A stretch of 64,000 bases of DNA, from positions 11,829-75,828 of IMG/VR virus record IMGVR_UViG_3300042898_000786. The stretch is one strand, 5' to 3'. Source of the stretch: a virus. Below are positions 1 through 64,000 of this stretch, one piece after another. Each line of letters opens with the position of its first letter. Within the stretch, counting starts at the first letter, position 1. The notes under the pieces were generated by a model. The model saw only the letters and a list, made by a program, of their open reading frames with translations, ran no database searches and was not told the origin of the DNA. The position numbers and the translations under genes were made by a program.

Positions 1-1
1 A

Positions 2-286
2 ATGGAGGAGAGAGCTAAGAACCTCCTTAAGAAGTACGGACTCTCTGGCGTCAATAAGGCCAAGAAGACTCCAACTCACCCAAAGAAGTCTCATATCGTT
101 CTAGCTAAGGTCGGTGATAAGGTTCGTCTTATCCGATTCGGAGAGCAAGGTGCTAACACTGTAACTGAGAGCAATCCTACTGGTGCTCGTGCTGCAAAGC
201 GTGCTAGCTTTAAGGCCCGCCACGCTAAGAACATCGCTAAAGGAAAGATGAGCGCCGCATACTGGGCGGATAAAACTAAGTGGTGA
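2..286 (+). CDS. Small basic phage protein, possibly 5'-truncated
   Basis: Lys/Arg-rich ORF with RFGEQG...FKARH...SAAYWADK.KW motifs seen in phage head-module proteins; lies at the window edge. Confidence 0.6.
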   Translation: MEERAKNLLKKYGLSGVNKAKKTPTHPKKSHIVLAKVGDKVRLIRFGEQGANTVTESNPTGARAAKRASFKARHAKNIAKGKMSAAYWADKTKW

Positions 287-308
287 ATTTGCGTATTGAT
301 TATACGTA

Positions 309-316
309 TAACTTTG
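309..316 (+). promoter_or_regulatory. Bacteroidota sigma-A -7 promoter element (TAACTTTG)
   Basis: Matches TAnnTTTG; TTTG at 288-291; intergenic upstream of the scaffold gene. Confidence 0.6.
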
Positions 317-339
317 CCTGCAACTAAAATTAATTTATT

Positions 340-1437
340 ATGAGTGAGTTTGAAAAAAACATTGAAAACGCTTTAAAGGATATGGGTGTCAATTTTGTTG
401 ACGCTCCACCCGACGAAGTCACACCCGAATTACAGCCTCAGTCTACTGATTCTGTATCAACACTAACGGAACCGACACCCGATGAGGTCGGAAGTTCTTT
501 TAATAACTCTGTTCAGCCACAAGCTGTTTCAGAGCCCGCACCCGCTACAGATTCTTCTGAAGATATGAGTGACGAGGAGTTCGAGAGTATGTTTGTTTCA
601 CACCTTAGCGAAAGGCTAGGGTTACAGCTTAACTCTTTTGACGACCTATCACTTCACCTCAAAGGAAATGACGTGGCAGCAACCATCGACGAGCGAGTCA
701 AAGTAATCGCTGACTTCGTGGCCGAGACTGGACGCAGCCCACAGGACTGGTTTAATTATCAATCGTTCAACCCATCTGAAATGGATGATTTGTCGGTTGT
801 AAAAACACAGCTCTTGACTGATAACCCAGACTTGTCTTCCGGAGATGTCGACATCCTTATCTCACGCAAGTACAAACTTGATGAAGATTCGTTTGATGAA
901 GACGAAGTGAAGTACTCTCAGCTTCAGCTTAAGATGGACGCAAAAAAAGCTCGTGTAGAGTTAGAGCAGATTCGAGAAAACTTTAAACTACCAACAAAGC
1001 AAGATTACAGTGCTGAACCCCTTTTCGATGAGAATTGGATTAACACTATGTCTGCCGAGGTTGATTCCATTGATGGGATTGACTTTGACCTTGGTGGTGA
1101 TAAGACTTTCACGTTCGGCCTCGATGAGAAATATAAACCAACACTCAAAGAGAAGAACGCGAATCTAGAGCGCTACTTTGACGAGTACGTACGTAACGAC
1201 GGCTCTTGGGATTTTGAGAAACTGTCACTGCATCGCTCCGTTATTGACAACGTCGACAGCATTGTCCGTTCTGTTTACCAGCAAGGTATTTCAGACGGCC
1301 AGCGCAAAGTTGTTGAGAACGCCGCGAACATTCAGTCTAACAATGTTCCTAACGTCGGAAGCGCACAAAACGTACCATCACTTCGTGAACAAGTTTCTAA
1401 GTATTTTAATACTGACGATATGATGAGAATTCGTTAA
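340..1437 (+). CDS. Putative capsid scaffolding protein
   Basis: Very acidic, low-complexity N-terminus, helical core, directly upstream of the major capsid gene. Confidence 0.65.
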   Translation: MSEFEKNIENALKDMGVNFVDAPPDEVTPELQPQSTDSVSTLTEPTPDEVGSSFNNSVQPQAVSEPAPATDSSEDMSDEEFESMFVSHLSERLGLQLNSFDDLSLHLKGNDVAATIDERVKVIADFVAETGRSPQDWFNYQSFNPSEMDDLSVVKTQLLTDNPDLSSGDVDILISRKYKLDEDSFDEDEVKYSQLQLKMDAKKARVELEQIRENFKLPTKQDYSAEPLFDENWINTMSAEVDSIDGIDFDLGGDKTFTFGLDEKYKPTLKEKNANLERYFDEYVRNDGSWDFEKLSLHRSVIDNVDSIVRSVYQQGISDGQRKVVENAANIQSNNVPNVGSAQNVPSLREQVSKYFNTDDMMRIR

Positions 1438-1466
1438 CCCTAATCACAACCCCAAAAAACAAAAAA

Positions 1467-2849
1467 ATGGCTATTACTACCGGTACTGGCTTTTACGGAA
1501 CACCCGCAGTTGATGCGTTCCGCAAAGCAACCCCTGATAAATACGTTTCCCTAGGAGACTTTATCGACGAAATCAACAAACCTGATAACCGCACCCAACT
1601 CGTTAAGTCGTTCGGCGCTCAAACTATCACTGGATTCCTGCAAATGACTGGAGCTGTTAAGGCTCAAGGAATTGCTGACGAAGTTCAATGGTGGGAAGAG
1701 GCTCGCTTGCACGCCACTCAAGTAGCTGGTACTGCTACTATCGCTTCTGCTGCTGCTGGAGCTGCACAGACCATTACTTTGGCTTCTAGTGCTTCCGTCA
1801 ACATCCGCTTGAACGATATCCTTATGCTTCCTAATGGAAACCGCGTGTTTGTTGCCGCTATCACCGCCACAGGTGCTACTCCACAAGCTCAAGTTTACAA
1901 CCTTAAGAATGCTACGCTTCCTACAGCCGCTGCCAACCTTACCCTACCTATCGTTGGTAACCTGTACGCTCAAGGTACAGACCAACCTAGTGAGTACTTG
2001 GAGAGCAACGTATTGAAGCGCACCAATCCTTATATGATTATCAAGGAGTCTTACAAAGTGACTGGTTCACAAGCCACCAACCTCGGTTGGGTTGAAGTAG
2101 CTCCTGGCGACTTCCGTTGGTTTATGAAAGGCGAGATGGACACGCGTCAGCGTTTCATCGACAAGCGTGAGCTTATGATGCTTTTGGGCCAAAAGGTTAC
2201 CAATACTGCTGGAATTACTTCCGCTACTATCTCTGGTTCAGAAGGTTACTTCGATGCTATTGAGAATCGCGGTCTTGTTTCAGGTGGTCGTATTACTACG
2301 CTTGCCGAACTAGATGCTGTCGTTAAGGAGCTTGACCGTCAAGGTGCAGGTCCTGAATACGCTATGTATGTAGACCGTACTCAGGATTTTGCTATCGATG
2401 ACCTAGTCGCAGAAGGTCTAGGTTCTTCTTTAACTTCTGGTGTCGCTACTCAGTTCGGCGCGTTTAACAACAGCGCTGATATGGCTATCGCCCTAGGGTT
2501 TAAGTCATTGAGCCGTGGAGGTTACACGTTCCACAAGCACTCTTGGAAGCTTCTTAATGACCCTACTATGTTGGGCATTACGAACAGTTCTGTTGAGCTT
2601 TCTCCATACGCTGGCGTAATGATTCCTCTTTCGACTGTTGTTGACGCCAAGACTGGCGACCGCAGCCCGTCTTTGGAAATCAACTACAAGGCTTCTAACG
2701 GCTACAGCCGTGAGATGGAGCACTGGTTGACCGGTTCTGTACTTGGTTCTTCTAATGCTACAAGTGATTTGGTTCAGTTTAACTACCGTTCTGAAATCGC
2801 TCTTGTAACTCGTGCCGCTAACCGTCACGTGGTCATCAAAAAGTCCTAA
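1467..2849 (+). CDS. Major capsid protein (HK97 fold, crAss-like size)
   Basis: 460 aa following the scaffold; W.EE.RLH motif, strongly biased codon usage, followed by a stable hairpin. Confidence 0.8.
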   Translation: MAITTGTGFYGTPAVDAFRKATPDKYVSLGDFIDEINKPDNRTQLVKSFGAQTITGFLQMTGAVKAQGIADEVQWWEEARLHATQVAGTATIASAAAGAAQTITLASSASVNIRLNDILMLPNGNRVFVAAITATGATPQAQVYNLKNATLPTAAANLTLPIVGNLYAQGTDQPSEYLESNVLKRTNPYMIIKESYKVTGSQATNLGWVEVAPGDFRWFMKGEMDTRQRFIDKRELMMLLGQKVTNTAGITSATISGSEGYFDAIENRGLVSGGRITTLAELDAVVKELDRQGAGPEYAMYVDRTQDFAIDDLVAEGLGSSLTSGVATQFGAFNNSADMAIALGFKSLSRGGYTFHKHSWKLLNDPTMLGITNSSVELSPYAGVMIPLSTVVDAKTGDRSPSLEINYKASNGYSREMEHWLTGSVLGSSNATSDLVQFNYRSEIALVTRAANRHVVIKKS

Positions 2850-2859
2850 TCCTTAGGAT

Positions 2860-2899
2860 TTTGGGAAAGGGGGGGCTCCGGCCCCCTCTAACTCCCAAA
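2860..2899 (+). terminator. GC-rich stem-loop after the capsid gene (stabiliser or partial terminator)
   Basis: TTTGGGA..GGGGG CTCCG GCCCCC..TCCCAAA inverted repeat; no U-tract follows. Confidence 0.5.
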
Positions 2900-2925
2900 C
2901 TTATTAACTATCAATTTCATTCAAT

Positions 2926-3750
2926 ATGTCAACTCAAAGAAAAGTCCGCACGGACGCATACGGTCCCACTGGACCATTAACCCAATCAGAAGTCGAAAAG
3001 TCTTCTCAATCGCTGTCTCACGAAGCTCTTATCAAAAAGCTAGACACAGCATCACGCAAAACAAAAGTTTACTCAGTAGTTAACGCCGGCGGAATCTGGT
3101 ATAAGATTCGCAGTATTGCCACTACTAAAAACCCTATACGACAGATTCGTTTTTGCCCTAATGAGCCTTCTATCTACGTAGATGAACAATCTCAGTACGC
3201 AATCTTAGAGGCTGTGGTGTTTCGCGAAGGAACGCTTATGGCTACGGCTGACCAGCCCAACCTTCAGGACTTTATGGATGCCCACCCTGACAATGTGGCC
3301 AACGGAGGCAGCTCTTTCTATGTTATTGATTTGGAGCACGACGCTGAAGATGAGCTCGATATTGAATTCCTTGTCCACGATGCTGTATCTATGGTCCGCG
3401 ATACGGAGCTAGACGGTCTTTTACCTGTGGCTATGTTCTTAAACATTGACCCAAAGAAACCAAGTGTAGAGATTCGTCGTGAGCTTTTAAGCCACGCTAA
3501 GGCCAACCCAAAGGCATTCATTGAGATGTTCGACAATCCTATTGTTAAGGTTAAGGCTATAATCATACAAGCTGTAGACTTCCAGATTCTAAAGATTAAC
3601 TCTGAGAGTATGCGCTGGCACGACAATAACCAAGTGATTATCACGACTCCAGCTGGTCAAGATACTCTTGATGTGATGGCTCGTTTCTGCCTCACTGACA
3701 AAGGTGCTCTTGTATATGCTGAGATTACCAATAGGCTTTCGAAGCTGTAG
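2926..3750 (+). CDS. Conserved virion-module protein downstream of the capsid gene
   Basis: 274-aa ORF in the structural operon. Confidence 0.6.
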   Translation: MSTQRKVRTDAYGPTGPLTQSEVEKSSQSLSHEALIKKLDTASRKTKVYSVVNAGGIWYKIRSIATTKNPIRQIRFCPNEPSIYVDEQSQYAILEAVVFREGTLMATADQPNLQDFMDAHPDNVANGGSSFYVIDLEHDAEDELDIEFLVHDAVSMVRDTELDGLLPVAMFLNIDPKKPSVEIRRELLSHAKANPKAFIEMFDNPIVKVKAIIIQAVDFQILKINSESMRWHDNNQVIITTPAGQDTLDVMARFCLTDKGALVYAEITNRLSKL

Positions 3751-3770
3751 TACTCATACTATATGCTTAT

Positions 3771-3803
3771 AAGAGGGGTTGCAAGTGCGACCTCTTTTTT
3801 TTT
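3771..3803 (+). terminator. Rho-independent terminator
   Basis: AAGAGG...CCTCTT stem followed by a long T run. Confidence 0.7.
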
Positions 3804-3804
3804 G

Positions 3805-3812
3805 TAGATTTG
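3805..3812 (+). promoter_or_regulatory. Bacteroidota -7 promoter element (TAGATTTG)
   Basis: TAnnTTTG just after the terminator and upstream of the 3830 start. Confidence 0.55.
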
Positions 3813-3829
3813 TAGCAAATTATGCATAA

Positions 3830-4558
3830 ATGGCTGGTGTTTACCAAGTATATACGATACTCAAAAACTTAGCGAATAAAGACGAGCAGGGCTTTGTGAC
3901 GCCACAAGCTTTTAACACTTTTGCGCCCGTGGCACAACAGAAGCTTGTTAATGACTTGTTCTCTAAGTTCGATACTATCAACGCTGCCGCGAGAAGGAAT
4001 TCCTATCAGCCACAGGACGTATCTCTTGAGAAGCGTCTTAGAGAAGACCTTTCTTTCTTTCATAAGTCTGCTAAGTTGAGTCGAGTTGCTGCGGCTTTCA
4101 CTCTGCCTACTGATTTTATGCGTCTTATAAGTGTTCGAACAAACGGAGCGTTCCTGCTTAATCAGTCAACCTCTGAGCCATTGGATGTGCTTCACGAAAT
4201 CCACAAGCTTGACGACATCTTATCAAATGATATGCTGCGTCCCACCAGTGCCAATCCGCTAGCCGTTATGGAAAACGGAATTACGCTATACCCGAATGCG
4301 GTTTCAAATATAGTTATCTACTATTACAAAAAGCCTCAAGGTAAGCTTGCAACGACTGGAGCTAAGAGCGCAGGTAACCCAAGGTTTGGATACACTCTAG
4401 TAGGCACTAAGGAGGTATACTCTGCCGCGAACAGCATTGACTTTGAATTACCAGCCCATTACGTTCCAGACTTAGTCGCTGAAATTGCCAAAATGATTGG
4501 CGTAAGCATTAGTAGTGCTGACGTGTATAACTACGCAGTACAAGAAGAGAATAAGTAA
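3830..4558 (+). CDS. Tail ring/adaptor protein
   Basis: ANKDEQGFVTP..FN.FA..AQ N-terminus and LP.DF motif typical of crAss-like tail ring proteins; position after the head genes. Confidence 0.6.
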   Translation: MAGVYQVYTILKNLANKDEQGFVTPQAFNTFAPVAQQKLVNDLFSKFDTINAAARRNSYQPQDVSLEKRLREDLSFFHKSAKLSRVAAAFTLPTDFMRLISVRTNGAFLLNQSTSEPLDVLHEIHKLDDILSNDMLRPTSANPLAVMENGITLYPNAVSNIVIYYYKKPQGKLATTGAKSAGNPRFGYTLVGTKEVYSAANSIDFELPAHYVPDLVAEIAKMIGVSISSADVYNYAVQEENK

Positions 4559-5361
4559 TGGCAAGGAATATAGTAACACTGTCCCAGGTAATATCTAACT
4601 TCAAAATATTAAACGAAGCTGATAGTTACTGTGCTGGAACAAGCGACACCGTAATTAGAGCTCTTGCTCTACGCGGAATCCGAGAGATGGGATTCGATAT
4701 GATGAAGCGAATCCGTTCGCTACGTTTACCAGTAAACACCTCTCTGAGTACAGTAGACCTGCCGGATGATTTTGTTGACCTCACTAAGATTGGATACGTA
4801 GGACTTGATGGCCTAGTATATGTGTTCGGTGAGAATAAGAATATTAACTATTCACAATCATACGTTATGCCAATGATTGATTCAGATGGCGATGGCGTGT
4901 ACGACAGGGAGGATGATAAGGATTTATCTGGTTCGTCTTCAGGCATCCAAAGTGGTCAGGAGTCATTCTTATTTAACAACTATCTGTACGGAAATACGTA
5001 CGGAGCTCTGTACGGTCTTGGTGGCGGTCAGTATAGCGGTCAGTACCGACTAAACCTTGACCAGAACAGAATTGAAATATTTCCCGCTGGAGGTGCTAAC
5101 GAGGTTGTCATCGAATACATTGCCGACGAAGCCCGTTCATCTAATCCTAGTGTACACATATACTTAGAGCCAGCTTTAAACTCATACATATACTATAAGA
5201 TTGTAGAGCGTAAGGCTATCGTCCCGTCTAACGAAAAGGCTAGGGCAAGGCAAGAATACTATAACGAAAAAAGAATTGCTAATTCAAGGATAAAAAGCTT
5301 TAGCAAGGAAGAGGCGCTTAAGACTATTCGCAAGAACTTCAAGCAATCTCCTAAGTATTAA
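4558..5361 (+). CDS. Tail tubular/ring protein (P22 gp4-like)
   Basis: V.LPDDFV...KIG motif and YIYYKI..RK C-terminus; coupled to the previous gene. Confidence 0.6.
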   Translation: MARNIVTLSQVISNFKILNEADSYCAGTSDTVIRALALRGIREMGFDMMKRIRSLRLPVNTSLSTVDLPDDFVDLTKIGYVGLDGLVYVFGENKNINYSQSYVMPMIDSDGDGVYDREDDKDLSGSSSGIQSGQESFLFNNYLYGNTYGALYGLGGGQYSGQYRLNLDQNRIEIFPAGGANEVVIEYIADEARSSNPSVHIYLEPALNSYIYYKIVERKAIVPSNEKARARQEYYNEKRIANSRIKSFSKEEALKTIRKNFKQSPKY

Positions 5362-5366
5362 TAGGT

Positions 5367-8300
5367 ATGCCAGTACAGAAGATAACGCCTAGGAGTCTAA
5401 ATCTAGATGATGACTTTCTTGTTGTTAAGTCAACCGAGATGGTTGATGCTTTCAATATTGAGATAGCATCTGATGATGACGGAAATGCCAATGTCCTTAA
5501 GTCAATTCAAGGCAATACAGCTATATCATTTGCTGGAGGTTCCGCCTTGGCTGCTGGTACAAACACGGTAATAGGCTCCGGTCTAAATACTGAGAAGAAC
5601 GAGATTGTTTTCGCTATTTGGAACTCTAATAACGACCACAGCATATATCTATACTCAACATCAACAAACGTATGTACGCTTGCTTATCGTGATGCTATAC
5701 TTGGCTTTACTCAGGGCGCATTTGTAAAGTTTGACTTTATTGTATTGCAGAATGGAAATACCATAGCATACTTCACCGATGGCGTTAGCGAGCCTAAAAA
5801 GATTAATATCACTAAGGCTATTGGTGCATCTGGATACCCATACAAAATCGCTGGTGGTTACTCTTACAATGATGACGAGAAGCTCTTAAGTATTGCAACT
5901 CTTCGCCAGCCACCTGTTGAGCCGCCAGTTGCATCTTTTGCAAGAGTTGGGAACGATGATGGATTTGTCTATGATGAATACTTTCAGTTCGCATACCAGT
6001 ATCTTTATGAAGATGGTGAGATATCTGCAATATCTCCGTACACCGAGCTTTCTTTAAACACATACCAACTGCTAGAAGACTACATTGGTTACGACACAAA
6101 GACTTACTATAATACGATAAACGTAACAGTTAAGCCCAGTCGCGGTGATGTATCTAAAATAAGATTACTCGCTCGTTCATCTGAGTCTCTTAGCTTTTTT
6201 GTTGTTGGTGAAATTTCAAACGACCGGACGGCCGGTAGTGCTGTAGTGGCATTTACCAATTCAAAACTTAGGGCATATGTTGCTGACTCAGAACAGAACA
6301 AGATGTATGACAACGTGCCCAAAAAAGCAAACGCTCAAGCCATCACATCTAACCGACTCGTGTATGGAGGATATACAGAGTTCTATGATAACATATCACC
6401 TAGTGTATCTATTTCTGAGATAGATTTTGCTGCCGGTACGAACGTACCAATCAGTGTAAACCCAACCACCGGCCAGAGCGTACAATACGCCCCGGCCGTT
6501 CCAACCGTTACGTCAAAGTTCAACATTGTAGTTGGAGACACTATGAACTTAATGCAGGACCAGAGTGAGGTATTATTAGACTTTAGTGTATCTGGAGGTG
6601 CAAGTATTACTATCGGAAGTTCAGCTGTAGTACAACTCACACCTACTGAGTCAACTTATGATTTACTTCTAGGTAAGGTGGAGTTTGACGTAATTAAACG
6701 GTTTACCATACCAGCATATACGAGTCTTACTAGTCCAAGCCCTAGCATATATACCTACTTTATCAATAACATTATCGGGAACTACGAAGTAGCTATCGGT
6801 GACGCTGAAGCTGATTTAATAACCTCAGGAGATAATCACGGTTTTAAAGGCACAGCCGTTGTAAATGTTTCTTTTGATGCTGTTAACTATGGTACTACTC
6901 AGGTTTCATTTATAGTTAAGATTGTTTCCGTAACGCTAGAAACCTATGAGGGCCGTGATGGAACAACTGGCGAGCCAATCCCAAGAGCTGATTTCATATC
7001 GTTTTCCCTAAACACGAATTTGCTCAATACGTCTTACGTTACAACGTGGGGTGGATTTAGGGCTTTTAGGAACTACAACTCTCGCCAATACGCTGTTGCA
7101 TCTAGCCGGTCTTTTAAGTCAGGCCAACGCCACAAGTTTGGCATTGTATACTATGATTTGTTTAATAGAAGCGGCGCTGTAAATGAAATTGGGGAGAAAG
7201 AGGTTTCGTTTATTTCGAATCGCCAGGGTGCCGCAAATGGTCCTGTAGCTCTGCAATTTAAGTTACAGCATACACCACCTAGTTGGGCTAAGAAGTGGCA
7301 ACTTGTGTACTCACCATTTTCGTCTTACAACTACAGCATACAGCATAGCGTAAGCGAAGCTTTTAGCAATACAACAGATAGCTTCATTTACGTATCTATG
7401 AATACGCTTGAGGGCAAGGTATATTCTTATAAAGACTCTAAGGATGCAAAGCTTGATTATTCATTTGTAGAAGGAGATAAGCTTAAGATTGTTAGCTACG
7501 ATGATGGAGTAGGCCGCACTTTTGTAGAATATGAATTTGATATTCTTGCGTACGAGTACTATGACGCAAATAATACCCCAATCCCAGGTGCCATTAACCC
7601 TGACCGAAAAACAGGATGGTTTTTAAAGCTCAGGGATAATGTGGACGCCACTAATTTCGCAAAAAGTTTTGTTGCTGCGAGTTCAGACTCTTGGAATAAT
7701 AAAGCTGTTGTTGAAATTTACAGACCAGCACGGGATAACGATTCTGTTATATATCGTGAAATCTCAGAGGTTTATGATGTGGTATTCAGTGGCGGCTCTT
7801 ATAAACACAAAGGAGACCGTGATTTCTCTTATACTTGGACATCGGGGTCATCAAATATTACGGTACTTAATGGCATAGCCACTACCACTTTAGATATTAG
7901 GACTGGAGATACTCTAACTATTAGTCATACTGTATTCGGCTCGCCCGAGAGCTTTGAGGTCCGGGTTGGAACCATATCTACATTCGGCTCAGATAAGACA
8001 TTCTCCGTGACTAATGCTAATGTCGTTGGACAAGTTGGAGTCTCTATACCATCAAACGATAACTACTCGTTAGCAAGTATTACTGGACTATCTAACGCTA
8101 TTGTTCAGACATCAAATGGTGATGTTTACTACAGGCCACGTAAAATGATATTTATCGTTGGATATCCCGGTAGCGGAAATCTAACGACTACCACTAATGA
8201 TATATTCGTTGAGGATAACTCTATAAGTGACTTTAAGGTATCAAATGTTTCTGTTTTTGGCAGGCCCAATGCGCCAGTACCAACAGCTTTATCTGTATAC

Positions 8301-9626
8301 AGAAAGGCTAGTATAACATATTCTGAGCCATACGTTATTGATTCGTCTGTATTAACGCTTTCATCGTTTAACCTTAGCTTAGCTAACTTCAACGACTATG
8401 CTAGCAAGTATGGAGGCATTAAATACATACACTCAAATGATGATTCAATTTTTGTTCTTCAGGAGAGAAAATCTTCGATTATACCTGTTGGCCGAAACTT
8501 AGTTGAATACGCAGACGGAAGTGCTAGCCTTGCCATCAGTAACAACTTCTTAGGAGTACAAAACTTTTACACTGGTGAATACGGAGTAAACGACAATCCA
8601 GAGTCTGTTGTTGAACGCGCCGGCCGACTCTATTTCTGCGACATCATTTCTGGTAAGATACTTCGACTTGGTGGAGATGGTATAACTCCAATCAGTGACT
8701 ACGGTATTGGTTCGTTTGTTGCAAATAAGTTTAACGATATTACTTCTAGCGCCTCAAGTCACAGGGTAATTGGAGCTTACGACCCAGATAAAGATTACTA
8801 CATCTTTAGCACATCACCCATATCTGGTTCTGGAGTATCGTTGACTATGACTTTTGATGTTAATGGAAATTCTTGGATTAGTAAGCATTCTTGGAATCCT
8901 GAGTCAGGTTTACCTCTTGGCGACAACCTTATTACGTTCAAGTCTGGAGTTATGTATAAGCATTCTGATGCTGCGTCTTATGGCGTTGTATACGGAGTGT
9001 CTTGTCCTCCGTCTTTATCTGTTATTGCCAACGAGAATCCATCTCAGGTAAAGGTATTTAAGTCTATATCTCAGGAGTCTAACAAGCCATTTGGCTTCAC
9101 TGTAGATAACAGCAAGCAAACATCTATGACTGTTCCATCTACGGACTTCACTAATGTGGCGACGGCAATATTAGACGAGACTGGCAGCACAATTGGCCTC
9201 GGCTTCCAACAGAATCGTGAGGGTATTTATTACGCCGAGATTCCACGTGATACCACTAATACAACTCAAGCTATGGTTGTTATAGGTACGGCAGAATCTG
9301 TAGGTGCTGATACCATCACTTTCTCTAGTAATGTATCAAATACTCCTTTTGAGTTTGGAAAGCCTGTAGCTATACTTACTGGCGGAGCATTTGTCAATCA
9401 AGGGTATAATGTCACGGATATCGTCAACTATAATACTATACGAGTAAGCGCAGCGCCATCAGGAGCAATCGTTGGCTCGGTAATAGCTGTACGTAGTGAA
9501 AATGCTGTAAATGGTGATTCTATGCGTGACCGATACGCTAGGGTAGCTTTCTCTGGTTCAACTGGAGCTTTTGAGTTATATGCGGTAAATGTAAACTATG
9601 CAGAGTCTAAACTACACTTTGCTTAA
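5367..9626 (+). CDS. Tail nozzle/stabilisation protein (P22 gp10-like)
   Basis: 1419 aa, beta-rich; motifs FQFAYQYLYEDGE.SA.SP, FKSG..HKFGIVYYD...R, YGV.DNPES, ENPS.VKVFK. Confidence 0.75.
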   Translation: MPVQKITPRSLNLDDDFLVVKSTEMVDAFNIEIASDDDGNANVLKSIQGNTAISFAGGSALAAGTNTVIGSGLNTEKNEIVFAIWNSNNDHSIYLYSTSTNVCTLAYRDAILGFTQGAFVKFDFIVLQNGNTIAYFTDGVSEPKKINITKAIGASGYPYKIAGGYSYNDDEKLLSIATLRQPPVEPPVASFARVGNDDGFVYDEYFQFAYQYLYEDGEISAISPYTELSLNTYQLLEDYIGYDTKTYYNTINVTVKPSRGDVSKIRLLARSSESLSFFVVGEISNDRTAGSAVVAFTNSKLRAYVADSEQNKMYDNVPKKANAQAITSNRLVYGGYTEFYDNISPSVSISEIDFAAGTNVPISVNPTTGQSVQYAPAVPTVTSKFNIVVGDTMNLMQDQSEVLLDFSVSGGASITIGSSAVVQLTPTESTYDLLLGKVEFDVIKRFTIPAYTSLTSPSPSIYTYFINNIIGNYEVAIGDAEADLITSGDNHGFKGTAVVNVSFDAVNYGTTQVSFIVKIVSVTLETYEGRDGTTGEPIPRADFISFSLNTNLLNTSYVTTWGGFRAFRNYNSRQYAVASSRSFKSGQRHKFGIVYYDLFNRSGAVNEIGEKEVSFISNRQGAANGPVALQFKLQHTPPSWAKKWQLVYSPFSSYNYSIQHSVSEAFSNTTDSFIYVSMNTLEGKVYSYKDSKDAKLDYSFVEGDKLKIVSYDDGVGRTFVEYEFDILAYEYYDANNTPIPGAINPDRKTGWFLKLRDNVDATNFAKSFVAASSDSWNNKAVVEIYRPARDNDSVIYREISEVYDVVFSGGSYKHKGDRDFSYTWTSGSSNITVLNGIATTTLDIRTGDTLTISHTVFGSPESFEVRVGTISTFGSDKTFSVTNANVVGQVGVSIPSNDNYSLASITGLSNAIVQTSNGDVYYRPRKMIFIVGYPGSGNLTTTTNDIFVEDNSISDFKVSNVSVFGRPNAPVPTALSVYRKASITYSEPYVIDSSVLTLSSFNLSLANFNDYASKYGGIKYIHSNDDSIFVLQERKSSIIPVGRNLVEYADGSASLAISNNFLGVQNFYTGEYGVNDNPESVVERAGRLYFCDIISGKILRLGGDGITPISDYGIGSFVANKFNDITSSASSHRVIGAYDPDKDYYIFSTSPISGSGVSLTMTFDVNGNSWISKHSWNPESGLPLGDNLITFKSGVMYKHSDAASYGVVYGVSCPPSLSVIANENPSQVKVFKSISQESNKPFGFTVDNSKQTSMTVPSTDFTNVATAILDETGSTIGLGFQQNREGIYYAEIPRDTTNTTQAMVVIGTAESVGADTITFSSNVSNTPFEFGKPVAILTGGAFVNQGYNVTDIVNYNTIRVSAAPSGAIVGSVIAVRSENAVNGDSMRDRYARVAFSGSTGAFELYAVNVNYAESKLHFA

Positions 9627-9631
9627 ATTTG
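9624..9631 (+). promoter_or_regulatory. Bacteroidota -7 promoter element (TAAATTTG)
   Basis: TAnnTTTG 6 nt before the ATG at 9638. Confidence 0.55.
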
Positions 9632-9637
9632 TAAATT

Positions 9638-10552
9638 ATGAAGAGTATTAAGAAATATCAAGGCGGCGGGACTAACCTGAATCCCGGAGCAAATATTTAT
9701 CGATTCCAAGGAGGCTCATCTCCTACGTTTAACAGTATGTCTCAAGGAAATCAAGGCTCCGGTGTTGGTAGTAGCTCTATGTATGGAGATGCTAGTTCCG
9801 CACAGCGTGCATCATCTATTGCCGCTGGCGTTGGCGGAATCGGAGACATTGGCGTTGGTATATATAATATTGCTAACAGTATACGTGAATCAAAACAATC
9901 AAAAGCTGAAATCGAAAGATTACAAAAAACAGCTCCGGTATTGACTACTCCAAGTCAGTTTTATGAAGCCCAAAAGATGGCTTATGACTCAAGGCTTGTT
10001 GAGCTCCAGCGTGATGCTGTCGCCCGCAACGTATCTCAGTCATTACAGACAGTAGGTCAGCTTGGTGGACGTGCTGCTTTAGGGGCTGTAAGCGCTCTAC
10101 AGACTGGTGCAGACCGAGCTATGCAAGACATAGGTCTAGATGTAGCTCAGCAGCGTATGGCAGCGACCTCACAGCTAGGAGCTGCGCGAGAGCGCGAGAC
10201 AACTATGAAAGAGTCTCGCTACAGAATGGACTTAGGCAATGAGCAAGACCGCTATGCGGCATCGCGGGCGGGCATTGGACAAGGAGTCGGCCAGCTTGTT
10301 GGAGGCGCTGCTAATGTAGCGGCTATGTTTGTTAAAGACGGTGGAGTAATAAAGACTCCTGGTAGCTTCTCTCACGCTAAAAACCCAATTGACATCGTTA
10401 AAAGCGGCGCCAAGATTGGTGAGATGACTGGCGGAGAGTATATCTTTAACCCTAAGCAAATGGAAAAGATTAAGACATTTGTAGCAACAGACGACAAATC
10501 AAAGCTTCATAGCTACGTTAAATCGCTCATTAGAAAATTCAATAGCAAATAA
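9638..10552 (+). CDS. Putative internal virion/ejection protein
   Basis: Gly/Ala/Gln-rich with GxxxG hydrophobic segments; C-terminal GSFSHAKNPID...GEMTGGEYI motif; position after the nozzle. Confidence 0.55.
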   Translation: MKSIKKYQGGGTNLNPGANIYRFQGGSSPTFNSMSQGNQGSGVGSSSMYGDASSAQRASSIAAGVGGIGDIGVGIYNIANSIRESKQSKAEIERLQKTAPVLTTPSQFYEAQKMAYDSRLVELQRDAVARNVSQSLQTVGQLGGRAALGAVSALQTGADRAMQDIGLDVAQQRMAATSQLGAARERETTMKESRYRMDLGNEQDRYAASRAGIGQGVGQLVGGAANVAAMFVKDGGVIKTPGSFSHAKNPIDIVKSGAKIGEMTGGEYIFNPKQMEKIKTFVATDDKSKLHSYVKSLIRKFNSK

Positions 10553-11775
10553 TGGCCCAGACAATTTACGCTCCAATTCAAACTGGTAGTTTATCAGAGA
10601 TTGCAGCAGCTCCCTTTAGAGAGCGCGAACGTCAAGTAATGACCCGTATCGCTAACGCGGAGAAGGCTACAGACCAGACTGGTATTTATGACGTTAGTAC
10701 TTCTGGATTAGCGCCTAATATGCAGGCTGTAGCTCAACCTTGGATTGAGTCTATTAAAAAGAATATGACGGAAGGTTTTTACGCTAACGATAATCAGCGC
10801 GTTAACGAAGCCCGTCGGCAAGCTCAAGAGCTAAAGTCTTTTGTTGAGTCTGGTAAGCTTTCTACCAAATCTGCTAATGAATCTGCTCTATATGGAGAAA
10901 AGAATATGTGGAGGGGTCTTAGCGTAGACGAAAAGACCGGCAAACAGCTATACTCTGACTACACTCAGAAACCCTTTAATACGCAATACGATGCTAACGG
11001 GTATCCACTTGTGGTTAAGGACGATGGAAGCTTAAGCTCTCCGCTCGGTATATCTAACCTAAGTCCTCAGAATTATTTAATTTTTACCCAGGAGATTGAC
11101 TGGGGTAAAAACATTGACCCAAAGGCATACGTAAATAACTACAATGACTTTATAGTTAATGCTAAAAGCGAAAAGGATGCTATTGCCATTATTACAAAGC
11201 AGTACAATGAGGATAAAAAGCTTGGTCGAGTCAAACCCGATGATATTGGTGTTTCTTATTTGCTAAATAAGGACTACCTCGGAATCCGCCCTGAAGAAAT
11301 CGGGCAGTCTAAAATTATTGAAGAGAAAGATATTGTTGTTAATGACAAAGAGTTATTCGCCGAAGCTGATAATTATTACTTAAACAATGCTATTAATGCC
11401 GGTCTGGTTAACTACCGTTCAGCGCAAGCCGCTGCTGCTAAGCGTGTGACTCCAGCGACTCCGAAAGCTCCTAAGTTTGAGCAACGTACTACTAACCTTG
11501 ATTTAGGTGATGGTAAGTCATCAAGCGCTACTCAATATACACTCACTGCACCCCTTAAGATTGGAGCTAAGACATTCTATAATTTCTATCAGACTCCAGA
11601 TGGTATTTGGTACGGGTTCACTGCTACGAATAAGCGCAAGGGCTCACAGACGTTTGTAGAGGAGGAACTTTTAAAGTTAGACTCCAAGCAATCTGACTAC
11701 GTTGTAGGGCAGCTAGGACTTAAAGGCTCCGGTGAAATTACTAATCGAGCTACACGCGCCGCTGGTCGTATGTAA
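10552..11775 (+). CDS. Putative internal virion/ejection protein
   Basis: 407-aa ORF between the ejection-like gene and the giant protein. Confidence 0.5.
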   Translation: MAQTIYAPIQTGSLSEIAAAPFRERERQVMTRIANAEKATDQTGIYDVSTSGLAPNMQAVAQPWIESIKKNMTEGFYANDNQRVNEARRQAQELKSFVESGKLSTKSANESALYGEKNMWRGLSVDEKTGKQLYSDYTQKPFNTQYDANGYPLVVKDDGSLSSPLGISNLSPQNYLIFTQEIDWGKNIDPKAYVNNYNDFIVNAKSEKDAIAIITKQYNEDKKLGRVKPDDIGVSYLLNKDYLGIRPEEIGQSKIIEEKDIVVNDKELFAEADNYYLNNAINAGLVNYRSAQAAAAKRVTPATPKAPKFEQRTTNLDLGDGKSSSATQYTLTAPLKIGAKTFYNFYQTPDGIWYGFTATNKRKGSQTFVEEELLKLDSKQSDYVVGQLGLKGSGEITNRATRAAGRM

Positions 11776-11783
11776 GGTTTCCT

Positions 11784-11791
11784 TATATTTG
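11784..11791 (+). promoter_or_regulatory. Bacteroidota -7 promoter element (TATATTTG)
   Basis: TAnnTTTG upstream of the giant ORF. Confidence 0.6.
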
Positions 11792-11807
11792 CGGTTGTAA
11801 AGCTACA

Positions 11808-14800
11808 ATGATGAATGAAGAACTAGACGGACTAGTATCTCTTGGAATTGAGCGAGGTAGGGATTTTCTCTATATCTCGAACATATTAAAAGAAGAAGGC
11901 TATTCTGAAGCTGATATTAAATCAGCAGAACAGTTTTATAATCAAAAAAAAAAATCCCAATCGGACTCTACATCCGCTTCGAAGCCAGCGATGGATTCTG
12001 GGGCTTCGGGATTGGGCGGTCCTCGCGTTGGAAAGTCAGGATTGGTTTCTGGCTTTTCAGAAGCATTTAAGGAAGTACAAGGTCAGCAAGTAGCTGTTCA
12101 GCAGGCTTCGGTAGTAGCCAACGAAAGAGAGGCACTAGGTGCTATTCAATTTGGCCTTACCGGTAAAGCTCCTCTTTCCTACCAACAGGAGAAACTTCTC
12201 GTTGCCGACAAAGAGAAAATTAGTTCTGAGTTTGAAGCTCAAAAGAGTCAATCTGCAAAGATATTCTTAGCTAATAAAGAAGCTGGTAACGACCCATATC
12301 AAGACCCGGAGTTTCAGGCTGCTAAGCAGAAAGAGAATGAATTTGTTGAGCGTGGAGCGAATGTAAATCGTCAGCTTCACCCAGAGTTACCTGAGGACGC
12401 GTTCGTGGCTTACAACGACCGTGGTGAGGCCAGAGAGACTCCTTTGTCTGAGACTAAGTACTTACAGTCAGCTATTAAAGTTATCCCCGGATTACAGCAA
12501 GATATAGACTTTGCTCGCATACAAGAGCGTAAGCAAGCTGAAGACGCAGTAGAAGCTGAAGAATTTCGTAAGTCTTACGAGTTTGGAAATATTCCAGTTA
12601 TAAGTAAAGCTGCTAATTTAGGAATTGCCGTGGCGTCAGGACTCACGGATATGGTGGCTAATGTCGCTGCATTTATTACAGAGCCCTTTGCTGGGACTAC
12701 TGATGAGTACGAAGGTATTATACCAGAGGTAGCTCAAAGCATATACGAAAGTGCTAAGTTTACCTCTAGTGCTATGCGACAGCAGCGTGGCGTTAACCTA
12801 GAGAACTACGGACTTACAGCTTCACAGCAGGAAAAGGACCCTTTCTCCCTTTGGGCTGAAGGAGATATTGAGGGCGGAAGCAAGTCTTTAGCTGTTATGG
12901 TTGCTGACGCTGCTTTGTTTAGCCGCGCAATTGGCGCACTATATGGAGTTGGAGGCACCGCCGCAAGAACACAAGTAGGCCAAGCAGTTTTGTCGACAGG
13001 TAAGGAAGGCGCTCAAGGTGTTGTGAATAACCTATCTCGCAACGTAGCAACTAATGTAGCTGATAGTCCTGCTATGTTTGGCGCTATGGCTACACTATCC
13101 GCTCAGCAGTCTTGGGACGCTGTTAAAGGCCGTGATGACCTTACTCTTTCTGAGAAGTTGTTTTATCAGTCTGTTGGGATTGCAGCAAATACCCTCACTG
13201 AAGCTCTTAACGTAGACGACCTACGGCTTGTAACAAAGGGACTTCCTTCTGCCCAGCGAGAAATAGCTCTTAAATCGTTCCGTGGTACTGTTAAAAGCTA
13301 CTTTGATGATGTAGCTAAGGTTGGTACGCCAGAGGCATTTGAAGAGACTTTAAACTTCTACGCTGATGCTTTTGCTAAGTATGTGATTGACGGAGAGTTA
13401 CCAACTATTACTGACCCGTTGTCTAGCATTGCTGTAGGCTTCCTAGCGCCATCACTTAATGTTACGGCCACCTATGCTCCTGCTATGATTGAAACAGCCC
13501 TCGCTACCACTCCGTGGAAGATGGCTAAGACCAAGGAGTTTGAACGCAATCGTAAGCTTGCTGACGAACGCGGCCGAATTGTAGAGGCTCTTGCTAATGA
13601 GAACCTACCGCAAAACGAAAAGAAAATACTTCAAAAAGCTCTTAACAATATTGAGACAGCTATTGAAGACCAAGAGCGCAAGGACTTTGAGTTCTATTCC
13701 GGTATGCAGTATGCTGATGCTAATGAGATTCTAAACATCCACGGACAGATTGGAACAAAAGTACAGCAGTATAAAAAGACACGCTCTAAAGAGCTACGTA
13801 CTGTTCTTGAGGCTGAGATTCGTGGACTTTATGGACGTAAAGTAGAAATAGAGAATAATTATGATAGTACGCAAAAATCAGGGATATCAAGTTCTGTCTT
13901 CCAAGGGCAAGCCACTGAGCAAGCCAAGCCTGAGCAAGGGGCAAGCCAAGAAACGATTGAAGCAAGTGGAGTTCTTCAAGTATCTACAGAAGAAGGCCCA
14001 GAAGTAACAGCAGAGCAGGAGACAACACGCCAAGAAGCATCTAAGGGCGCGTCAGAGGAGTTTGCTGTAGGGGCTGTTACTCCGGGTAAAGTAATTACAG
14101 AGGGATTAGCCCGTGTAATGAACAACATATTTAATGCGACTAAAGCTATTGTTCGTGGCGGCAAGGTGCAGTTCCACTATAGCCAAGAGTCTATTGCTGA
14201 TGCTAACGAGGTTACTCGTTCTCAGAAGGCCAAAAACCCAAAGATTTTCTTTGACGGATTTTACGACCGCACTAACAAAGTCTTTCACGTATATATCCCA
14301 ACTGCTGCCGACAGCGCTAAGGTTGTTAAGCAAGAGGATGGTAAGTACGCTCTTGTAGACCCAAAGTTCGCAGGTCAGGTAATCAAGACATACGACGACC
14401 GCACTACAGCATTCCAAGCCAAGCAGAAGTACGACGAGAACTACATTAAGTTCGCCACTAGTAAGGCGCGTCACGAAGCTATCCACCCAGTCATTGATGC
14501 TCTTATTCTTGAGGATAAGCCTATCCTTGATGAGAGCGGTAATCAAGTTGTAAATAACGCTGGCGAAAAGCAGTTTATCCCTAATAGCTTCCGTCAGTTC
14601 CTGTACGATAACATAGTAAGCCTGTACAGCTCTTCTCCTGACGCTCAGCGCATCTTCGATAACTTCCTGGACCCTTACATACAAAGTGGCGCTACGAGCG
14701 CTACAATGCAGCGTGAGGCAATCACGGAGTTCTTAGCTGCTATGGCAGACGAGAAGAAGTTTAAGCAGCTCGACAGAGGATTTGTGCAGAAAGTTAAAGA

Positions 14801-17800
14801 CATCGTCAATGAGTTATTAGTTCGTGCCGGTATACGTGACATCAGCATATCAACGGATGACGATTTGTATACTGTGGCTCGTGCGTTTAAGACCGCTATG
14901 GCCCTTGGCGTAGAGGTAAAGGTTCAGAAGGGCGGCTGGAAGAACTATACTCCAGTTGGGGAGGTATTCTCTGTGGGTATGTTAGATGGTCTTAAGGCTT
15001 CTAGTCTTACCGACAAACGTCTAAGAAGCATTATTACCGCTGGTAAGTTTGGTATGCTCACCGGGCAGAATCCCCGTGGTACCAAGTTTCCAGAGGAAGT
15101 TCGTGAGAAGTTTAACCGAGAAGCAGAAGCTTGGCTTAAATCTCGTGGGTACGAAGCCATTCCTATCCTTGGTAAGTTTGAAGGCATTGCAGAGAACAGT
15201 TTCCTAGTCCCTAACCTCACTTCTGACGATGCTCTTTTGTTTTCTCGTGAATTTAACCAAGAGGCTGTTGCACATAACTCTGGATTCATTCACTTCGATG
15301 GTTCATTTGAGCCGCGTAGGCCAGACAACAACGTATTCGGGGTAAAGTACGAAGACAAAGACACCGACTACTTCTCAGCCTTGCGAACTAAGGATGGCAA
15401 ACTAACAGCATTTAAGGTAGACTACAACTGGGATGTGCGTCTTAACTACCGCGCCTTAGAGGATGGCCTTACTAACCAAATTGACTTCTCTATCTCTATC
15501 CCAGAAGGTCAGACATACGCTGAGTTCTTCGACTCTATCGGTGACCAGTCAATGCGAGCTCAGGCTACAATGCTTCAACTACTCGCTGAGAAGGTCGGAT
15601 ACAGCAAGCCTATTCTATTCTCTACAAAAGGGACTACTTCTTTTGACGCAACAAAGGATTACACCATCTTTAACGTAGCGGAAGACCGTGAGCTTAACGA
15701 GTCTTTCGGTTACTTCGCTAACGCACTATCTACTATTATCTCTAAGGAGAATATGGGGCTTTACCGCTCGCTACTTGATGAGACTAAGAAAAACTTCCCA
15801 GAGCTCGTAGAGTCTAAGAAGAAAGAAGTTAAAGAAAAGTTTAATAACTACGATTTTGCCCCCGACCCACAGGCTAGTGCCGAGGCAGCCAGCGGCGACA
15901 GTTTTGTCGAGCGTTTAGCCATCAAGGCTGCACTTGACGAGAAAATGGTTGAATTCTTTAAAACCAACGAAACAGACTTCGAGGCTCTTCGCAAGAACTG
16001 GGAGACCAACAAGAAACTAATTGGTGAAGCCATCAACGTAGACATCACGGACATCGTCCCGAATATGAAGATTGACGGCGTGATGGAAATACTTGCTAGT
16101 CCGACTCGCGATATCTATGCCGCAACTGAAGTTGCTACTCGGCTAAAAAGAACGGCTCTCGGCGGCGGCGAATCCCTAACTGTAGATGAAGCTCGGTTGT
16201 CGATTCAGGAACTACAGAATGTTGCCGCAGTCGTTGGTCAGGATGCTGTTGTGGGACTCAATGGATTTGTAGCCAGCAAAGACTTGGTAGATGGCTTAGC
16301 TTTAATCTTAGTCGAGGTTGGTAAAACAAAAGACGGCACCTCTACTTTTAAGTTCAGTGAGAGCCCCGACTCTGCCACAAAGGGTGACGAGCTTCGTCAA
16401 AGACTAAGGAATATTGATTATGATGAGCTCTACGACTTGGCTCGTGGTTTCTGGATTGGCGCCTCGATGTCAAATCCAGAATTTGTCAGAGAATATCAGA
16501 ACTCTAATTTTGACGCTGAAATAGAAAAATTAAAAAGCTTTCTTGAAGAAACAGTTAATAATCTTAAAGATGTTGCCGCGAATACCCTTAGGGGGTCCAA
16601 TATAAGGAAAGCACTGGAGGTGATAGATGAATACAATAGTAGAATATTGACCGAAATAGAAAGTTCTCTCGGTAGGGCGTTTAACCCTTTTTCAAGCTAT
16701 GAGATTCTATACAATTCATACAACGACATCGCCTATGACGCTAAAGATTTTTTTGAGGCGGAGTTTAACAGACGTATAAACGACCCACGTCGTTTAATGA
16801 ATATGTCAATCAGGGGCGCAATAATAGAGATTAGCGAACTAGATACGTTTACTATTGAAGATGCGAAGGCTTACATAGCTTCAGAGCTATCAAATTCTGC
16901 GAATAATTTTGGTAAAATGAATACATCGGATGCAGTGTACGCAGATATTGATGGTTATTCAGTAGGCGGGGCAATGTATACCTTAAGTCCTGACGCAAAT
17001 TATTACAGATTGCGGGATTTTATTGGAAACGATAATCTTAGCTCTGTTGTATCTGACTATGGTCCGTTTAGTTACCGCCTAGGTGACGTTATAGGAGAAG
17101 CTAATTCTGCTATATCCCGAAGAACCGCCGAAGCTTCAAAGACAACACGATACAAGTTACCAGAGGCGGATGACTTCACCTCCGCTAGAATAGAAGTATT
17201 CATTCCTAAGCTTAACGATACATATGTGGTTACTGGTACTTACTATGATGGTGATGTTGGCGTAGCGTTTAGCTCTACAACTACAGGATATGACCTTAAA
17301 GACCCAGGGGCGGCTTTATCTGTTATGCCGGAAGTTATCAAGGCTATTAGCCGTATGTTCCCAGAGCGCGACGTTAAATCGATTTCATTCAGCCCTATTG
17401 ATGCCACCAGTAACAAACGTCAAGGTGGCGAGCTTCGTCGTGGTGTTTACCGTATGTTCGCTCAGCGCCTGTTCGGTAATTACTTCCCAGTAGGGTTAAC
17501 ATCAGATGATGAGAACGTCATTCCAATTCCTTACGCGTTCCGAAGCACTGAAAATACTAAGCCGGTGTACGAGGATATGGCGAACAAGCAAATCAACCGA
17601 CCTAGGGACATTGACTTCGCTATCTCTAACTTTGAGAACATCCCACAAGAAGTTACTCAGGGTCTAAATGCCATTAGCAATGCTGTTGCGTTCGCTTCAC
17701 AATCATCATTCGCAAATAAGCTATTGTTCAAGGATGAGCTTCAGAATCGATTTAAGTCTTACGAGAAAGAGCTTAAGAAGAAGTACGGTATCAAATCGTT

Positions 17801-20800
17801 CAAAGTTGGGGGCAAAAAGAAGTTTGTTGATGCTGGCCTGAAGAACTACTTGGTTGACGCTTACGTATACGAGACACTCGTAGCGATACAGGCATACCCA
17901 GATGCTCTAGGATGGTACGACTACAAGACACGTGCTGCTATGGCAATTATGAGCTTGATTCACCCCGAGCTAAATACTGACCCAATGGCGGCTGTCGCAT
18001 TTAAGATTGCTGTAGCTGTTACGTCGAACGGAAATAAGGTATTTGATAACTTCAAAGAAGCCGACCGTCAGTACGAGTACTTTAAGAAGAATGGTAATTT
18101 CGATGGCGAAAAGAGCATTGGAACTCAGAGTGCTGGAATCAAGTCTACTCTTAAGCTTGTAAACAACGTACTTGACCGTATGACGATGGAGGAGTTTAAC
18201 AGCTTCCTCACGTCTAAGTTTCGTGCTGGCGACTTGAAGTACGTCAGCAAAGGAAAGAGTAAAACATTACTTAGCGGATTTAACGTAAACACCGAGGTAT
18301 ACGGAGCCTCTATCTTCGGTCCTAAGATTGGGAACGGTTTCTTTATGAATCTTAACGGCCAGTTTGACCAGCTCACAATGGACCGATGGTTTATGCGTCA
18401 GTACGGTCGTCTTACCGGAACTCTTATTGAGCGTGATGCTAATAAGATTGCAAGCGGTAAAGTTCGTCTTAAGGGTGCGGTTACCGCTCTAAGTTCTAAA
18501 GAGAAGTCTATCCTTACTAAGGTTATACCGGGCTTCGCTAAAATGAGCGTAGACGAAAGAGCTACTGCGATTAATAAGGTTTCAATAGTAAAGGAGAAGC
18601 GTGATATGCTTTCATCAACCGATGCTTTGAATGAGCTTCGGAAGGCCGGAAACAACCTAGCTAAAAATCTGTCTGGTGAAGTCGAAGCACCGAATGGCGG
18701 AACTCAGCGTGACTTTATCATCGACGTCTTCAACGTGGCGCAGAAGGAGCTCAAGGAGAAGTACGGAATTGATATCACGATTGCCGACCTGCAAGCTGTA
18801 AACTGGTATCCAGAGAAGGCTTTATATCAGACGTTCCAAGATGGGCGTGACGAAGAAGATGGCTCAGTGGAGACTAGCGACAACGAACAGCCCGACTATG
18901 AAAGTGCTGCCGTTAAGTTGGCTCAAGAGCGTGGAGTAACTAATCAACAAATAGAAAATGCAAGAGCAAGAACAAATAGTGGAGAACGTGCTGCTGAATC
19001 TAACGGACTCCGAGCTGAACTCATTGGCGGAGACAGTGTCAAAGCTAGTGCCGAAGAAATCCGTCGTAAAATCCTCAGCGTCAAAGCTGGGCAACAAGAG
19101 CCTGTAGACTTATCTATAAGCGTTCAACCTCCTAAGTTCGAGATTGAAGGCAAGACGATTCGTGGCTTTGCTGAGCGTATGGCTGATTCTAATATTCAGT
19201 TGTACTCAGATATCATTGAGAACCCAGAGAACTATTACACACCACAGACTCTAGAAGAGATTCAGTCTCAGCTTGTGATTATGACTATTCCTGAGCTTCT
19301 AGATAAGATGACTACCGATAAGGTTACCGCCCTTAGTGGAAGCATAAAGGTTGATTTGGCTGACGAAGATAACATATCAGTACTTTTAGGTGCTGAGCTT
19401 ATTAAGAGGTATTCTGCTGAAGGAGATGACGTTAAGCTTCTGGAGATGATTGAGCGTATGTCTAAGATGGGAACTACCGTCGGACGTATGTTACGTCACT
19501 TTGGAGAGATTAAAAATGCTACACATATTGGAATCGTACAGACTGTGGTGGCTATGGCTCAACGTGCAGGAAGGCGTCTTACCGACACTCAAATAACGAA
19601 GCTAAACACTTTAGCCCAAGAGTTATTTGCTTTGCAGGTAGAGGGTAAAGATATGATGTCAGAAGCCCTTAGGGCTCCGAGGCCTGCGCTTGACAAGGCA
19701 ATCAAAGAGAAAGAGACGCAGTTGAAAATAGCTACAAAAAGGCTTGATGACTTTATCTCAACAGCAGTACCAAAGAGCGCTCAAGATATATTCGGAGGTC
19801 TAATCAAAGGAAACCTTCTTACTCCTGTTTCTCAAGTAGTTAACGTATTTGCCAACCTAGCTAATGTGTTTACACGTCAGTTTTTAGTAAATCCTCCAGC
19901 TGTTCTTATTGATGCTGTCCGGGCTTTTGCATCCGGTAAGCCTCGAGAGATTACCCCTAGTGTAGCTGCATTTTTCTTTGGAGTAAAGCGTGCTGCCTTT
20001 GTGGGGATACCGGAAGCCGTAGAGTATATTTTTAAAGGAACACGCCCAACTGAGGAGACGTTCCAATATGAATCTCGGCAAGGGTTTCTACCGATTCAAG
20101 CTATGATTGCGGCACTAAGCGACACTAAGGTTGCAGATGCTATCAATAAGGCTGCTGGTAAAGAGGTAATTAAATCAGACCAACTTGCCCGTCTTGAAGA
20201 TGGTAGCATATCATTCTCCGATAGGTTAAAGAAGATTACTGAGGCTACATTCGGAATTGCTCCTGAAGTTATGTTCCGACTACTTACTCTTGGTGACCGG
20301 CCATTCGCACGTTTCCAAGAAGGCATTGAGATATATCGTCGCGGTAAAAAGCTTGGCCTGCGTGGCGAAGCGCTTGACAACTTCATAAAGCATCCAGACC
20401 CTGCTACTATCAAAGCTGGTAGAGAGGCTGGTCGTGAGATTACTTATCAGGCTGACACATCATTCTCTACTACTGTACAGAAAATACTAAATACAATAGG
20501 AAATACTAAGCTCGGTAATTTCTTGGTGACGATTATCGTACCGTACTCAAAGACTCCTTCTAACATTATCTATGACACCCTTAACTACGTAGCTCCCCCG
20601 GTAGCTATTTTCCGGGCCGTGAAGGCCGCTAAGGACCGTCGCTTCGACCAGTTTGCCACGTTGCTAGGTAAGTCTTTTGTAGGTTTTACCCTATACGCTT
20701 TTGCTGATTTCTTAGTCAAGAACGGCTTAGCTACTGCTGGGGTTGGAGACGACGAGAAGAAAGAAAAGGAGATGTTCTATAGCTTGTTCCCTTATAACAG

Positions 20801-21755
20801 TATCAACCTAAGTGGATTACGCAGGTATATTAACGGAGAGGGTACTGATTTACGTGATGACGACGTTTTCATAGACTACTCTAAAGCTGGACCTATAGGT
20901 GCTATTATTGGAGCACGTGCAGCCTACTGGTCTAACAAGGATGCGAAGCCAGTAACTATTGCCAACGAGGCGGAGAACTACGGTGCTATCGCTACAATGT
21001 ACTTAAGCGAGACGATAGGAACTACGATGTCTTCGTTTCAATTTATGGCTCAACAATCATTTTTGGCTAATACAAATCAAATCCTAGAGCTGTTGACCAC
21101 CAAGGGAGACATTGAGCCTGACTACATCCTTAATAGTTTGTTCAAGACAACCAGTGCTGCTATTCTTCCGAATACCTTGACTGCTCTTAACAGGGCTACC
21201 CGCACGAAGCTTCCAGACTTGTACGACAAGAACAGCCTATATAATAGTTTGACAAACGTCATTAAAGACCGTACATTCAATACTGATGGCATCCCGGCAA
21301 AGTTTAATATCTGGGGTGATGCTGTAGACCAAACGCCAGTAGGTGCAGACCCAGTATTCTATAACTTGTTTGACCCGATTCGATATCAGAAGCGTCAGTA
21401 CAGGCCCGAGCAACTTGAGGTGTTCCGTCTTTACGAAGACCTAGGGCAAGACACCAAGGTGATACCCACTATACCTCGTGAGCTTATGTCGCGCAAGTTC
21501 AAGGATACGGAGACTGAAATTGAGTATACGTTTACAAACGAAGAGGTCAACGCTATGATGGAAAAGCTCGGTAAAGAACGGTCAAAGGCTATGGCTGAGC
21601 TCATCAAAGAAGACTGGTATAAGAGCTACAATGACGAAGATAAGGCTTACGAATTGGAGTACCTTTACAAAGATATTTCTAAGAACGGAGAATGGAAGCA
21701 AATGCTCTACAACTTTATGGAAACAGCAAAACAAGAAAACAGAATCAAAGAATGA
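11808..21755 (+). CDS. Giant polyvalent ejected protein (zincin HExxH peptidase, DUF3293-like, HhH glycosylase-like modules)
   Basis: 3315 aa; HEAIH at 14472-14486; MLTGQNP...ENSFLV...FNQEAV segment; WYD...AVTSNG...GPKIG.FFMNL.G..LTMDRW segment; no RNAP NADFDGD-type motif seen. Confidence 0.65.
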   Translation: MMNEELDGLVSLGIERGRDFLYISNILKEEGYSEADIKSAEQFYNQKKKSQSDSTSASKPAMDSGASGLGGPRVGKSGLVSGFSEAFKEVQGQQVAVQQASVVANEREALGAIQFGLTGKAPLSYQQEKLLVADKEKISSEFEAQKSQSAKIFLANKEAGNDPYQDPEFQAAKQKENEFVERGANVNRQLHPELPEDAFVAYNDRGEARETPLSETKYLQSAIKVIPGLQQDIDFARIQERKQAEDAVEAEEFRKSYEFGNIPVISKAANLGIAVASGLTDMVANVAAFITEPFAGTTDEYEGIIPEVAQSIYESAKFTSSAMRQQRGVNLENYGLTASQQEKDPFSLWAEGDIEGGSKSLAVMVADAALFSRAIGALYGVGGTAARTQVGQAVLSTGKEGAQGVVNNLSRNVATNVADSPAMFGAMATLSAQQSWDAVKGRDDLTLSEKLFYQSVGIAANTLTEALNVDDLRLVTKGLPSAQREIALKSFRGTVKSYFDDVAKVGTPEAFEETLNFYADAFAKYVIDGELPTITDPLSSIAVGFLAPSLNVTATYAPAMIETALATTPWKMAKTKEFERNRKLADERGRIVEALANENLPQNEKKILQKALNNIETAIEDQERKDFEFYSGMQYADANEILNIHGQIGTKVQQYKKTRSKELRTVLEAEIRGLYGRKVEIENNYDSTQKSGISSSVFQGQATEQAKPEQGASQETIEASGVLQVSTEEGPEVTAEQETTRQEASKGASEEFAVGAVTPGKVITEGLARVMNNIFNATKAIVRGGKVQFHYSQESIADANEVTRSQKAKNPKIFFDGFYDRTNKVFHVYIPTAADSAKVVKQEDGKYALVDPKFAGQVIKTYDDRTTAFQAKQKYDENYIKFATSKARHEAIHPVIDALILEDKPILDESGNQVVNNAGEKQFIPNSFRQFLYDNIVSLYSSSPDAQRIFDNFLDPYIQSGATSATMQREAITEFLAAMADEKKFKQLDRGFVQKVKDIVNELLVRAGIRDISISTDDDLYTVARAFKTAMALGVEVKVQKGGWKNYTPVGEVFSVGMLDGLKASSLTDKRLRSIITAGKFGMLTGQNPRGTKFPEEVREKFNREAEAWLKSRGYEAIPILGKFEGIAENSFLVPNLTSDDALLFSREFNQEAVAHNSGFIHFDGSFEPRRPDNNVFGVKYEDKDTDYFSALRTKDGKLTAFKVDYNWDVRLNYRALEDGLTNQIDFSISIPEGQTYAEFFDSIGDQSMRAQATMLQLLAEKVGYSKPILFSTKGTTSFDATKDYTIFNVAEDRELNESFGYFANALSTIISKENMGLYRSLLDETKKNFPELVESKKKEVKEKFNNYDFAPDPQASAEAASGDSFVERLAIKAALDEKMVEFFKTNETDFEALRKNWETNKKLIGEAINVDITDIVPNMKIDGVMEILASPTRDIYAATEVATRLKRTALGGGESLTVDEARLSIQELQNVAAVVGQDAVVGLNGFVASKDLVDGLALILVEVGKTKDGTSTFKFSESPDSATKGDELRQRLRNIDYDELYDLARGFWIGASMSNPEFVREYQNSNFDAEIEKLKSFLEETVNNLKDVAANTLRGSNIRKALEVIDEYNSRILTEIESSLGRAFNPFSSYEILYNSYNDIAYDAKDFFEAEFNRRINDPRRLMNMSIRGAIIEISELDTFTIEDAKAYIASELSNSANNFGKMNTSDAVYADIDGYSVGGAMYTLSPDANYYRLRDFIGNDNLSSVVSDYGPFSYRLGDVIGEANSAISRRTAEASKTTRYKLPEADDFTSARIEVFIPKLNDTYVVTGTYYDGDVGVAFSSTTTGYDLKDPGAALSVMPEVIKAISRMFPERDVKSISFSPIDATSNKRQGGELRRGVYRMFAQRLFGNYFPVGLTSDDENVIPIPYAFRSTENTKPVYEDMANKQINRPRDIDFAISNFENIPQEVTQGLNAISNAVAFASQSSFANKLLFKDELQNRFKSYEKELKKKYGIKSFKVGGKKKFVDAGLKNYLVDAYVYETLVAIQAYPDALGWYDYKTRAAMAIMSLIHPELNTDPMAAVAFKIAVAVTSNGNKVFDNFKEADRQYEYFKKNGNFDGEKSIGTQSAGIKSTLKLVNNVLDRMTMEEFNSFLTSKFRAGDLKYVSKGKSKTLLSGFNVNTEVYGASIFGPKIGNGFFMNLNGQFDQLTMDRWFMRQYGRLTGTLIERDANKIASGKVRLKGAVTALSSKEKSILTKVIPGFAKMSVDERATAINKVSIVKEKRDMLSSTDALNELRKAGNNLAKNLSGEVEAPNGGTQRDFIIDVFNVAQKELKEKYGIDITIADLQAVNWYPEKALYQTFQDGRDEEDGSVETSDNEQPDYESAAVKLAQERGVTNQQIENARARTNSGERAAESNGLRAELIGGDSVKASAEEIRRKILSVKAGQQEPVDLSISVQPPKFEIEGKTIRGFAERMADSNIQLYSDIIENPENYYTPQTLEEIQSQLVIMTIPELLDKMTTDKVTALSGSIKVDLADEDNISVLLGAELIKRYSAEGDDVKLLEMIERMSKMGTTVGRMLRHFGEIKNATHIGIVQTVVAMAQRAGRRLTDTQITKLNTLAQELFALQVEGKDMMSEALRAPRPALDKAIKEKETQLKIATKRLDDFISTAVPKSAQDIFGGLIKGNLLTPVSQVVNVFANLANVFTRQFLVNPPAVLIDAVRAFASGKPREITPSVAAFFFGVKRAAFVGIPEAVEYIFKGTRPTEETFQYESRQGFLPIQAMIAALSDTKVADAINKAAGKEVIKSDQLARLEDGSISFSDRLKKITEATFGIAPEVMFRLLTLGDRPFARFQEGIEIYRRGKKLGLRGEALDNFIKHPDPATIKAGREAGREITYQADTSFSTTVQKILNTIGNTKLGNFLVTIIVPYSKTPSNIIYDTLNYVAPPVAIFRAVKAAKDRRFDQFATLLGKSFVGFTLYAFADFLVKNGLATAGVGDDEKKEKEMFYSLFPYNSINLSGLRRYINGEGTDLRDDDVFIDYSKAGPIGAIIGARAAYWSNKDAKPVTIANEAENYGAIATMYLSETIGTTMSSFQFMAQQSFLANTNQILELLTTKGDIEPDYILNSLFKTTSAAILPNTLTALNRATRTKLPDLYDKNSLYNSLTNVIKDRTFNTDGIPAKFNIWGDAVDQTPVGADPVFYNLFDPIRYQKRQYRPEQLEVFRLYEDLGQDTKVIPTIPRELMSRKFKDTETEIEYTFTNEEVNAMMEKLGKERSKAMAELIKEDWYKSYNDEDKAYELEYLYKDISKNGEWKQMLYNFMETAKQENRIKE

Positions 21756-22174
21756 AAATATGGAAATTAAGTTCAATCCTATTAATTACTGGGTTGTTAA
21801 CAGGTTGCAGCGCCACGTGGCACTTAAATCGAGCAATCAAGAAGGACCCATCTGTATTGAAGCCCACGGTTGTTACGATATGGGATACGATAGTGACCCC
21901 AGCGATTTACCTCGTTGATACGGTAAGTATTCCGAGCGGTTTGGACTCTTCTGTTATTGATAACGACACCGTGAGGATTGTCATTACCAAATACCAAGAC
22001 AAGATTATAGTAAAGACACAAGTCAAGGAGATTCCATATACTGTATCAGTACAGGCGGAGTGCCCTCCACAGCTCGTGCGTCCAGATTCTAAGACGGACA
22101 AGGTAAAGAATTATTTACTTTTGTTTTTGGCGGCTGCGCTTGCCGTTATGACGTTTTTATATCGATACAGGTAA
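21752..22174 (+). CDS. Lipoprotein with C-terminal TM helix (u-spanin-like)
   Basis: ATG at 21752 overlaps the previous stop; signal peptide II with LTG-C lipobox and hydrophobic C-terminus YLLLFLAAALAVMTFLY. Confidence 0.6.
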   Translation: MKIWKLSSILLITGLLTGCSATWHLNRAIKKDPSVLKPTVVTIWDTIVTPAIYLVDTVSIPSGLDSSVIDNDTVRIVITKYQDKIIVKTQVKEIPYTVSVQAECPPQLVRPDSKTDKVKNYLLLFLAAALAVMTFLYRYR

Positions 22175-22314
22175 TGGCTAAAACCAAAGCACAAACAGCA
22201 TCAACATTCCAAGCAAAGCCTAAAGTAAGCAGGCCCGGCGTACATTCTAAGACCAAGAGCAGCAAGCTCAAAACGTCTAAGCTGTATTCTAAGTCCTATC
22301 GTGGGCAGGGCTAG
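22174..22314 (+). CDS. Small basic protein (46 aa, ends KSYRGQG)
   Basis: Translated by hand: MAKTKAQTASTFQAKPKVSRPGVHSKTKSSKLKTSKLYSKSYRGQG; coupled to the upstream stop. Confidence 0.65.
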   Translation: MAKTKAQTASTFQAKPKVSRPGVHSKTKSSKLKTSKLYSKSYRGQG

Positions 22315-22380
22315 AGAGAAAACTCAATCAAACACTGAGCCTGTACGTTATTGCGATACGAAGCCAGTAGAGTGCTCCTG

Positions 22381-22791
22381 CTACGGTAAGGTATGCAGTA
22401 AGGCTGTTGCCTTGACTAAGTAACCTATAGAGGTATCCTTATCGCCTCCCTTTACGTCTTTGCGGTGATGGTGTTCATCACATATTACTTTTAACCGAGC
22501 GGTGGCGATTATGATGCTATACATAACGTCTTCAGATGTATAGTGCCCTTGGGCTATTAGTTGTTTGTTAGCTTGTTTTGTAGCGGCTATCAGACACCAG
22601 AACTTTGCTTCTGTAGTAATAATCCCCGAAGGCTTACCTCTTGATTCGTATTCTATGTAGAAGTTGCCGGACCAGTGTGTGCCGAAGTCAAACTTTACTT
22701 CGATTGTGTGGTCAGACAACATCTTGCCGAGGGCATTCTCTCCAACTTGACCAAGCTTTAGGTCGTACCGAAAATCGCTATTATAATCCAT
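22381..22791 (-). CDS. PD-(D/E)XK-family nuclease-like protein
   Basis: G..GE...IEVK.D...GNFYIEYES.GKPSGI.TT.A motif. Confidence 0.6.
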   Translation of the reverse strand: MDYNSDFRYDLKLGQVGENALGKMLSDHTIEVKFDFGTHWSGNFYIEYESRGKPSGIITTEAKFWCLIAATKQANKQLIAQGHYTSEDVMYSIIIATARLKVICDEHHHRKDVKGGDKDTSIGYLVKATALLHTLP

Positions 22792-23579
22792 TACAGCTTA
22801 TCTACAATCATATATGAGTCTAGGTCCTTGCCCTCAATAAAGAATGTCTTAAAACGCTCTATAGCCAGCTCTACCTTCTGCTCTCCATCAAATAGGAACT
22901 GCTCTGACACGGTAAATAATCCTATGTCTAAACTCTTCTTATCTATAGCTATAAAGTAGAAGTCTTTTACTCCAAATATCTGCGTATAGATATAGGCTTG
23001 CATATCATACCCGTACTTACGTGCGGAGAATCGAAAGTTAGAACTAAGGTCTGTTGTCGTCTTGATGTCAGCGATAAAACCTTCCTCTAGATTAAGGATG
23101 TCAGCCTTAGCCCTAAACGGAATACCAGATAGCATACCCACTCCCGGCTTCTCGAACATCGCCCCCTCTAGGTATTTACTTACTATTTCATTGCGATTAA
23201 ACGCACCTACAATTCTCATAGCTGAGTCGTACTCTGCTGAGGTAACAACGTCCTTCTTAGACGCCTCCTTAAGCTCTTTAAAAGCCTTTGTAGTCTTTCC
23301 CTTGGTACTGGATATATCGAACCTATTTTCGAGCTCGTGAGGCTCTAAAATCATCGTATGAATAAGCTTACCCATAAGGAGAGCTGGAGAATCCTCCTTC
23401 TGTCCATACTTAGTTACGTAGTAGTAAGTCTTAGGGGATTCTAAGAGCATCTTACACGCAGAGGATGATAGAGCGTGCTTGCCGAGATGGCCATAGTAGA
23501 AGTCGTCATCTACCATTAGACTCAAAAGGTCTGGAGCGTTATACTCCTCGCCGTTGAGTAGTGTTATAATATCTTTCAT
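22791..23579 (-). CDS. RecE/exonuclease VIII-like PD-(D/E)XK exonuclease
   Basis: LSSS..K.LL.SP, G...H..ILEP, RAKAD, DIKTT, YGY.MQA.IY motifs. Confidence 0.8.
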   Translation of the reverse strand: MKDIITLLNGEEYNAPDLLSLMVDDDFYYGHLGKHALSSSACKMLLESPKTYYYVTKYGQKEDSPALLMGKLIHTMILEPHELENRFDISSTKGKTTKAFKELKEASKKDVVTSAEYDSAMRIVGAFNRNEIVSKYLEGAMFEKPGVGMLSGIPFRAKADILNLEEGFIADIKTTTDLSSNFRFSARKYGYDMQAYIYTQIFGVKDFYFIAIDKKSLDIGLFTVSEQFLFDGEQKVELAIERFKTFFIEGKDLDSYMIVDKL

Positions 23580-23624
23580 TTATGTTCAATTGAGGGTGTT
23601 TTATTTAATTTTGGGCTGGGCATA

Positions 23625-25385
23625 CTAGCCGTCGCAGCTACCGCATTCTGGGTCCATAGCTTTTGCAGCTAGGTCGCCCCTAAGGACAGACTCAGTACGC
23701 ATATAGTATAGGGTCTTGATACCCTGCCGCCACGCTTCCATATGTACTTGGTTAATCCATTTTGGAGTGGCCTCAGAAGGGAACGCTAGGTTTAGGCTAA
23801 CCGACTGGTCAACGTATCGCTGCCGCACACCTGCTTGCCTTATTAGTTCAAGTTGATTAATTTCCTTAAAGGTCTTAAACACATCCTTAATGGGAATGAT
23901 GTCATCCTTGTGTTCACAATCACTAACTCGTACAAGCTTGCTGTTTAGGTATCCCCAGTCGTCAAGCTTATCAAGGTTCTGCACTGAACCACCATCTAGT
24001 AGAATCTGGTCCCAAGAATCTTTATTATTAATACCAATCTTTCTAAGTGCTCTCTCTAGGGTTGGGTTCTTACGTATGAACGTACCCTTGGCAGACTGCT
24101 CGGTAAACACGTTTGCGGCCCAAGGCTCAATACCTGCTGATACGTTGCCACTGAGCTTACTATTGGAAACTGTAGGCGCTATAGCACGGAGGTGGGTGTT
24201 ACGCATACCAGTACCCCTGCACCATAACGGCTCGCCGTAGGTCTTAGCCATATCGCGACTAGCGCGGTCTGACTCATCTTTTATGTGAGAGAAAATCTTA
24301 CGAGTGTGGAAATGTGTTTGCAGCCCTTCAAACGGAATCCCCTTTTGTTGTAGATAGGTGTGCCATCCGAGTACTCCCAGACCAAGTGCCCGTCCCTTTT
24401 CAGCAGAACGAACCGAATTTTCGAAGCCCCGCATATTCTTGGCTTTCTGAATGAACTCTTCAAGCACACCATCTAAAAACAACGTACTATAGTACACAAG
24501 TTCTGTATTACACCATTCGTCATACTTGGCTAAGTTCAGTGATGACAAGCAGCATACAAAGCTGTGCGAGTCGTCAGTATGTAGTACAATCTCAGAACAG
24601 ATGTTAGTCATATATACCTTTAGACCGTTTGTCTTATATGCGTCGGGGTTCTGCTTGTTTACGTTACCTCGGTACATAATGTAAGGCTCTCCAGTAGCCT
24701 TGCGCTTTTGTAATAACTTACTCCACCTACGGCGGGCATCGCTATCACCCTCTTCAAGCTTACACATAAACTTATCACCTATGATAGCACACTGATGTAA
24801 GTTCAAAGACTGACGATTGACGTCGCCCTTAGGCTCACGAATCTCAATCCAATCATCGAAGTCTGGGTGGTCGATATTTAGATTCACAGAAGCCGCGCCT
24901 CTACGTACATTACCTTGTGATGTAGCGAGGATAGTAGAATCATAAATCTTACAGAACGGAACAACGCCATCTGTGGTGCCGTCGCCGTTACCAATGGGAG
25001 AACCGGAAGGACGAATCATATTGATTCCAATGCCTACTCCTCCTCCGTGCTTAGCTAACATCATAAGCTCTAGGTTCTTAGCACCGATATCGTGGACGCT
25101 GTCTGCAACGTCTATACCGAAGCAGCTAATAGGAAGGCCACGGTCGGAGCCAGTGTTAGCTAGAACCGGTGTAGCCAAGCATAGCCAGTTGTTCCATATA
25201 TACTCAAAGAACTTAGGGGCAAGCTCGGGTCGCTTCAGTCTGTTCGCTGCCGTTGTTGACACGCGCCAGTACGCGTCCTTAGGGGACTCGTCACCTATTA
25301 GGTATCCTTTGCTGATTGTCTTTAGATATACCTCCGTATCACCCCACTCTGGGTAATCAATTCCTGCTTGCCAGTTATTTTTCAT
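23625..25385 (-). CDS. nrdA: Class I ribonucleotide reductase alpha subunit (no ATP cone)
   Basis: RGLPISCF, GGGVG, TNICSEI catalytic motif, AIAPT, KTLYY, C-terminal CxxC. Confidence 0.95.
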   Translation of the reverse strand: MKNNWQAGIDYPEWGDTEVYLKTISKGYLIGDESPKDAYWRVSTTAANRLKRPELAPKFFEYIWNNWLCLATPVLANTGSDRGLPISCFGIDVADSVHDIGAKNLELMMLAKHGGGVGIGINMIRPSGSPIGNGDGTTDGVVPFCKIYDSTILATSQGNVRRGAASVNLNIDHPDFDDWIEIREPKGDVNRQSLNLHQCAIIGDKFMCKLEEGDSDARRRWSKLLQKRKATGEPYIMYRGNVNKQNPDAYKTNGLKVYMTNICSEIVLHTDDSHSFVCCLSSLNLAKYDEWCNTELVYYSTLFLDGVLEEFIQKAKNMRGFENSVRSAEKGRALGLGVLGWHTYLQQKGIPFEGLQTHFHTRKIFSHIKDESDRASRDMAKTYGEPLWCRGTGMRNTHLRAIAPTVSNSKLSGNVSAGIEPWAANVFTEQSAKGTFIRKNPTLERALRKIGINNKDSWDQILLDGGSVQNLDKLDDWGYLNSKLVRVSDCEHKDDIIPIKDVFKTFKEINQLELIRQAGVRQRYVDQSVSLNLAFPSEATPKWINQVHMEAWRQGIKTLYYMRTESVLRGDLAAKAMDPECGSCDG

Positions 25386-25686
25386 CTTGTATTTTTTCTA
25401 TTTCGTTGACAATGTTGTCGTAAAGTATAGAGTGCTTTTTGCTTGTCTCTATTAAGTTCTGCAATGAACGCAGGGCTAGCGATACACTTGCGTGGCCCTT
25501 CTTATTGAACGCCTTCGCAAGACTCACGTGAGTGATATTTGTGTAGTTGTATAGAATCTTATAGGCGATGTGGCGTGCTGCCACTACTTCACCCCTACGA
25601 GATACAGAAAAGAGAGAGGGCCTATTGACCCCCGTCTCCATACAGATAGTATCTATGATACGCTCTTGAAATTTATTTAGTCCCAT
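25375..25686 (-). CDS. DnaA domain IV-like HTH protein
   Basis: SRRGEVVAARHIAYKIL...SLAKAF.K.HASV pattern matches the DnaA C-terminal DNA-binding domain. Confidence 0.65.
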   Translation of the reverse strand: MGLNKFQERIIDTICMETGVNRPSLFSVSRRGEVVAARHIAYKILYNYTNITHVSLAKAFNKKGHASVSLALRSLQNLIETSKKHSILYDNIVNEIEKIQDEK

Positions 25687-26672
25687 ATTGATTCGAAGTC
25701 TTCTCCTTCGCTTGCTTTTGAGTAATCTGTTGACCGCATAGCGAAGAAATCTGTATGCGTAACGCCTCCGGTAAGGTGATAAAACCAGTCAAGTTCTCCT
25801 GCTGAGTCCTTATCATACTCAAAGATAGCGCTATAGCCGAGCTCCTGCAACTTCTCATTAGCTCTTTTTTTGATGAACTCCTTTAAGTCTTTGGCTTTCA
25901 GGTTCTCAAGGTCTCCCATCTCAAACATCTTATCGATAAAGTTTACCTCCATCTGCACGGCAAGGCGAGAGGCTTCTTCTACCTCCGCACGAACAGCATC
26001 TCGAACCTCAGGATACTCCTCACATAGTTGATTAAACAATGTGATTCCCATCGTACTATGCAGGCTCTCGTCACGGACACTCCACTTCATCTGTTGACCG
26101 ATACCCTTTAATAGGTTTCGCATCTGGAATGAGTATAGAACAGCGAACGAAGAGTATAAAGCTACTCCTTCCGCTAATGCTGAGAACACGGCAATCGAGC
26201 GAGCCACATCTTGACGAGCTTGAGGGCTGACCTTAAGGGTGCTGTGGTTGTACTCAGCCTTTGTGTTGACAAGATTCTCAAAGCGTGCAGCAGTGGCAGG
26301 CTCGTGGAGAAAAGCTTTGAAGTCATCGAGGCCAAGGGTCTCATTTAAGTAGCTGTATGCAGCCGCGTGGATTGTCTCCTGCGAACCGAATGCCATAGCC
26401 ATCTGCTTAATCTCGTGCTTAGGAAACCACTTGGTAACCATACCGGTCCAGTAGTCGGCAACAGCTGTCTCTGTCTGTGCGAAGCCTAGAAGTATGTTAC
26501 CGACAAGGTTACGCTCAGCATCCGTAAGATTCTCACGAAAGTCTTTTACGTCGTTCTGCATCGGGATTTCAGTATGCAGCCAGAAGGCCTGCATCTGGAG
26601 CATCCAACCTTTAGTAAAGTATATTGGATATTCAAAGGGTTTGTACTCTATACGTTCATCGAAGATTCCCAT
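25677..26672 (-). CDS. nrdB: Class I ribonucleotide reductase beta subunit
   Basis: Ferritin-like ligands E68, E99xxH102, radical Tyr106, EGVALYSSF, RDESLH; C-terminal DFF...TDY. Confidence 0.95.
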   Translation of the reverse strand: MGIFDERIEYKPFEYPIYFTKGWMLQMQAFWLHTEIPMQNDVKDFRENLTDAERNLVGNILLGFAQTETAVADYWTGMVTKWFPKHEIKQMAMAFGSQETIHAAAYSYLNETLGLDDFKAFLHEPATAARFENLVNTKAEYNHSTLKVSPQARQDVARSIAVFSALAEGVALYSSFAVLYSFQMRNLLKGIGQQMKWSVRDESLHSTMGITLFNQLCEEYPEVRDAVRAEVEEASRLAVQMEVNFIDKMFEMGDLENLKAKDLKEFIKKRANEKLQELGYSAIFEYDKDSAGELDWFYHLTGGVTHTDFFAMRSTDYSKASEGEDFESIWD

Positions 26673-26694
26673 TGTTTTGGATTATATGTTAGAC

Positions 26695-26716
26695 AAAAAA
26701 GGTCACCAAAGTGACC
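26695..26716 (-). terminator. Rho-independent terminator
   Basis: Minus strand GGTCAC TTTG GTGACC TTTTTT. Confidence 0.6.
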
Positions 26717-26759
26717 GAAGAAAAGGGGTTGCGAATGTAAGCTTTAATAGCTTTGTAAG

Positions 26760-27152
26760 CTAATTGTTTCTCACTTGGCTAAACTTAATAGTATCAGGCA
26801 GATGGCCAAAAACATATTGTGTTACAGAGCACAACCACATACGAGAACCGCTCTTTTCATATATAACTCCGTCGTGCTCCCATAAGTAATACCACGCTCC
26901 TCCATCGTCCGTGTCTTCGTCTTTGACTAAGAGTCCGTCGTGCTTGTGTGCACAAGTGTTGGGGCATACCAACAAGGAGCATTTGTCCCCGCTGTCTGAC
27001 AGGAAGTCTAGGAAGTCATCAGCACCCTCTACCATTTGTAGTGATGCTTTTTCTCCTTCCCAGTCCGGTAGGTCTACATACCAGTTACCGTTACTCTCCT
27101 TCGTGAATGATAGTGGCAATGCCTCTGTTGAGGCTTTCAATTCTGATTTCAT
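26760..27152 (-). CDS. Conserved hypothetical protein
   Basis: WYVDLPDW.G..A.LQMV.GAD..LD and WLC.VT.YVFG..P motifs seen in Bacteroidota phage proteins. Confidence 0.65.
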   Translation of the reverse strand: MKSELKASTEALPLSFTKESNGNWYVDLPDWEGEKASLQMVEGADDFLDFLSDSGDKCSLLVCPNTCAHKHDGLLVKDEDTDDGGAWYYLWEHDGVIYEKSGSRMWLCSVTQYVFGHLPDTIKFSQVRNN

Positions 27153-28083
27153 TTACTTTTTTTATATTTCTTGATTCAACATATGTTTTTGCTAAGTTTG
27201 CTGCTAACTCCTTAGCTTTCTTTTTAGTCATCGTATCGATAGCCTCCTTCCATTCCTCAGGTGTTGAGCATAGGATACCATTGTATCCATTGACTATATA
27301 GTCCTTGTATGGGGAGACATTTGAAGCAATGACAGCTGTGCCAGTGAACGCCGCTTCTACGAGCTTAAGGTCCGACTTGCATTCATTGAAGATATTCTTC
27401 TTTAGTGGAACCAGTAGAACGTCAAGGTTCTTATACACTTCTGCGTAATCAAAGATGTTAGTCCAAGGTACAGGGTGCGAAGCCTTTAGCTTATTGACGT
27501 ATTTCTCTACGTTGGTACAATAAAGAGTCTTACCTTCAAATGTATATCCGATTTCATCGACGTCATCGTTATGAGAACCGGCACCAGTATATCCAAATCT
27601 TAACTCTTTGGATTTTACTTTCTTATGACTCCATTGCTTAGCGTCTGGGTCAACGGCATTAGGAACTATAACAACATCAGCCTTTGGTGCTAGGCGCTTT
27701 ACATACTTCGCTAGGATTTCTGAAGGAGTCCATACGACATCCGCTATCTGTAATGTTTTCTTAATCATATTTCCTACTTCTTTTTTCCATAAATTGTAAT
27801 TAAAGTTATCTTTGTTTAGAACCCAGTAGTCATCTACGTCTACAATGATGCGAATATTGTTAGCGCGTTTCATAATATGACGAAAGTGTTTATGGTTCCT
27901 AGCGTTTACAACCCTAGGGATTACTACGTTACTGACTAAAGTCAAGTCCATATCTACCATCTCCTTAAGTTCTTTGACGAGATGTATTTTATCGTAGCCG
28001 GAGTTCATAAGGTTTTGAGCCGGCACCATAATACGGTGGTAGTTAATACCGTTTATGTCATCCAATAAGATAATAGTATACAT
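27091..28083 (-). CDS. Glycosyltransferase (GT-B, family 4-like)
   Basis: DVDDYW, VPNA, FNECKSDLKLVEA, VIASNVSPY, NG.L motifs. Confidence 0.85.
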   Translation of the reverse strand: MYTIILLDDINGINYHRIMVPAQNLMNSGYDKIHLVKELKEMVDMDLTLVSNVVIPRVVNARNHKHFRHIMKRANNIRIIVDVDDYWVLNKDNFNYNLWKKEVGNMIKKTLQIADVVWTPSEILAKYVKRLAPKADVVIVPNAVDPDAKQWSHKKVKSKELRFGYTGAGSHNDDVDEIGYTFEGKTLYCTNVEKYVNKLKASHPVPWTNIFDYAEVYKNLDVLLVPLKKNIFNECKSDLKLVEAAFTGTAVIASNVSPYKDYIVNGYNGILCSTPEEWKEAIDTMTKKKAKELAANLAKTYVESRNIKKVNEIRIESLNRGIATIIHEGE

Positions 28084-28298
28084 TACATTCCCTCGGAGTG
28101 CTGTCGAATAGCAGAACGAATTAATTCAACCTCTAGCCTGACTTTCTTTATGTAATTGTCAACTAATATCTTGACAGCATCTTGGTCCTCGAGTGGTTCT
28201 CCGTTCTTGTCGTGCAGAGACTCATATAGTTCTGTTGTAGTCTGAGCAACAAAGTTTGTCGCCACAAAATACATCCGTGAGAGTTCACTTACTTGCAT
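28083..28298 (-). CDS. Hypothetical protein
   Basis: 71-aa ORF coupled to both neighbours. Confidence 0.6.
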   Translation of the reverse strand: MQVSELSRMYFVATNFVAQTTTELYESLHDKNGEPLEDQDAVKILVDNYIKKVRLEVELIRSAIRQHSEGM

Positions 28299-28728
28299 CG
28301 GAGATTATTTTAATAGTTTCGTCTACTTGGTTTTTGTTCTTCGGGATGAAGAAATGCCAATCATACATACCATTCTCTTTGCAATGCTTTAAAAACATTT
28401 TCCAACGCAGAGGAAAGTCTGCCGACATAACGTATCCTTTAGTCTCTATAACAAATTTATGCTCGTAGCTCACGAAGTCTGGAGTATATATTATTTGGAG
28501 GATTGTTTTGTTAGAACTTTCCACAAGGTCTCCCTTTTTCGGAACAGACTTGTAATAAAACTCTGGACCTTTAAAAGAATCCTGGAGAATATACTTGTGC
28601 TTTTCGTACTCGAAGTGAGTACCGCTTTCTTTGAGGGCTTGGGCGCAGTACGCTTCGAGGCCCGACTTGTATTGGCCCGTTGTCTTGGCTCTTGTTTTGT
28701 TTTTTGCATTTTTCTTTCTTTTAAACAC
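28285..28728 (-). CDS. T7 endonuclease I-like Holliday junction resolvase
   Basis: YKSGLE...FEYE...YTPDF...IETKG motif. Confidence 0.85.
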   Translation of the reverse strand: MFKRKKNAKNKTRAKTTGQYKSGLEAYCAQALKESGTHFEYEKHKYILQDSFKGPEFYYKSVPKKGDLVESSNKTILQIIYTPDFVSYEHKFVIETKGYVMSADFPLRWKMFLKHCKENGMYDWHFFIPKNKNQVDETIKIISDASK

Positions 28729-28732
28729 TTAG

Positions 28733-28740
28733 CAAAAGTA
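28733..28740 (-). promoter_or_regulatory. Bacteroidota -7 element (TACTTTTG), predicts a leaderless mRNA
   Basis: 4 nt from the GTG start at 28728. Confidence 0.5.
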
Positions 28741-28759
28741 AACTAATATATTTTAGTAA

Positions 28760-30589
28760 TCAAAATATTTTAGATAAATCGGTAGAAGTTTCTAACGGAA
28801 TTTGTTGAGGCCTTTGCTCAAACAAAGGCACGAACAAGCGTGACGAAGAGCCCTGCAAACATCCAAAGGAAGTGTAGTGCTTGTTCATCTCAAAGGTAAG
28901 AGGCGAGAAAAGAGGAGTCGGCATACCACCAGACTCTACCTCGCGCACTTTGCGTACGTGAAAGTCAATAGTACGGCGTGTAGGCTCATCTTCGTGCTGG
29001 ATTTTTCTGTGGACAGTAACGAACCCATCGGCACGGTTAACGAACTTCGAGCCACCCTCAGTGTCTGCGGCCATAGGAGCAACGGGATGTCCGTCGTCTC
29101 CAATTCGGCGTTGAGACTCTGTAACTGCGTGGGTGTTAAGCCATACAGCTATACTTTTAGCATTCGCGAACGTAAGTAATTCTGATGCTGCCTCGTAGTG
29201 ATACTCGTGCACACCTATAGATGCTCCATTGGCCAAGTCAATCTTTAAGCTGTTGTAAGGGTCTACAAATAAACCATCAACCTGCTGGCCCCTTATAAGC
29301 TTCTCGGTAAATATCATAAGGTCGTAGTACGAGTATACCTGCCGGTTAGATATTACTATGAAGTGCTCTTGTATCCACTCAAAAGCTAGCTTACGCTGCG
29401 CGTAGTTCATATACTTTAGCGGCATACCCGTCACGAACTGCATAAGCTTGTACTTAATGGATGCTGTTCGGTTCTCTGAGGAGTATACAACCCACTTCCA
29501 TCCGTGCCTCATAGAGGCGGTCACCATCAGGTATAATATAAATGTAGTCTTACCTACGTTGCTGTGTCCATTAACAATAAAGAACTCACGCTTAAACCTA
29601 AAGAACTTATCAAAGTATTCGTTACCGGTATCAAGACCAACCTCCACTTTCCCTTCGGCGAGGTCGTTAATCCAACGAAAGTCTTCGTCGTCCGAGGATA
29701 CGAATGACATATCTCCGTCGTTAATAAGCATCTCACGTTGAGCCTTGTCCTCTTGCTCTACGATTTCACGTATAGGGAGTTTCTTTCCTTTCTCAATGCC
29801 GTCTACTATAGTCTTTCTAGCTAAGTCTTCCGACTCTATCTCGCGCTTTGATATCTCACGTAGAAGCACACGAACAACTTCATCCTCTTCCATCCTTCCG
29901 GCGGCTACATATCCGCCACATAAGACGCTTGCCTTGAGTAGAGTAGCGTGCTTCTCTCCATCTGAGGCGTTCCGAATCATCCGCGCTGCGATGTTTAGCT
30001 TATGGTAATCTGTGTAGCTGTCAACAGACTTACTCTCTTGGTGTACGGATGCTTGCTCGGTAAGTATATGACCGAAGGGCTTAGCAAACTCTTTGATTAC
30101 AATCTCTGGGTCGTAAGACTCAAAACAAGCCCTAGATTCGTTTACTCCACTAGGGTCAATGTCAATACCATATTGTTTATCAAAGTACGTTTGTAGGGCA
30201 CGGAAATGGTCTCTGTGTCGCTCTGGGTTGGTTACCTGCACAAGGGCCTTGAGTCCATCTCCGGATGGAGACACCCAACAAGCAAAGACATACTCGTCCG
30301 TAGATAGTATTGGCTTTAGTTTTGGTACGTCTACGTGGTCTAGGTCAATGACTATGATACCACTATGGTCGTGAAGCGATGAGTCCTTACGCTCAAGGAA
30401 TGCGCCGCTCCATAGAACTATAGGGAGTGTTTTCTTTTGGTCCTTATCGCCGGCCCTCAGTAAATCAATCGTATCGCTGCTCTTGCCAGTCTTGATACGT
30501 TGAAGTGCTGCTTCCGCTGATATATGGTGTGGATGATTGGTTTGAAGGATATCCTTGAATATCGTCACTGTGTTTTGTAGTACGCTCAT
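28760..30589 (-). CDS. Primase-helicase (VirE-N/BT4734-like primase-polymerase domain plus SF4 DnaB-like helicase)
   Basis: IVIDLD and SPSGDGLK primase motifs; Walker A GHSNVGKT, VDPYN, H..KVR; ATG at 30589. Confidence 0.85.
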   Translation of the reverse strand: MSVLQNTVTIFKDILQTNHPHHISAEAALQRIKTGKSSDTIDLLRAGDKDQKKTLPIVLWSGAFLERKDSSLHDHSGIIVIDLDHVDVPKLKPILSTDEYVFACWVSPSGDGLKALVQVTNPERHRDHFRALQTYFDKQYGIDIDPSGVNESRACFESYDPEIVIKEFAKPFGHILTEQASVHQESKSVDSYTDYHKLNIAARMIRNASDGEKHATLLKASVLCGGYVAAGRMEEDEVVRVLLREISKREIESEDLARKTIVDGIEKGKKLPIREIVEQEDKAQREMLINDGDMSFVSSDDEDFRWINDLAEGKVEVGLDTGNEYFDKFFRFKREFFIVNGHSNVGKTTFILYLMVTASMRHGWKWVVYSSENRTASIKYKLMQFVTGMPLKYMNYAQRKLAFEWIQEHFIVISNRQVYSYYDLMIFTEKLIRGQQVDGLFVDPYNSLKIDLANGASIGVHEYHYEAASELLTFANAKSIAVWLNTHAVTESQRRIGDDGHPVAPMAADTEGGSKFVNRADGFVTVHRKIQHEDEPTRRTIDFHVRKVREVESGGMPTPLFSPLTFEMNKHYTSFGCLQGSSSRLFVPLFEQRPQQIPLETSTDLSKIF

Positions 30590-30845
30590 TTTCAATTGCT
30601 ATTTTAAGTAAGATTAAGTAACCTATTAGGTCTTGGACTGTGTCCTCAGTTGAATCATTGATTCCCTTGTTCTTGATTCTCATTAGCTTATCATCAATTC
30701 GACAAGCTATGTTATCAACCGCAGAGCCACTCGCAAATATATTCGATGGCTTTAGTGCGCTGTCTCCGTACGCATTGTTTTTTTCTAGTAGTAGGTCACG
30801 GACAGAGTTTGCTACCTCTACTATTTGTTCAGCTGTTGTTTTCAT
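30465..30845 (-). CDS. Nucleotide-modification-associated domain protein (DUF1599/Nmad1-like)
   Basis: LLEKN.AYGDSAL...RIDDKL.RI...DTVQDLIGYLIL motif; C-terminal tail overlaps the primase gene. Confidence 0.7.
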   Translation of the reverse strand: MKTTAEQIVEVANSVRDLLLEKNNAYGDSALKPSNIFASGSAVDNIACRIDDKLMRIKNKGINDSTEDTVQDLIGYLILLKIAIENERTTKHSDDIQGYPSNQSSTPYISGSSTSTYQDWQEQRYD

Positions 30846-30847
30846 TT

Positions 30848-31126
30848 TTACCAATTAAAATCATCTACCCATATTGGAGTACGCTCTCCGACATAGGCTG
30901 CAAAAGTATTATATTCTGCAAACTCAGAAGCCTCCTCGAAGTCTCCATCCATATCTTCCGCTAGTATGTCAACAACTTTCGAACGTGAATATACCACTCG
31001 AAAAGAGTCTGGTTCAAAGCCAATGATGGCATCATCAAGTCCGTCGGCAAACAAAATCCCTTCGTCGTCGTGACCCGAATATAGTTCTATAATTAATTCT
31101 CTTTTACTCATAAATTTGCGATTCAC
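30848..31126 (-). CDS. Conserved phage hypothetical protein
   Basis: ADGLDDAIIG...VVYS...EEA.EF.EYN...AYVGE.TP motif. Confidence 0.7.
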   Translation of the reverse strand: MNRKFMSKRELIIELYSGHDDEGILFADGLDDAIIGFEPDSFRVVYSRSKVVDILAEDMDGDFEEASEFAEYNTFAAYVGERTPIWVDDFNW

Positions 31127-31349
31127 CCACTTGTTTTTTAGTGAGTATTTTGGTTATCAATATTCTGCGTTCTCCTTTATAGTTCGACCCATAGATTTCG
31201 TCATTGAGTCTGTCTATTGTCTTGGGGTCTCTAGTCATTATATCTGTAGCTGACTCGCATTTTGACACAGCCCAGGTTTTTTTGATTAGCGTTTGCTTTG
31301 TCTTTCGATAAGATACTTCTATGTCGTAAAGATATATTGGGTAAGCCAT
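31104..31349 (-). CDS. Hypothetical protein
   Basis: ORF in the operon; likely start MAYPIY. Confidence 0.55.
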   Translation of the reverse strand: MAYPIYLYDIEVSYRKTKQTLIKKTWAVSKCESATDIMTRDPKTIDRLNDEIYGSNYKGERRILITKILTKKQVGESQIYE

Positions 31350-31455
31350 TTGCGTTACTGTTGAATGCAGTAGCATTCGCTATTGCCTTCGTTAATCTGC
31401 TGGGTTGTACGTAGGCATACCGGGCAGGTATCTGTGGTTTCTGTTTCCATTGTTT

Positions 31456-31749
31456 TTATTTATTGATTGGGCGATAGCCTATGTTATAAAGGGTATCGGT
31501 ATCTGCGGCTAGGAGTGCCTCGACTCCGCGTTTGATTGCGTTGTAAGCGACTTCAATGTCATTGTCGGTCTTCATATTCTTATATAGTACATCAAGTTGT
31601 GACTCGAGGTCTTTTATGAGATTGTTGACTGCTCGTTTGATATTGTGACGATACAGCGGTGTGGCCTGCAATTCATCAAGCAGTTCGAGTTGAACTTGCA
31701 TAATGATTAGCAGCTTCACGAGTTTTAGTTCTATGCTTAATTCGCTCAT
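31456..31749 (-). CDS. Hypothetical protein
   Basis: 97-aa helical ORF with A-rich leader. Confidence 0.6.
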   Translation of the reverse strand: MSELSIELKLVKLLIIMQVQLELLDELQATPLYRHNIKRAVNNLIKDLESQLDVLYKNMKTDNDIEVAYNAIKRGVEALLAADTDTLYNIGYRPINK

Positions 31750-31792
31750 TTCTATTTTCTTTTTTGTACATTTAACATTAAATTAACATTCT

Positions 31793-31936
31793 ATGAAGAA
31801 ACTTTTATTGGTTTTAGCAGCATTAATTGCTACATCTTGCGCCTCAGTAACTCCAAACAGCTTTAGTACTTTGACGAGCTGTGGCGTGGGTGGGTGTACA
31901 AATCTGACAATACATCATCACGTTTTTTTTGAGTAG
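31793..31936 (+). CDS. Small lipoprotein (47 aa), antisense to the surrounding operon
   Basis: MKKLLLVLAALIATS-CASVTPNSFSTLTSCGVGGCTNLTIHHHVFFE; clear signal peptide II; not in the supplied ORF track. Confidence 0.6.
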   Translation: MKKLLLVLAALIATSCASVTPNSFSTLTSCGVGGCTNLTIHHHVFFE

Positions 31937-32051
31937 ACTTTTTGTCTTTCCCTAATAAGCGAGGCATATTTATTACAATCCATCGGCAGAAGTCTTTGGA
32001 ATCTAGCTCGTTTAGTTTGTCTTCGACTTCTTCAATTGCTGTCTTATTCAT
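31863..32051 (-). CDS. Hypothetical protein
   Basis: MNKTAIEE... start resembles other small early genes (MKKTAVE, MKKTPMQ). Confidence 0.45.
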   Translation of the reverse strand: MNKTAIEEVEDKLNELDSKDFCRWIVINMPRLLGKDKKSTQKKRDDVLSDLYTHPRHSSSKY

Positions 32052-32309
32052 TTTATTTGTCAACTTATTGGTTTATATTTTGGTTAGCGGTGTCAACCTA
32101 TTGGTTTAATAACTAGATGATTTTTATACTGTAGGTATAAGTTTGGGCGGCTATAATCATCATTAACAACGATAGAGCTTTATAATGCAAGATAAAGGGT
32201 TCATCTATATTCTGCCAAATCGGGGTTATCAAGGGTACATTTGGCAAATTATAGACAACAGCTCGGATGATTTCCGAATTAGTTCGTGACAAAAAACATA
32301 GCAGATTTG

Positions 32310-32609
32310 TTACGAAGGTTCGTTCCAATCACTATACTTAAGCCCCCACTGTAGGTTAATCCACTGCATTTCTTTCTCGGCTAAGGTTTTGTTTAGCTTG
32401 AGATTCTTACGCAGGTAGTCCGTGCCCCAGGCCTTCCACTGGTCACCCTGATTCACAGTCATAGTCCACTCGGTCCACCAGTTGTCGGTTCTACCCTTGA
32501 TGTCTTCGTAGGTAACATTATGTCCGGCAATAACAAACATCTGATTAAGTAAATCAATCACCGCTTGCTCACGCTTTTGGTCTCGGGTTAGTCTTTTTTT
32601 AGTTTCCAT
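32310..32609 (-). CDS. Hypothetical protein
   Basis: 99-aa Trp-rich ORF in the operon. Confidence 0.65.
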   Translation of the reverse strand: METKKRLTRDQKREQAVIDLLNQMFVIAGHNVTYEDIKGRTDNWWTEWTMTVNQGDQWKAWGTDYLRKNLKLNKTLAEKEMQWINLQWGLKYSDWNEPS

Positions 32610-32941
32610 AGTTCGTATGTGCTGTTTAACGTGTTGAATTTAATATAATCCTCTCGCTCCTCCAAAATTTCTGTAACAGGGCTAGTTTGCCAAGTAAAAA
32701 ACTGGTTAAATGGAGACATAATTAGTGAATAACCAATTGCTGGTTTATCGTGACGGGCTTTAAACTTATTTTCTCCATTCCATTCAACCCACATCACTTC
32801 CTTAGATTGGTTGGTTAGTCCGTCTCGTTCACGAACTAATTTCCAATTGAATTCGTTTTCAATTACATTTTGTTCAAGAGCAACTTTCAAGACATTATCT
32901 TCTAATGTCATTGGAATTTTAGTTTGTTTTAACTTGCTCAT
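32588..32941 (-). CDS. Hypothetical protein (cassette gene)
   Basis: ATG supplied by junction repeat 1; WQTSPVTEILE...FNT.NSTY.L motif. Confidence 0.7.
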   Translation of the reverse strand: MSKLKQTKIPMTLEDNVLKVALEQNVIENEFNWKLVRERDGLTNQSKEVMWVEWNGENKFKARHDKPAIGYSLIMSPFNQFFTWQTSPVTEILEEREDYIKFNTLNSTYELWKLKKD

Positions 32942-32953
32942 TTCTCGTTGGTG

Positions 32954-33106
32954 TTAAGGGTTAAGCAATAGCCAAACGCCAAACCACAGGTGCAATATAA
33001 TTGACCCAATAGCGCCAAACATTTTTGGTAACTCTTTTTGTTTTGACGCTGTTACGCCTGCGCCTACTGCTCCGAGAAGGAGGTAGATTGCGATAATTGT
33101 TTTCAT
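32954..33106 (-). CDS. Small two-TM membrane protein (50 aa, cassette gene)
   Basis: MKTIIAIYLLLGAVGAGVTASKQKELPKMFGAIGSIILHLWFGVWLLLNP; start and stop both lie inside junction repeats. Confidence 0.65.
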   Translation of the reverse strand: MKTIIAIYLLLGAVGAGVTASKQKELPKMFGAIGSIILHLWFGVWLLLNP

Positions 33107-33354
33107 TTCTCTTTGGTTTTAAATCGTAAACTGTAGTATTCTTCTGCGATGCCGCTATTAGGGTCGAGGTGCTGCATTTCCATACCTGTGTGGAATGACT
33201 CTATGATTTCAGCCATCTCTTTCTCAAGCATTGATTCTGCCTCATCAATTACATTAGACAATGCTTTTTGATAACCAGTCTGCCACTCATTTGATGCGGT
33301 CATTTGTTCTGCCTTAAGACTTTGAATAAGTTCTTGCATTGGTGTCTTCTTCAT
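33103..33354 (-). CDS. Hypothetical protein (cassette gene, ends KTKEK)
   Basis: MKKTPMQELI...; stop inside repeat 2. Confidence 0.65.
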   Translation of the reverse strand: MKKTPMQELIQSLKAEQMTASNEWQTGYQKALSNVIDEAESMLEKEMAEIIESFHTGMEMQHLDPNSGIAEEYYSLRFKTKEK

Positions 33355-33388
33355 AAGCAAATTTATTTGCGGTGAGGAGCCTTGCGAC

Positions 33389-33529
33389 TCATTTCTCGTT
33401 GGTTTTAAGCATTTCGTTTAGTTCAAGCATCAACTCAAATGTGTCAATGAGTTCATCAGTTGGTTCATCCTCCCGATGTATTAAACTTTGAGGCATTCCT
33501 ATTTCTATAATTTCAAGTATCCTTTTCAT
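33389..33529 (-). CDS. Hypothetical protein (46 aa, cassette gene, ends KTNEK)
   Basis: Translated by hand; runs repeat to repeat. Confidence 0.6.
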   Translation of the reverse strand: MKRILEIIEIGMPQSLIHREDEPTDELIDTFELMLELNEMLKTNEK

Positions 33530-33541
33530 TTATCGTTGGTG

Positions 33542-33760
33542 TTAAAGGTTTTCAATTTCAAAATATTCATAATATTCCTTAACCTCTTTTTTGGTTAATG
33601 CCTTTACCCAATCTTTACTTGCGTACAACGGCATTGATTTTCTCCCGTGAGGTTCTACTACAATTTCATCTATGTCGCATTGTGATTGCAATTCTACATC
33701 AGATATTGATGCAAGAACCCATACCAATGTTTGATTTTTAATTTCGTCAGTTATTTTCAT
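33542..33760 (-). CDS. Hypothetical protein (cassette gene)
   Basis: Starts in repeat 5 and stops at the TAA of repeat 4. Confidence 0.65.
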   Translation of the reverse strand: MKITDEIKNQTLVWVLASISDVELQSQCDIDEIVVEPHGRKSMPLYASKDWVKALTKKEVKEYYEYFEIENL

Positions 33761-33948
33761 TTCTCGTTGGTTTTGTATTCTTTATCAAAAGAATCTGCAA
33801 TCTCACGGGTGGTCAAATCTCCGTACTTGAAAGCGAAGTCAATCATCTGCTCCTTCTCAATTCTTTTTGCTTCTCTAATATCAAGTGGTGTGATTGTACC
33901 TTGCATCTCCCACATATTAACAAGCCACTCTACTGCTGTTTTTTTCAT
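33757..33948 (-). CDS. Hypothetical protein (cassette gene, MKKTAVEWL...EKEQMIDFA, ends KTNEK)
   Basis: Small-protein pattern typical of Bacteroidota phages; stop inside repeat 5. Confidence 0.7.
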   Translation of the reverse strand: MKKTAVEWLVNMWEMQGTITPLDIREAKRIEKEQMIDFAFKYGDLTTREIADSFDKEYKTNEK

Positions 33949-34006
33949 CTCTCTAAAATTTAATTGGTTTTGTTTGCCCTCATTTAACCGCATCAGGCTT
34001 CTCGGT

Positions 34007-34168
34007 TTATTTCTCTTTGGTGTTAGTCTTCCACTGGTATTCGCACTTGCCGTCCTTAATAGGTGAGTTCATAAAGTAGGATTGATACATATCTTCGGAG
34101 GCAGTGAATCGGTAGCAGGTCATCTTGAGGTCGCAATTTGCGCCACTACATTTAGTTATGTCGGTCAT
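34007..34168 (-). CDS. Small Cys-rich protein (53 aa, cassette gene, ends NTKEK)
   Basis: MTDITKCSGANCDLKMTCYRFTASEDMYQSYFMNSPIKDGKCEYQWKTNTKEK. Confidence 0.7.
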   Translation of the reverse strand: MTDITKCSGANCDLKMTCYRFTASEDMYQSYFMNSPIKDGKCEYQWKTNTKEK

Positions 34169-34259
34169 TTTTATTTAATTTAAAAGAAAAAGACTCCGTT
34201 AATCAGGGCGGTAGCTTGCCGCTTACTGAATCCTAATGCGCCATAAGCGGGCGGAGTTC

Positions 34260-34388
34260 TCATTTCTCTTTGGTGTTAAATTCATTTTCAGTATAGAAGT
34301 CCGTGCCTTCGTTGTCTTCTGGTTCGATGCCATTCTTAATCATATCAACGATTAACAACAGCTCGGTCATTGTCAGTTCTATTTTCAT
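34260..34388 (-). CDS. Hypothetical protein (42 aa, cassette gene, ends NTKEK)
   Basis: Translated by hand; ATGA-coupled to the upstream gene; stop inside repeat 7. Confidence 0.6.
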   Translation of the reverse strand: MKIELTMTELLLIVDMIKNGIEPEDNEGTDFYTENEFNTKEK

Positions 34389-34651
34389 TCTTCTTCGTCG
34401 TTATATTCTGGGTAGTGTTCACCGGTGTTGCCATTCTGCATAATCACAATCATACGTTCGTCAAGTCTCTCCTGCTCTAGCAGGTCTTCTTGCTTTACCC
34501 TAGCGATGCAGCAGGGCTTACGGAGTTCATTATAAGCAATCTCGGTTTTCCAAGGTGGGCAGTTGCATTGGTTGTCGACGCTATCTTGGCTATCACCTGG
34601 GTCATCCCAGAAAACAAACTTCATATCTGAGCCGGGGCCTTTATTAGTCAT
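34385..34651 (-). CDS. Hypothetical protein
   Basis: ORF with ERM.VIMQNGNTGEHY motif; start uncertain. Confidence 0.55.
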   Translation of the reverse strand: MTNKGPGSDMKFVFWDDPGDSQDSVDNQCNCPPWKTEIAYNELRKPCCIARVKQEDLLEQERLDERMIVIMQNGNTGEHYPEYNDEEE

Positions 34652-34973
34652 AATCGATTCTATTTTTATAAATGATGTCTTCAACAATAGTCTTAGCGTC
34701 TATGGTTCCGAGCCTTATTGCATCGGCGTGGTCTTTTGCACGTATAACGACAAAATTATCGTTAGCCTTGCCTAGAACCAACAACGACAAAAAGTTTGGC
34801 ATTATCGAATTCATAAACGGGTCAAAGTTAAGCATACTGCCATCGCTTGTAGCAACCGCAATACCCATAACATATTCTTTATCGCCTTTCTTAAAAACAA
34901 AAATGGGGGACTTATCCGATAACGGAATCATCCCCCACTCAAGGCATAGCAGTCTCGAAATCGAGAGTTGCAT
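34644..34973 (-). CDS. Hypothetical protein
   Basis: 109-aa ORF coupled to the upstream gene. Confidence 0.55.
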   Translation of the reverse strand: MQLSISRLLCLEWGMIPLSDKSPIFVFKKGDKEYVMGIAVATSDGSMLNFDPFMNSIMPNFLSLLVLGKANDNFVVIRAKDHADAIRLGTIDAKTIVEDIIYKNRIDYD

Positions 34974-35224
34974 TAGAACGGCATATCGTCGTTGCTGCTT
35001 TGCTTAATGCTTACAGCACCTTTAGATGATGGGTCCCAAACACTCATAATTGTGTATGGCTTTTTGCTCTCTTTCGCTACGCCGGAACGTACCGTTAGAA
35101 ATGCACGACCCTTCTCGGTCATATTCCTTTGAAGGGTTTCGATATCTTGCTTTGAGAGCGAGAATCGCAGGTTAAGAGTGGGCGACTCAACGTAGCCGAC
35201 CATCTCGTCTTTCTTATCTTGCAT
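34973..35224 (-). CDS. Putative small single-stranded DNA-binding protein
   Basis: C-terminal acidic DDMPF tail like SSB; near the annealing protein gene. Confidence 0.55.
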   Translation of the reverse strand: MQDKKDEMVGYVESPTLNLRFSLSKQDIETLQRNMTEKGRAFLTVRSGVAKESKKPYTIMSVWDPSSKGAVSIKQSSNDDMPF

Positions 35225-35241
35225 AAGACTTGGGGTTTTGG

Positions 35242-35535
35242 TTAATTAAAAAGAAAATTTTTGTACGATACGTAAGTATCTCGGTACACATTGTCAGACT
35301 CGATGAGTTGGTCGTGGCGGTCAAGGTAATAAATGATTAGCGGATGCTTTAGACCAGTAATCTCAGAAATTGTAGCGTTGGTAATACCTTGGTTACGAAT
35401 TAAGAAGTTAACGAGCATAATGCGAGCCGTTACGACGCGCCTACGGGCGGACTTAGACATCGAGTCGACACCAAAGTATTTATTGCTTCCAGAGATGAAG
35501 CCTTCAATTTGTTCTGGAATCGACTGAACTATCAT
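35242..35535 (-). CDS. DnaA domain IV-like HTH protein (second paralog)
   Basis: SARRRVVTAR.ML...T...I....G.KH..IIY pattern. Confidence 0.55.
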   Translation of the reverse strand: MIVQSIPEQIEGFISGSNKYFGVDSMSKSARRRVVTARIMLVNFLIRNQGITNATISEITGLKHPLIIYYLDRHDQLIESDNVYRDTYVSYKNFLFN

Positions 35536-36071
35536 TTTACGAACTTCTCTAGAGCCAAGACTTGCTTCTCAGAGAATTTATCTCCGTACTTAGTGACGAC
35601 TTGACTATAGGCTTCGCGCTTATTACTAGCAGCCTTGATGTAGTTGACAGACTTTTCGAACAGAGTCTCCTCCTTCTCGGGCTCAGATGCCTCTGTAACT
35701 TGCTGCGGGGCTTCTTGCTTAGCAATCGCTGTCTCTACCTCGTCGGCAGTAGCGATTGAAGTGTCGATGCCTATACCTAGCATACCTAGGGCCCGCCCAA
35801 CGGCAGAGGTTTCGCAGTTCTCGATATACGATGTTCTGTTGATGTTTGAAGATGACTTCTCCTCGTGAGCAAAGCCCGTACTGACTATCCTGCCAGCCTC
35901 ATCACGTACCACGGCACGGATAATTACTGACTCGCTATCAACGGCGTATATCTCGGTCTCAAGACTCATACTCTTGAACTCGGGAAGAGCACGAAACGCT
36001 TTGACACGCTCGTTAACCTCAACGTATTGCTTGCCCTTGATGTTGGTTGTTTTGAATTTATGTTGTGACAT
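35532..36071 (-). CDS. Single-strand annealing recombinase (Sak/Rad52-like)
   Basis: IKGK.YV.VNERV..FR, TG.A.E, S.IENCETSAVGRAL motifs. Confidence 0.7.
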   Translation of the reverse strand: MSQHKFKTTNIKGKQYVEVNERVKAFRALPEFKSMSLETEIYAVDSESVIIRAVVRDEAGRIVSTGFAHEEKSSSNINRTSYIENCETSAVGRALGMLGIGIDTSIATADEVETAIAKQEAPQQVTEASEPEKEETLFEKSVNYIKAASNKREAYSQVVTKYGDKFSEKQVLALEKFVK

Positions 36072-36089
36072 ATTGATTTAATTTGAATA

Positions 36090-36097
36090 CAAATATA
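36090..36097 (-). promoter_or_regulatory. Bacteroidota -7 element (TATATTTG)
   Basis: Upstream of the 36071 start. Confidence 0.6.
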
Positions 36098-36112
36098 AGA
36101 AAGGTTGAAGCA

Positions 36113-36250
36113 TTACACAATAGCGGAACGCTTTTTTTGTCGCTCTAGAAAGTCGACCCACATACGTGCAGCAACTGCGCGACGTTGTAGTAGGAATGGA
36201 TATTTGGTTTTTAGTCTCGCCATAGCGATACGCATAAATTGGTCTCTCAT
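36113..36250 (-). CDS. Small basic protein (45 aa)
   Basis: MRDQFMRIAMARLKTKYPFLLQRRAVAARMWVDFLERQKKRSAIV, translated by hand. Confidence 0.6.
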   Translation of the reverse strand: MRDQFMRIAMARLKTKYPFLLQRRAVAARMWVDFLERQKKRSAIV

Positions 36251-36260
36251 TGATTTTTAA

Positions 36261-36422
36261 TTATAGTAGTTGATACCTGTCCATAAGACCCATAGAGGCT
36301 GTCCCTAGTAGCATCAGCAGAAAAGAATTGATTAAGTTGCCGTCTAGCATAGAAGCCACACTAAGCAGAAAAAAGATTGTTATGAGTGTGAATCCAATCT
36401 TCTTGAATGTGGCCTTACTCAT
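36261..36422 (-). CDS. Small two-TM membrane protein (53 aa)
   Basis: Hydrophobic ORF ATGA-coupled to the upstream gene. Confidence 0.55.
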   Translation of the reverse strand: MSKATFKKIGFTLITIFFLLSVASMLDGNLINSFLLMLLGTASMGLMDRYQLL

Positions 36423-36745
36423 AATTTTATATTGAATGATAGTTCTATGTTTCCATCTTGATACCTACCGACGAGTTTGAAGTCATCGGTTTCTGGCAAC
36501 TGCTTGTCAAAGCCGTCGTAAGTTATAGCGTAGTTCTCCTTGTAGAAGTACTCCACCTCAGCATCGACAATGCCGTCTTCGTCAATAGATATAAACACGA
36601 TGTACGTGATGTCTCCGTCTTCGTGTAGCATCGAATGCCAATTACCTTTTGGGGATATTGACACCTTGTGTTTCTTGCCGTTGTGTTCAAAGCATACTAA
36701 GAACTCAGCGGCCAAGAATGTTTCTTCGGGGATAATCATAGTCAT
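36419..36745 (-). CDS. Hypothetical protein
   Basis: Acidic ORF; likely start MTMIIP after the terminator. Confidence 0.55.
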   Translation of the reverse strand: MTMIIPEETFLAAEFLVCFEHNGKKHKVSISPKGNWHSMLHEDGDITYIVFISIDEDGIVDAEVEYFYKENYAITYDGFDKQLPETDDFKLVGRYQDGNIELSFNIKL

Positions 36746-36766
36746 AGGGTTTCTTGTAAAAATAAG

Positions 36767-36790
36767 AAAAAGAGCGGGGTTTCCCCCGCC
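36767..36790 (-). terminator. Rho-independent terminator
   Basis: Minus strand GCGGGG GAAA CCCCGC TCTTTTT. Confidence 0.7.
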
Positions 36791-36793
36791 CAT

Positions 36794-37696
36794 TTATGCC
36801 ATATCAGCAAGCAGTTCGTAGACGCGTTGGTCGGTCTTCTGAAGCGAGCCTGCCATCTTAGAGGAGTCTCGGCTATCATTACGGCCGGCCTTGTGGCTAG
36901 TGTAGTGAGTCACACCCGAGAACAAGCCCCATAAGTTGTCACCTTTGTACGACATCTCACGAGTGATAGACGTTACTAGGTCACGTGCTTGGTTGAGTCG
37001 GCGAGTAGAGTACTCGTCATTAGCGACGCTCCTAGTCTTCAAGATATCGACACCGACAACAGCATCTACAACTTTCTGAATCTGACGCTCGTTGGTACGC
37101 ACGTCTACCATCTTGCGGAACATATCGTATAGGGTAGCATCAGCCTCCCTAATGCCCTTGATGGCACGTAGTGAGTCCTCAACGGCCTTTCGCATATTCG
37201 CGGTATGTCGTACGCTATCCTTTAGGCTACGTGATGCAGCGTTAAAAGTGTTAGAGCACGAGATGGTAACGCTAGAGGCGCCCCATCTTAGCGCAGTCGT
37301 TCCGTCGTGGCTGTTGATTGCCGTGGCGTAACGCTTTACAAGGTCACCACCTACTCTTTCATCCTCCATAGGGACTTGTAGGTATACCTTGCCACCTCCG
37401 TTGAATAAGCCTCCGCGTACTACGTCTACACCGAGTACTTGCCCTACCTCTTGGACGAGGTCGCTGAGTTCGTTGTTCTGAAATACTTCGTACTGCTGAG
37501 TGGCGGTGGTGAATACTTTCTCCGTGTCTTTGCGAACGATGCCGAAGAAACCCGACTCAGTACCCGACGGCAGGAGAAGAGGTTGCTTTTCTACATCCCA
37601 ATTGAGGCCGAAGCGGTCAAGGATGTCAGCGGTGTTTTTAGCAGATACGAATGAGTTGTGTGTGTCAACGAGTTGACCGAATTGATTGATTTCCAT
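36794..37696 (-). CDS. DUF932-family protein
   Basis: GL.W.V.K.PL, Y.V.QN, NSHDG, C.NT, RHT, LWG.F.GVT.Y..H motifs. Confidence 0.85.
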   Translation of the reverse strand: MEINQFGQLVDTHNSFVSAKNTADILDRFGLNWDVEKQPLLLPSGTESGFFGIVRKDTEKVFTTATQQYEVFQNNELSDLVQEVGQVLGVDVVRGGLFNGGGKVYLQVPMEDERVGGDLVKRYATAINSHDGTTALRWGASSVTISCSNTFNAASRSLKDSVRHTANMRKAVEDSLRAIKGIREADATLYDMFRKMVDVRTNERQIQKVVDAVVGVDILKTRSVANDEYSTRRLNQARDLVTSITREMSYKGDNLWGLFSGVTHYTSHKAGRNDSRDSSKMAGSLQKTDQRVYELLADMA

Positions 37697-37718
37697 TTTA
37701 TTTGAGTTTTTAAATTAA

Positions 37719-38246
37719 TTATTTTGATAGTCTTTCTTTAGCATTATTAAACATCTCCTCCATATTACGGAGAGACGCGGTGTCGGGAGTATTCTCCCAA
37801 TCGCGAAGCATTATCTGCTTCACGTCTTCGAATGTGCAGTCTTTCTTCATCGTCATAACGAGTGTCTCTAGTTGTACTTGAAACTCGTCTAGGTTATTGA
37901 AGAAGAAGTACTCATAGAACTGAAGGCAAAAGTCGAAGTCTTTTCCGTTCTCGTAGTACGTATGCCCAGCAAAACACACACCTATCTCGTCATACTCAAG
38001 GCGTATGGAGACGGAGTGCTTACTTGATATCTCTTTGAGCATATCGTGTGGTGGTACCCAAGCACTAGGCCCGCTTACCATAAGGATGATGTCATCCCTC
38101 TCGATAGAATCTATCTTCCATCTAGGAGGCTCCGTCTCAAGACCCGTATCTCTACGTTCCTTGTGCGCTTTGAATATCTCAGAGACGGCATCTAGTTCTG
38201 AATCTTGGCCGTGTATGACTAAGAAGTTATTACATAGGTTTGGCAT
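37719..38246 (-). CDS. DUF1281/YubB ferredoxin-like protein
   Basis: MPN.C.N.L.I.G start, SAW.PP, Y.E.G.CF.G motifs. Confidence 0.7.
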   Translation of the reverse strand: MPNLCNNFLVIHGQDSELDAVSEIFKAHKERRDTGLETEPPRWKIDSIERDDIILMVSGPSAWVPPHDMLKEISSKHSVSIRLEYDEIGVCFAGHTYYENGKDFDFCLQFYEYFFFNNLDEFQVQLETLVMTMKKDCTFEDVKQIMLRDWENTPDTASLRNMEEMFNNAKERLSK

Positions 38247-38352
38247 TATCGATTTGTTTTTGCAGTTCTTTGATTTTATCTTGAAGTTCTTTGTTGTAAT
38301 CCTCAAGGGCTTTGATTCGATGCATTAAATACATTGTTTGTGAGTCTACCAT
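38230..38352 (-). CDS. Small coiled-coil protein (40 aa)
   Basis: MVDSQTMYLMHRIKALEDYNKELQDKIKELQKQIDNAKPM with A-rich leader. Confidence 0.55.
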   Translation of the reverse strand: MVDSQTMYLMHRIKALEDYNKELQDKIKELQKQIDNAKPM

Positions 38353-38375
38353 TTGTTTATTTGTTTTTAAAGTAA

Positions 38376-38410
38376 AGTGAAAATAAGGAGCCGTGCCTCC
38401 TTATCTCACC
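38376..38410 (-). terminator. Stem-loop / probable terminator
   Basis: Minus strand GTGAGATAAGGAG GCACGG CTCCTTATTTTCAC followed by TTTACTTT. Confidence 0.55.
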
Positions 38411-38442
38411 AAACAAAATATCGTTACACGGACGATTGTACA

Positions 38443-39012
38443 TTAGGACAATGCTGTTTTTAGTTGCTCTCGAGTCATATCTGCCTCGTCTGCTAGCCAA
38501 TTTAGGAACGTGTCAACTTGATTGACACGCACTACGATATCAGTAGCGGTAGAGAACACGTTGCTAGTCTGAGCGAATATGAACCATACGGGTACGGGAG
38601 GAATCAGTTTGCCATCCGCGATGTTCTCGAAGAACTCGTTGAAGTCCCACTTCCACTTTACGTCATCCCACGAGCCTGTAGACCACCCATTGGCGATACA
38701 CTCGTATCCATCAGCAAGTTCTACGTTTACATACCCACGCCAAGCGCTAGTAGACTTCCACTCTGCACTCTTGATGCATTGCGGTGGGCCGTCAACTTCC
38801 TCGCAGTCTTCATAGTCTCGGGTCTTGTCTAGGCTATAAGCGTAGTCGGTTCTGACTAACTGCTCATCAAGATTGTACTCGTACACCTTAACGGATGACT
38901 CCCAATGAGAGTAGTAGCAGTCCTCGCATAGCACGTTGTCTTCCTTGTCATAGTTGGAATAGTCGTTCTCTGAAATCTCGTAGTCGCAGTTACTGCATTT
39001 ATTGGTTTCCAT
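38443..39012 (-). CDS. Hypothetical protein with N-terminal CxxC...CxxC zinc finger
   Basis: CSNC...CEDC; W.STSAWRGY motif. Confidence 0.7.
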   Translation of the reverse strand: METNKCSNCDYEISENDYSNYDKEDNVLCEDCYYSHWESSVKVYEYNLDEQLVRTDYAYSLDKTRDYEDCEEVDGPPQCIKSAEWKSTSAWRGYVNVELADGYECIANGWSTGSWDDVKWKWDFNEFFENIADGKLIPPVPVWFIFAQTSNVFSTATDIVVRVNQVDTFLNWLADEADMTREQLKTALS

Positions 39013-39496
39013 CTTCTGATTCTTTTATGGTGATAAACGCAGACTTGAGGTCTTCGCCTAGATTAATTATTTGACGTTCTATGATTGTGAAATCAATAAG
39101 TTTGTTTAGCGTTGAGTCATCATTCGCCTCCTTAAACTTTACTGCACTCCGCAAAAAGACAGCATAAGATGCTAGCAAAGAGCGCATACTTGTATCTTCG
39201 ATGCTATCTGCAAATTTAGCAAGCATTTGAGGCTTTGAGTCTTTCTTCGGCTTTCTACCTCGGATATGCTTTAGGTCGTGGTCGGCCACATACCAACCGC
39301 ATCCTTCTCTTATAGTAATACCCTCGTTGTTACCTTTGTGCCCATTCACATCCTCGTCAAACTCAATGAGAAACGATGTCTCTGATTCGGCAAAGACTAT
39401 CGTTGCTTGTTTGCCGATTGCCTCGGGCGCACTTGGTGCGCTTGTCGCACTTCTAGGATTATAGACCACGCGGTCTCCAGTTTTAAATGTTTTCAT
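38999..39496 (-). CDS. Hypothetical protein with SH3-like N-terminal domain
   Basis: FK.GDRV...IEFDE.V.GH...G.GW.V pattern; ATG preceded by the repeated leader AAACAAATAGAAATT. Confidence 0.65.
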   Translation of the reverse strand: MKTFKTGDRVVYNPRSATSAPSAPEAIGKQATIVFAESETSFLIEFDEDVNGHKGNNEGITIREGCGWYVADHDLKHIRGRKPKKDSKPQMLAKFADSIEDTSMRSLLASYAVFLRSAVKFKEANDDSTLNKLIDFTIIERQIINLGEDLKSAFITIKESEDGNQ

Positions 39497-39509
39497 AATT
39501 TCTATTTGT

Positions 39510-39734
39510 TTATAATTGGTGTTCGGTAATGTATAGTCGGATGGTTTGGTAGTCATCTACCTCAACAAAGTATTCGGACTCTTCATCGCAGTATACTTGT
39601 TTGATTTCGTGCCTTTCATTTATTGACTTCTTAGTTGAGTCAAAGAAGTACTGCGCTGCACTTTTTGCGCCAAAGGCTTCGTGGTCATTAAGGTCGAGGT
39701 CGGAATGAGTCTCGTGAAGGATGTAGAATTTCAT
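39510..39734 (-). CDS. Hypothetical early protein
   Basis: 74-aa ORF with A-rich leader. Confidence 0.6.
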   Translation of the reverse strand: MKFYILHETHSDLDLNDHEAFGAKSAAQYFFDSTKKSINERHEIKQVYCDEESEYFVEVDDYQTIRLYITEHQL

Positions 39735-39753
39735 AGTTGTTATTGTTTATTAG

Positions 39754-40170
39754 TTATTGAATCGTGAACCAATCTTCGTCCATATTGAACTCATCGATTT
39801 GTGCTTGACTAACGAACGCTTCGCAGTACCACGAATCGCCTCCGTCACTATTGCTAGTTAGGTCTGCCGATACGTTACTACCTAGCAAGGTTTCCCACTC
39901 ACGGGTGAAGTCGTTAAGGTCTTCCTCAGTTCCGACAAAGTATGTCCACACTCGAAGTTCATTTGCTTCTTCGTGGCCTCCCTCCATCACTACTATATTG
40001 CCTAACTCTAGCACTTTCTTGAGTTCTTCCTCACTAGTAATTAGCGCCTCATTCAGTTCATCATTAAGTTCAAATAGTGGTACACTATTGGTTGCCCATA
40101 GAGCCAAGGCTAGGTCGGTTACGTTTACGAATGTGAATCCGTCTTCAGTTTTAATTATTCGATTTTCCAT
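39754..40170 (-). CDS. Hypothetical acidic early protein
   Basis: 138-aa ORF with leader AACAAATAGAAACT. Confidence 0.65.
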   Translation of the reverse strand: MENRIIKTEDGFTFVNVTDLALALWATNSVPLFELNDELNEALITSEEELKKVLELGNIVVMEGGHEEANELRVWTYFVGTEEDLNDFTREWETLLGSNVSADLTSNSDGGDSWYCEAFVSQAQIDEFNMDEDWFTIQ

Positions 40171-40189
40171 AGTTTCTATTTGTTATTGA

Positions 40190-40399
40190 TTAAAGTTCTA
40201 AAACTGCTAGTGAAAGGTTGCCCTCTCGGTCAAACCATCCCTCCTTGATTAAGGCGGTGGCAGTTCGGCCATAGTGGCCTTGAAGTTCCCAAGCCAAGCC
40301 ACTACGGACTAGTTCGGCAAAGAGGCACACGACTTCTTGGTCGTTGAGTGCGCCTTGTTCGTATGCGATGATGTTCGCGATTTGTGATGTGTTGTTCAT
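40190..40399 (-). CDS. Conserved small phage protein (IIAYEQG...LAW.LQGHYGR.A..LI..G)
   Basis: Recognisable phage motif; starts 21 nt after the cut site of hammerhead 1. Confidence 0.75.
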   Translation of the reverse strand: MNNTSQIANIIAYEQGALNDQEVVCLFAELVRSGLAWELQGHYGRTATALIKEGWFDREGNLSLAVLEL

Positions 40400-40414
40400 A
40401 CTGATTATCTATTT

Positions 40415-40466
40415 GGTTAAGATGCCTCACGGCATTTCGGCTAATGTCAAGCCTCTTCAGTTAACC
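40415..40466 (-). ncRNA. Type I hammerhead ribozyme (HHR1)
   Basis: GGUUAA CUGAAGA GGCU-UGACAUU-AGCC GAAA UGCC-GUGA-GGCA UC^ UUAACC; full catalytic core and three perfect stems; predicted cut between 40421 and 40420. Confidence 0.93.
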
Positions 40467-40643
40467 TTTGTTTTGCTCCACAAACTTTTCTAAAATGTCG
40501 AGAAGTTCGTCACCACATTTGTCTAACCTATCTTGAAGTTCGGGCGAAAGGTCGCTTGACTCAAGGTTGAATTCCTCGCACACTGAGTCGAACAGCAAAT
40601 CAATTTGAGAGGTAAGGATTCCGTAGATATTTTCGTTTTTCAT
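40461..40643 (-). CDS. Acidic 60-aa protein flanked by two hammerheads
   Basis: A-rich leader after the HHR2 cut site; its TAA stop is part of HHR1 stem I. Confidence 0.7.
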   Translation of the reverse strand: MKNENIYGILTSQIDLLFDSVCEEFNLESSDLSPELQDRLDKCGDELLDILEKFVEQNKG

Positions 40644-40658
40644 AATTTCTATTTGTTT

Positions 40659-40709
40659 GGTTAAGACCTACCGAAGTAGGTTTCGGGCATTAGCCCTCAT
40701 CAGTTAACC
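40659..40709 (-). ncRNA. Type I hammerhead ribozyme (HHR2)
   Basis: GGUUAA CUGAUGA GGGC-UAAU-GCCC GAAA CCUAC-UUCG-GUAGG UC^ UUAACC; canonical GUC site; predicted cut between 40665 and 40664. Confidence 0.95.
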
Positions 40710-40888
40710 TGCCACTCAGTAAGCGTAGTCCAACCGAATGCCGTCACGATACCGCGCCTCTGAAGTTGTTCTAGAACTTTGTACTCTTTAGTGGTATCTG
40801 CACCCAAGACAGACTCTACGCTATAAAAGGGTATGTCGGTTGCGATGCCGTCAACATACTCGCGGAAAAAGAAATTGTAAGTGTTCAT
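40700..40888 (-). CDS. Hypothetical early protein (62 aa)
   Basis: Its TGA stop is within the CUGA core of HHR2. Confidence 0.6.
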   Translation of the reverse strand: MNTYNFFFREYVDGIATDIPFYSVESVLGADTTKEYKVLEQLQRRGIVTAFGWTTLTEWQVN

Positions 40889-40917
40889 ATTGTTTGGATT
40901 TAGTTATTGAATTGTGT

Positions 40918-41274
40918 TTAGTTTTGGTCTCTATGGATTACGTTCACCAACTGAATGGCGGCATTGTCACCGATAAATTCACGGGCAGTGAGGTATGCCT
41001 CTGTGCGGCTCACTCGCAGTCCTCCTAAGAGGAAGTCGAATAGTGTGCCGTTCGTACTTTCTACGCTACGTACAAATACCGACTGATTGGTCAGTAATTT
41101 CATTAGCGACTTCACTAATTCAGCCTTGGTGTCGAACGCTTTTCGGGCGCTCCCTTGGCGAAGATTACCGACTTGTAGGAGTTTAGTGGTCTCTGCCTTG
41201 TCGGTGTAACGAATCAAGAATTCTACTTCGCGAGTTGTCTTTTTGCTTTGTAGTCTAACTTTGAACTCTCCCAT
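40918..41274 (-). CDS. First early protein (118 aa), hypothetical
   Basis: ATG at 41274 (MGEFKV) after an A-rich leader; the longer track start runs into the tRNA-like element. Confidence 0.65.
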   Translation of the reverse strand: MGEFKVRLQSKKTTREVEFLIRYTDKAETTKLLQVGNLRQGSARKAFDTKAELVKSLMKLLTNQSVFVRSVESTNGTLFDFLLGGLRVSRTEAYLTAREFIGDNAAIQLVNVIHRDQN

Positions 41275-41310
41275 TTTGATTTGATTTTTGAATTGATAAA
41301 AGAAAATTTG

Positions 41311-41358
41311 AGAGGGCGTTTGGTCTCGAACCAACGGCAACTAAATTGCTACGCCCCC
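41311..41358 (-). ncRNA. tRNA-like element lacking the anticodon arm
   Basis: 7-bp acceptor stem GGGGGCG/CGCCCUC, U8A9, short D-like hairpin GCAA-UUUAG-UUGC, T arm UUGG-UUCGAGA-CCAA. Confidence 0.6.
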
Positions 41359-41359
41359 A

Positions 41360-41757
41360 ATTGAACATCAACTTAGGGGTACCTTATCGTGTCGTTATGT
41401 GCAGTGATGCCGTGGTTCCACCGCAACGAGGTTGTCAGTCCTAAGAAGCACTAAGGAGCAGATGAGCATCGTTGTATCCGTGTAGCATATGTTCTAAGAA
41501 CTCATACGACCAAGGTCGCTCCGCTACACATCAACAAACCCGAACTCCATCACCACTCAGTAGCCGTACGTACATCAAAGTGCCGTGCGGTCATCTACCT
41601 AGTCGTGCGGAACTCCGCTCGCTTAGTGGTCACTATGGTTATGGGTTCAAGCCCCAAGGCACGCTTTTCGCTTACCATCTTCCTCGGCCCGCCTTACGGC
41701 TTCGTCCTCGAGGTGACCTCAACTCGTTTCCCTATTTGGGCGCAGTCGGTCGGTGAC
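41360..41757 (-). ncRNA. Candidate large structured ncRNA / early-operon leader
   Basis: No credible minus-strand ORF; GC-rich with many hairpins and long-range pairings; lies directly after a promoter. Confidence 0.5.
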
Positions 41758-41761
41758 ACTG

Positions 41762-41793
41762 CAATACTACAACAATCTAGATACGTTTGTCAA
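41762..41793 (-). promoter_or_regulatory. Putative major early promoter
   Basis: TTGACA-N18-TAGTATTG (near TAnnTTTG), pointing into the early operon; predicted TSS about 41757. Confidence 0.6.
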
Positions 41794-42717
41794 GTGTTGT
41801 TCAAAAAATAATTGTAAGTTGCTGAGAATCAGCGAGAAAAATTTCCACTCTGAATTATAATGTGTCTCTTACGCGTGTCATATTAATATACTAGCACCTG
41901 AGAACATAAGCCTAGCCTAGCAAGCACGTGCCGCTCTAGTATGCATTGAGCGTAGTGGGGGGAAGTGGGTTGAAGTGGGAGTAAGTGAGAGTGCTTAGGG
42001 GTAAGGTGTGGGGATTGTTGGAGGGTTCTGAGGTACTCGAACCATAACCCAAAACTAGTTGGCGGTAGGGTAGGAGCGGAGCCTACAACGGAGCCAATTA
42101 ACATAATATATATTATAGGATGCTTTTGGACACCGATTGCAACTCCGATACTAGAGCGAGGTAGGTCAAGGATAGTAGCACGTCCTAGTATGGCTACCAA
42201 AAGGCTAAAACATTGCAAGTGAATCATTTAACACGGAGGGGCATACGTTCAGCATTCCGTTTCGGTTCTTGGCTTGTAACGCTATTATAGTACGATAATC
42301 CCCACGGTACGTATAACTCAAACCAGAAATGCGATAACCGCATCCCGGAAGATTGCGTAATTCTGTTCAACACATATGCTTGTCCTTTGCAATGTGAACA
42401 GATTCTTATGTTATTTCTCGGAAGCGCATAGTTGCGCCTTTGCAAACGTAGTAAAAGTTAGAGCCTTGTTTGCAGTATCCGAATCAAGCTTTGGCCGGCT
42501 CCTTTTGCGCGGGGCGGTTTGGCCGCCCGCTTTTTCCGCCGTCTTAAGCGTTCTATTCGTTTTCGGTATTAGAAGCTTGCAGTCTATTAAGAGGAAGCTC
42601 TGCTTTAGCGAAGTTATAGTTAAAAATCGACATTAGCAAGTTTTTTACACACACTTATAATAGTCGTTATCAATTAGTTGACTAATAACCTACTAATTTA
42701 GTATGTGTTTATTCTGC

Positions 42718-43239
42718 CTAAAGTGAGTCCTGGGACTGCAAGAACATACGAAAATGGGTTTTCTCGTCCACCATAATGGGTATCCTTCCGTGTATCTTAT
42801 CTAGGTATCTCTTCACCACTCTTCTTCCTGCTATGCTGATGTTGAATCTAGCTGTTTGTTTATTGTTGCGTGCTGAGATGATTGGAAGGTCGTAGTCCTG
42901 AGCTGGGGAGTACTGCTTTAGGTGACCGCCATCTACCATAGGCTGTACTACCATATCCATAAAGTTGTCGAACCGTCCTGTATAACCGAACGCACACATA
43001 GTATAGCGTATCGAGAATATCTCCAGGTCGTATACGAAGAACAGGAACATAAGCTGTCTCTGGTCTATGTTATAGCTATTCTTGGCGTCTGTGAACACGT
43101 GGTTCAACAGCTTCAGTATATTATACTGGTCGTGGACAAGGTCCTTTCGCTCTCTGTGCTCGTCGATTCGTTTTGCTTGAAGCTCTGCCATACGGCGTAG
43201 TTTCTCACTACGAGAGGGTTTCTTTCTGTAGCTCGGCAT
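42718..43239 (-). CDS. Putative winged-helix (MarR-like) DNA-binding protein
   Basis: Helical core, V.P.V..G.L and wing ...F.IS..GR..V..Y pattern; divergent from the late operon. Confidence 0.5.
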   Translation of the reverse strand: MPSYRKKPSRSEKLRRMAELQAKRIDEHRERKDLVHDQYNILKLLNHVFTDAKNSYNIDQRQLMFLFFVYDLEIFSIRYTMCAFGYTGRFDNFMDMVVQPMVDGGHLKQYSPAQDYDLPIISARNNKQTARFNISIAGRRVVKRYLDKIHGRIPIMVDEKTHFRMFLQSQDSL

Positions 43240-43273
43240 ATTGTATTGAATTATCTCGTAAAGATACTATGTT

Positions 43274-43281
43274 TATTTTTG
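43274..43281 (+). promoter_or_regulatory. Bacteroidota -7 element (TATTTTTG), predicts a leaderless mRNA
   Basis: 4 nt before the ATG at 43286. Confidence 0.6.
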
Positions 43282-43285
43282 CGGT

Positions 43286-43750
43286 ATGAAACTAAGTAAC
43301 TATGTATCGCTGTCTGAGGTCACTAAGAGTGATACCGCCAGCCGCCGGGGTATCAGCAACGAACCCACACCAGAACACCTAGAGAACCTAAAGACAATCT
43401 GTACTGAGGTATTCGATAAGATACGTGAGCACTTCGGTGTTCCTATCTACATCTCTTCGGGCTACCGGTCTGCTGCCTTGAATAAGGCTATCGGGGGGAG
43501 CTCTACCTCGGACCATAATCTAGGAAGGGCTTTGGACCTGGACCAAGATTTTAGGTCTAACGGTATAACCAATATGGATGTTTTTAAATTCATTAAGGAC
43601 AACCTGGAATTTGACCAGCTTATCTATGAGTTTGGAAACAGCAAGAACCCCGACTGGGTTCACGTTGGATATCGTAAGGGAGCGAACAGGAAGCAGATAC
43701 TTATAGCCTATAAGGACGGCGCTAAGACAAAATACAAAGCATTTAAATAA
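43286..43750 (+). CDS. Endolysin, peptidase M15A family
   Basis: ISSGYRS..LN.AIGG...SDH..G.A.D, FDQLIYEF, WVHV motifs. Confidence 0.9.
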   Translation: MKLSNYVSLSEVTKSDTASRRGISNEPTPEHLENLKTICTEVFDKIREHFGVPIYISSGYRSAALNKAIGGSSTSDHNLGRALDLDQDFRSNGITNMDVFKFIKDNLEFDQLIYEFGNSKNPDWVHVGYRKGANRKQILIAYKDGAKTKYKAFK

Positions 43751-43763
43751 TATCTTTGTAACT

Positions 43764-44456
43764 ATGAAAGCAAAGAAGAGCGTTTACCAATCAGGCGGCA
43801 AGATGCCTGTTGGAGCAAAGAAGAAGATGACCGATATGGAGATTGCCAAGGCAAACCGTATGCAGATGCTCACCGAGGAGCGCAACACTATTCGTAAGTA
43901 TGACCCAGACGCTCTAGCTGCCTTTGACCGCGACCTCAAAGCTAAAGGCTATATGGTAAACAAGAAGCCCGCCAAGAAGATGTCCGAAGGAGGCAAGATG
44001 GATACGTATGGTATGGGTGGTAAGATGAAGAAGTATCTTGCTGGTGGCCAAGTGAAGCTTGACAAGAACAAGGACGGAAAGATTTCCGGAGAGGACTTCA
44101 AGATGATGAAGAAGTACCAGATGGGCGGTAAGATGCCCGTTGAAAAAAAAGATAGTTTCGTAGGTAAAGGTCTATACCCAAAAGACCCAACAGCTAAAGG
44201 CGGACCAACTGAACTTGAAATCCTTGAGCAACTCACTTGGGATAAGTCTGTGGAGGCTCTAAAGCGCCGTGGTGTATCTATGGTAGACCAAGCTCCAGCC
44301 TCTAAGAAGATTCTTGGACAAGGAAACAGAAACATCCTTGATAACAACTACGAACTGGCTCTTAAGAAAGCTAAGGAGTACGGCGTATACGACGAAGCCC
44401 GTCAAGAAGCTGTTAGACAGTACCGAGAAGAAGGAAAGAAAAAAGCCGGAAAATAA
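43764..44456 (+). CDS. Basic protein with repeated (Y/M)xxGG motifs and an EF-hand-like loop; probable internal head protein
   Basis: YQSGGKM, MSEGGKM, YGMGGKM, YLAGGQV, YQMGGKM; DKNKDGKISGED; promoter element TATCTTTG at 43751-43758. Confidence 0.6.
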   Translation: MKAKKSVYQSGGKMPVGAKKKMTDMEIAKANRMQMLTEERNTIRKYDPDALAAFDRDLKAKGYMVNKKPAKKMSEGGKMDTYGMGGKMKKYLAGGQVKLDKNKDGKISGEDFKMMKKYQMGGKMPVEKKDSFVGKGLYPKDPTAKGGPTELEILEQLTWDKSVEALKRRGVSMVDQAPASKKILGQGNRNILDNNYELALKKAKEYGVYDEARQEAVRQYREEGKKKAGK

Positions 44457-44482
44457 AAGAGGGGGCATCGCCCCCTTTTTTT
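44455..44482. terminator. Bidirectional rho-independent terminator
   Basis: AAAAGA GGGGGC ATC GCCCCC TTTTTTT between convergent genes. Confidence 0.8.
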
Positions 44483-44849
44483 ATCGGATGTCAGTCCCGT
44501 ATTCTGTAGAAACGTGGAGCAAGCCAGTTCTTTCGTGTGGGTCCTTTAACAGCATTACTACCGTCTTGGTATTGGGGTTCCAGTAGTATCGTGAGTCAAT
44601 CTCGTTAAAACCATTAGACTTTAACTGCTGCCGATGACTAGTCCATTGTGTTACGGTCATAAGCTCGCTTGTTGTGCTGTCCGGGGCAAGGTAGAATGAT
44701 TTCTCCTCGGCCAATACCCACTTGGCGAAAAGACCTTTGTTCACAACAGCTGTATAGTTGTGTCCGAAGAAATTAAATTCTGAGTGAAAGTTTTCTTGAG
44801 CAAAGAGGCTTCCAGAAAAGAGTAGTGCTGCTGCGATTAAATGTTTCAT
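44481..44849 (-). CDS. Secreted protein with Sec signal peptide (moron-like)
   Basis: MKHLIAAALLFSGSLFA-Q signal with +1 Gln typical of Bacteroidota; own promoter TTGACA..TATACTTG at 44876-44906. Confidence 0.7.
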   Translation of the reverse strand: MKHLIAAALLFSGSLFAQENFHSEFNFFGHNYTAVVNKGLFAKWVLAEEKSFYLAPDSTTSELMTVTQWTSHRQQLKSNGFNEIDSRYYWNPNTKTVVMLLKDPHERTGLLHVSTEYGTDIR

Positions 44850-44938
44850 TGTTGATAATTTGTTAGTTTCTTATACAAGTATACGACATTGAAACAGCTT
44901 TGTCAATAGTGTAATGAAATATTTTTTATTTTTGTAGG

Positions 44939-45169
44939 ATGAGAGCTATCAAGAAGCAGAACGTACAGGTAAAAGGGTACAGTGATGGCTCGCCCTACCG
45001 CACACGAAAGTATATCATCATTGATGGAGATACCATCGATATGTCTAAGACTGGGCTGACACTGAGGTTGATTCCTAATGTCGGGGATGAGAAGATTGCT
45101 GAACCGTATTCTGGGAAGCACACCTTCCCCGGAGCTACGTCTGTAAAAGAAGTACCTTTACGACGATAA
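44939..45169 (+). CDS. Small protein (GY..GSP...I.M...H.FPG...V.EVP)
   Basis: Recognisable phage motif; TATTTTTG at 44927-44934 lies 4 nt before the ATG. Confidence 0.65.
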   Translation: MRAIKKQNVQVKGYSDGSPYRTRKYIIIDGDTIDMSKTGLTLRLIPNVGDEKIAEPYSGKHTFPGATSVKEVPLRR

Positions 45170-45182
45170 AAAACAAACAGTT

Positions 45183-45359
45183 ATGAAAGCGAAAAAGTAT
45201 AACGGAGGCGGTAAGATGGAAGAGTCTGGCGCCGAGATTGAAATAAAGGCTATGGACTTGATGGAAGCTGTTAAGCAGTTGCAAGCAGCTGTTAAAGCGG
45301 GCTCACAAACTCCTACTCATTACAAAGTAAAGGCTTGTTTCTACGAAGGTGAAGAATGA
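45183..45359 (+). CDS. Small protein (58 aa, MKAKKYNGGGKM...)
   Basis: Translated by hand; shares its N-terminus with the 43764 protein. Confidence 0.65.
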   Translation: MKAKKYNGGGKMEESGAEIEIKAMDLMEAVKQLQAAVKAGSQTPTHYKVKACFYEGEE

Positions 45360-45519
45360 TGTTTTAATGGGGTACGTTTTCCACTACAATCCTTATAAGG
45401 AAATGTGGGCTGCTATTCCTCGTGAAGCGTACCTCGACTACTTCAACGGCATCTACGACCGTACTACGTTTCATCAGAGCGTAAAAGAACTCGTTAAATA
45501 CACAAGTACTAATGGCTAA
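45349..45519 (+). CDS. Small protein (FHYNPY..W.A..R...DYFN)
   Basis: Translated by hand; GTG start at 45349 or ATG at 45367. Confidence 0.55.
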   Translation: MKNDVLMGYVFHYNPYKEMWAAIPREAYLDYFNGIYDRTTFHQSVKELVKYTSTNG

Positions 45520-45634
45520 GTCATCGAAGAAGCGTCTTAAAAGCGGGCGCGGAGTAAAAAAAGTGAGCGCAAAGCGCTCGATAGTCGGCGTTCGTAACTT
45601 AGCGATTATAAACAAAATTGCTTATGAAAGCTAA
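45512..45634 (+). CDS. Small basic protein (40 aa)
   Basis: MAKSSKKRLKSGRGVKK...; coupled to both neighbours. Confidence 0.5.
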   Translation: MAKSSKKRLKSGRGVKKVSAKRSIVGVRNLAIINKIAYES

Positions 45635-45788
45635 TAAGAAATCTAACAAGGTGATGGTCGCTGCCCCGGAGGGTTATCACTGGATGATAGAAAAGGGCCG
45701 TTACTTCCTTATGGAGCACGAAGGTAAATTTGTACCACACACCGGCGCATCCCTAGAGGCGGCGTTCAGAATAAAGAAAGCACACTGA
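45624..45788 (+). CDS. Small protein (54 aa, MKANKK...APEGYHWM)
   Basis: Translated by hand; TGATG coupling to the next gene. Confidence 0.65.
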   Translation: MKANKKSNKVMVAAPEGYHWMIEKGRYFLMEHEGKFVPHTGASLEAAFRIKKAH

Positions 45789-45943
45789 TGAAAGCGAATA
45801 AGAAAACAATTAAGCGTGCCGACGGTTCGTACTCGCCCCGAGGTTTATGGGACAATATCCGAGCTAATAAAGGTTCTGGTAAAACTCCAACTAAAGAGAT
45901 GCTCGAACAAGAAAAGAAGATTCGTCGTGAAAGCAAGAACTAA
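45788..45943 (+). CDS. Small basic protein (51 aa, MKANKK..KRADGSYS.RGLWDNIRANKGSGK.PTKEML)
   Basis: Translated by hand; motif seen in other phage small proteins. Confidence 0.65.
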   Translation: MKANKKTIKRADGSYSPRGLWDNIRANKGSGKTPTKEMLEQEKKIRRESKN

Positions 45944-46178
45944 GACATCTGCATTCTACAAGGATAACCCAGAATCTGCTGAGAAACGCCGGGAGTACCA
46001 GCGTGAGTATAACAAGACAGAAGAGCGAAAGAAGTACCGGGCCTACTTAAATAAAAAGAACCGGGAAGCTGGAACCTACGGTAACGGCGACAAGCTTGAC
46101 GCATCACATACCAAGAAGGGTGGGATAGTGTTCGAAGCACAAGGTGCTAACAGGGCAAGAAACCGCTCAAAGAAGTAA
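45927..46178 (+). CDS. Basic protein, degenerate HNH-like
   Basis: GTG start; YQREYN...R..LN...G...NGD..D.SH...NRARN pattern. Confidence 0.55.
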   Translation: MKARTKTSAFYKDNPESAEKRREYQREYNKTEERKKYRAYLNKKNREAGTYGNGDKLDASHTKKGGIVFEAQGANRARNRSKK

Positions 46179-46219
46179 AGTATCTTTGTCCTAATTTAGT
46201 AGCTAATAAAAATTAGGAT

Positions 46220-46528
46220 ATGGAAGAATATGAATCTAAAGAGTTCTATAGGGAACTCCGTGAGCGTTACGACGACATCCAAAATTTTATCTCTGAGCGA
46301 GATAAGGATGGTGAGTTCTTTACCCTTATGGCGGTAGGACGATATGTAGAAGGCGAGGTCGACGACTCAATAGAGATGTCTTTCGCCACAAACATAAGCG
46401 ACGAAGAAGAACTCGACGATATAATGAATTCGTTATACACATCCATAAACAACCAGCTCGACGAGCCAAAAAGTGTAAATTACTGGATTCGACTCTTCGG
46501 AGGAGACCCAGACAAATACTTAAACTAA
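46220..46528 (+). CDS. Acidic hypothetical protein
   Basis: 102-aa ORF after promoter element TATCTTTG at 46181-46188. Confidence 0.6.
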   Translation: MEEYESKEFYRELRERYDDIQNFISERDKDGEFFTLMAVGRYVEGEVDDSIEMSFATNISDEEELDDIMNSLYTSINNQLDEPKSVNYWIRLFGGDPDKYLN

Positions 46529-46765
46529 ATGAATATAATAAGAAAACTAATCATCGGGCAAAACCCGAAGGACGCCCTGGCCTATCTATTAGATATGAAG
46601 GCAGGAGCTGGAACCGTATCGGTCATAGAGTTCGATGAGCGTACATACCTAAAGAACGGCCAACGCTGCTACAACATATATATCACTAGCCCCAATGGCA
46701 CTATGCTATGGAAGCGCGTTGAGAATATGCCGACACTAGCAGAATACGACTGTCACTTCGAGTAA
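46529..46765 (+). CDS. Conserved hypothetical protein
   Basis: IIRK.IIG.NPKDA.AY...LWK....MP..EYD motif, upstream of the GroES-like gene. Confidence 0.65.
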   Translation: MNIIRKLIIGQNPKDALAYLLDMKAGAGTVSVIEFDERTYLKNGQRCYNIYITSPNGTMLWKRVENMPTLAEYDCHFE

Positions 46766-46801
46766 CGGAGTAAAACCCTAATAATTTTATTGGAATTTAA
46801 T

Positions 46802-47371
46802 ATGAAACCACTTAATCACTTTATCGTTGAGCTACCAAAGAAGTTCAAGGACACCATAGAAATCGCAGGCAAGACGCTATACCTGGCATCTAAGTTTGAC
46901 GAGTTCGCCAACAGAATTACATCTGGAAAGATACTGGGCGTACCAGAGCGTGTTGACACCGGAGCCAAAGTAGGCGACACTATCTACTTCCATCATCACG
47001 TTGTGATGAACACATCTTTTGAAATTGAGAAAGGGCGTTACTTAGTTATGTACGACCCCAAGGGAGCATACGGTAACCACGCTGTTGCATACAAGAATGA
47101 AGAAGGTATGCATATGCTAGGAGACTGGGTATTCCTTCGTGAGATAAAGGAGAAAGAACTTAACTCAAGTGTTGTAATCCTGATTGACGAAGAGAAGCGC
47201 CAGCGTCGTGGCGTCATAGCTTTTGACCATCCAGCGTTATTGGAGATGGGCGTAAAGGTCGGTGACACCGTAGGTTACGGAGCCTCAGCAGATTATGATA
47301 TGGAAGTAGACGGAGAAAATATGCTGCGTATGCTTTTACACGAAATTCTATATGTCGAAGAGGCCCATTAA
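46802..47371 (+). CDS. groES: Co-chaperonin GroES-like protein with two tandem domains
   Basis: Domain 1 KPL..FIV...G.I...KVGD.IYF; domain 2 LGDWVFL...G.I...VKVGD.V.Y.....EVDGE......EIL. Confidence 0.7.
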   Translation: MKPLNHFIVELPKKFKDTIEIAGKTLYLASKFDEFANRITSGKILGVPERVDTGAKVGDTIYFHHHVVMNTSFEIEKGRYLVMYDPKGAYGNHAVAYKNEEGMHMLGDWVFLREIKEKELNSSVVILIDEEKRQRRGVIAFDHPALLEMGVKVGDTVGYGASADYDMEVDGENMLRMLLHEILYVEEAH

Positions 47372-47648
47372 GTTCACCACCATCGTCGCGTCTCAGAACC
47401 TCATCGAGGCTATGGAACAGGCTATACATAATATGACCGAGGAACTGAAGAAGCCTGTAGACCCAGAGCTAAATGGTTCCGCTAGAAAAGCTGAGCTTGC
47501 CGCGCTTAAGGAAACCGCATTAGCTTGTAAAGAACTTATTATAGAAAGGCAAAGGCTAGAGCAGCTTGTCGCCGACCTCAAGAACACCGATATTATTGCT
47601 GAGCATTCAGACTTCGCTGGTGGCTTTGCGGAGAGATACCGTAAGTAA
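47352..47648 (+). CDS. Putative terminase small subunit
   Basis: Helical protein ending GGFAER, directly upstream of and coupled to the large subunit. Confidence 0.6.
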   Translation: MSKRPIKFTTIVASQNLIEAMEQAIHNMTEELKKPVDPELNGSARKAELAALKETALACKELIIERQRLEQLVADLKNTDIIAEHSDFAGGFAERYRK

Positions 47649-49771
47649 TGGCAGGTATAAAAGACATAGAAGGATACGATGACTTCGTTATCAATATATG
47701 TCCGGATGGGACAGGTGAAGAAATTATAGAAATTTCACGTCTTTACATCCAGCTTCCTGAGATGCCAGACGACAAACAGATTCTATTTAACGAGCTCCCC
47801 ACAGACCAACAGTATTGGCGCAGGTTATCTGTCCCTAAGGAGCTGGAGCGAATCCGAACTATGGACGAGTGGTCCGAGGCTCCTAAGGAGTTTCGAGATA
47901 AGTTCACACCTTACATAGAGCGTGAGTTCTCGAGAAGGAAAAAAGGCTTGTGGTTTTATAACAACGGAACACCGACGTATATCACCGGACACCACTATAT
48001 GCTGTTGCAGTGGAGCAAGATGGACATAGGATACGCGAGCTATCTTGACTTCCAAAGAAAGCTATTCATACACTACGCGGCCTGCGAAGCCGACCCCCGA
48101 TGCATTGGACAGGTATACGTCAAGTGCCGCCGCTCCGGATATACCAATATATCCGCTTCTATACTTGTGGACGAAGGCACGCAGGTGGCAGAGAAGCTTC
48201 TAGGAATCATATCAAAGACAGGTAAGGATGCTCAGGACAACGTCTTTATGAAGAAGGTGTTTCCTATGTTCCGTAGCTATCCGTTCTTCTTTAAGCCGGT
48301 ACAGGATGGTACTACTAATCCACGTATGGAACTTGCGTTCCGTGAGCCATCTCAGAGAATCACGAAGAACAACAAGGCTGTTATGATGACCCAGGCACTG
48401 GATACCGTCATCAACTGGAAGAACACAGTAAACAACGCCTACGACGGAGAAAAGCTCCACACTCTGTTTCTTGATGAGGCTTCAAAGCTAGAGAACCCAT
48501 TGGATATAAATGAGTTATGGCGTATTCACAGGACCTGTCTTATCGTGGGAAAGAAAGTTGTCGGCAAGGCCCTCGTAGGCTCTACAGTTAACCCGCTCGA
48601 TAAAGGCGGCTCGAACTATAAGAAGCTATACTACGATTCAGACCCAAAGAAGCGTAACGACAACGGAAGAACAAAAAGCGGTCTTTATAAAATATTCATA
48701 CCAGCGCACGAGGCCCTAGAGGGGTTCTTTGATATATACGGCCTACCGATAGTAAACGACCCTGATAAAGCTACAAGTACTATGGAGGGAGACATCGTGA
48801 AAATAGGAGCTAAGACCTACCTGAATAACGAAAGGAAGGCCCTGATGAGCGACCCCTATGAGCTAAACGAAGTAATACGCCAGTTCCCTTGGACAGAAGA
48901 GGAGGCTTTTCGAGACTCCACAAAGACATCTCACTTTAATATATCTAAGATATACGAGCAGCTGGAGCACAACAGCAGCCTCTTTCCCAATCCGGTGATA
49001 CGTGGTAACTTCATATGGGCGAACGGCCAGCAGGATACTAAAGTGGTTTTCAGTCCAGACCCTAATGGTAAATTCCACGTGTCTTGGCTTATGCCGTTTG
49101 AGGAGTCTAACAAGCAGTTGATACAAGGCGGTAAGCGCTCACCGGGTAATGTACTGCTCGGCGTCGGGGGGGTTGACTCCTACGATATCGACGAGACAGC
49201 AGACGGTCGTGGCTCTAAGGGCGCTTTCCATCTTTTTAATAAGTTCAATATGAACTATCCTAGCAATAGGTTTGTAGTGGAGTACGCTGAGCGACCAGAG
49301 CTAGCTCGTATTTTTTACGAGGATGTTCTCCTGACTGCTGTATACTACGGATACCCACTGCTAGTGGAAAACAACAAGTATGGTATCGTGCGATACTTCG
49401 AGTCGCGGGGATATGATAACTATATTATGGATAGGCCATCACATCTAACGCCACCTAACCAGCGCGGCAGCGTTCGCACTAAAGGTGTTCCTTCTAACTC
49501 ACAGGAATTCATACAGGCTCACGCTCAAGCGATTGAGGCATATCTCCACGAGCATATAGGATATAAAATGGATACGGATGAGCACGGTAAGATGTATTTC
49601 AATAGGACACTACAGGACTGGATAGGATACAAGATTAGTGACCGTACTAAGTTTGACTTAACGATTAGTTCTGGCCTTGCTTTACTAGGTGCTCAGACAA
49701 TAGTAAAGGAGAAAAGGCTAAGCGACACAACTGATAAAGTATTCTTTAGGCGCTACAAGGCGCGTTTCTAA
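47648..49771 (+). CDS. terL: Terminase large subunit
   Basis: Walker A-like KCRRSGYT, Walker B LFLDEA, nuclease GVDSYD, VENNK, FD..ISSG motifs. Confidence 0.9.
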   Translation: MAGIKDIEGYDDFVINICPDGTGEEIIEISRLYIQLPEMPDDKQILFNELPTDQQYWRRLSVPKELERIRTMDEWSEAPKEFRDKFTPYIEREFSRRKKGLWFYNNGTPTYITGHHYMLLQWSKMDIGYASYLDFQRKLFIHYAACEADPRCIGQVYVKCRRSGYTNISASILVDEGTQVAEKLLGIISKTGKDAQDNVFMKKVFPMFRSYPFFFKPVQDGTTNPRMELAFREPSQRITKNNKAVMMTQALDTVINWKNTVNNAYDGEKLHTLFLDEASKLENPLDINELWRIHRTCLIVGKKVVGKALVGSTVNPLDKGGSNYKKLYYDSDPKKRNDNGRTKSGLYKIFIPAHEALEGFFDIYGLPIVNDPDKATSTMEGDIVKIGAKTYLNNERKALMSDPYELNEVIRQFPWTEEEAFRDSTKTSHFNISKIYEQLEHNSSLFPNPVIRGNFIWANGQQDTKVVFSPDPNGKFHVSWLMPFEESNKQLIQGGKRSPGNVLLGVGGVDSYDIDETADGRGSKGAFHLFNKFNMNYPSNRFVVEYAERPELARIFYEDVLLTAVYYGYPLLVENNKYGIVRYFESRGYDNYIMDRPSHLTPPNQRGSVRTKGVPSNSQEFIQAHAQAIEAYLHEHIGYKMDTDEHGKMYFNRTLQDWIGYKISDRTKFDLTISSGLALLGAQTIVKEKRLSDTTDKVFFRRYKARF

Positions 49772-49825
49772 TTGCTTTATATTTGCCGTTGAAAGCATAA
49801 TATGCTTATATAAAGGAATTACTAT

Positions 49826-52270
49826 ATGTACAACGGGAAAAATCCTCATCCCATTAATAATTTCCCTGACCCGCTTGCACCATATGATGTCAAGCAGTCA
49901 AAGGATTACGGTCTTCAGTATGCGAAAAGCATAGAGACACAATGGGGTCGACCTGAGGACGATGGTAGCTTATTTCGTCGTAGACTCAAGGAGTTTGAGC
50001 AGAACAGAGACTACGCCAACGGCACCCAGGATACTGCTATATACAAACAGATTCTTAATTCACTGGACCCAAACAACGGTGATGGAACGCTACTTAACAT
50101 CGACTGGTCTCCAGTGCCGATTGTGCCTAAGTTCGTTAAAATTGTCGTAAACAAAATTCTGTCTCGTAACCCATATCCAAACATAGAGGCTGTTGACCCA
50201 CTTTCAGTATCTCAGAAAGAAAAGAAAAAAGCGGAGGTAAAAGCAGGTGTCGAGCTTAAGCCATTACTCAGTGAGCTTGAAGGTCTAGGCGTTAGAACTG
50301 GATATGACGTACCTGCATTACCAGATACCCTAGAAGAGGCAGAGATTTTTCTTGACACAAACATCAAGATTGCTAGTGAAATAGCCACCCAGATTGCTAC
50401 AGAGCTAACGCTAAGCTGGAACGAGTTCGGTGAGCGTATCTATCGACGTTGTGTTGATGACCTCGTGTCTATTGGTATGGCAGTCGTAAAGCGTGAAAAT
50501 GACCCTAACTACGGAATCGTAGAGAACTACGTAGACCCTGCATACTTCATACACAGCCATACCGATGACCCTAATATGTCTGACCTTATCTATGCGGGTC
50601 ACGTACGTCGTATGAGCATTATGGACCTCAAGCGTCAAGCTGGAGACCAGTTTACAGAAGATGAGTACCAGAAGCTCGCTACAATGGTGCAGAACCGGTA
50701 TAGCAACAATTCATCAGGACTAAACCAGTCTTACTACGACAAGAACTTACAGTCCGTCTCTTATGGATATGACGAATTTATAGTAGAAGTACTTGAGTTT
50801 GAGTACCTTAGTGTTGACGATGTATACTTTGAGGAGAAAGAGTCACGCCACGGCAACGTAGGATTTTACTATAAGGGCTTTAAGTATGAGGCCGCTCGCG
50901 AAAGCGTATATGACCGTAAGCCTTACCGTATGCAAACAGCTACCGTATATGGAGGTAAGTATATCATCGGAACTAGTTTTCTCTTCGACTACGGTGTGAA
51001 GAAGAATATACCTAGGAACGTACACGACCTAACTCGTGCTCGTCTAAGCTACAGCGTAGTGGCGACCAACTTGCGTCGTATGATTCCTAAGTCTATGGTC
51101 TCAATGGTGAAGAGCTTTGCTGACCAGCTGCAAATCACTCACCTTAAGATTCAACAAGCTATAGCCAAGGCTAAGCCTGATGGTCTTATGATTGACATCG
51201 AGGGCCTCGAGAACGTACAGCTAGGACGCGGTGGAGAGCTTCAGCCTCTCGACATCCAAGATATCTACGAACAGACGGGTATCTTCTATTACCGCTCTAA
51301 GAATCCTGAAGGAGGATTCCAGAACCCACCGGTACGTGAGATTAGCAACCAGATTCGCAACATCAACGAACTGATTTCTCTGTACAACCACTACCTGCGT
51401 ATGATTCGCGACGCGACAGGACTCAATGAAGTGGTAGACGGAAGTACTCCAAAAGGTGAGCAACTAGTAGGCGTCCGACAGCAAGCGATTGAAGCCTCCA
51501 ACAATGCTACTTACGATATCACTAATTCCGCTATGGTTCTATTCAAGAAGGTATGCGATGACATAGTGCGATGCTTGCAGATTATTCCGAAGGATAGCGT
51601 TTTATACCGTACCTACGAACAAGCCCTAGGCAGCAGCAGTATGGATGTGATATCCTCGTTCGCAGACCTGCCTATGTATAACTTCGGTGTGCGCGTAGTC
51701 GCAGAGATGGAAGATATGGATAAGGCTTACTTAGAGTCCAATATCCAGCAGTCTTTACTACAAAAAGAGATTGACCTCGAGGACGCTATCGCTATACGTA
51801 GGCTTAAAGATGTAACGCAGGCAGAGCAGTTGTTAATTGTGCGTCGTAAGAAGCGACAAAAACAACAGCAGCAGTTGGCGCAGCAGAACTCTCAGATGCA
51901 AGCTCAAGTCAATGCCCAGTCGGCACAAGCCACAAGTCAAGCTAGGATGCAAGAAGAGCAAATGAAGGCCCAACTCGGAGCTCAGAAAATGCAGCTGGAG
52001 ACGCAGATGAAGACTCAACTATTGCAGGTAGAGTACGAACTCAAAATGCGCCTCGCAGAACTAGAAGGTCGTTATGGCTTACAGCAGCAGGAGATTGAAT
52101 CCGGGGTACGTACAGATATCGAGTCCGACCGTGAGGACCGGAAAGACTCTCGCGTTAAGAAGCAAGCTGTAGAGCAGAGCAAGCTCATCTCTCAGCGTAG
52201 CGGCCAACGCGGTGAATTACAGGAAGAAACCGACGAAGACTTTGTGGCTTCACTCCTTTCTAACGCTTGA
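49826..52270 (+). CDS. Portal protein
   Basis: 814 aa after TerL; DWSPVPIVPKFVKIVVN motif, Gln-rich C-terminal coiled coil; promoter element TATATTTG at 49778-49785. Confidence 0.85.
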   Translation: MYNGKNPHPINNFPDPLAPYDVKQSKDYGLQYAKSIETQWGRPEDDGSLFRRRLKEFEQNRDYANGTQDTAIYKQILNSLDPNNGDGTLLNIDWSPVPIVPKFVKIVVNKILSRNPYPNIEAVDPLSVSQKEKKKAEVKAGVELKPLLSELEGLGVRTGYDVPALPDTLEEAEIFLDTNIKIASEIATQIATELTLSWNEFGERIYRRCVDDLVSIGMAVVKRENDPNYGIVENYVDPAYFIHSHTDDPNMSDLIYAGHVRRMSIMDLKRQAGDQFTEDEYQKLATMVQNRYSNNSSGLNQSYYDKNLQSVSYGYDEFIVEVLEFEYLSVDDVYFEEKESRHGNVGFYYKGFKYEAARESVYDRKPYRMQTATVYGGKYIIGTSFLFDYGVKKNIPRNVHDLTRARLSYSVVATNLRRMIPKSMVSMVKSFADQLQITHLKIQQAIAKAKPDGLMIDIEGLENVQLGRGGELQPLDIQDIYEQTGIFYYRSKNPEGGFQNPPVREISNQIRNINELISLYNHYLRMIRDATGLNEVVDGSTPKGEQLVGVRQQAIEASNNATYDITNSAMVLFKKVCDDIVRCLQIIPKDSVLYRTYEQALGSSSMDVISSFADLPMYNFGVRVVAEMEDMDKAYLESNIQQSLLQKEIDLEDAIAIRRLKDVTQAEQLLIVRRKKRQKQQQQLAQQNSQMQAQVNAQSAQATSQARMQEEQMKAQLGAQKMQLETQMKTQLLQVEYELKMRLAELEGRYGLQQQEIESGVRTDIESDREDRKDSRVKKQAVEQSKLISQRSGQRGELQEETDEDFVASLLSNA

Positions 52271-52292
52271 TTAAAAGAGGTAAATTTGCACT

Positions 52293-52652
52293 ATGGCCGC
52301 CCAGATTAATCTAGATACATCACAAAGAGTCGATATAACCTGTCGCAAGGGCGACTCATTTAGCCTTGAACTAACATTCAAGACCGCTGCCGGCGCGGTG
52401 ATAAATCTGACCGGATATACCTGGAAGCTTGACGTTAGAGAGACTGATACTTCGGCAGCAGCCATCATTGAGGATAGCTTATTCACCTACAACGGCACCA
52501 ATTTAGGTGTATTAACCATCACTGCATCACCCGCAACTATGGCCGGCATCGATGGGGGTATATACGTATATGACCTACAGAGCACCAACGCCGGTGCCGT
52601 AAAGACTTGGCTGTATGGTATATTCCAGGTAAATGAAGACGTTACGCTATGA
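52293..52652 (+). CDS. Tail-associated Ig-like protein
   Basis: I.CRKGDSF...NLTGYT...YVYDLQ motif; TAAATTTG at 52281-52288 lies 4 nt before the ATG. Confidence 0.6.
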   Translation: MAAQINLDTSQRVDITCRKGDSFSLELTFKTAAGAVINLTGYTWKLDVRETDTSAAAIIEDSLFTYNGTNLGVLTITASPATMAGIDGGIYVYDLQSTNAGAVKTWLYGIFQVNEDVTL

Positions 52653-52975
52653 GTGATATAACTATCAATAGCGGCCAGCCAATCAATATAGCTGTACAGC
52701 AGCCGGCGCTACAGAACACTATTATTATTCCTACGTCCACGACTTCTATGTCCATCAAGGGCGTTACTGGAGGTGGAGGTGATGCTCACTATATGCACAG
52801 CCAAGGCACTGCTGAAGCTAACTGGGTGGTAAACCACAACCTAAACAAAAAACCTTCCGTGACTGTAGTCGACTCTATGGATAACATCGTCCACGGCGAG
52901 GTAGAATACTTAAACAACAACTCCGTATCCCTAACCTTTGCCGGCGCCTTTAGTGGTAAGGCATACTTCAACTAA
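52649..52975 (+). CDS. Tail-associated protein
   Basis: H.Q......W.V.HNL.K.PSV.VVD...F.G.A domain. Confidence 0.6.
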   Translation: MSDITINSGQPINIAVQQPALQNTIIIPTSTTSMSIKGVTGGGGDAHYMHSQGTAEANWVVNHNLNKKPSVTVVDSMDNIVHGEVEYLNNNSVSLTFAGAFSGKAYFN

Positions 52976-52980
52976 CAACT

Positions 52981-54168
52981 ATGGCTATTAATTACTTCTC
53001 CCCTATAGATATGAACAAGCTCGAGATTATCGAGCCTAGGATTCATAACTCACTAACTGTACCATTAAATCCAGTAGCGGGTCAGATTTACTTTGACACT
53101 TCGGTCAACTCGATGTTCTTTTACAACGGAACGGCGTGGCTTGACATCAAGGGCGATATTCAGGAGGTACTTGCTGGTGATGGTCTTACCGGAGGTGGTT
53201 CCGGGGGGTCGGTAACCCTAAATGTGGGCGCTGGCACGGGTATAACCGTTGCTGCCGATACAGTTGGTCTTGACACTACGAACACAAGGAACACGGACCA
53301 CGCAATGATTTCCGTTTTCGCTGGGGATGGATTAACCGGTGGTGGTACCATCGACAACAGCGTCACGTTAAACGTCGTGGCCACTGCAAATTCGGGTATA
53401 ACGGTAGGTGCTAACGCCATTGCGTTGACTAACTACGCTAGCCTGACCCAGTACAAAATTATGATGTGGGGAGCCGGTGGCCAGCTTGAAAACGCCCCCA
53501 TCACTCGAACAGTAGACCAATCGAGCGTTGAGACTATTACCATCAACGGTAACCTAACGGTAACCGGTACTACCACAAGCGTTAACTCTAACGAGGTTAA
53601 CATCGGTGATGCTATCATCAAGTTAAACTTTGACGAGACGGGTGCCGCATCACAGAACGCTGGTTTTGAGGTTGAGCGTGGAACTGACGCTAACGTATCG
53701 TTCATCTGGGACGAGACGGCTGACCGCTTCACCACGGTGGACCAGAAGCTTCACGTAGGGACCGTTGATACCTTCACTCCTACCTACCAGTCTTCGTTCT
53801 ATATGTACGACAACGCAGCAGGGGAGGCCGGTGAAATCAAACGCTCTACTTACAATGCTGTGGCTAACCTCCTTGGGGCGCCGATTCACTTCTCCCTTGA
53901 TGTAGCTCAGACCGGCGTAGTGACAAAGGCTAGTAATACTTACACTGTTACGCACAACCTAGGCACCAAGGCTATTATCGCTCAGGTAATTCAGTATTCT
54001 AACTACGAAACCGTTATGGTAGACGTAGCTCGCCCCACCAATAATACCATCACAGTATCTTTTGCATCTGCGGTTGCGGAGAACGCATACTTTGTGATTC
54101 TTTCCGCATCAAAGCGTACGGGTGATTCGGTAGCTGGCTCAGTAGAGGGCGACGCGCCTGCTGCATAA
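52981..54168 (+). CDS. Tail fibre/spike-associated protein
   Basis: AGDGLTGGG repeats, GNLTVTGTTT, AG.EVERG, C-terminal THNLGT domain. Confidence 0.65.
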   Translation: MAINYFSPIDMNKLEIIEPRIHNSLTVPLNPVAGQIYFDTSVNSMFFYNGTAWLDIKGDIQEVLAGDGLTGGGSGGSVTLNVGAGTGITVAADTVGLDTTNTRNTDHAMISVFAGDGLTGGGTIDNSVTLNVVATANSGITVGANAIALTNYASLTQYKIMMWGAGGQLENAPITRTVDQSSVETITINGNLTVTGTTTSVNSNEVNIGDAIIKLNFDETGAASQNAGFEVERGTDANVSFIWDETADRFTTVDQKLHVGTVDTFTPTYQSSFYMYDNAAGEAGEIKRSTYNAVANLLGAPIHFSLDVAQTGVVTKASNTYTVTHNLGTKAIIAQVIQYSNYETVMVDVARPTNNTITVSFASAVAENAYFVILSASKRTGDSVAGSVEGDAPAA

Positions 54169-54192
54169 TAATTAAGTGTCATTAGTTAAGCT

Positions 54193-54218
54193 AAGAGGGG
54201 CCATAGTGCCCCTCTTTT
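54193..54218 (+). terminator. Rho-independent terminator
   Basis: AAGAGGGGC CATAGT GCCCCTCTT TT; followed by promoter element TACTTTTG at 54225-54232. Confidence 0.75.
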
Positions 54219-54258
54219 ATTTCGTACTTTTGCTTATGCTGTATAAGTTTGGTAAACT

Positions 54259-57200
54259 ATGAAGTTTTTATCTCAGATTAATGTCAACACGGAGTACACC
54301 CTTCCGATGGTTGATGGAACGAACGGACAGGTGTTGTCCACCGACGGAGCAGGTGTTGCTTATTGGGGTACCATCAGTATCGGTTCACTACCCCTCGATG
54401 GGCTTTCGGATGTAATCATCACCTCTCCGTCTAGCGACCAAATGCTACGCTACGGCCTCCGGCAGGGGGATACCGTACCCGTATGGCATAACTTCACGCC
54501 GAACTTCCTAACCCCGTCATCGTCTATTAATGCGCTTAATGATGTAGTCATCACCACAGCGGCGGCAGGGCAGATTCTTCAGTACAACGGAAGTAATTGG
54601 GTTAACGCCACTCTGTCTACGGTTGAGTATGTGGCGAAGGTTCAGCACGCGGCTAAGGCAGGTGTCGCGATAGCTAAGGGCCAGGCGGTCTATGTTACCG
54701 GCGCTAACGGCACGAATATGATTATCGGTCTCGCGTCTAACACATCCGAGGAAACATCAGCTAAGACGATGGGAATCGCTGCTTCCGCTGCTGCAGTCAA
54801 TGACATAATCTTCGTTGTAACGGAAGGATTGCTTGCCGGTCTTAACACGTCCACGGCAACGGCCGGTGACCCAGTATGGCTCGGTACCAGTGGCAACCTA
54901 ATCTTTGGCTTAGCCAATAAACCAACCTCTCCCGCACACTTGGTGTACATCGGTGTTGTTACGAGAGCTCAGCAGAACAACGGTGAGATTTTCGTTAAGG
55001 TACAGAACGGTATTGAAATAGATGAGATTCACGACGTTCAGATTTCATCACCAGCTACGGGACAGCTACTACGTAGGGATTCCGATGGATACTGGAAGAA
55101 CTGGACACCGAACTTCCTAACCGCTGAGGCTGATACATTAGCTACCGTTACTGCTCGTGGTGCAACCACCAATGGAAACATTGTAGTTAACGGCGAGATA
55201 AGCCTCCCATCATTCATAAGGCTCACAAATGCCGGAGTTGATAACGCATTCATTTCAGAATCTTGGGGTATTAACCTAAATGGAATAGGCACTCACCCGG
55301 TTCAAGTTCGTGGTGCATCGTTTTCTGTTGGATATTCATTAGGAGCAGGAACGTCATATGGTAGCGGAAATCTTTTTGTATCAAATAAGATTGGTATTAA
55401 CACCACTGCTCCTACGAAACTACTTGATGTAGTTGGTTCTGGAATTGTGGCTTCATTTGGCAGTGCATTTGCCCAGGGTAGTTTTGCTGGTATTCACTTT
55501 GGGTATTCAGAGACTCAGTTCGGAAGTGATAATTACAAAAAGTCTGCTATTGTTTTTGAAAGGACAGAAAATCACGGTCAAGGCGCTAACGCTTCCGGAA
55601 AGATACACTTCCTACTTAATAATATAGGCTCAGGGTCGGCTACATCTCTGGCCCACTCCGTGATGGTAATTGATACAAACTCTACTGCCACCCAAGGGTC
55701 TGCTAGAGTCGGTATAGGAACAACTTCTCCGAACGCAACTCTTGATGTAAACGGAGCAGCCAACGCCACATCATTCTCGTCAACGGCGTTATTGATTGCA
55801 AACGCAGACACAAGCGGAAGTCTTCAACCAGACCAAGGAGACCCAGCCAATAAGATTTACTCTTTTAGATGGCAGGGTAATGAGGTCGGATACATTGACA
55901 CTGACAACAAGATAACATTCTCTGGATTCAAGACTCCCGCTGGGACATCATCTCAGTTTTTAAAGGCCAACGGAACGGTTGATTCTAACACATACATCAC
56001 CTCAACCGCCCTTAATGGATACGCCACTGAATCTTGGGTAAACACAAACTATTACAATCGGGACCAGATTGATGACTTCTTCGGTGGGGCTGAGGCCATT
56101 AGCGGATACAATAAGTCTAACTGGGATGCGGCCTACAACGATAAGATTAACAGCGCATCGTTTAGCACCACGACCGGTGTACTTACGCTCACTCAGCAGG
56201 ACACAGGCACCGTTACTGTAGACCTCGACGGTCGATACCTTGAGTCTCTACCTGCTCACAATCACGATGACAGGTACTACACTGAAACAGAATCTGATTC
56301 TAGGTATATAAACGCATCTGGAGACACAATGAGCGGCAGTTTATCGTTTGATGCGGCTGCTGTAATTAAAAAGAAAATTACTGGCGTTGGTGATAATCCC
56401 GTAAAGACCGCATCTGGAGTTTTAGCGTCTCGTTCTGACAATGGTGGTGGGGCTACGTATTACATTATTGAAACTACTGTACCGCAAGATGATTATCAAA
56501 TGGGTGGTTTCACCATTGAATTATTTGGAAGATATGGCGAAACAAATAACAAAACAAAGATTGACCTAGGCGGGTATTGGAATCCGGAGGGGAATGGTGG
56601 CTTTGCGGGATTTGAGGCTCACGGTACAAACCCAGAGTATAAGCCTACGATTCAAGTCGCGAGAAACAACAACTCTGGTAATACCGCATTTATTATTTCT
56701 GGTGTTTCTTGGTCATATCCTGTTATTGTTGCAAGAGACCTTTGGTTAGGATACAATAGCACAGATGGTGGGTCATATGGCGAGGGTTGGGTTATTGCTT
56801 CTGCAAACAACCTTGATTCTTATTCAAATAGAGACACTGTAGTTTGGAGAAATGGATATTCTGATTCTAACCCCGCTGGATATATTACTGGTTATACTGA
56901 AACTGATACTCTTTCTTCAGTAACTGGTAGGGGAGCTACAACTTCTACTCCAATAACTATTAATGGTGGAGGTGCTCAACCTCTTACTTTAACAACAGCT
57001 AATGGTTCTCCTTGGCATATTGCTTTAGTACGTAATGATTTAGGTCTTACTAGTAGAGTATTTGCTTATAACATTCCTTACAATGGTTGGTATTTTGAAC
57101 ATAATATAATTATTGCTGGTAATACAAACTGGCATAGTGGCAACCTTACCAACCTAAATCAGCTTAGTAACGGTCCTGGATATATCACCTCATCAGGTAA

Positions 57201-59100
57201 TACTAGCGGATACTCTGGGTCTTTATTAGCTGACGATAACCGAACAATTTCTCCGTCTGAGATAGGCGCAAATCAATTAAAATTCGGTTTTACTTCTTGG
57301 GGAAATAATAATACTTCACCTTGGGCTGACTACCTACATCTCCGCTCTTACGGGGATGGTTCAGGTGGTTCAGACAATCTTGTTATGTTCAAGAAGTCTG
57401 GTATTGGGATGCGTATCTGGCAGCAGACATTCGGTTCTGCCACCGCATACTCGTCATACGCTGATGTTTGGACAACCGGAGATTTTACATCTAGCAACGT
57501 ATCAAGTTGGAATACTGCTTATGGCTGGGGAGACCACGCCAGTGTAGGTTATGCTACTGAGGAGTTTGTTACTGGTCAAGGTTACCTAACATCCTTACCT
57601 GCTCACAACCACGATGACAGGTATTACACTGAAACTGAGTCAGACGCTAGATATCCTTTATCCAGAGGTACACTAGGTACAACAACAAATGTTGGTGATG
57701 CAACTGGATTTGGAAATAATTTAGCATCTGGTACATATACTAGAAATTATGTTGGTCATTCTGGACAAGTGTGGATGTCCCACGATACTGGGGGTAGTAC
57801 TGGAAATTTTGCATTAGAAGTAACATATTATGGTGCTATGTATGTCCACACAAATGTGGATAGTTCTTCTTGGGTAACAAAGCAAATATGGACTTCAGAT
57901 ACATTTGCTAATAACTCCTCTAACTGGAATACTGCATTTGGATGGGGTAACCACGCCGGGGCTAATTATATAGTAAGAGGCTCAACGCAATCACCGGGGT
58001 CGTGGCCAGAGGCTACAAAATTCCAGTCGTCGGGAGACATTGGAACTGATACATCGAGTGCTCACTCATTGCAGATTTACTCTGCCGAAGGGAATGACGC
58101 ATTTATGGCGTTTCACATATCCAACGATTTTGCTGTATTTTTTGGTCTTGACAACACCACGAATAGACTCTATACTGGCGGTTGGTCTGATGGAAACAAC
58201 AAGTATCAACTTTGGGATACTAGAGATTTTACATCTACTAACGTATCAAACTGGAACACGGCCTACAACGACAGGATTTCTTCTGCTACAGTAACGGGAA
58301 CTACTACCAAGACACTTACCCTCACTCAGGGTGACGGAGGTACCGTTACCGCCTCGTGGACAGATTACGATACTGATAATGACGCGCAGCAATTATCTTA
58401 CGACCCCGGTGCAAACCAACTCTCTATATCTAACGGTAATAGCATTATCCTTACAGGATTAGCTACCGAAGAGTTTGTCACAGGTCAGGGGTATATTACT
58501 GGTTCTTATTTACCACTTTCAGGGGGCACACTAAGTGGCGCCGTTGTTGTAAACTTAGGAAACGTATCTTCTGATACTGTTGCATTTAAGGTGGGTGGTC
58601 CGTCAAACTACGACTCCCTTACCATCGGTATGGAGGACACTCCTGACTATGATGCGTTCATTGCTTCCTATGGTAACGATATACGCTTCTATTCTGGTAA
58701 AGGTTTAAGCTCAGAAAACCACAGTTTCTATTGGTTCACAAGTAAGGCAGGAACAGCACAGCACGGCGTTGTCGCAATGCAGCTTGACCATAATCAGAAC
58801 TTGACTATTGGTGGAACATTTACCGAGCAATCATCTATTCGATACAAGGAAAACGTAAAGTCTATACCTAGCGTATCACAGAAGGTAGAGAAACTTGATG
58901 CTGTATCCTACAATAAGATTGGGAACAAAGAAGAAGAGATTGGTCTCATCGCAGAGGACGTAGCCGAGCTATTCCCAGAGGTAGTAAAATATGATAATGA
59001 GGGTAGGCCTGACGGGGTCAACTACTCTCGCCTGAGCGTAATTTTGCTGAAGGCTGTACAGGAATTAACAGAACGAGTAAACAAGTTAGAAAACAAGTAA
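54259..59100 (+). CDS. Long tail fibre 1 with C-terminal peptidase S74 chaperone
   Basis: L.DV.IT repeats, HNHDDRYYTETESD x2, W.TA.GWG.HA repeats; SS.RYKENV...GLIAEDV..LFPEVV...VNY C-terminus. Confidence 0.85.
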   Translation: MKFLSQINVNTEYTLPMVDGTNGQVLSTDGAGVAYWGTISIGSLPLDGLSDVIITSPSSDQMLRYGLRQGDTVPVWHNFTPNFLTPSSSINALNDVVITTAAAGQILQYNGSNWVNATLSTVEYVAKVQHAAKAGVAIAKGQAVYVTGANGTNMIIGLASNTSEETSAKTMGIAASAAAVNDIIFVVTEGLLAGLNTSTATAGDPVWLGTSGNLIFGLANKPTSPAHLVYIGVVTRAQQNNGEIFVKVQNGIEIDEIHDVQISSPATGQLLRRDSDGYWKNWTPNFLTAEADTLATVTARGATTNGNIVVNGEISLPSFIRLTNAGVDNAFISESWGINLNGIGTHPVQVRGASFSVGYSLGAGTSYGSGNLFVSNKIGINTTAPTKLLDVVGSGIVASFGSAFAQGSFAGIHFGYSETQFGSDNYKKSAIVFERTENHGQGANASGKIHFLLNNIGSGSATSLAHSVMVIDTNSTATQGSARVGIGTTSPNATLDVNGAANATSFSSTALLIANADTSGSLQPDQGDPANKIYSFRWQGNEVGYIDTDNKITFSGFKTPAGTSSQFLKANGTVDSNTYITSTALNGYATESWVNTNYYNRDQIDDFFGGAEAISGYNKSNWDAAYNDKINSASFSTTTGVLTLTQQDTGTVTVDLDGRYLESLPAHNHDDRYYTETESDSRYINASGDTMSGSLSFDAAAVIKKKITGVGDNPVKTASGVLASRSDNGGGATYYIIETTVPQDDYQMGGFTIELFGRYGETNNKTKIDLGGYWNPEGNGGFAGFEAHGTNPEYKPTIQVARNNNSGNTAFIISGVSWSYPVIVARDLWLGYNSTDGGSYGEGWVIASANNLDSYSNRDTVVWRNGYSDSNPAGYITGYTETDTLSSVTGRGATTSTPITINGGGAQPLTLTTANGSPWHIALVRNDLGLTSRVFAYNIPYNGWYFEHNIIIAGNTNWHSGNLTNLNQLSNGPGYITSSGNTSGYSGSLLADDNRTISPSEIGANQLKFGFTSWGNNNTSPWADYLHLRSYGDGSGGSDNLVMFKKSGIGMRIWQQTFGSATAYSSYADVWTTGDFTSSNVSSWNTAYGWGDHASVGYATEEFVTGQGYLTSLPAHNHDDRYYTETESDARYPLSRGTLGTTTNVGDATGFGNNLASGTYTRNYVGHSGQVWMSHDTGGSTGNFALEVTYYGAMYVHTNVDSSSWVTKQIWTSDTFANNSSNWNTAFGWGNHAGANYIVRGSTQSPGSWPEATKFQSSGDIGTDTSSAHSLQIYSAEGNDAFMAFHISNDFAVFFGLDNTTNRLYTGGWSDGNNKYQLWDTRDFTSTNVSNWNTAYNDRISSATVTGTTTKTLTLTQGDGGTVTASWTDYDTDNDAQQLSYDPGANQLSISNGNSIILTGLATEEFVTGQGYITGSYLPLSGGTLSGAVVVNLGNVSSDTVAFKVGGPSNYDSLTIGMEDTPDYDAFIASYGNDIRFYSGKGLSSENHSFYWFTSKAGTAQHGVVAMQLDHNQNLTIGGTFTEQSSIRYKENVKSIPSVSQKVEKLDAVSYNKIGNKEEEIGLIAEDVAELFPEVVKYDNEGRPDGVNYSRLSVILLKAVQELTERVNKLENK

Positions 59101-59101
59101 T

Positions 59102-62100
59102 ATGGCAAATCTTTTAAGTACTACATTATCGGGGAACAACCACATAACACTTGGTCCTAATGCAACTTGGTCATCATACTTAAGAGTTGGTGGCAATGGG
59201 TATAGTGTAAGTGGAAATGAATATGCTTCTGTAGTTACCACTAATGGAAACCTTCACCTTGATGCTGGTACTTCAAGGGCAATATACTTAAACCACTATG
59301 CTGGAACATCCGGTGTGGCTTTTGGAAATGGCGCATCTGGAGTTTCTGCTTGGATGGGTGCCGATGGAGACTTATGGAAGGGTAGCGGTGATAATTCTGG
59401 AACTCAGTATGTATACAACTCCGGGACCTGGGGAATTAGTATTACGGGTAACGCAGGTAGTTTAGACGGCTATGACTATTCTCAATTTACTGGAGTTCTA
59501 GCTAGATATATCACTACTGCTAATAATGGTACGAGAATTAGAATAACCGCTCCATTTAACACTGACTCAGGTAAGATGTTTAGTGTTGATATTACTATGT
59601 ATGCTGGATATACTCAATATAAGTATACCGTTAGTGCTTATATGTATAGTACTACTAATCAATGGTATAATCCAAAAGCATTATTTACTGGCGACGGAGC
59701 TCCTGACATATATGTAGGTAGAGATAACAGCGGTAAGGCTTATATAAGTATTGCCAATGGAGCCTATACTGGAATTGTAGTAAATAATTTAGTTGGTGGA
59801 TACGTAGCTTCTGAAGTAGATTCTTATAGTCCTTGGGTCATTACACTTGATTCCGGCAACGAAAACTCCGTAGGTGTTAGCGTCATAACGACTATCACAT
59901 CTAATAACATCGGCTCTCAGTCTGTAAGCTATGCAACTACTGCGGGTTCTATAACCAGCCAGGCAAACTCTGCAACAATAACGGCAACTACGTCAAATAC
60001 AGCAAATGCAATAGTATTAAGGGACGGAAGTGGTGATATATATTCTAGATATTCTTTTAGTAATTATGTCAACACAACTAACAATGATGAAAGCGGAATT
60101 ACTAGATTCATAATTAAAAACGGGGACGACTACCACAGGTCAGCCACTACAACCGTTGCCGCAGATATTATTAGAGGTGTTGCATCGGGAAGTTGGGCTA
60201 TTAACATTACTGGTAGTGCTGGTTCCGTAACTAATGGAGTCTATACGACTCAAAGCATAAATAATCTTACTGGTGTTTTAAATTTTGGAGTACACAACGC
60301 GACCCCATACAACGACGCAACTGGAGTCAGCAACGGAATCGCCTTTGGTGGGATAGAGTCATCTACATTAAGGACATACGGCATTTTTACTGAATTAGAA
60401 AACATTGGAGGGAATTATTCTAAGTTAACATTAAATTACCACACCGGGATTAGAATTGGAGCATCTTCCTCGTACGGAGGAACAAGGTTTTACAATAATT
60501 TTGCGGGTGGTTCAGGCGGTGGCTCTGTGATATTTTCAGTAGGTAATGGAGATAACCACGTTAGAGTATTAAATAATTTATATGTTACAGGTACTGTAAC
60601 TGGAAGTAATTTAAGTGGAACTAACACAGGCGACCAGACTAATATATCAGGCAACGCTGCGACAGCTACAAGTGCGGGTACAGTAACTGGGTCTTCTACT
60701 ATAGGAGGATATCTTACATTAGCTACTGACTGGGGTGTAAGTCCTTACACAGCAGCTTTTAATATTGTTGGTACACATCCGTCAATGGTTTTTAGAGGCA
60801 GTAATGGAGATACACATTACTTAATCCATATGGATTCTGCTGGAGATATACAATATTATTTTGGACCAGGATATACAACTAATAACTGGACTCAAAGATA
60901 TACGTTTACCAAAGGTGGGGACTTTAGTGTTCGTACTGGAAATATTTCAGCATCAGGTACAATTACTGGTTCTAACTTATCAGGCACTAACACAGGAGAC
61001 CAAACTAATATTAGTGGTAATGCGGCAACTGCAACATATGCAACTACTGCGGGTGCATTAACCTCAATGAACATCTCTCAGTTCACAAATAATAGTGGAT
61101 ATATTACGGGTACTTATGTTGTTGCCAATGGAACCAGTGCTGGTGATATTGATGCCGATTGGGGTCAATCATTTAAAACCTTTGACCCGGTACCGAGCGG
61201 TACACCACCATTAGCATCACCAAATATTAGAACAATAAACATTGGTGAGAACTATGCAAGAAGAACACAATTAGCATTTGATTATGCATCGGATGTTGCT
61301 TATTTTAGAAGAAGAAATGACAGTGGATGGCAAACTTGGAGAGAGTTTATTCATAGTGGTAATATTGGTTCACAAACTGTAGCAACTGCTGGAAATGCCA
61401 CAACAGTTGGAGGATTAGCCGTTCACGCTGGTAGAAACAATGAAGTAAACAAAATTGTAAGAACAGATGCCAATGGATATATTCAAGCGGGATGGATTAA
61501 CACAACTTCTGGAGCATTTTCAAGTGGTATAAATAAAATATATTGTTCTGATGATGACTATATGCGTTATCAAACTCCAGCAAACTTTATATCAAACTTG
61601 GGATTAATTACTACTGGTAATATAGGTTCTCAGTCAGTATCAACAGCAACAAATTTATATGGACTTGGTACCATACAATCAACTTCAACGGGAACATCTT
61701 ATCAAAATAACTATCAAGTAAGAGAAAATTCCGGAGGTAGTGGAAATACAAGTGAGATATATGCACCTCAGTTAGCATTCCATTGGGGAGGTATTGTTGC
61801 TTCTAGTATTATGATGGAGTCTAGTGGTAGGATAGCTATTAGAAATAATCCAGGAAGTAGTTATGAGAACTTTATAGCTAATATAGTATACGCTTCCTCC
61901 GATATGCGTGCTCCTATCTTCTACGATTCTCAGGACACTACATATTATTTAGACCCCAACAGTAGTGTGTCTGGAATTTTTGCAGGTAGTGTGGGAATCA
62001 ATAACACATCTCCAGTTAATGCTAATTGGGGTAACGCTAGTAATACAAAACAACTGTCCATTAATGCCACTGATTACGCAGTAATAAATCTTTTGGGGGG

Positions 62101-63475
62101 CTCTAGAAGATTCTCTATGGGGGTCGGTGATAACATATTTTATATGTGTTATGATAATACAGCTGGTAGACACAATATTACTGTAAGTAGTAGCGGTAGT
62201 GTTAGCATACCTGTTGATGTTAGGTCTCCAATTTTCTACGACTCACAGGATACTGCATATTACGGAGACTTTGCAAGCACGTCAAGAATGAATGCTATAG
62301 TTTATGATAATTTATATTTTTCAGGAGACCAAACGTATGGTTTTATTGGTAGGAATGTTTATGCTGATACTATTAACGGCAGAGGCTCCGACCCATTAGA
62401 ATTAAACTATTATGATGGTGGTTCTGTAATCATAGGCACGGGTGCTACAGGAAGTAAGGCATTATATGCTGGTTCATTATTCTCTGGTGGTAGTGCTGTA
62501 ATAACCGCAGCAAACATCGGCTCTCAGTCGGTAAGTTATGCTGCATCCGCTGGTGGTGTCTCTTGGGCTAATGTATCAAGCAAGCCATCCAGATGGCTTA
62601 ATACTACAACCTTAATTGATAACAACGAACCAGACACAATAACGGAAAGCGGATTCTGGCAAAGTTATCTTGGCTCTGGGAACCCAACTGGAACTTGGTT
62701 TAACTACGTTAATGTAAGGCACTCAAATCCTGGGAATGCACACGGATTCCAATTAGGTATGTCTTACTACGACAATAACTTGTGGTTTAGAAGTTATTCG
62801 GGTAACGTAACATATCTGTCTTGGTCTAGGGCACTAGGAACAAACACTGACCCGTATCCATCAAATATGAACCAGTATGTGAGGACCACGGATGACGTTA
62901 CTCACAACTCTACCACGTCTACGCTGTTCTTAGTAAACGGACACTCAGATAACACTAAAGGATACCGTATTCACAACACTAGCGGTTCATCTGTCAGTGC
63001 AATGTTTACCAACTCATCCAACCAGCTAGTAATAGCCGCAGGTGCGGTTGACCAGATAAACCTCAATAAGAAGGTATATGTAAACGGTGTGGCACTCGGT
63101 GTTAACGTAGCGCCATCAGCAACCGCTGGACGTATTGACGCCTCCAACGACATCGTGGCATTCTCATCCTCTGACGAACGTCTTAAGGATAACATCACAC
63201 CCATTGAGAACGCACTTAACAAAGTGAAGTCACTCACCGGAGTAGAGTTTGACTGGAAGCCAGAACATAAGGAAGCACACGGACACGAAGGACGTGATAC
63301 GGGTATCATAGCACAGCAGGTGTTAGCCGTTATGCCATCTGCCGTTAGGACTAACGATACAGGCTACCTAGCCGTACGCTACGAGAAGCTCATCGGTCTC
63401 TTGATTGAGGGTATGAAAGAGCAGCAGACACAGATTGATGAACTTAAAACTAAGCTAGATGGCCTTACAAAGTAG
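59102..63475 (+). CDS. Long tail fibre 2 with C-terminal peptidase S74 chaperone
   Basis: NIGSQ(S/T)V x4, SGTNTGDQT x2, PIFYDSQDT x2; SDERLKDNI...GIIAQ.V..VMP..V...VRYEK C-terminus. Confidence 0.85.
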   Translation: MANLLSTTLSGNNHITLGPNATWSSYLRVGGNGYSVSGNEYASVVTTNGNLHLDAGTSRAIYLNHYAGTSGVAFGNGASGVSAWMGADGDLWKGSGDNSGTQYVYNSGTWGISITGNAGSLDGYDYSQFTGVLARYITTANNGTRIRITAPFNTDSGKMFSVDITMYAGYTQYKYTVSAYMYSTTNQWYNPKALFTGDGAPDIYVGRDNSGKAYISIANGAYTGIVVNNLVGGYVASEVDSYSPWVITLDSGNENSVGVSVITTITSNNIGSQSVSYATTAGSITSQANSATITATTSNTANAIVLRDGSGDIYSRYSFSNYVNTTNNDESGITRFIIKNGDDYHRSATTTVAADIIRGVASGSWAINITGSAGSVTNGVYTTQSINNLTGVLNFGVHNATPYNDATGVSNGIAFGGIESSTLRTYGIFTELENIGGNYSKLTLNYHTGIRIGASSSYGGTRFYNNFAGGSGGGSVIFSVGNGDNHVRVLNNLYVTGTVTGSNLSGTNTGDQTNISGNAATATSAGTVTGSSTIGGYLTLATDWGVSPYTAAFNIVGTHPSMVFRGSNGDTHYLIHMDSAGDIQYYFGPGYTTNNWTQRYTFTKGGDFSVRTGNISASGTITGSNLSGTNTGDQTNISGNAATATYATTAGALTSMNISQFTNNSGYITGTYVVANGTSAGDIDADWGQSFKTFDPVPSGTPPLASPNIRTINIGENYARRTQLAFDYASDVAYFRRRNDSGWQTWREFIHSGNIGSQTVATAGNATTVGGLAVHAGRNNEVNKIVRTDANGYIQAGWINTTSGAFSSGINKIYCSDDDYMRYQTPANFISNLGLITTGNIGSQSVSTATNLYGLGTIQSTSTGTSYQNNYQVRENSGGSGNTSEIYAPQLAFHWGGIVASSIMMESSGRIAIRNNPGSSYENFIANIVYASSDMRAPIFYDSQDTTYYLDPNSSVSGIFAGSVGINNTSPVNANWGNASNTKQLSINATDYAVINLLGGSRRFSMGVGDNIFYMCYDNTAGRHNITVSSSGSVSIPVDVRSPIFYDSQDTAYYGDFASTSRMNAIVYDNLYFSGDQTYGFIGRNVYADTINGRGSDPLELNYYDGGSVIIGTGATGSKALYAGSLFSGGSAVITAANIGSQSVSYAASAGGVSWANVSSKPSRWLNTTTLIDNNEPDTITESGFWQSYLGSGNPTGTWFNYVNVRHSNPGNAHGFQLGMSYYDNNLWFRSYSGNVTYLSWSRALGTNTDPYPSNMNQYVRTTDDVTHNSTTSTLFLVNGHSDNTKGYRIHNTSGSSVSAMFTNSSNQLVIAAGAVDQINLNKKVYVNGVALGVNVAPSATAGRIDASNDIVAFSSSDERLKDNITPIENALNKVKSLTGVEFDWKPEHKEAHGHEGRDTGIIAQQVLAVMPSAVRTNDTGYLAVRYEKLIGLLIEGMKEQQTQIDELKTKLDGLTK

Positions 63476-63854
63476 TGGTGCAATAAGCATAGATAACATC
63501 AGGACAGAATTAGGTCAAGCACAGGCAAACAGCTCGTTGCGTGCGCTATCGGCATTGGCTAATTTTTCTTCTCCTGATGCTATGAGTGAGTTCTATGGCT
63601 TCTCCGCCGCAACTGAATACCAGTTCTATCAAGGAGACGGAGGGGGTTTTGGAAATTTCGCTGAGGCCTGCTCTGATGCATCGAATCCTTTAACTCTATA
63701 TTCGGCATCTACGTCATTAGCGGTAAATGTGTATCTATACAATGATGCTGCATTAACTAGTCCTTTTGACGGAGGTGGCCTATGGTATAAATATGGAGCA
63801 TCAGTATATGAAATAAGAAACGGTGGTAAGATAGATGCTGTTCGTGGTTGCTAA
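63459..63854 (+). CDS. Tail fibre-associated protein
   Basis: MALQSSG.IS...I..ELG...MSEFYG N-terminus commonly found after tail fibres. Confidence 0.6.
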   Translation: MALQSSGAISIDNIRTELGQAQANSSLRALSALANFSSPDAMSEFYGFSAATEYQFYQGDGGGFGNFAEACSDASNPLTLYSASTSLAVNVYLYNDAALTSPFDGGGLWYKYGASVYEIRNGGKIDAVRGC

Positions 63855-63891
63855 TCTTTTTGTATATTTGTATAACTAATTAGTAATCAAA

Positions 63892-64000
63892 ATGGCTGTA
63901 ATCGCAACTGTAGATAAATTCGGGATGACTTTCTCCGAAGCATATCATAAAATCACTCGTCTAACATACGAGTCAACCGACCAGAAAACATACATCTACG
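63892..64000 (+). CDS. Hypothetical protein, 3'-truncated
   Basis: MAVIATVDKFGMTFSEAYHKITRL... runs off the window; TATATTTG at 63863-63870. Confidence 0.55.
   Translation, partial: MAVIATVDKFGMTFSEAYHKITRLTYESTDQKTYIY

Follow-up and report, generated by a model that had tools for sequence, protein, structure and literature searches.

The window analysed here, a 64,000-nt stretch of viral DNA, contains on its minus strand an array of seven small genes (cassettes A to G) that lies between two conserved flank genes, X and H, and in which every cassette ends at a copy of one short repeat, termed here the joint (R1 to R7; Table 1). The DNA belongs to the 75.8-kb genome of an uncultured, crAss-related podophage of the Flavobacteriia type from lake water. 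A muzzle-protein domain marks its crAss kinship, and its closest cultured relatives are podophages of Flavobacterium and Cellulophaga. At 37.7%, the array is the GC minimum of the window. The 7.5-kb region had no nucleotide match among GenBank phages, and Rfam returned nothing for the whole window at the gathering threshold or for positions 32500-42000 at E-values up to 1. Pfam, PHROGs and a protein atlas yielded only "hypothetical" entries, with no function, for the cassette proteins; cassette A matched no protein family, cassette B matched phrog_20586 (no assigned function), and cassette C is a member of a small-protein family present at 45 loci. These ORFs had previously been described as unrelated. 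A small correction concerns C and F, which belong to one single-linkage family although they have no direct similarity to each other.

Table 1. Positions of the joints, cassettes, flank genes and candidate recombination genes (numbering of the window).
Feature	Position	Strand	Description
Flank gene X, conserved, upstream	34385..34651	(-)	88-100 aa
Cassette A	34260..34388	(-)	42 aa, acidic ORFan, C-terminus NTKEK
R1 (TTAACACCAAAGAGAAATGA)	34260..34279	(-)	TGA closes cassette A; ATG without real gene
Terminator-like hairpin	34182..34257	(-)	ACUCCG...CGGAGU, then U run
Cassette B	34007..34168	(-)	53 aa, Cys-rich, C-terminus NTKEK
R2, variant CTAACACCAAAGAGAAATAA	34007..34026	(-)	TAA closes cassette B; reads ATAA, no ATG
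Cassette C	33757..33948	(-)	63 aa from MKKTAVEWL (78 aa from upstream ATG), C-terminus KTNEK
R3	33757..33776	(-)	Closes cassette C (KTNEK), opens cassette D
Cassette D	33542..33760	(-)	72 aa, stop is leading TAA
R4, full 28-nt form AAACCTTTAACACCAACGATAAATGAAA	33524..33551	(-)	TAA closes D, ATG opens E
Cassette E	33389..33529	(-)	46 aa, acidic, C-terminus KTNEK
R5	33389..33408	(-)	Closes cassette E; ATG opens 9 codons only
Cassette F	33103..33354	(-)	83 aa, C-terminus KTKEK
R6	33103..33122	(-)	Closes cassette F, opens cassette G
Cassette G	32954..33106	(-)	50 aa, hydrophobic membrane protein, stop is leading TAA
R7	32938..32957	(-)	TAA closes cassette G, ATG opens flank gene H
Flank gene H, conserved, downstream	32588..32941	(-)	117 aa, start is the ATG of R7
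Sak-type (Rad52-fold) annealing protein, candidate recombination factor	35532..36071	(-)	179 aa, AlphaFold and Foldseek
RecE-like PDDEXK exonuclease (DUF3799), candidate recombination factor	22791..23579	(-)	262 aa

Stop and start codons of the joint

An earlier note on this DNA reported seven minus-strand copies of a 20-bp repeat. A search with TTAAMACCAAMGAGAAATGA, allowing up to three mismatches, returned seven matches, all on the minus strand and starting at 32938, 33103, 33389, 33526, 33757, 34007, and 34260, which reproduces the reported spacings of 165, 286, 137, 231, 250, and 253 bp. Shuffled sequences gave a chance expectation of 0.04 matches, none of 100 shuffles reached seven, and the whole 75.8-kb genome holds no copy outside the array. 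The repeat is real, but its length was underestimated: the conserved unit spans ~28 nt, with the extended consensus AAACCTTTAACACCAAMGAGAAATGAAA (237 unique instances in 119 IMG/VR viral contigs), and its upstream half reads CCTTTAACACC. Of these instances, 93% retain the ATG, 90% the TGA and 84% the TAA. The ATG opens at least 30 codons downstream in 83% of instances, and the upstream ORF is closed by the TGA or the TAA of the motif in 159 of 169 cases, either as an ATGA overlap or as TAA-N12-ATG, the arrangement of a stop overlapping or near a start that is expected of termination-reinitiation coupling. The third frame, which runs on through the joint, is used by only 10 of the 169. Motif copies usually lie 120-300 nt apart, which fits one small gene per unit.

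Within the window, the joint supplies the upstream stop at all seven copies and the start of a real downstream ORF at four (D, E, G, and flank gene H), in agreement with the counts given earlier. No real gene follows at R1, R2, and R5, the ATG of R1 being followed by only 27 codons that run across a terminator-like hairpin. The five C-termini of the form (N/K)T(K/N)EK are those of A, B, C, E, and F, and the two stops at the leading TAA are those of D and G. It had been proposed from this pattern that the constraint acts on the nucleotides and not on the peptide. When 238 instances were classed by their upstream ORF (TGA end, 122; TAA end, 57; third frame, 10; ORF absent, 49), the flanking consensus AACCTTTAAC was equally conserved across the classes, and the proposal holds.

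Flavobacteriia-type hosts do not use Shine-Dalgarno sites, and the expression of internal cistrons in hosts without Shine-Dalgarno initiation is an open problem. Elsewhere in this phage, genes begin in A-rich sequence that lacks a Shine-Dalgarno site. Predicted base pairing is lower in the joint region than at control ORF starts, a set that includes spurious ORFs (0.62 vs. 0.52 unpaired, p = 2e-15). The base at position -3 of the joint is G and not the A preferred by Flavobacterium johnsoniae (PMC6847099); this, like the three window copies whose ATG opens no real gene, counts against a role in initiation. As RNA, the joint would form a region for translation initiation that is rich in A and C, has little structure and contains stops in two frames, the TGA overlapping the ATG and the TAA lying 12 nt upstream of it. 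Because these stops are at or near the ATG, a ribosome would terminate on or beside the built-in start codon, and one that has just ended the upstream gene could restart there. The 28-mer is also a candidate standard part with which to build polycistronic expression units for Bacteroidota. The information content of the joint (~20 near-invariant bases) is nevertheless far beyond the need of an unstructured initiation region, and the excess points to a further constraint, which may be a binding factor, concerted evolution via recombination, or both.

Several other roles were considered and rejected. A signal of host translation is unlikely, since 596 Gb of bacterial genomes gave 37 motif matches vs. 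~35 expected by chance according to our own estimate; the multi-copy matches were on small MAG contigs that look like binned phage fragments. The idea of TURBS-like pairing with 16S rRNA failed, as Flavobacteriales 16S rRNA paired with the joint no better than shuffles did (77 of 300 scored as well). A phage antisense or guide RNA was sought with the joint as target, and only the trivial opposite strand was found, the best site on the same strand (1121-1180) lying within a structural gene, in antisense orientation. A Bacteroidota promoter reading antisense from the reverse strand (TCTCTTTG, compared with TAnnTTTG) would be broken in 35% of copies by a C at the M position and has no conserved -33 element.

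Gene turnover and breakpoints at the joints

Accessory regions of phages show the fastest turnover of host-takeover and anti-defence genes. To our knowledge, movement of single small genes is little documented outside T4-type phages. The expectation that gene content changes exactly at the repeats was confirmed in a close relative (L007), in more than 100 contigs and in co-occurring lake variants; gene content and order are not fixed but differ in L007, with crossovers inside the repeat. The flanks of L007 are 96-98% identical to those of the window, and it carries ~17 cassettes vs. seven, in another set and order; between the same two conserved flank genes there are 1, 7, or ~17 cassettes, depending on the variant. 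The protein of cassette A is identical in L007 at another position of the array, and cassette B has two paralogues there. For R1, R3, and R7, the counterpart of the left flank lies at one L007 junction and that of the right flank at another, with identities of 77-100%: for R1 these are junction 9956 on the left and junction 13029 on the right (100% each), and for R3 11755 on the left and 10153 on the right. Cassette E together with one repeat copy forms an exact indel, E being absent from L007, where the single joint at this site is a hybrid of the left half of R4 and the right half of R5. Crossover points vary, lying both within the repeat and at its edges.

Lake-metagenome runs, compared as assembled contigs, contain the alternative joins 33551>34281 (run X1), 34389>34009, and 32956>34262, and lake contigs diverge from the window at 32957, 33103, 33755, 33771, 34007, and 34281. 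In runs X3 and X4, parts of the stretch have no contig cover, and gaps there are not evidence of absence. The RNA run X19 yielded contigs at 35010-35821 and a 995-nt contig of a relative that crosses two joints; these make up a small share of the run and so give no guide to transcription, RNA ends, or strand.

Across the motif-bearing contigs, internal homology ends within 15 nt of the motif in 21% of 1008 cases vs. 1% for random positions, and a homology breakpoint occurs at 62% of motif junctions vs. 25-28% of other gene starts; both statistics come from related, non-independent contigs, and accessory-gene boundaries are breakpoint-prone anyway. The 123 junctions bring together 103 distinct pairs of neighboring gene families. 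As judged from the aligned contigs, these comparisons demonstrate that breakpoints are located at the joints.

Two candidate recombination proteins are encoded in the same module. The neighbor previously called Sak-like has a Rad52-like fold in its AlphaFold model (pLDDT 76.7), the top Foldseek matches in the PDB being RAD52 (E = 1e-4, probability 1.00) and Mgm101 (rmsd 3.8 Å over 88 columns), with low TM-scores of ~0.36. By sequence profile, this 179-aa protein matched no named SSAP family in Pfam, a PDB profile search gave nothing, and its PHROG matches were to families of unknown function only. The nuclease previously called RecE-like is indeed a PDDEXK nuclease (DUF3799), and it is the most widely shared protein among motif-bearing loci (61). 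The minimal pairing segment published for Red-beta is 23-27 bp (PMC3945230). Exact identity between the copies in the window amounts to only 7-18 nt, which is below this minimum, so exchange between copies should be rare.

As DNA, a joint shared by numerous gene boundaries across many phages would offer short homology for exchange, by which whole genes, each with one copy of the joint, would be deleted, inserted, and reordered. This exchange could be the work of the Rad52-like annealing protein and the RecE-like exonuclease that the phage itself encodes, and the outcome would be a hyperplastic cassette array. We consider it probable that the joint is both a standard translation restart joint and a short homology for cassette shuffling, that is, a ~28-nt standard connector of small early accessory genes in lake-water phages of the Flavobacteriia type. 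One sequence would then be expression signal and crossover point, and by this dual role a gene placed between two joints would at once be stopped, started, and mobile. The 28-mer also provides a search handle for hundreds of accessory mini-genes in lake metagenomes.

The motif occurs in contigs of 100, 114, and 212 kb as well, for which no close terminase relative was detected (two had no match and one a weak match of 25% identity). It is conceivable, if rather doubtful, that the joint serves as the universal connector in a gene-exchange network. The network would link different phage groups with shared freshwater Bacteroidota hosts, 76-kb podophages as well as contigs of 100 kb and above 200 kb. 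Cassettes would depart as one-repeat circles or fragments and enter other genomes by annealing to the joint, which would be preserved to the letter by a specific host or phage factor that reads it. Such a network would be integron-like in effect and would depend on a translation signal plus an annealing protein of the Rad52 type, without integrase or hairpins.

Alternative explanations

The conservation that exceeds the needs of ribosome access, and that is seen in every frame, would also be accounted for if the joint were mainly an operator, i.e., an RNA or DNA site of a RegA-like translational repressor or of a host factor that switches the accessory set together, with recombination as a by-product. 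Like the RegA operators of T4, the motif overlaps a start codon, and 42 of the motif-bearing loci share a conserved basic protein of 45 aa (36113-36250). This protein has no family match, however, and no candidate binder emerged; a binder encoded by the phage would have to travel with the motif, including into the three large contigs, and the genome encodes no RNA complementary to it. We regard an operator as improbable. Comparable length and strict conservation are also found in promoters of single-subunit RNA polymerases, and the phage is crAss-related, so that a phage RNA polymerase, possibly one within the 3315-aa virion protein, might use the joint as promoter or transcription start, or else the joint might be an RNA processing site; in both cases each mini-gene would have its own short-leader mRNA. 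The same operon contains two hammerhead-type ribozymes, and the cleavage product begins UUAACCAAAC...AUG, which is joint-like. Promoters, nonetheless, do not feature a fixed ATG, two in-frame stops, or an A-rich second codon, and a polymerase domain was not found in the 3315-aa protein. Conserved ribozyme-capable sequence is likewise missing upstream of the joints, where Rfam detected nothing, and in the crAss-like phage phi14:2 no common motif was detected upstream of the early transcripts of the virion polymerase (bioRxiv 10.1101/2020.03.07.982082). Promoter and processing site thus appear quite unlikely.

The clustering of breakpoints at the joint would also be produced by a selfish or hitch-hiking linker that has no expression function of its own and whose copies are kept alike by frequent exchange (concerted evolution), only joint-bearing cassettes being exchangeable between co-infecting phages. 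Such a linker may derive from one tandemly duplicated mini-gene family whose 3' end and start became frozen. Indeed, a family of ~76-aa proteins lies upstream of 37 of the 123 junctions and occurs at 45 loci, including the 100-kb and 212-kb contigs, and its C-terminus ...ETFNTKEK is the 28-mer translated in the TGA frame. The retention of the ATG and of both stops, the high proportion of ATGs that are real starts, and the rarity of third-frame read-through speak against an inert linker, as does the distribution of motif-adjacent ORFs over 127 families; together, retention and family diversity argue for a working stop and start signal, and we hold the linker to be an unlikely explanation. A dedicated integron-like system, in which an unrecognised recombinase or nuclease reads the joint as a specific site, seems very unlikely to us in spite of clear resemblances. 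As in integrons and CALINs, the cassettes are small, unrelated, promoterless, and in one orientation with one bounding repeat each, and an indel consists of one cassette and one site; moreover, the identical site recurs across phages of differing genome size among which no close terminase relative was detected. On the other hand, the earlier statement that neither integrase nor attC hairpin is visible proved correct. A search with PF00589 found no tyrosine recombinase in the complete 75.8-kb genome, and was positive in 14 of 14 control genomes; an IntI-type recombinase is lacking here, as it is in CALINs. The seven joints contain no inverted repeats, and nothing conserved beside the motif is able to pair. 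Furthermore, the joint is part of a coding and translation signal, a general Rad52-type recombination pair is present, and the variable crossover points are those expected of homology-driven exchange.

Relation to known repeat systems

A literature search by the letters of the motif returned one unrelated genome paper only, and keyword searches found no description of the joint in Bacteroidota phages. The joint appears to be a new relative of the PeSL (promoter-early stem-loop) and SAS (Start-Associated Sequence) kind and not an integron. PeSLs of T4-type phages already provide a case of regulatory repeats that shuffle small accessory genes, and the term integron-like therefore denotes an analogy and not membership. 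PeSLs of T4-type hyperplastic regions are intergenic elements with a sigma70-type promoter and a terminator stem-loop, mini-circles are demonstrated, and recombination between neighboring copies is the proposed driver of shuffling (Arbiol et al., 2010, PMC2839356; PMC4122927). PeSLs are also short conserved expression signals that flank small, mostly ORFan, non-essential early genes, and the breaks seen here in relatives, with indels and replacements at the repeats of a region of small ORFans, match that picture. The joint differs in overlapping both coding regions and carrying a stop and a start codon, in having Bacteroidota rather than enterobacteria as hosts, and in having no terminator stem-loop. 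The sole terminator-like hairpin, after R1, belongs to cassette B and moves with it, being 100% identical in L007 and 92% identical in the otherwise diverged L009. Inspection of the motif by eye found neither sigma70 nor Bacteroidota-type (TTTG / TAnnTTTG) promoter boxes.

The SAS of Cluster K mycobacteriophages is a 13-bp sequence 3-7 bp upstream of the start with a Shine-Dalgarno core. Its proposed part in initiating translation is unproven, only one phage cluster contains it, and it was not linked to gene shuffling (Pope et al., 2011, PMC3203893). Like the SAS, the joint is asymmetric and repeated in a single orientation, at the starts, mostly ATG, of non-structural genes. In both, the upstream stop can lie inside the repeat, and both are essentially absent from host genomes. 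In contrast to the SAS, the joint is ~28 nt long, includes the ATG and two stops, has neither a GGAG core nor special complementarity to 16S rRNA, and recurs in phage contigs of widely differing size.

The nearest idea on the DNA side is that of boundary or linker sequences, proposed for modular exchange in lambdoid phages, combined with relaxed Rad52-like recombination (De Paepe et al., 2014, PMC3945230). Short sequences shared at gene boundaries serve there as crossover points, and homology that is short or diverged is enough for an annealing protein of the Rad52 type. The joint would be a clean natural case of this old idea of modular phage evolution, with the difference that a single near-invariant linker occupies up to ~17 consecutive boundaries and doubles as the stop and start of the genes that it joins.

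Exchange of cassettes at the joints

The array occupies the minus-strand early/replication module, starting 1.3 kb downstream of the gene for a 179-aa putative annealing protein, and has the lowest GC content in the window (37.7%). A pattern scan and an ORF check confirmed the seven minus-strand repeats with small ORFs that had been described from the sequence: TTAAMACCAAMGAGAAATGA occurs seven times within a 1.3-kb stretch and nowhere else in the whole 75.8-kb record, relative to a chance expectation of 0.04 matches in dinucleotide-preserving shuffles. At the TGA of the repeat (TAA in the variant R2), five of the small proteins terminate in (N/K)T(K/N)EK; two others end at its leading TAA in another frame, and in four cases the repeat ATG opens a real gene.

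The viral contig L007 encodes an identical 179-aa protein and is collinear with the window on both sides of the array at 96-98% identity. Between the same flank genes X and H, the window carries seven cassettes (X-A-B-C-D-E-F-G-H) and L007 about seventeen (X-B'-A-C'-D-F-G-I-J-K-C-L-M-N-O-B-P-H). At joint R1, each 60-nt flank matches L007 at 100% identity, the left at one junction and the right at another, and the flanks of R3 and R7 likewise match different L007 junctions. Cassette E together with one copy of the repeat forms an exact indel between the two arrays. L007 has a single D|F joint, whose left half is that of R4 and whose right half is that of R5, and the crossover therefore falls within ACCAACGA. 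The earlier note had held that fixed gene content, or breakpoints away from the repeat, would speak against its reading; in this comparison content and order differ, and the breaks lie at repeats. Of the 1008 internal BLAST homology ends in all retrieved loci, 210 are no more than 15 nt from a motif centre; random positions would give ~10. A homology end was found at 62% of motif junctions, vs. 25% for the remaining gene starts and 28% for the remaining starts of small genes, although p-values for this enrichment overstate independence since the contigs are related. The 123 junctions flanked by two ORFs yielded 103 different neighbouring-family pairs.

Logan contigs from three lake runs were placed on window 31500-36000. 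The main window path is supported at ~43x in run X1, and the assembly graph branches at repeats, with alternative joins in X1 and X3 (see table) that, being assembled contigs, document the existence of array forms and not their frequency. Multiple forms coexist within one lake. Cassette gain, loss and reordering occur at the joint, as the recombination part of the first interpretation had proposed. A terminator-like element beside the Cys-rich cassette B recurs unchanged (100% identity) in L007 and at 92% identity in the contig L009, which otherwise has nearly no nucleotide similarity to the window; element and cassette move together.

Features of the array, its relatives and the surrounding genome (window positions unless a contig is named)
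Feature	Position	Strand	Remark
Joints R7 to R1 (starts)	32938, 33103, 33389, 33526, 33757, 34007, 34260	minus	
Flanks collinear with L007	40467-34398, 32957-31366		
Terminator-like element	34182-34257	minus	ACUCCG...CGGAGU + U run; between R1 and cassette B
Assembly-graph loose ends	32957, 33103, 33755, 33771, 34007, 34281		
Alternative join	33551>34281		A directly, then R4 + E; 16.8x in X1
Alternative join	34389>34009		B-type cassette ahead of A, L007-like; X1 and X3
Alternative join	32956>34262		A + 27-nt spacer alone between flanks; X3
~76-aa family members	33103-33354, 33757-33948; L078 223-415; L083 14319-14529		
179-aa protein	35532-36071	minus	
45-aa basic protein	36113-36250	minus	just upstream of the 179-aa protein gene
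DUF932 protein	36794-37696	minus	300 aa
262-aa nuclease	22791-23579		DUF3799 PDDEXK
Hammerhead layouts	40659-40709, 40415-40466	minus	read by eye
Hammerhead layouts	L008 2681-2751, 3564-3634, 4593-4663		read by eye
Looser start-proximal pattern	40643, 40399, 35224	minus	CTTAACCAAA, 8-14 nt, ATG
1419-aa virion protein	5367-9626	plus	crAss muzzle C-terminal domain
3315-aa protein	11808-21755	plus	sole match DUF3293

Conservation and spread of the motif

An IMG/VR scan with an exact 18-mer showed that at least 119 contigs carry the motif. Among the matches listed, 66 contigs hold two to eight core copies, and 237 unique instances give the consensus AAACCTTTAACACCAAMGAGAAATGAAA, with the ATG kept in 93%, the TGA overlapping it in 90% and the TAA ahead of it in 84%; the motif ATG opens at least 30 codons in 83% of these instances. 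Where an upstream ORF is present (169 junctions among the matches listed), it ends at the TGA in 106 and at the TAA in 53, with third-frame read-through in only 10. Most copies among these matches are spaced 120-300 nt from the next, consistent with one small gene per unit. Since the flanking consensus is equally conserved across all frame classes, the constraint acts on bases, bearing out the view that it is not on the peptide: the joint is a stop/start element conserved at the nucleotide level.

The same pattern has 37 matches in 596 Gb of bacterial genomes, which by our own estimate is about chance level, and the multi-copy ones lie on small contigs of MAGs (Saprospiraceae, Flavobacteriaceae, in one case labelled Rickettsiaceae), which look like phage fragments swept into bins. 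Small arrays occur in incomplete contigs of 212 and 114 kb, in which a terminase search gave no match; an incomplete 100-kb contig with the motif has a weak terminase match (25% identity). A ~76-aa protein family, which by single linkage has 72 members across 45 loci among the matches listed, including the 212-kb and 100-kb contigs, accounts for ~30% of genes upstream of a joint in those matches; in the protein atlas it falls in viral hypothetical clusters only.

Recombination, restart and the invariant bases

The Sak-like annealing protein and RecE-like exonuclease suggested earlier both found counterparts. The 179-aa protein has no Pfam match, and its AlphaFold model (17 relatives, pLDDT 76.7) matches human RAD52 and yeast Mgm101 best among PDB structures (Foldseek probability 1.00, E 1e-4, with low TM-scores), pointing to a Rad52-type fold. 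The 262-aa ORF is a DUF3799 PDDEXK nuclease, some of whose phage relatives are annotated RecE or exonuclease VIII, and it is the protein most often common to motif-bearing loci among the matches listed. These two proteins would carry out the exchanges. Rad52-like recombinases act on short and diverged homologies, and the reported minimal pairing segment of Red-beta is 23-27 bp (PMC3945230), about the 28 nt of the joint. Exact identity between copies reaches up to 28 nt in L007; in the window it spans only 7-18 nt, so exchange between most copy pairs there should be rare. A 45-aa strongly basic protein, conserved in 42 motif-bearing loci among the matches listed and without a family match, might bind nucleic acids.

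The translation part of the first interpretation is plausible. A ribosome ending at the TGA that overlaps the built-in ATG, or at the TAA that precedes it by 12 nt, could restart at this ATG, and such restart would suit hosts unable to recruit ribosomes to internal cistrons via Shine-Dalgarno sites. Structure prediction finds less base-pairing across the joint region than at the starts of control ORFs. As to why ~20 joint bases are nearly invariant, a binding factor that keeps them and concerted evolution through exchange are both candidates, as is an origin in the frozen end of a single abundant mini-gene family, whose C-terminus, ETFNTKEK, the 28-mer encodes.

Canonical hammerhead ribozyme layouts were also seen by eye (GGUUAA, CUGAUGAG or CUGAAGAG, stem II, GAAA, stem III, GUC/AUC, cleavage, UUAACC); Rfam gave no match for them in the window, even up to E 1 (32500-42000). 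They directly precede early gene starts, two of these genes lying in the operon of the array. The predicted post-cleavage leader UUAACCAAAC...AGAAAUUAUG resembles the junction motif, the product beginning UUAACCAAAC...AUG, and cleavage might offer a second route to an accessible start for an internal gene of the same operon. The looser pattern before early genes has its TTAAC...CCAAA part in common with the joint. More distant relatives, with an annealing protein ~50% identical, lack the junction motif (L011, 3943-6762; L017, 3230-6760). Several of their early genes are instead preceded by a conserved 62-66-nt element, TTAACATCCGTTAACA...CTATAGAAAC, and then by a conserved leader rich in A; the element may represent a further class of structured RNA or ribozyme.

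Known systems and the phage

In logic, the closest analogue is the PeSL of T4-type phages, a conserved regulatory repeat located between small ORFans and mediating the shuffling of modules (PMC2839356). A PeSL combines a promoter and a terminator hairpin, whereas the joint has no hairpin, shows by eye neither sigma70 nor Bacteroidota-type promoter boxes, and sits inside a coding/translation signal. Its position is like that of the Start-Associated Sequences of Cluster K mycobacteriophages (PMC3203893); unlike them, it has no Shine-Dalgarno core, contains the start codon and two stop codons, and is linked to gene shuffling. An integron was rejected, since the genome has no tyrosine recombinase and no joint an inverted repeat, in line with the absence of integrase and attC hairpin observed earlier. 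In the literature covered, searches by motif letters and keywords found no description of the joint.

CheckV rates the 75.8-kb IMG/VR record, of which the window is 64 kb, as complete. Its large terminase shares 39-45% identity with the terminases of Flavobacterium and Cellulophaga podophages and of one spring-water contig. Because of the muzzle domain in its 1419-aa virion protein, the phage looks like a small, distant relative of crAss-like phages; no RNA polymerase signature was found in the 3315-aa protein. Its genes begin behind A-rich leaders that lack Shine-Dalgarno sites, as is the rule in Bacteroidota (PMC6847099). In each of the 18 metagenome runs listed as DNA, with labels mostly of lake water, 41-97% of the sampled words of the window are present. 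The early module that encodes the annealing protein also includes a gene for a DUF932 protein.

Follow-up and report, generated by a model that had tools for sequence, protein, structure and literature searches.

What do two self-cleaving RNA motifs accomplish when they bracket a 60-codon gene in the genome of a dsDNA phage? The question is raised by a 64-kb stretch of DNA (hereafter the window; bases 11829-75828 of a 75.8-kb IMG/VR record rated complete by CheckV), in which a sequence-only reading had noticed two hammerhead ribozymes on the minus strand, and had proposed both that they process an early polycistronic transcript and that they may release a self-circularising, protein-coding RNA. 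The DNA comes from an uncultured crAss-like phage of freshwater, and its relatives in culture infect Flavobacteriia (Flavobacterium, Cellulophaga). It encodes a terminase, a portal, a crAss muzzle-protein domain, a 3315-aa ORF, a BT4734-type primase-helicase, a ribonucleotide reductase and an exonuclease, and its terminase is nearest (39-45% identity) to those of Flavobacterium “elemo” phages, Cellulophaga crAss-like phages and a spring-water phage. The stretch was contained in 23 DNA and one RNA sequencing runs from lake or freshwater metagenomes, and no nucleotide match to 6 kb of the region was found among cultured-phage records. All four of the runs aligned to the window consisted of assembled contigs, in which transcript ends, depth profiles and back-splices are not visible.

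The hammerheads lie near the head of a leftward gene block, which runs from small ORFs through DUF932, primase and reductase genes to the exonuclease, and the neighboring ORFs are all encoded on the strand of the hammerheads. No terminator-like sites were seen between the flanking ORFs in a local scan, and scans for sigma-70-type promoters and for terminators performed no better than on shuffled sequences. Judging from gene order, expression of this block is probably early. The ORF between the two ribozymes (ORF60) encodes a small, acidic product with two conserved cysteines, for which homologs were found in 25 clusters (70-100% identity, with conservation at the protein level), and is a real, conserved small protein. 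Neither ORF60 nor the 62-aa ORF upstream, which is 100% identical in the related contig L011, had a Pfam or PHROG match. The 69-aa DUF7417 ORF downstream also has a hammerhead immediately ahead of it in L011 and L137, whereas none is present there in L003-L010 or L136.

Both motifs are complete type I hammerheads, as had been claimed (Table 1). All core positions (C3 U4 G5 A6 N7 G8 A9, and G12 A13 A14) are present in each, the G10.1-C11.1 and A15.1-U16.1 pairs are kept, the H17 position is occupied by C17, and stems I/II/III comprise 6/4/6 bp in HHR1 and 6/4/5 bp in HHR2 with zero mismatches. Stem I is open while stems II and III are loop-closed, as in type I. Re-reading of the sequences likewise bore out that stems II and III differ between the two copies yet pair perfectly, with identical stem I arms, and that the piece between the two predicted cuts (40664-40421, 244 nt) includes an A-rich leader and the whole of ORF60. 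The spacing of the two ribozymes is 243 nt, with this one ORF between them, and its last codon (GGU) and UAA stop constitute the 5′ arm of HHR2 stem I, the UAA being bases 4-6 of the arm.

Table 1. Coordinates of the two hammerheads, their elements and the adjoining ORFs and leaders (positions in the window; sequences 5′ to 3′ on the minus strand, loops in lower case).
Feature	Position	Strand	Sequence or remark
62-aa ORF upstream of HHR1	40700..40888	-	UGA stop 40702-40700 = U4-G5-A6 of HHR1 core
HHR1, hammerhead type I	40659..40709	-	predicted cut 40665/40664; 64.1 bits (family covariance model)
HHR1 stem I 5′ arm	40709-40704	-	GGUUAA
HHR1 core	40703-40697	-	CUGAUGA
HHR1 stem II hairpin	40696-40685	-	GGGC-uaau-GCCC
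HHR1 GAA	40684-40682	-	GAA
HHR1 stem III hairpin	40681-40666	-	ACCUAC-uucg-GUAGGU
HHR1 C17	40665	-	C
HHR1 stem I 3′ arm	40664-40659	-	UUAACC
Leader after cut 1, 21 nt	40644..40664	-	UUAACCAAACAAAUAGAAAUU; then AUG at 40643
60-aa ORF (ORF60) between hammerheads	40461..40643	-	starts 21 nt after cut 1
HHR2, hammerhead type I	40415..40466	-	predicted cut 40421/40420; 61.9 bits (family covariance model)
HHR2 stem I 5′ arm	40466-40461	-	GGUUAA
HHR2 core	40460-40454	-	CUGAAGA
HHR2 stem II hairpin	40453-40439	-	GGCU-ugacauu-AGCC
HHR2 GAA	40438-40436	-	GAA
HHR2 stem III hairpin	40435-40422	-	AUGCC-guga-GGCAU
HHR2 C17	40421	-	C
HHR2 stem I 3′ arm	40420-40415	-	UUAACC
Leader after cut 2, 21 nt	40400..40420	-	UUAACCAAAUAGAUAAUCAGU; then AUG at 40399; identical in L011
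69-aa ORF downstream of HHR2	40190..40399	-	DUF7417 / phrog_3908, E 2.7e-23 / 2.5e-23

A structure-aware scan of both strands of the window returned HHR1 and HHR2 only, for a chance expectation of 0.025 matches on average per shuffled window (200 shuffles, with looser stem limits). With the family covariance model (R1), the next-best match in the window after these two reached 13.8 bits, and no third family copy was found in the whole 75.8-kb record. This next-best, hammerhead-like candidate (12694-12772, plus strand, E 0.31) has a poor stem III and lies within the 3315-aa ORF, and was rejected as a chance match. In the Rfam search that had been suggested as a check, there were zero matches at gathering thresholds across the window, and in E-value mode only weak ones, to Hammerhead_HH9 (18.6 bits, E 0.09) and RAGATH-1-hammerhead (17.2 bits). 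These sub-threshold scores reflect the reach of the models, as no catalytic feature is missing. In the minimum-energy fold of 336 nt of native context, the stem II and III hairpins are formed but part of the HHR1 stem I arm is diverted to other pairings, hence folding may depend on co-transcriptional kinetics. Stem I is short in both ribozymes (6 bp, of which four are A-U pairs).

When viral contigs were scanned for the pattern and then for the structure, more than 100 similar ribozymes were recovered. The fetch pattern demanded no pairing in stems II and III, and both stems were formed in 64 of 125 distinct pattern matches (51%, vs. 0.4% when shuffled), with 21 stem II and 42 stem III sequences among those matches. 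In an alignment of 78 distinct copies, both-side changes occurred at 12 of 15 pairs, with a covariation score of 0.657 (vs. 0.141 for shuffled and ≤0.105 for slid partners), although these copies were pre-chosen for pairing, which makes the 125-match test the unbiased one. Compensatory changes keep the RNA fold and not the DNA sequence, indicating that selection acts on the RNA. Stem I is exactly 6 bp long in nearly all copies and nearly invariant (GGUUAA/UUAACC or GAUUAA/UUAAUC) in this sample, for which the seed pattern contained UUAA in stem I, a choice that biases the frequencies of this stem upward. It is flanked by A at −1 (94%) and +1 (90%), and the loop II consensus is U-N-A-R-U; together, this A/A cap and loop II signature could represent a conserved stem I/loop II contact typical of fast natural hammerheads, in which such a contact is required for rapid cleavage at cellular Mg2+. 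Loop II is 4 nt long in HHR1 and 7 nt in HHR2, compared to the usual 5 in the family, and pseudoknot complementarity between loop II and the flank was the same as for permuted loops.

The position of these ribozymes relative to genes is regular across the family. An ORF of at least 35 codons lies directly upstream of 78 out of 90 copies, with its stop in or just before the 5′ part of the ribozyme: the stop was a UAA in stem I 23 times and a UGA in the core 22 times, and the other 33 of these 78 ORFs end 7-12 nt ahead of the core. The motif itself offers UAA and UGA, in two frames. Downstream, the distance from the cut to the next ATG is mostly 18-27 nt (median 22), and the leaders are A-rich and usually without a Shine-Dalgarno sequence. 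What varies is the identity of the flanked gene, since the same ribozyme types surround other ORFs in relatives. Copies of the HHR1 type in L003, L006, L009 and L136 keep stem III with a changed and compensated stem II, and HHR2-type copies, identical or compensated, occur in L006, L009, L010, L011, L037, L172 and L173. Across the family, we thus observe selection on the motif, a fixed position between stop and start, and a variable placement among genes.

Arrays of two to eight copies were found on other contigs, and some copies lie in genomes of Bacteroidota (Mucilaginibacter, Pedobacter, Niabella and Riemerella). Among cultured phages, Flavobacterium phage vB_FspP_elemoE_6-9C (NC_055854.1, L170) has one family hammerhead (16304-16361, minus strand, 47.1 bits), which sits between gp64 and gp66, and this phage grows on Flavobacterium sp. 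BAL314; the 35-aa CDS annotated over it on the opposite strand, gp65, is probably spurious. Family copies were absent from Cellulophaga phage phi14:2 and from the Manatee Spring relative. Three further short contigs, L147 and L152 (both from a MAG labeled Aliivibrio sp. Ust_30) as well as L161, display 8, 6, and 5 family hammerheads in 5.8, 2.7, and 2.9 kb, respectively, and probably represent phage sequence that ended up in bacterial MAGs on binning. Some relatives display core variants (L003-L005 and L007, 1574-1626 and 2020-2069; L136, 2413-2465): one copy has an extra U between A9 and G10.1, and, in L003-L005 and L007 only, the other copy has a U4-to-C change (CCGACGA). These variants are otherwise intact; they may represent slowed or inactive ribozymes, and not every copy need be active.

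Several other RNA and DNA features were noted in the window. At 41309-41358 (minus strand), a tRNA-like minihelix combines an acceptor-like stem of 7-8 bp, a T-arm (UUGG-UUCGAGA-CCAA) and a small hairpin (fold of −20.4 kcal/mol, z −2.95), on which ARAGORN makes no call. It stands ahead of the leader of the ORF at 41274-40918. The homologous ORF in L006, L009, and L010 is preceded at this spot by a hammerhead and the same leader, and this alternation hints that such RNA-processing signals are interchangeable. An ORF-free and G+C-richer stretch (41362-41762, minus strand), located ahead of the first small ORFs, has no Rfam family at E ≤ 1; the deepest contig of the RNA run (depth 43, 328 nt) covers 41421-41750, and we consider 41362-41762 a candidate abundant non-coding RNA. 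At 32938-34284, in the gene block of the hammerheads, a ribozyme-free second kind of conserved intercistronic joint consists of seven junction repeats (minus strand UUAACACCAACGAGAAAUGA; stop, 12 nt, start) that are spaced 137-286 nt apart and each bound a micro-ORF, and the start of this repeat resembles the post-cleavage leader UUAACCAAAC. Finally, read depth about doubles (from 38.6 to 60-80) over 40400-43400 in the likely source run, which suggests that a second co-occurring strain or phage shares this stretch.

As both hammerheads share the coding strand with the small ORFs around them and no terminator-like site intervenes, they are most naturally read as sites of polycistron processing, and we consider it likely that HHR1 and HHR2 are active-type ribozymes that serve as intercistronic processing sites in the leftward polycistronic transcript. 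In such a scheme, the ribozyme would start on the stop codon of the preceding gene, fold upon transcription, and cut after C17, 21 nt ahead of the next start codon. The upstream mRNA would retain its stop codon and terminate in the compact stem II/III fold with a 2′,3′-cyclic phosphate, and the downstream mRNA would carry a 5′-OH on a short, A-rich and unstructured leader devoid of a Shine-Dalgarno sequence. The flanking genes would thereby end up on separate mRNAs, free to differ in stability and translation. As a by-product or second role, the conserved combination of hammerhead, leader and ATG acts as a movable joint for the gain, loss or replacement of small accessory ORFs between related phages. 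Cleavage in vivo, its effects on stability and translation, and its early timing are what we infer for this locus; a ribosome terminating on the upstream ORF would sit on the 5′ half of the ribozyme, which makes the in vivo efficiency of cleavage uncertain. The processing part of the sequence-only proposal is hence supported by selection, strand and the lack of terminator-like sites, with its “early” qualifier read from gene order only. The same reading was given in 2011 for clustered prophage hammerheads, which flank single genes and cleave in vitro as well as in vivo in E. coli (Perreault et al., PMC3088659), and the role of phage hammerheads was still described as unproven in a 2019 review (PMC6765202). 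The RNA run consists of assembled contigs from 90-95% similar relatives with partial coverage, in which transcript ends are not visible. One RNA contig that diverges at 40420 into unrelated upstream sequence reflects a strain difference, not a junction.

Two other readings take the same layout as their starting point. Ribosomes finishing the upstream ORF could unfold the ribozyme, such that cutting would depend on the level of upstream translation: a ribosome footprint extends ~12-15 nt beyond the A site, and the stops of both upstream ORFs (62-aa and 60-aa) lie within ribozymes, as do 45 of the 78 in the family (in stem I or core). Such an overlap is nevertheless not required, given the 33 upstream ORFs that stop short of the core, and it is equally explained by genome compaction combined with the stop codons inherent to the motif, and we regard translational control of this kind as quite unlikely. 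Alternatively, the modules might be cassette joints first, with hammerhead, leader and ATG acting as DNA homology islands for the exchange of accessory genes and cleavage being secondary. Recombination at hammerhead-plus-leader modules is indeed observed among the contigs compared. Relative to L011, the window carries exactly one extra hammerhead-to-hammerhead unit, and the L011 ribozyme combines an HHR1-like 5′ half (with a compensated stem II) and a 3′ half identical to HHR2, so that the joint falls in the shared core. In L006/L008, a gene other than ORF60 stands between ribozymes of these two types, and in L009/L010 they are surrounded by other genes. An unrelated 71-aa ORF follows an HHR2-type ribozyme in L172 and L173, with a leader and ATG exactly those of ORF60. 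Positions 40475, 40640, 40656, and 40710 are precisely where co-occurring lake strains part from the window, and breaks between assembly unitigs fall within both ribozymes. The compensatory changes, however, place selection at the RNA and not the DNA level, a hammerhead-free indel is found next door (L011 is devoid of the ORF at 41274-40918, with the joint in plain A-rich leaders), and conserved islands are expected wherever an element is more constrained than its neighbors, the identical stretches here being only 6-13 nt long. Exchange as the primary function thus appears improbable to us.

The most striking proposal for this locus was that, once both cuts are made, the 244-nt piece refolds (its 5′ UUAACC pairing with the GGUUAA of HHR2) and is religated to a nuclease-resistant, translatable ORF60 circle, with the re-formed ribozyme or an RtcB-type host ligase closing it, as a lineage-specific use of arms that are identical family-wide. 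Hammerhead chemistry is reversible, and ends with a 5′-OH and a 2′,3′-cyclic phosphate suit RtcB. The identical stem I arms of HHR1 and HHR2 are swappable, the centroid fold predicted for the 244-nt piece pairs 5′ UAACC with the GGUUA of HHR2, arms are swappable in 24 of 40 adjacent family pairs, and the conserved A/A cap and loop II signature would suggest a tertiary contact that favors ligation in other hammerheads. Refolding of the excised piece is thus possible on paper, but a circle as its purpose finds no support in the comparisons. In L011, the nearest relative, where the flanking proteins are 96-100% identical, there is a single hammerhead and no ORF60; in the two ORF60 homolog contexts compared, L137 has no hammerhead upstream and L136 shares the ORF60 unit with a second ORF. 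The survey of related phages that had been suggested did find hammerheads around varying ORFs, but no conserved unit of hammerhead, ORF60 and hammerhead. Arms are not swappable in the remaining 16 of 40 adjacent pairs (L017/L126, L030, L055, L058, L033/L040), in at least 20 loci the hammerhead stands alone, with >2 kb on each side, and the identity of the arms is explained by the family-wide GGUUAA consensus, which is also the source of the stop codon. The phage is without an RtcB or Rnl2-family (PF09414) ligase in our searches, and a search for the T4 Rnl1 family gave no match, but neither did its controls. A 6-bp, mostly A-U stem I should moreover release the 3′ product fast. For other arrays, a search by Perreault et al. 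for products that were circular or spliced came out negative (data not shown there; PMC3088659). Permuted contigs were absent from the RNA run, a weak check as the run consists of contigs assembled from 90-95% similar relatives. The back-splice reads proposed as a diagnostic would yield false positives, since the predicted junction GAGGCAUC-UUAACCAAACAAAUAG occurs colinearly, as ordinary DNA, in the L172 and L173 contigs (4,954 and 2,528 nt), and metatranscriptome junction reads alone cannot prove circles. Circularisation is chemically possible, but the comparative evidence stands against it as a function, and we consider it very unlikely; if true, it would be the first case of a dsDNA phage with an RNA circle that is made by ribozymes and codes for protein.

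Intercistronic processing being the reading that we prefer, the locus is of interest for its regularity. Gene-flanking hammerheads have been known from phages since 2011, and what is new here is a tidy subfamily with a very regular layout (stop codon, 51-nt ribozyme, ~22-nt leader, start codon), which is common in phages of Bacteroidota-type hosts including a crAss-like lineage, and copies of which are missed by standard Rfam annotation. This layout makes the processing hypothesis directly testable, and the copy in the cultured phage elemoE_6-9C offers a direct experimental route. Hammerhead-plus-leader modules at the joints of swapped accessory genes should also be useful for reading phage mosaicism. 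A practical warning follows from the relatives in which the predicted circle junction is ordinary DNA.

Among known systems, the closest in context are the phage clusters of Perreault et al. (2011, PLoS Comput Biol, PMC3088659), in which same-strand hammerheads likewise occur within a few kb of phage DNA and flank varying genes, and for which the role put forward, as here, was to cut long phage transcripts into gene-length mRNAs. Unlike those clusters, the ribozymes described here are compact type I hammerheads with a 6-bp stem I, an overlap with the upstream stop and a cut ~22 nt before the start, and their phages, crAss-like ones among them, often have leaders of the Bacteroidota style. Their stem I plus core sequence was not found among the supplementary files searched from that study, nor GGUUAACUGAUGAG in the literature searched. 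The catalytic core and three-way junction are shared with the families of Rfam clan CL00010 (Hammerhead_1, _3, _II, HH9, HH10) and with RAGATH-1-hammerhead (RF03152), the latter resembling them further in its phage-associated context and in a stem I that is short and open; scores nonetheless fall far under gathering (18.6 vs. 52 for HH9, 17.2 vs. 56.3 for RAGATH-1), and Rfam would consequently leave such copies unannotated.

The arrangement of two same-sense hammerheads bracketing a unit with joinable ends is also that of the retrozymes and viroid-like RNAs described by de la Pena and colleagues (PMC5680766, PMC7761336). These are eukaryotic and mostly non-coding, replicate or retrotranspose, have mainly type III hammerheads in plants, and their circles have been observed (PMC5680766, PMC7761336), whereas the piece considered here is a protein-coding part of a dsDNA phage operon, belongs to an unconserved unit, and is known from sequence alone. 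By functional analogy only, the RNase III sites in the T7 early region are comparable, in that intercistronic cuts turn one early transcript into separate stable mRNAs. In T7, hairpins are cut by a host protein nuclease, while in the phage described here the RNA would cut itself, leaving ends of a different chemistry.
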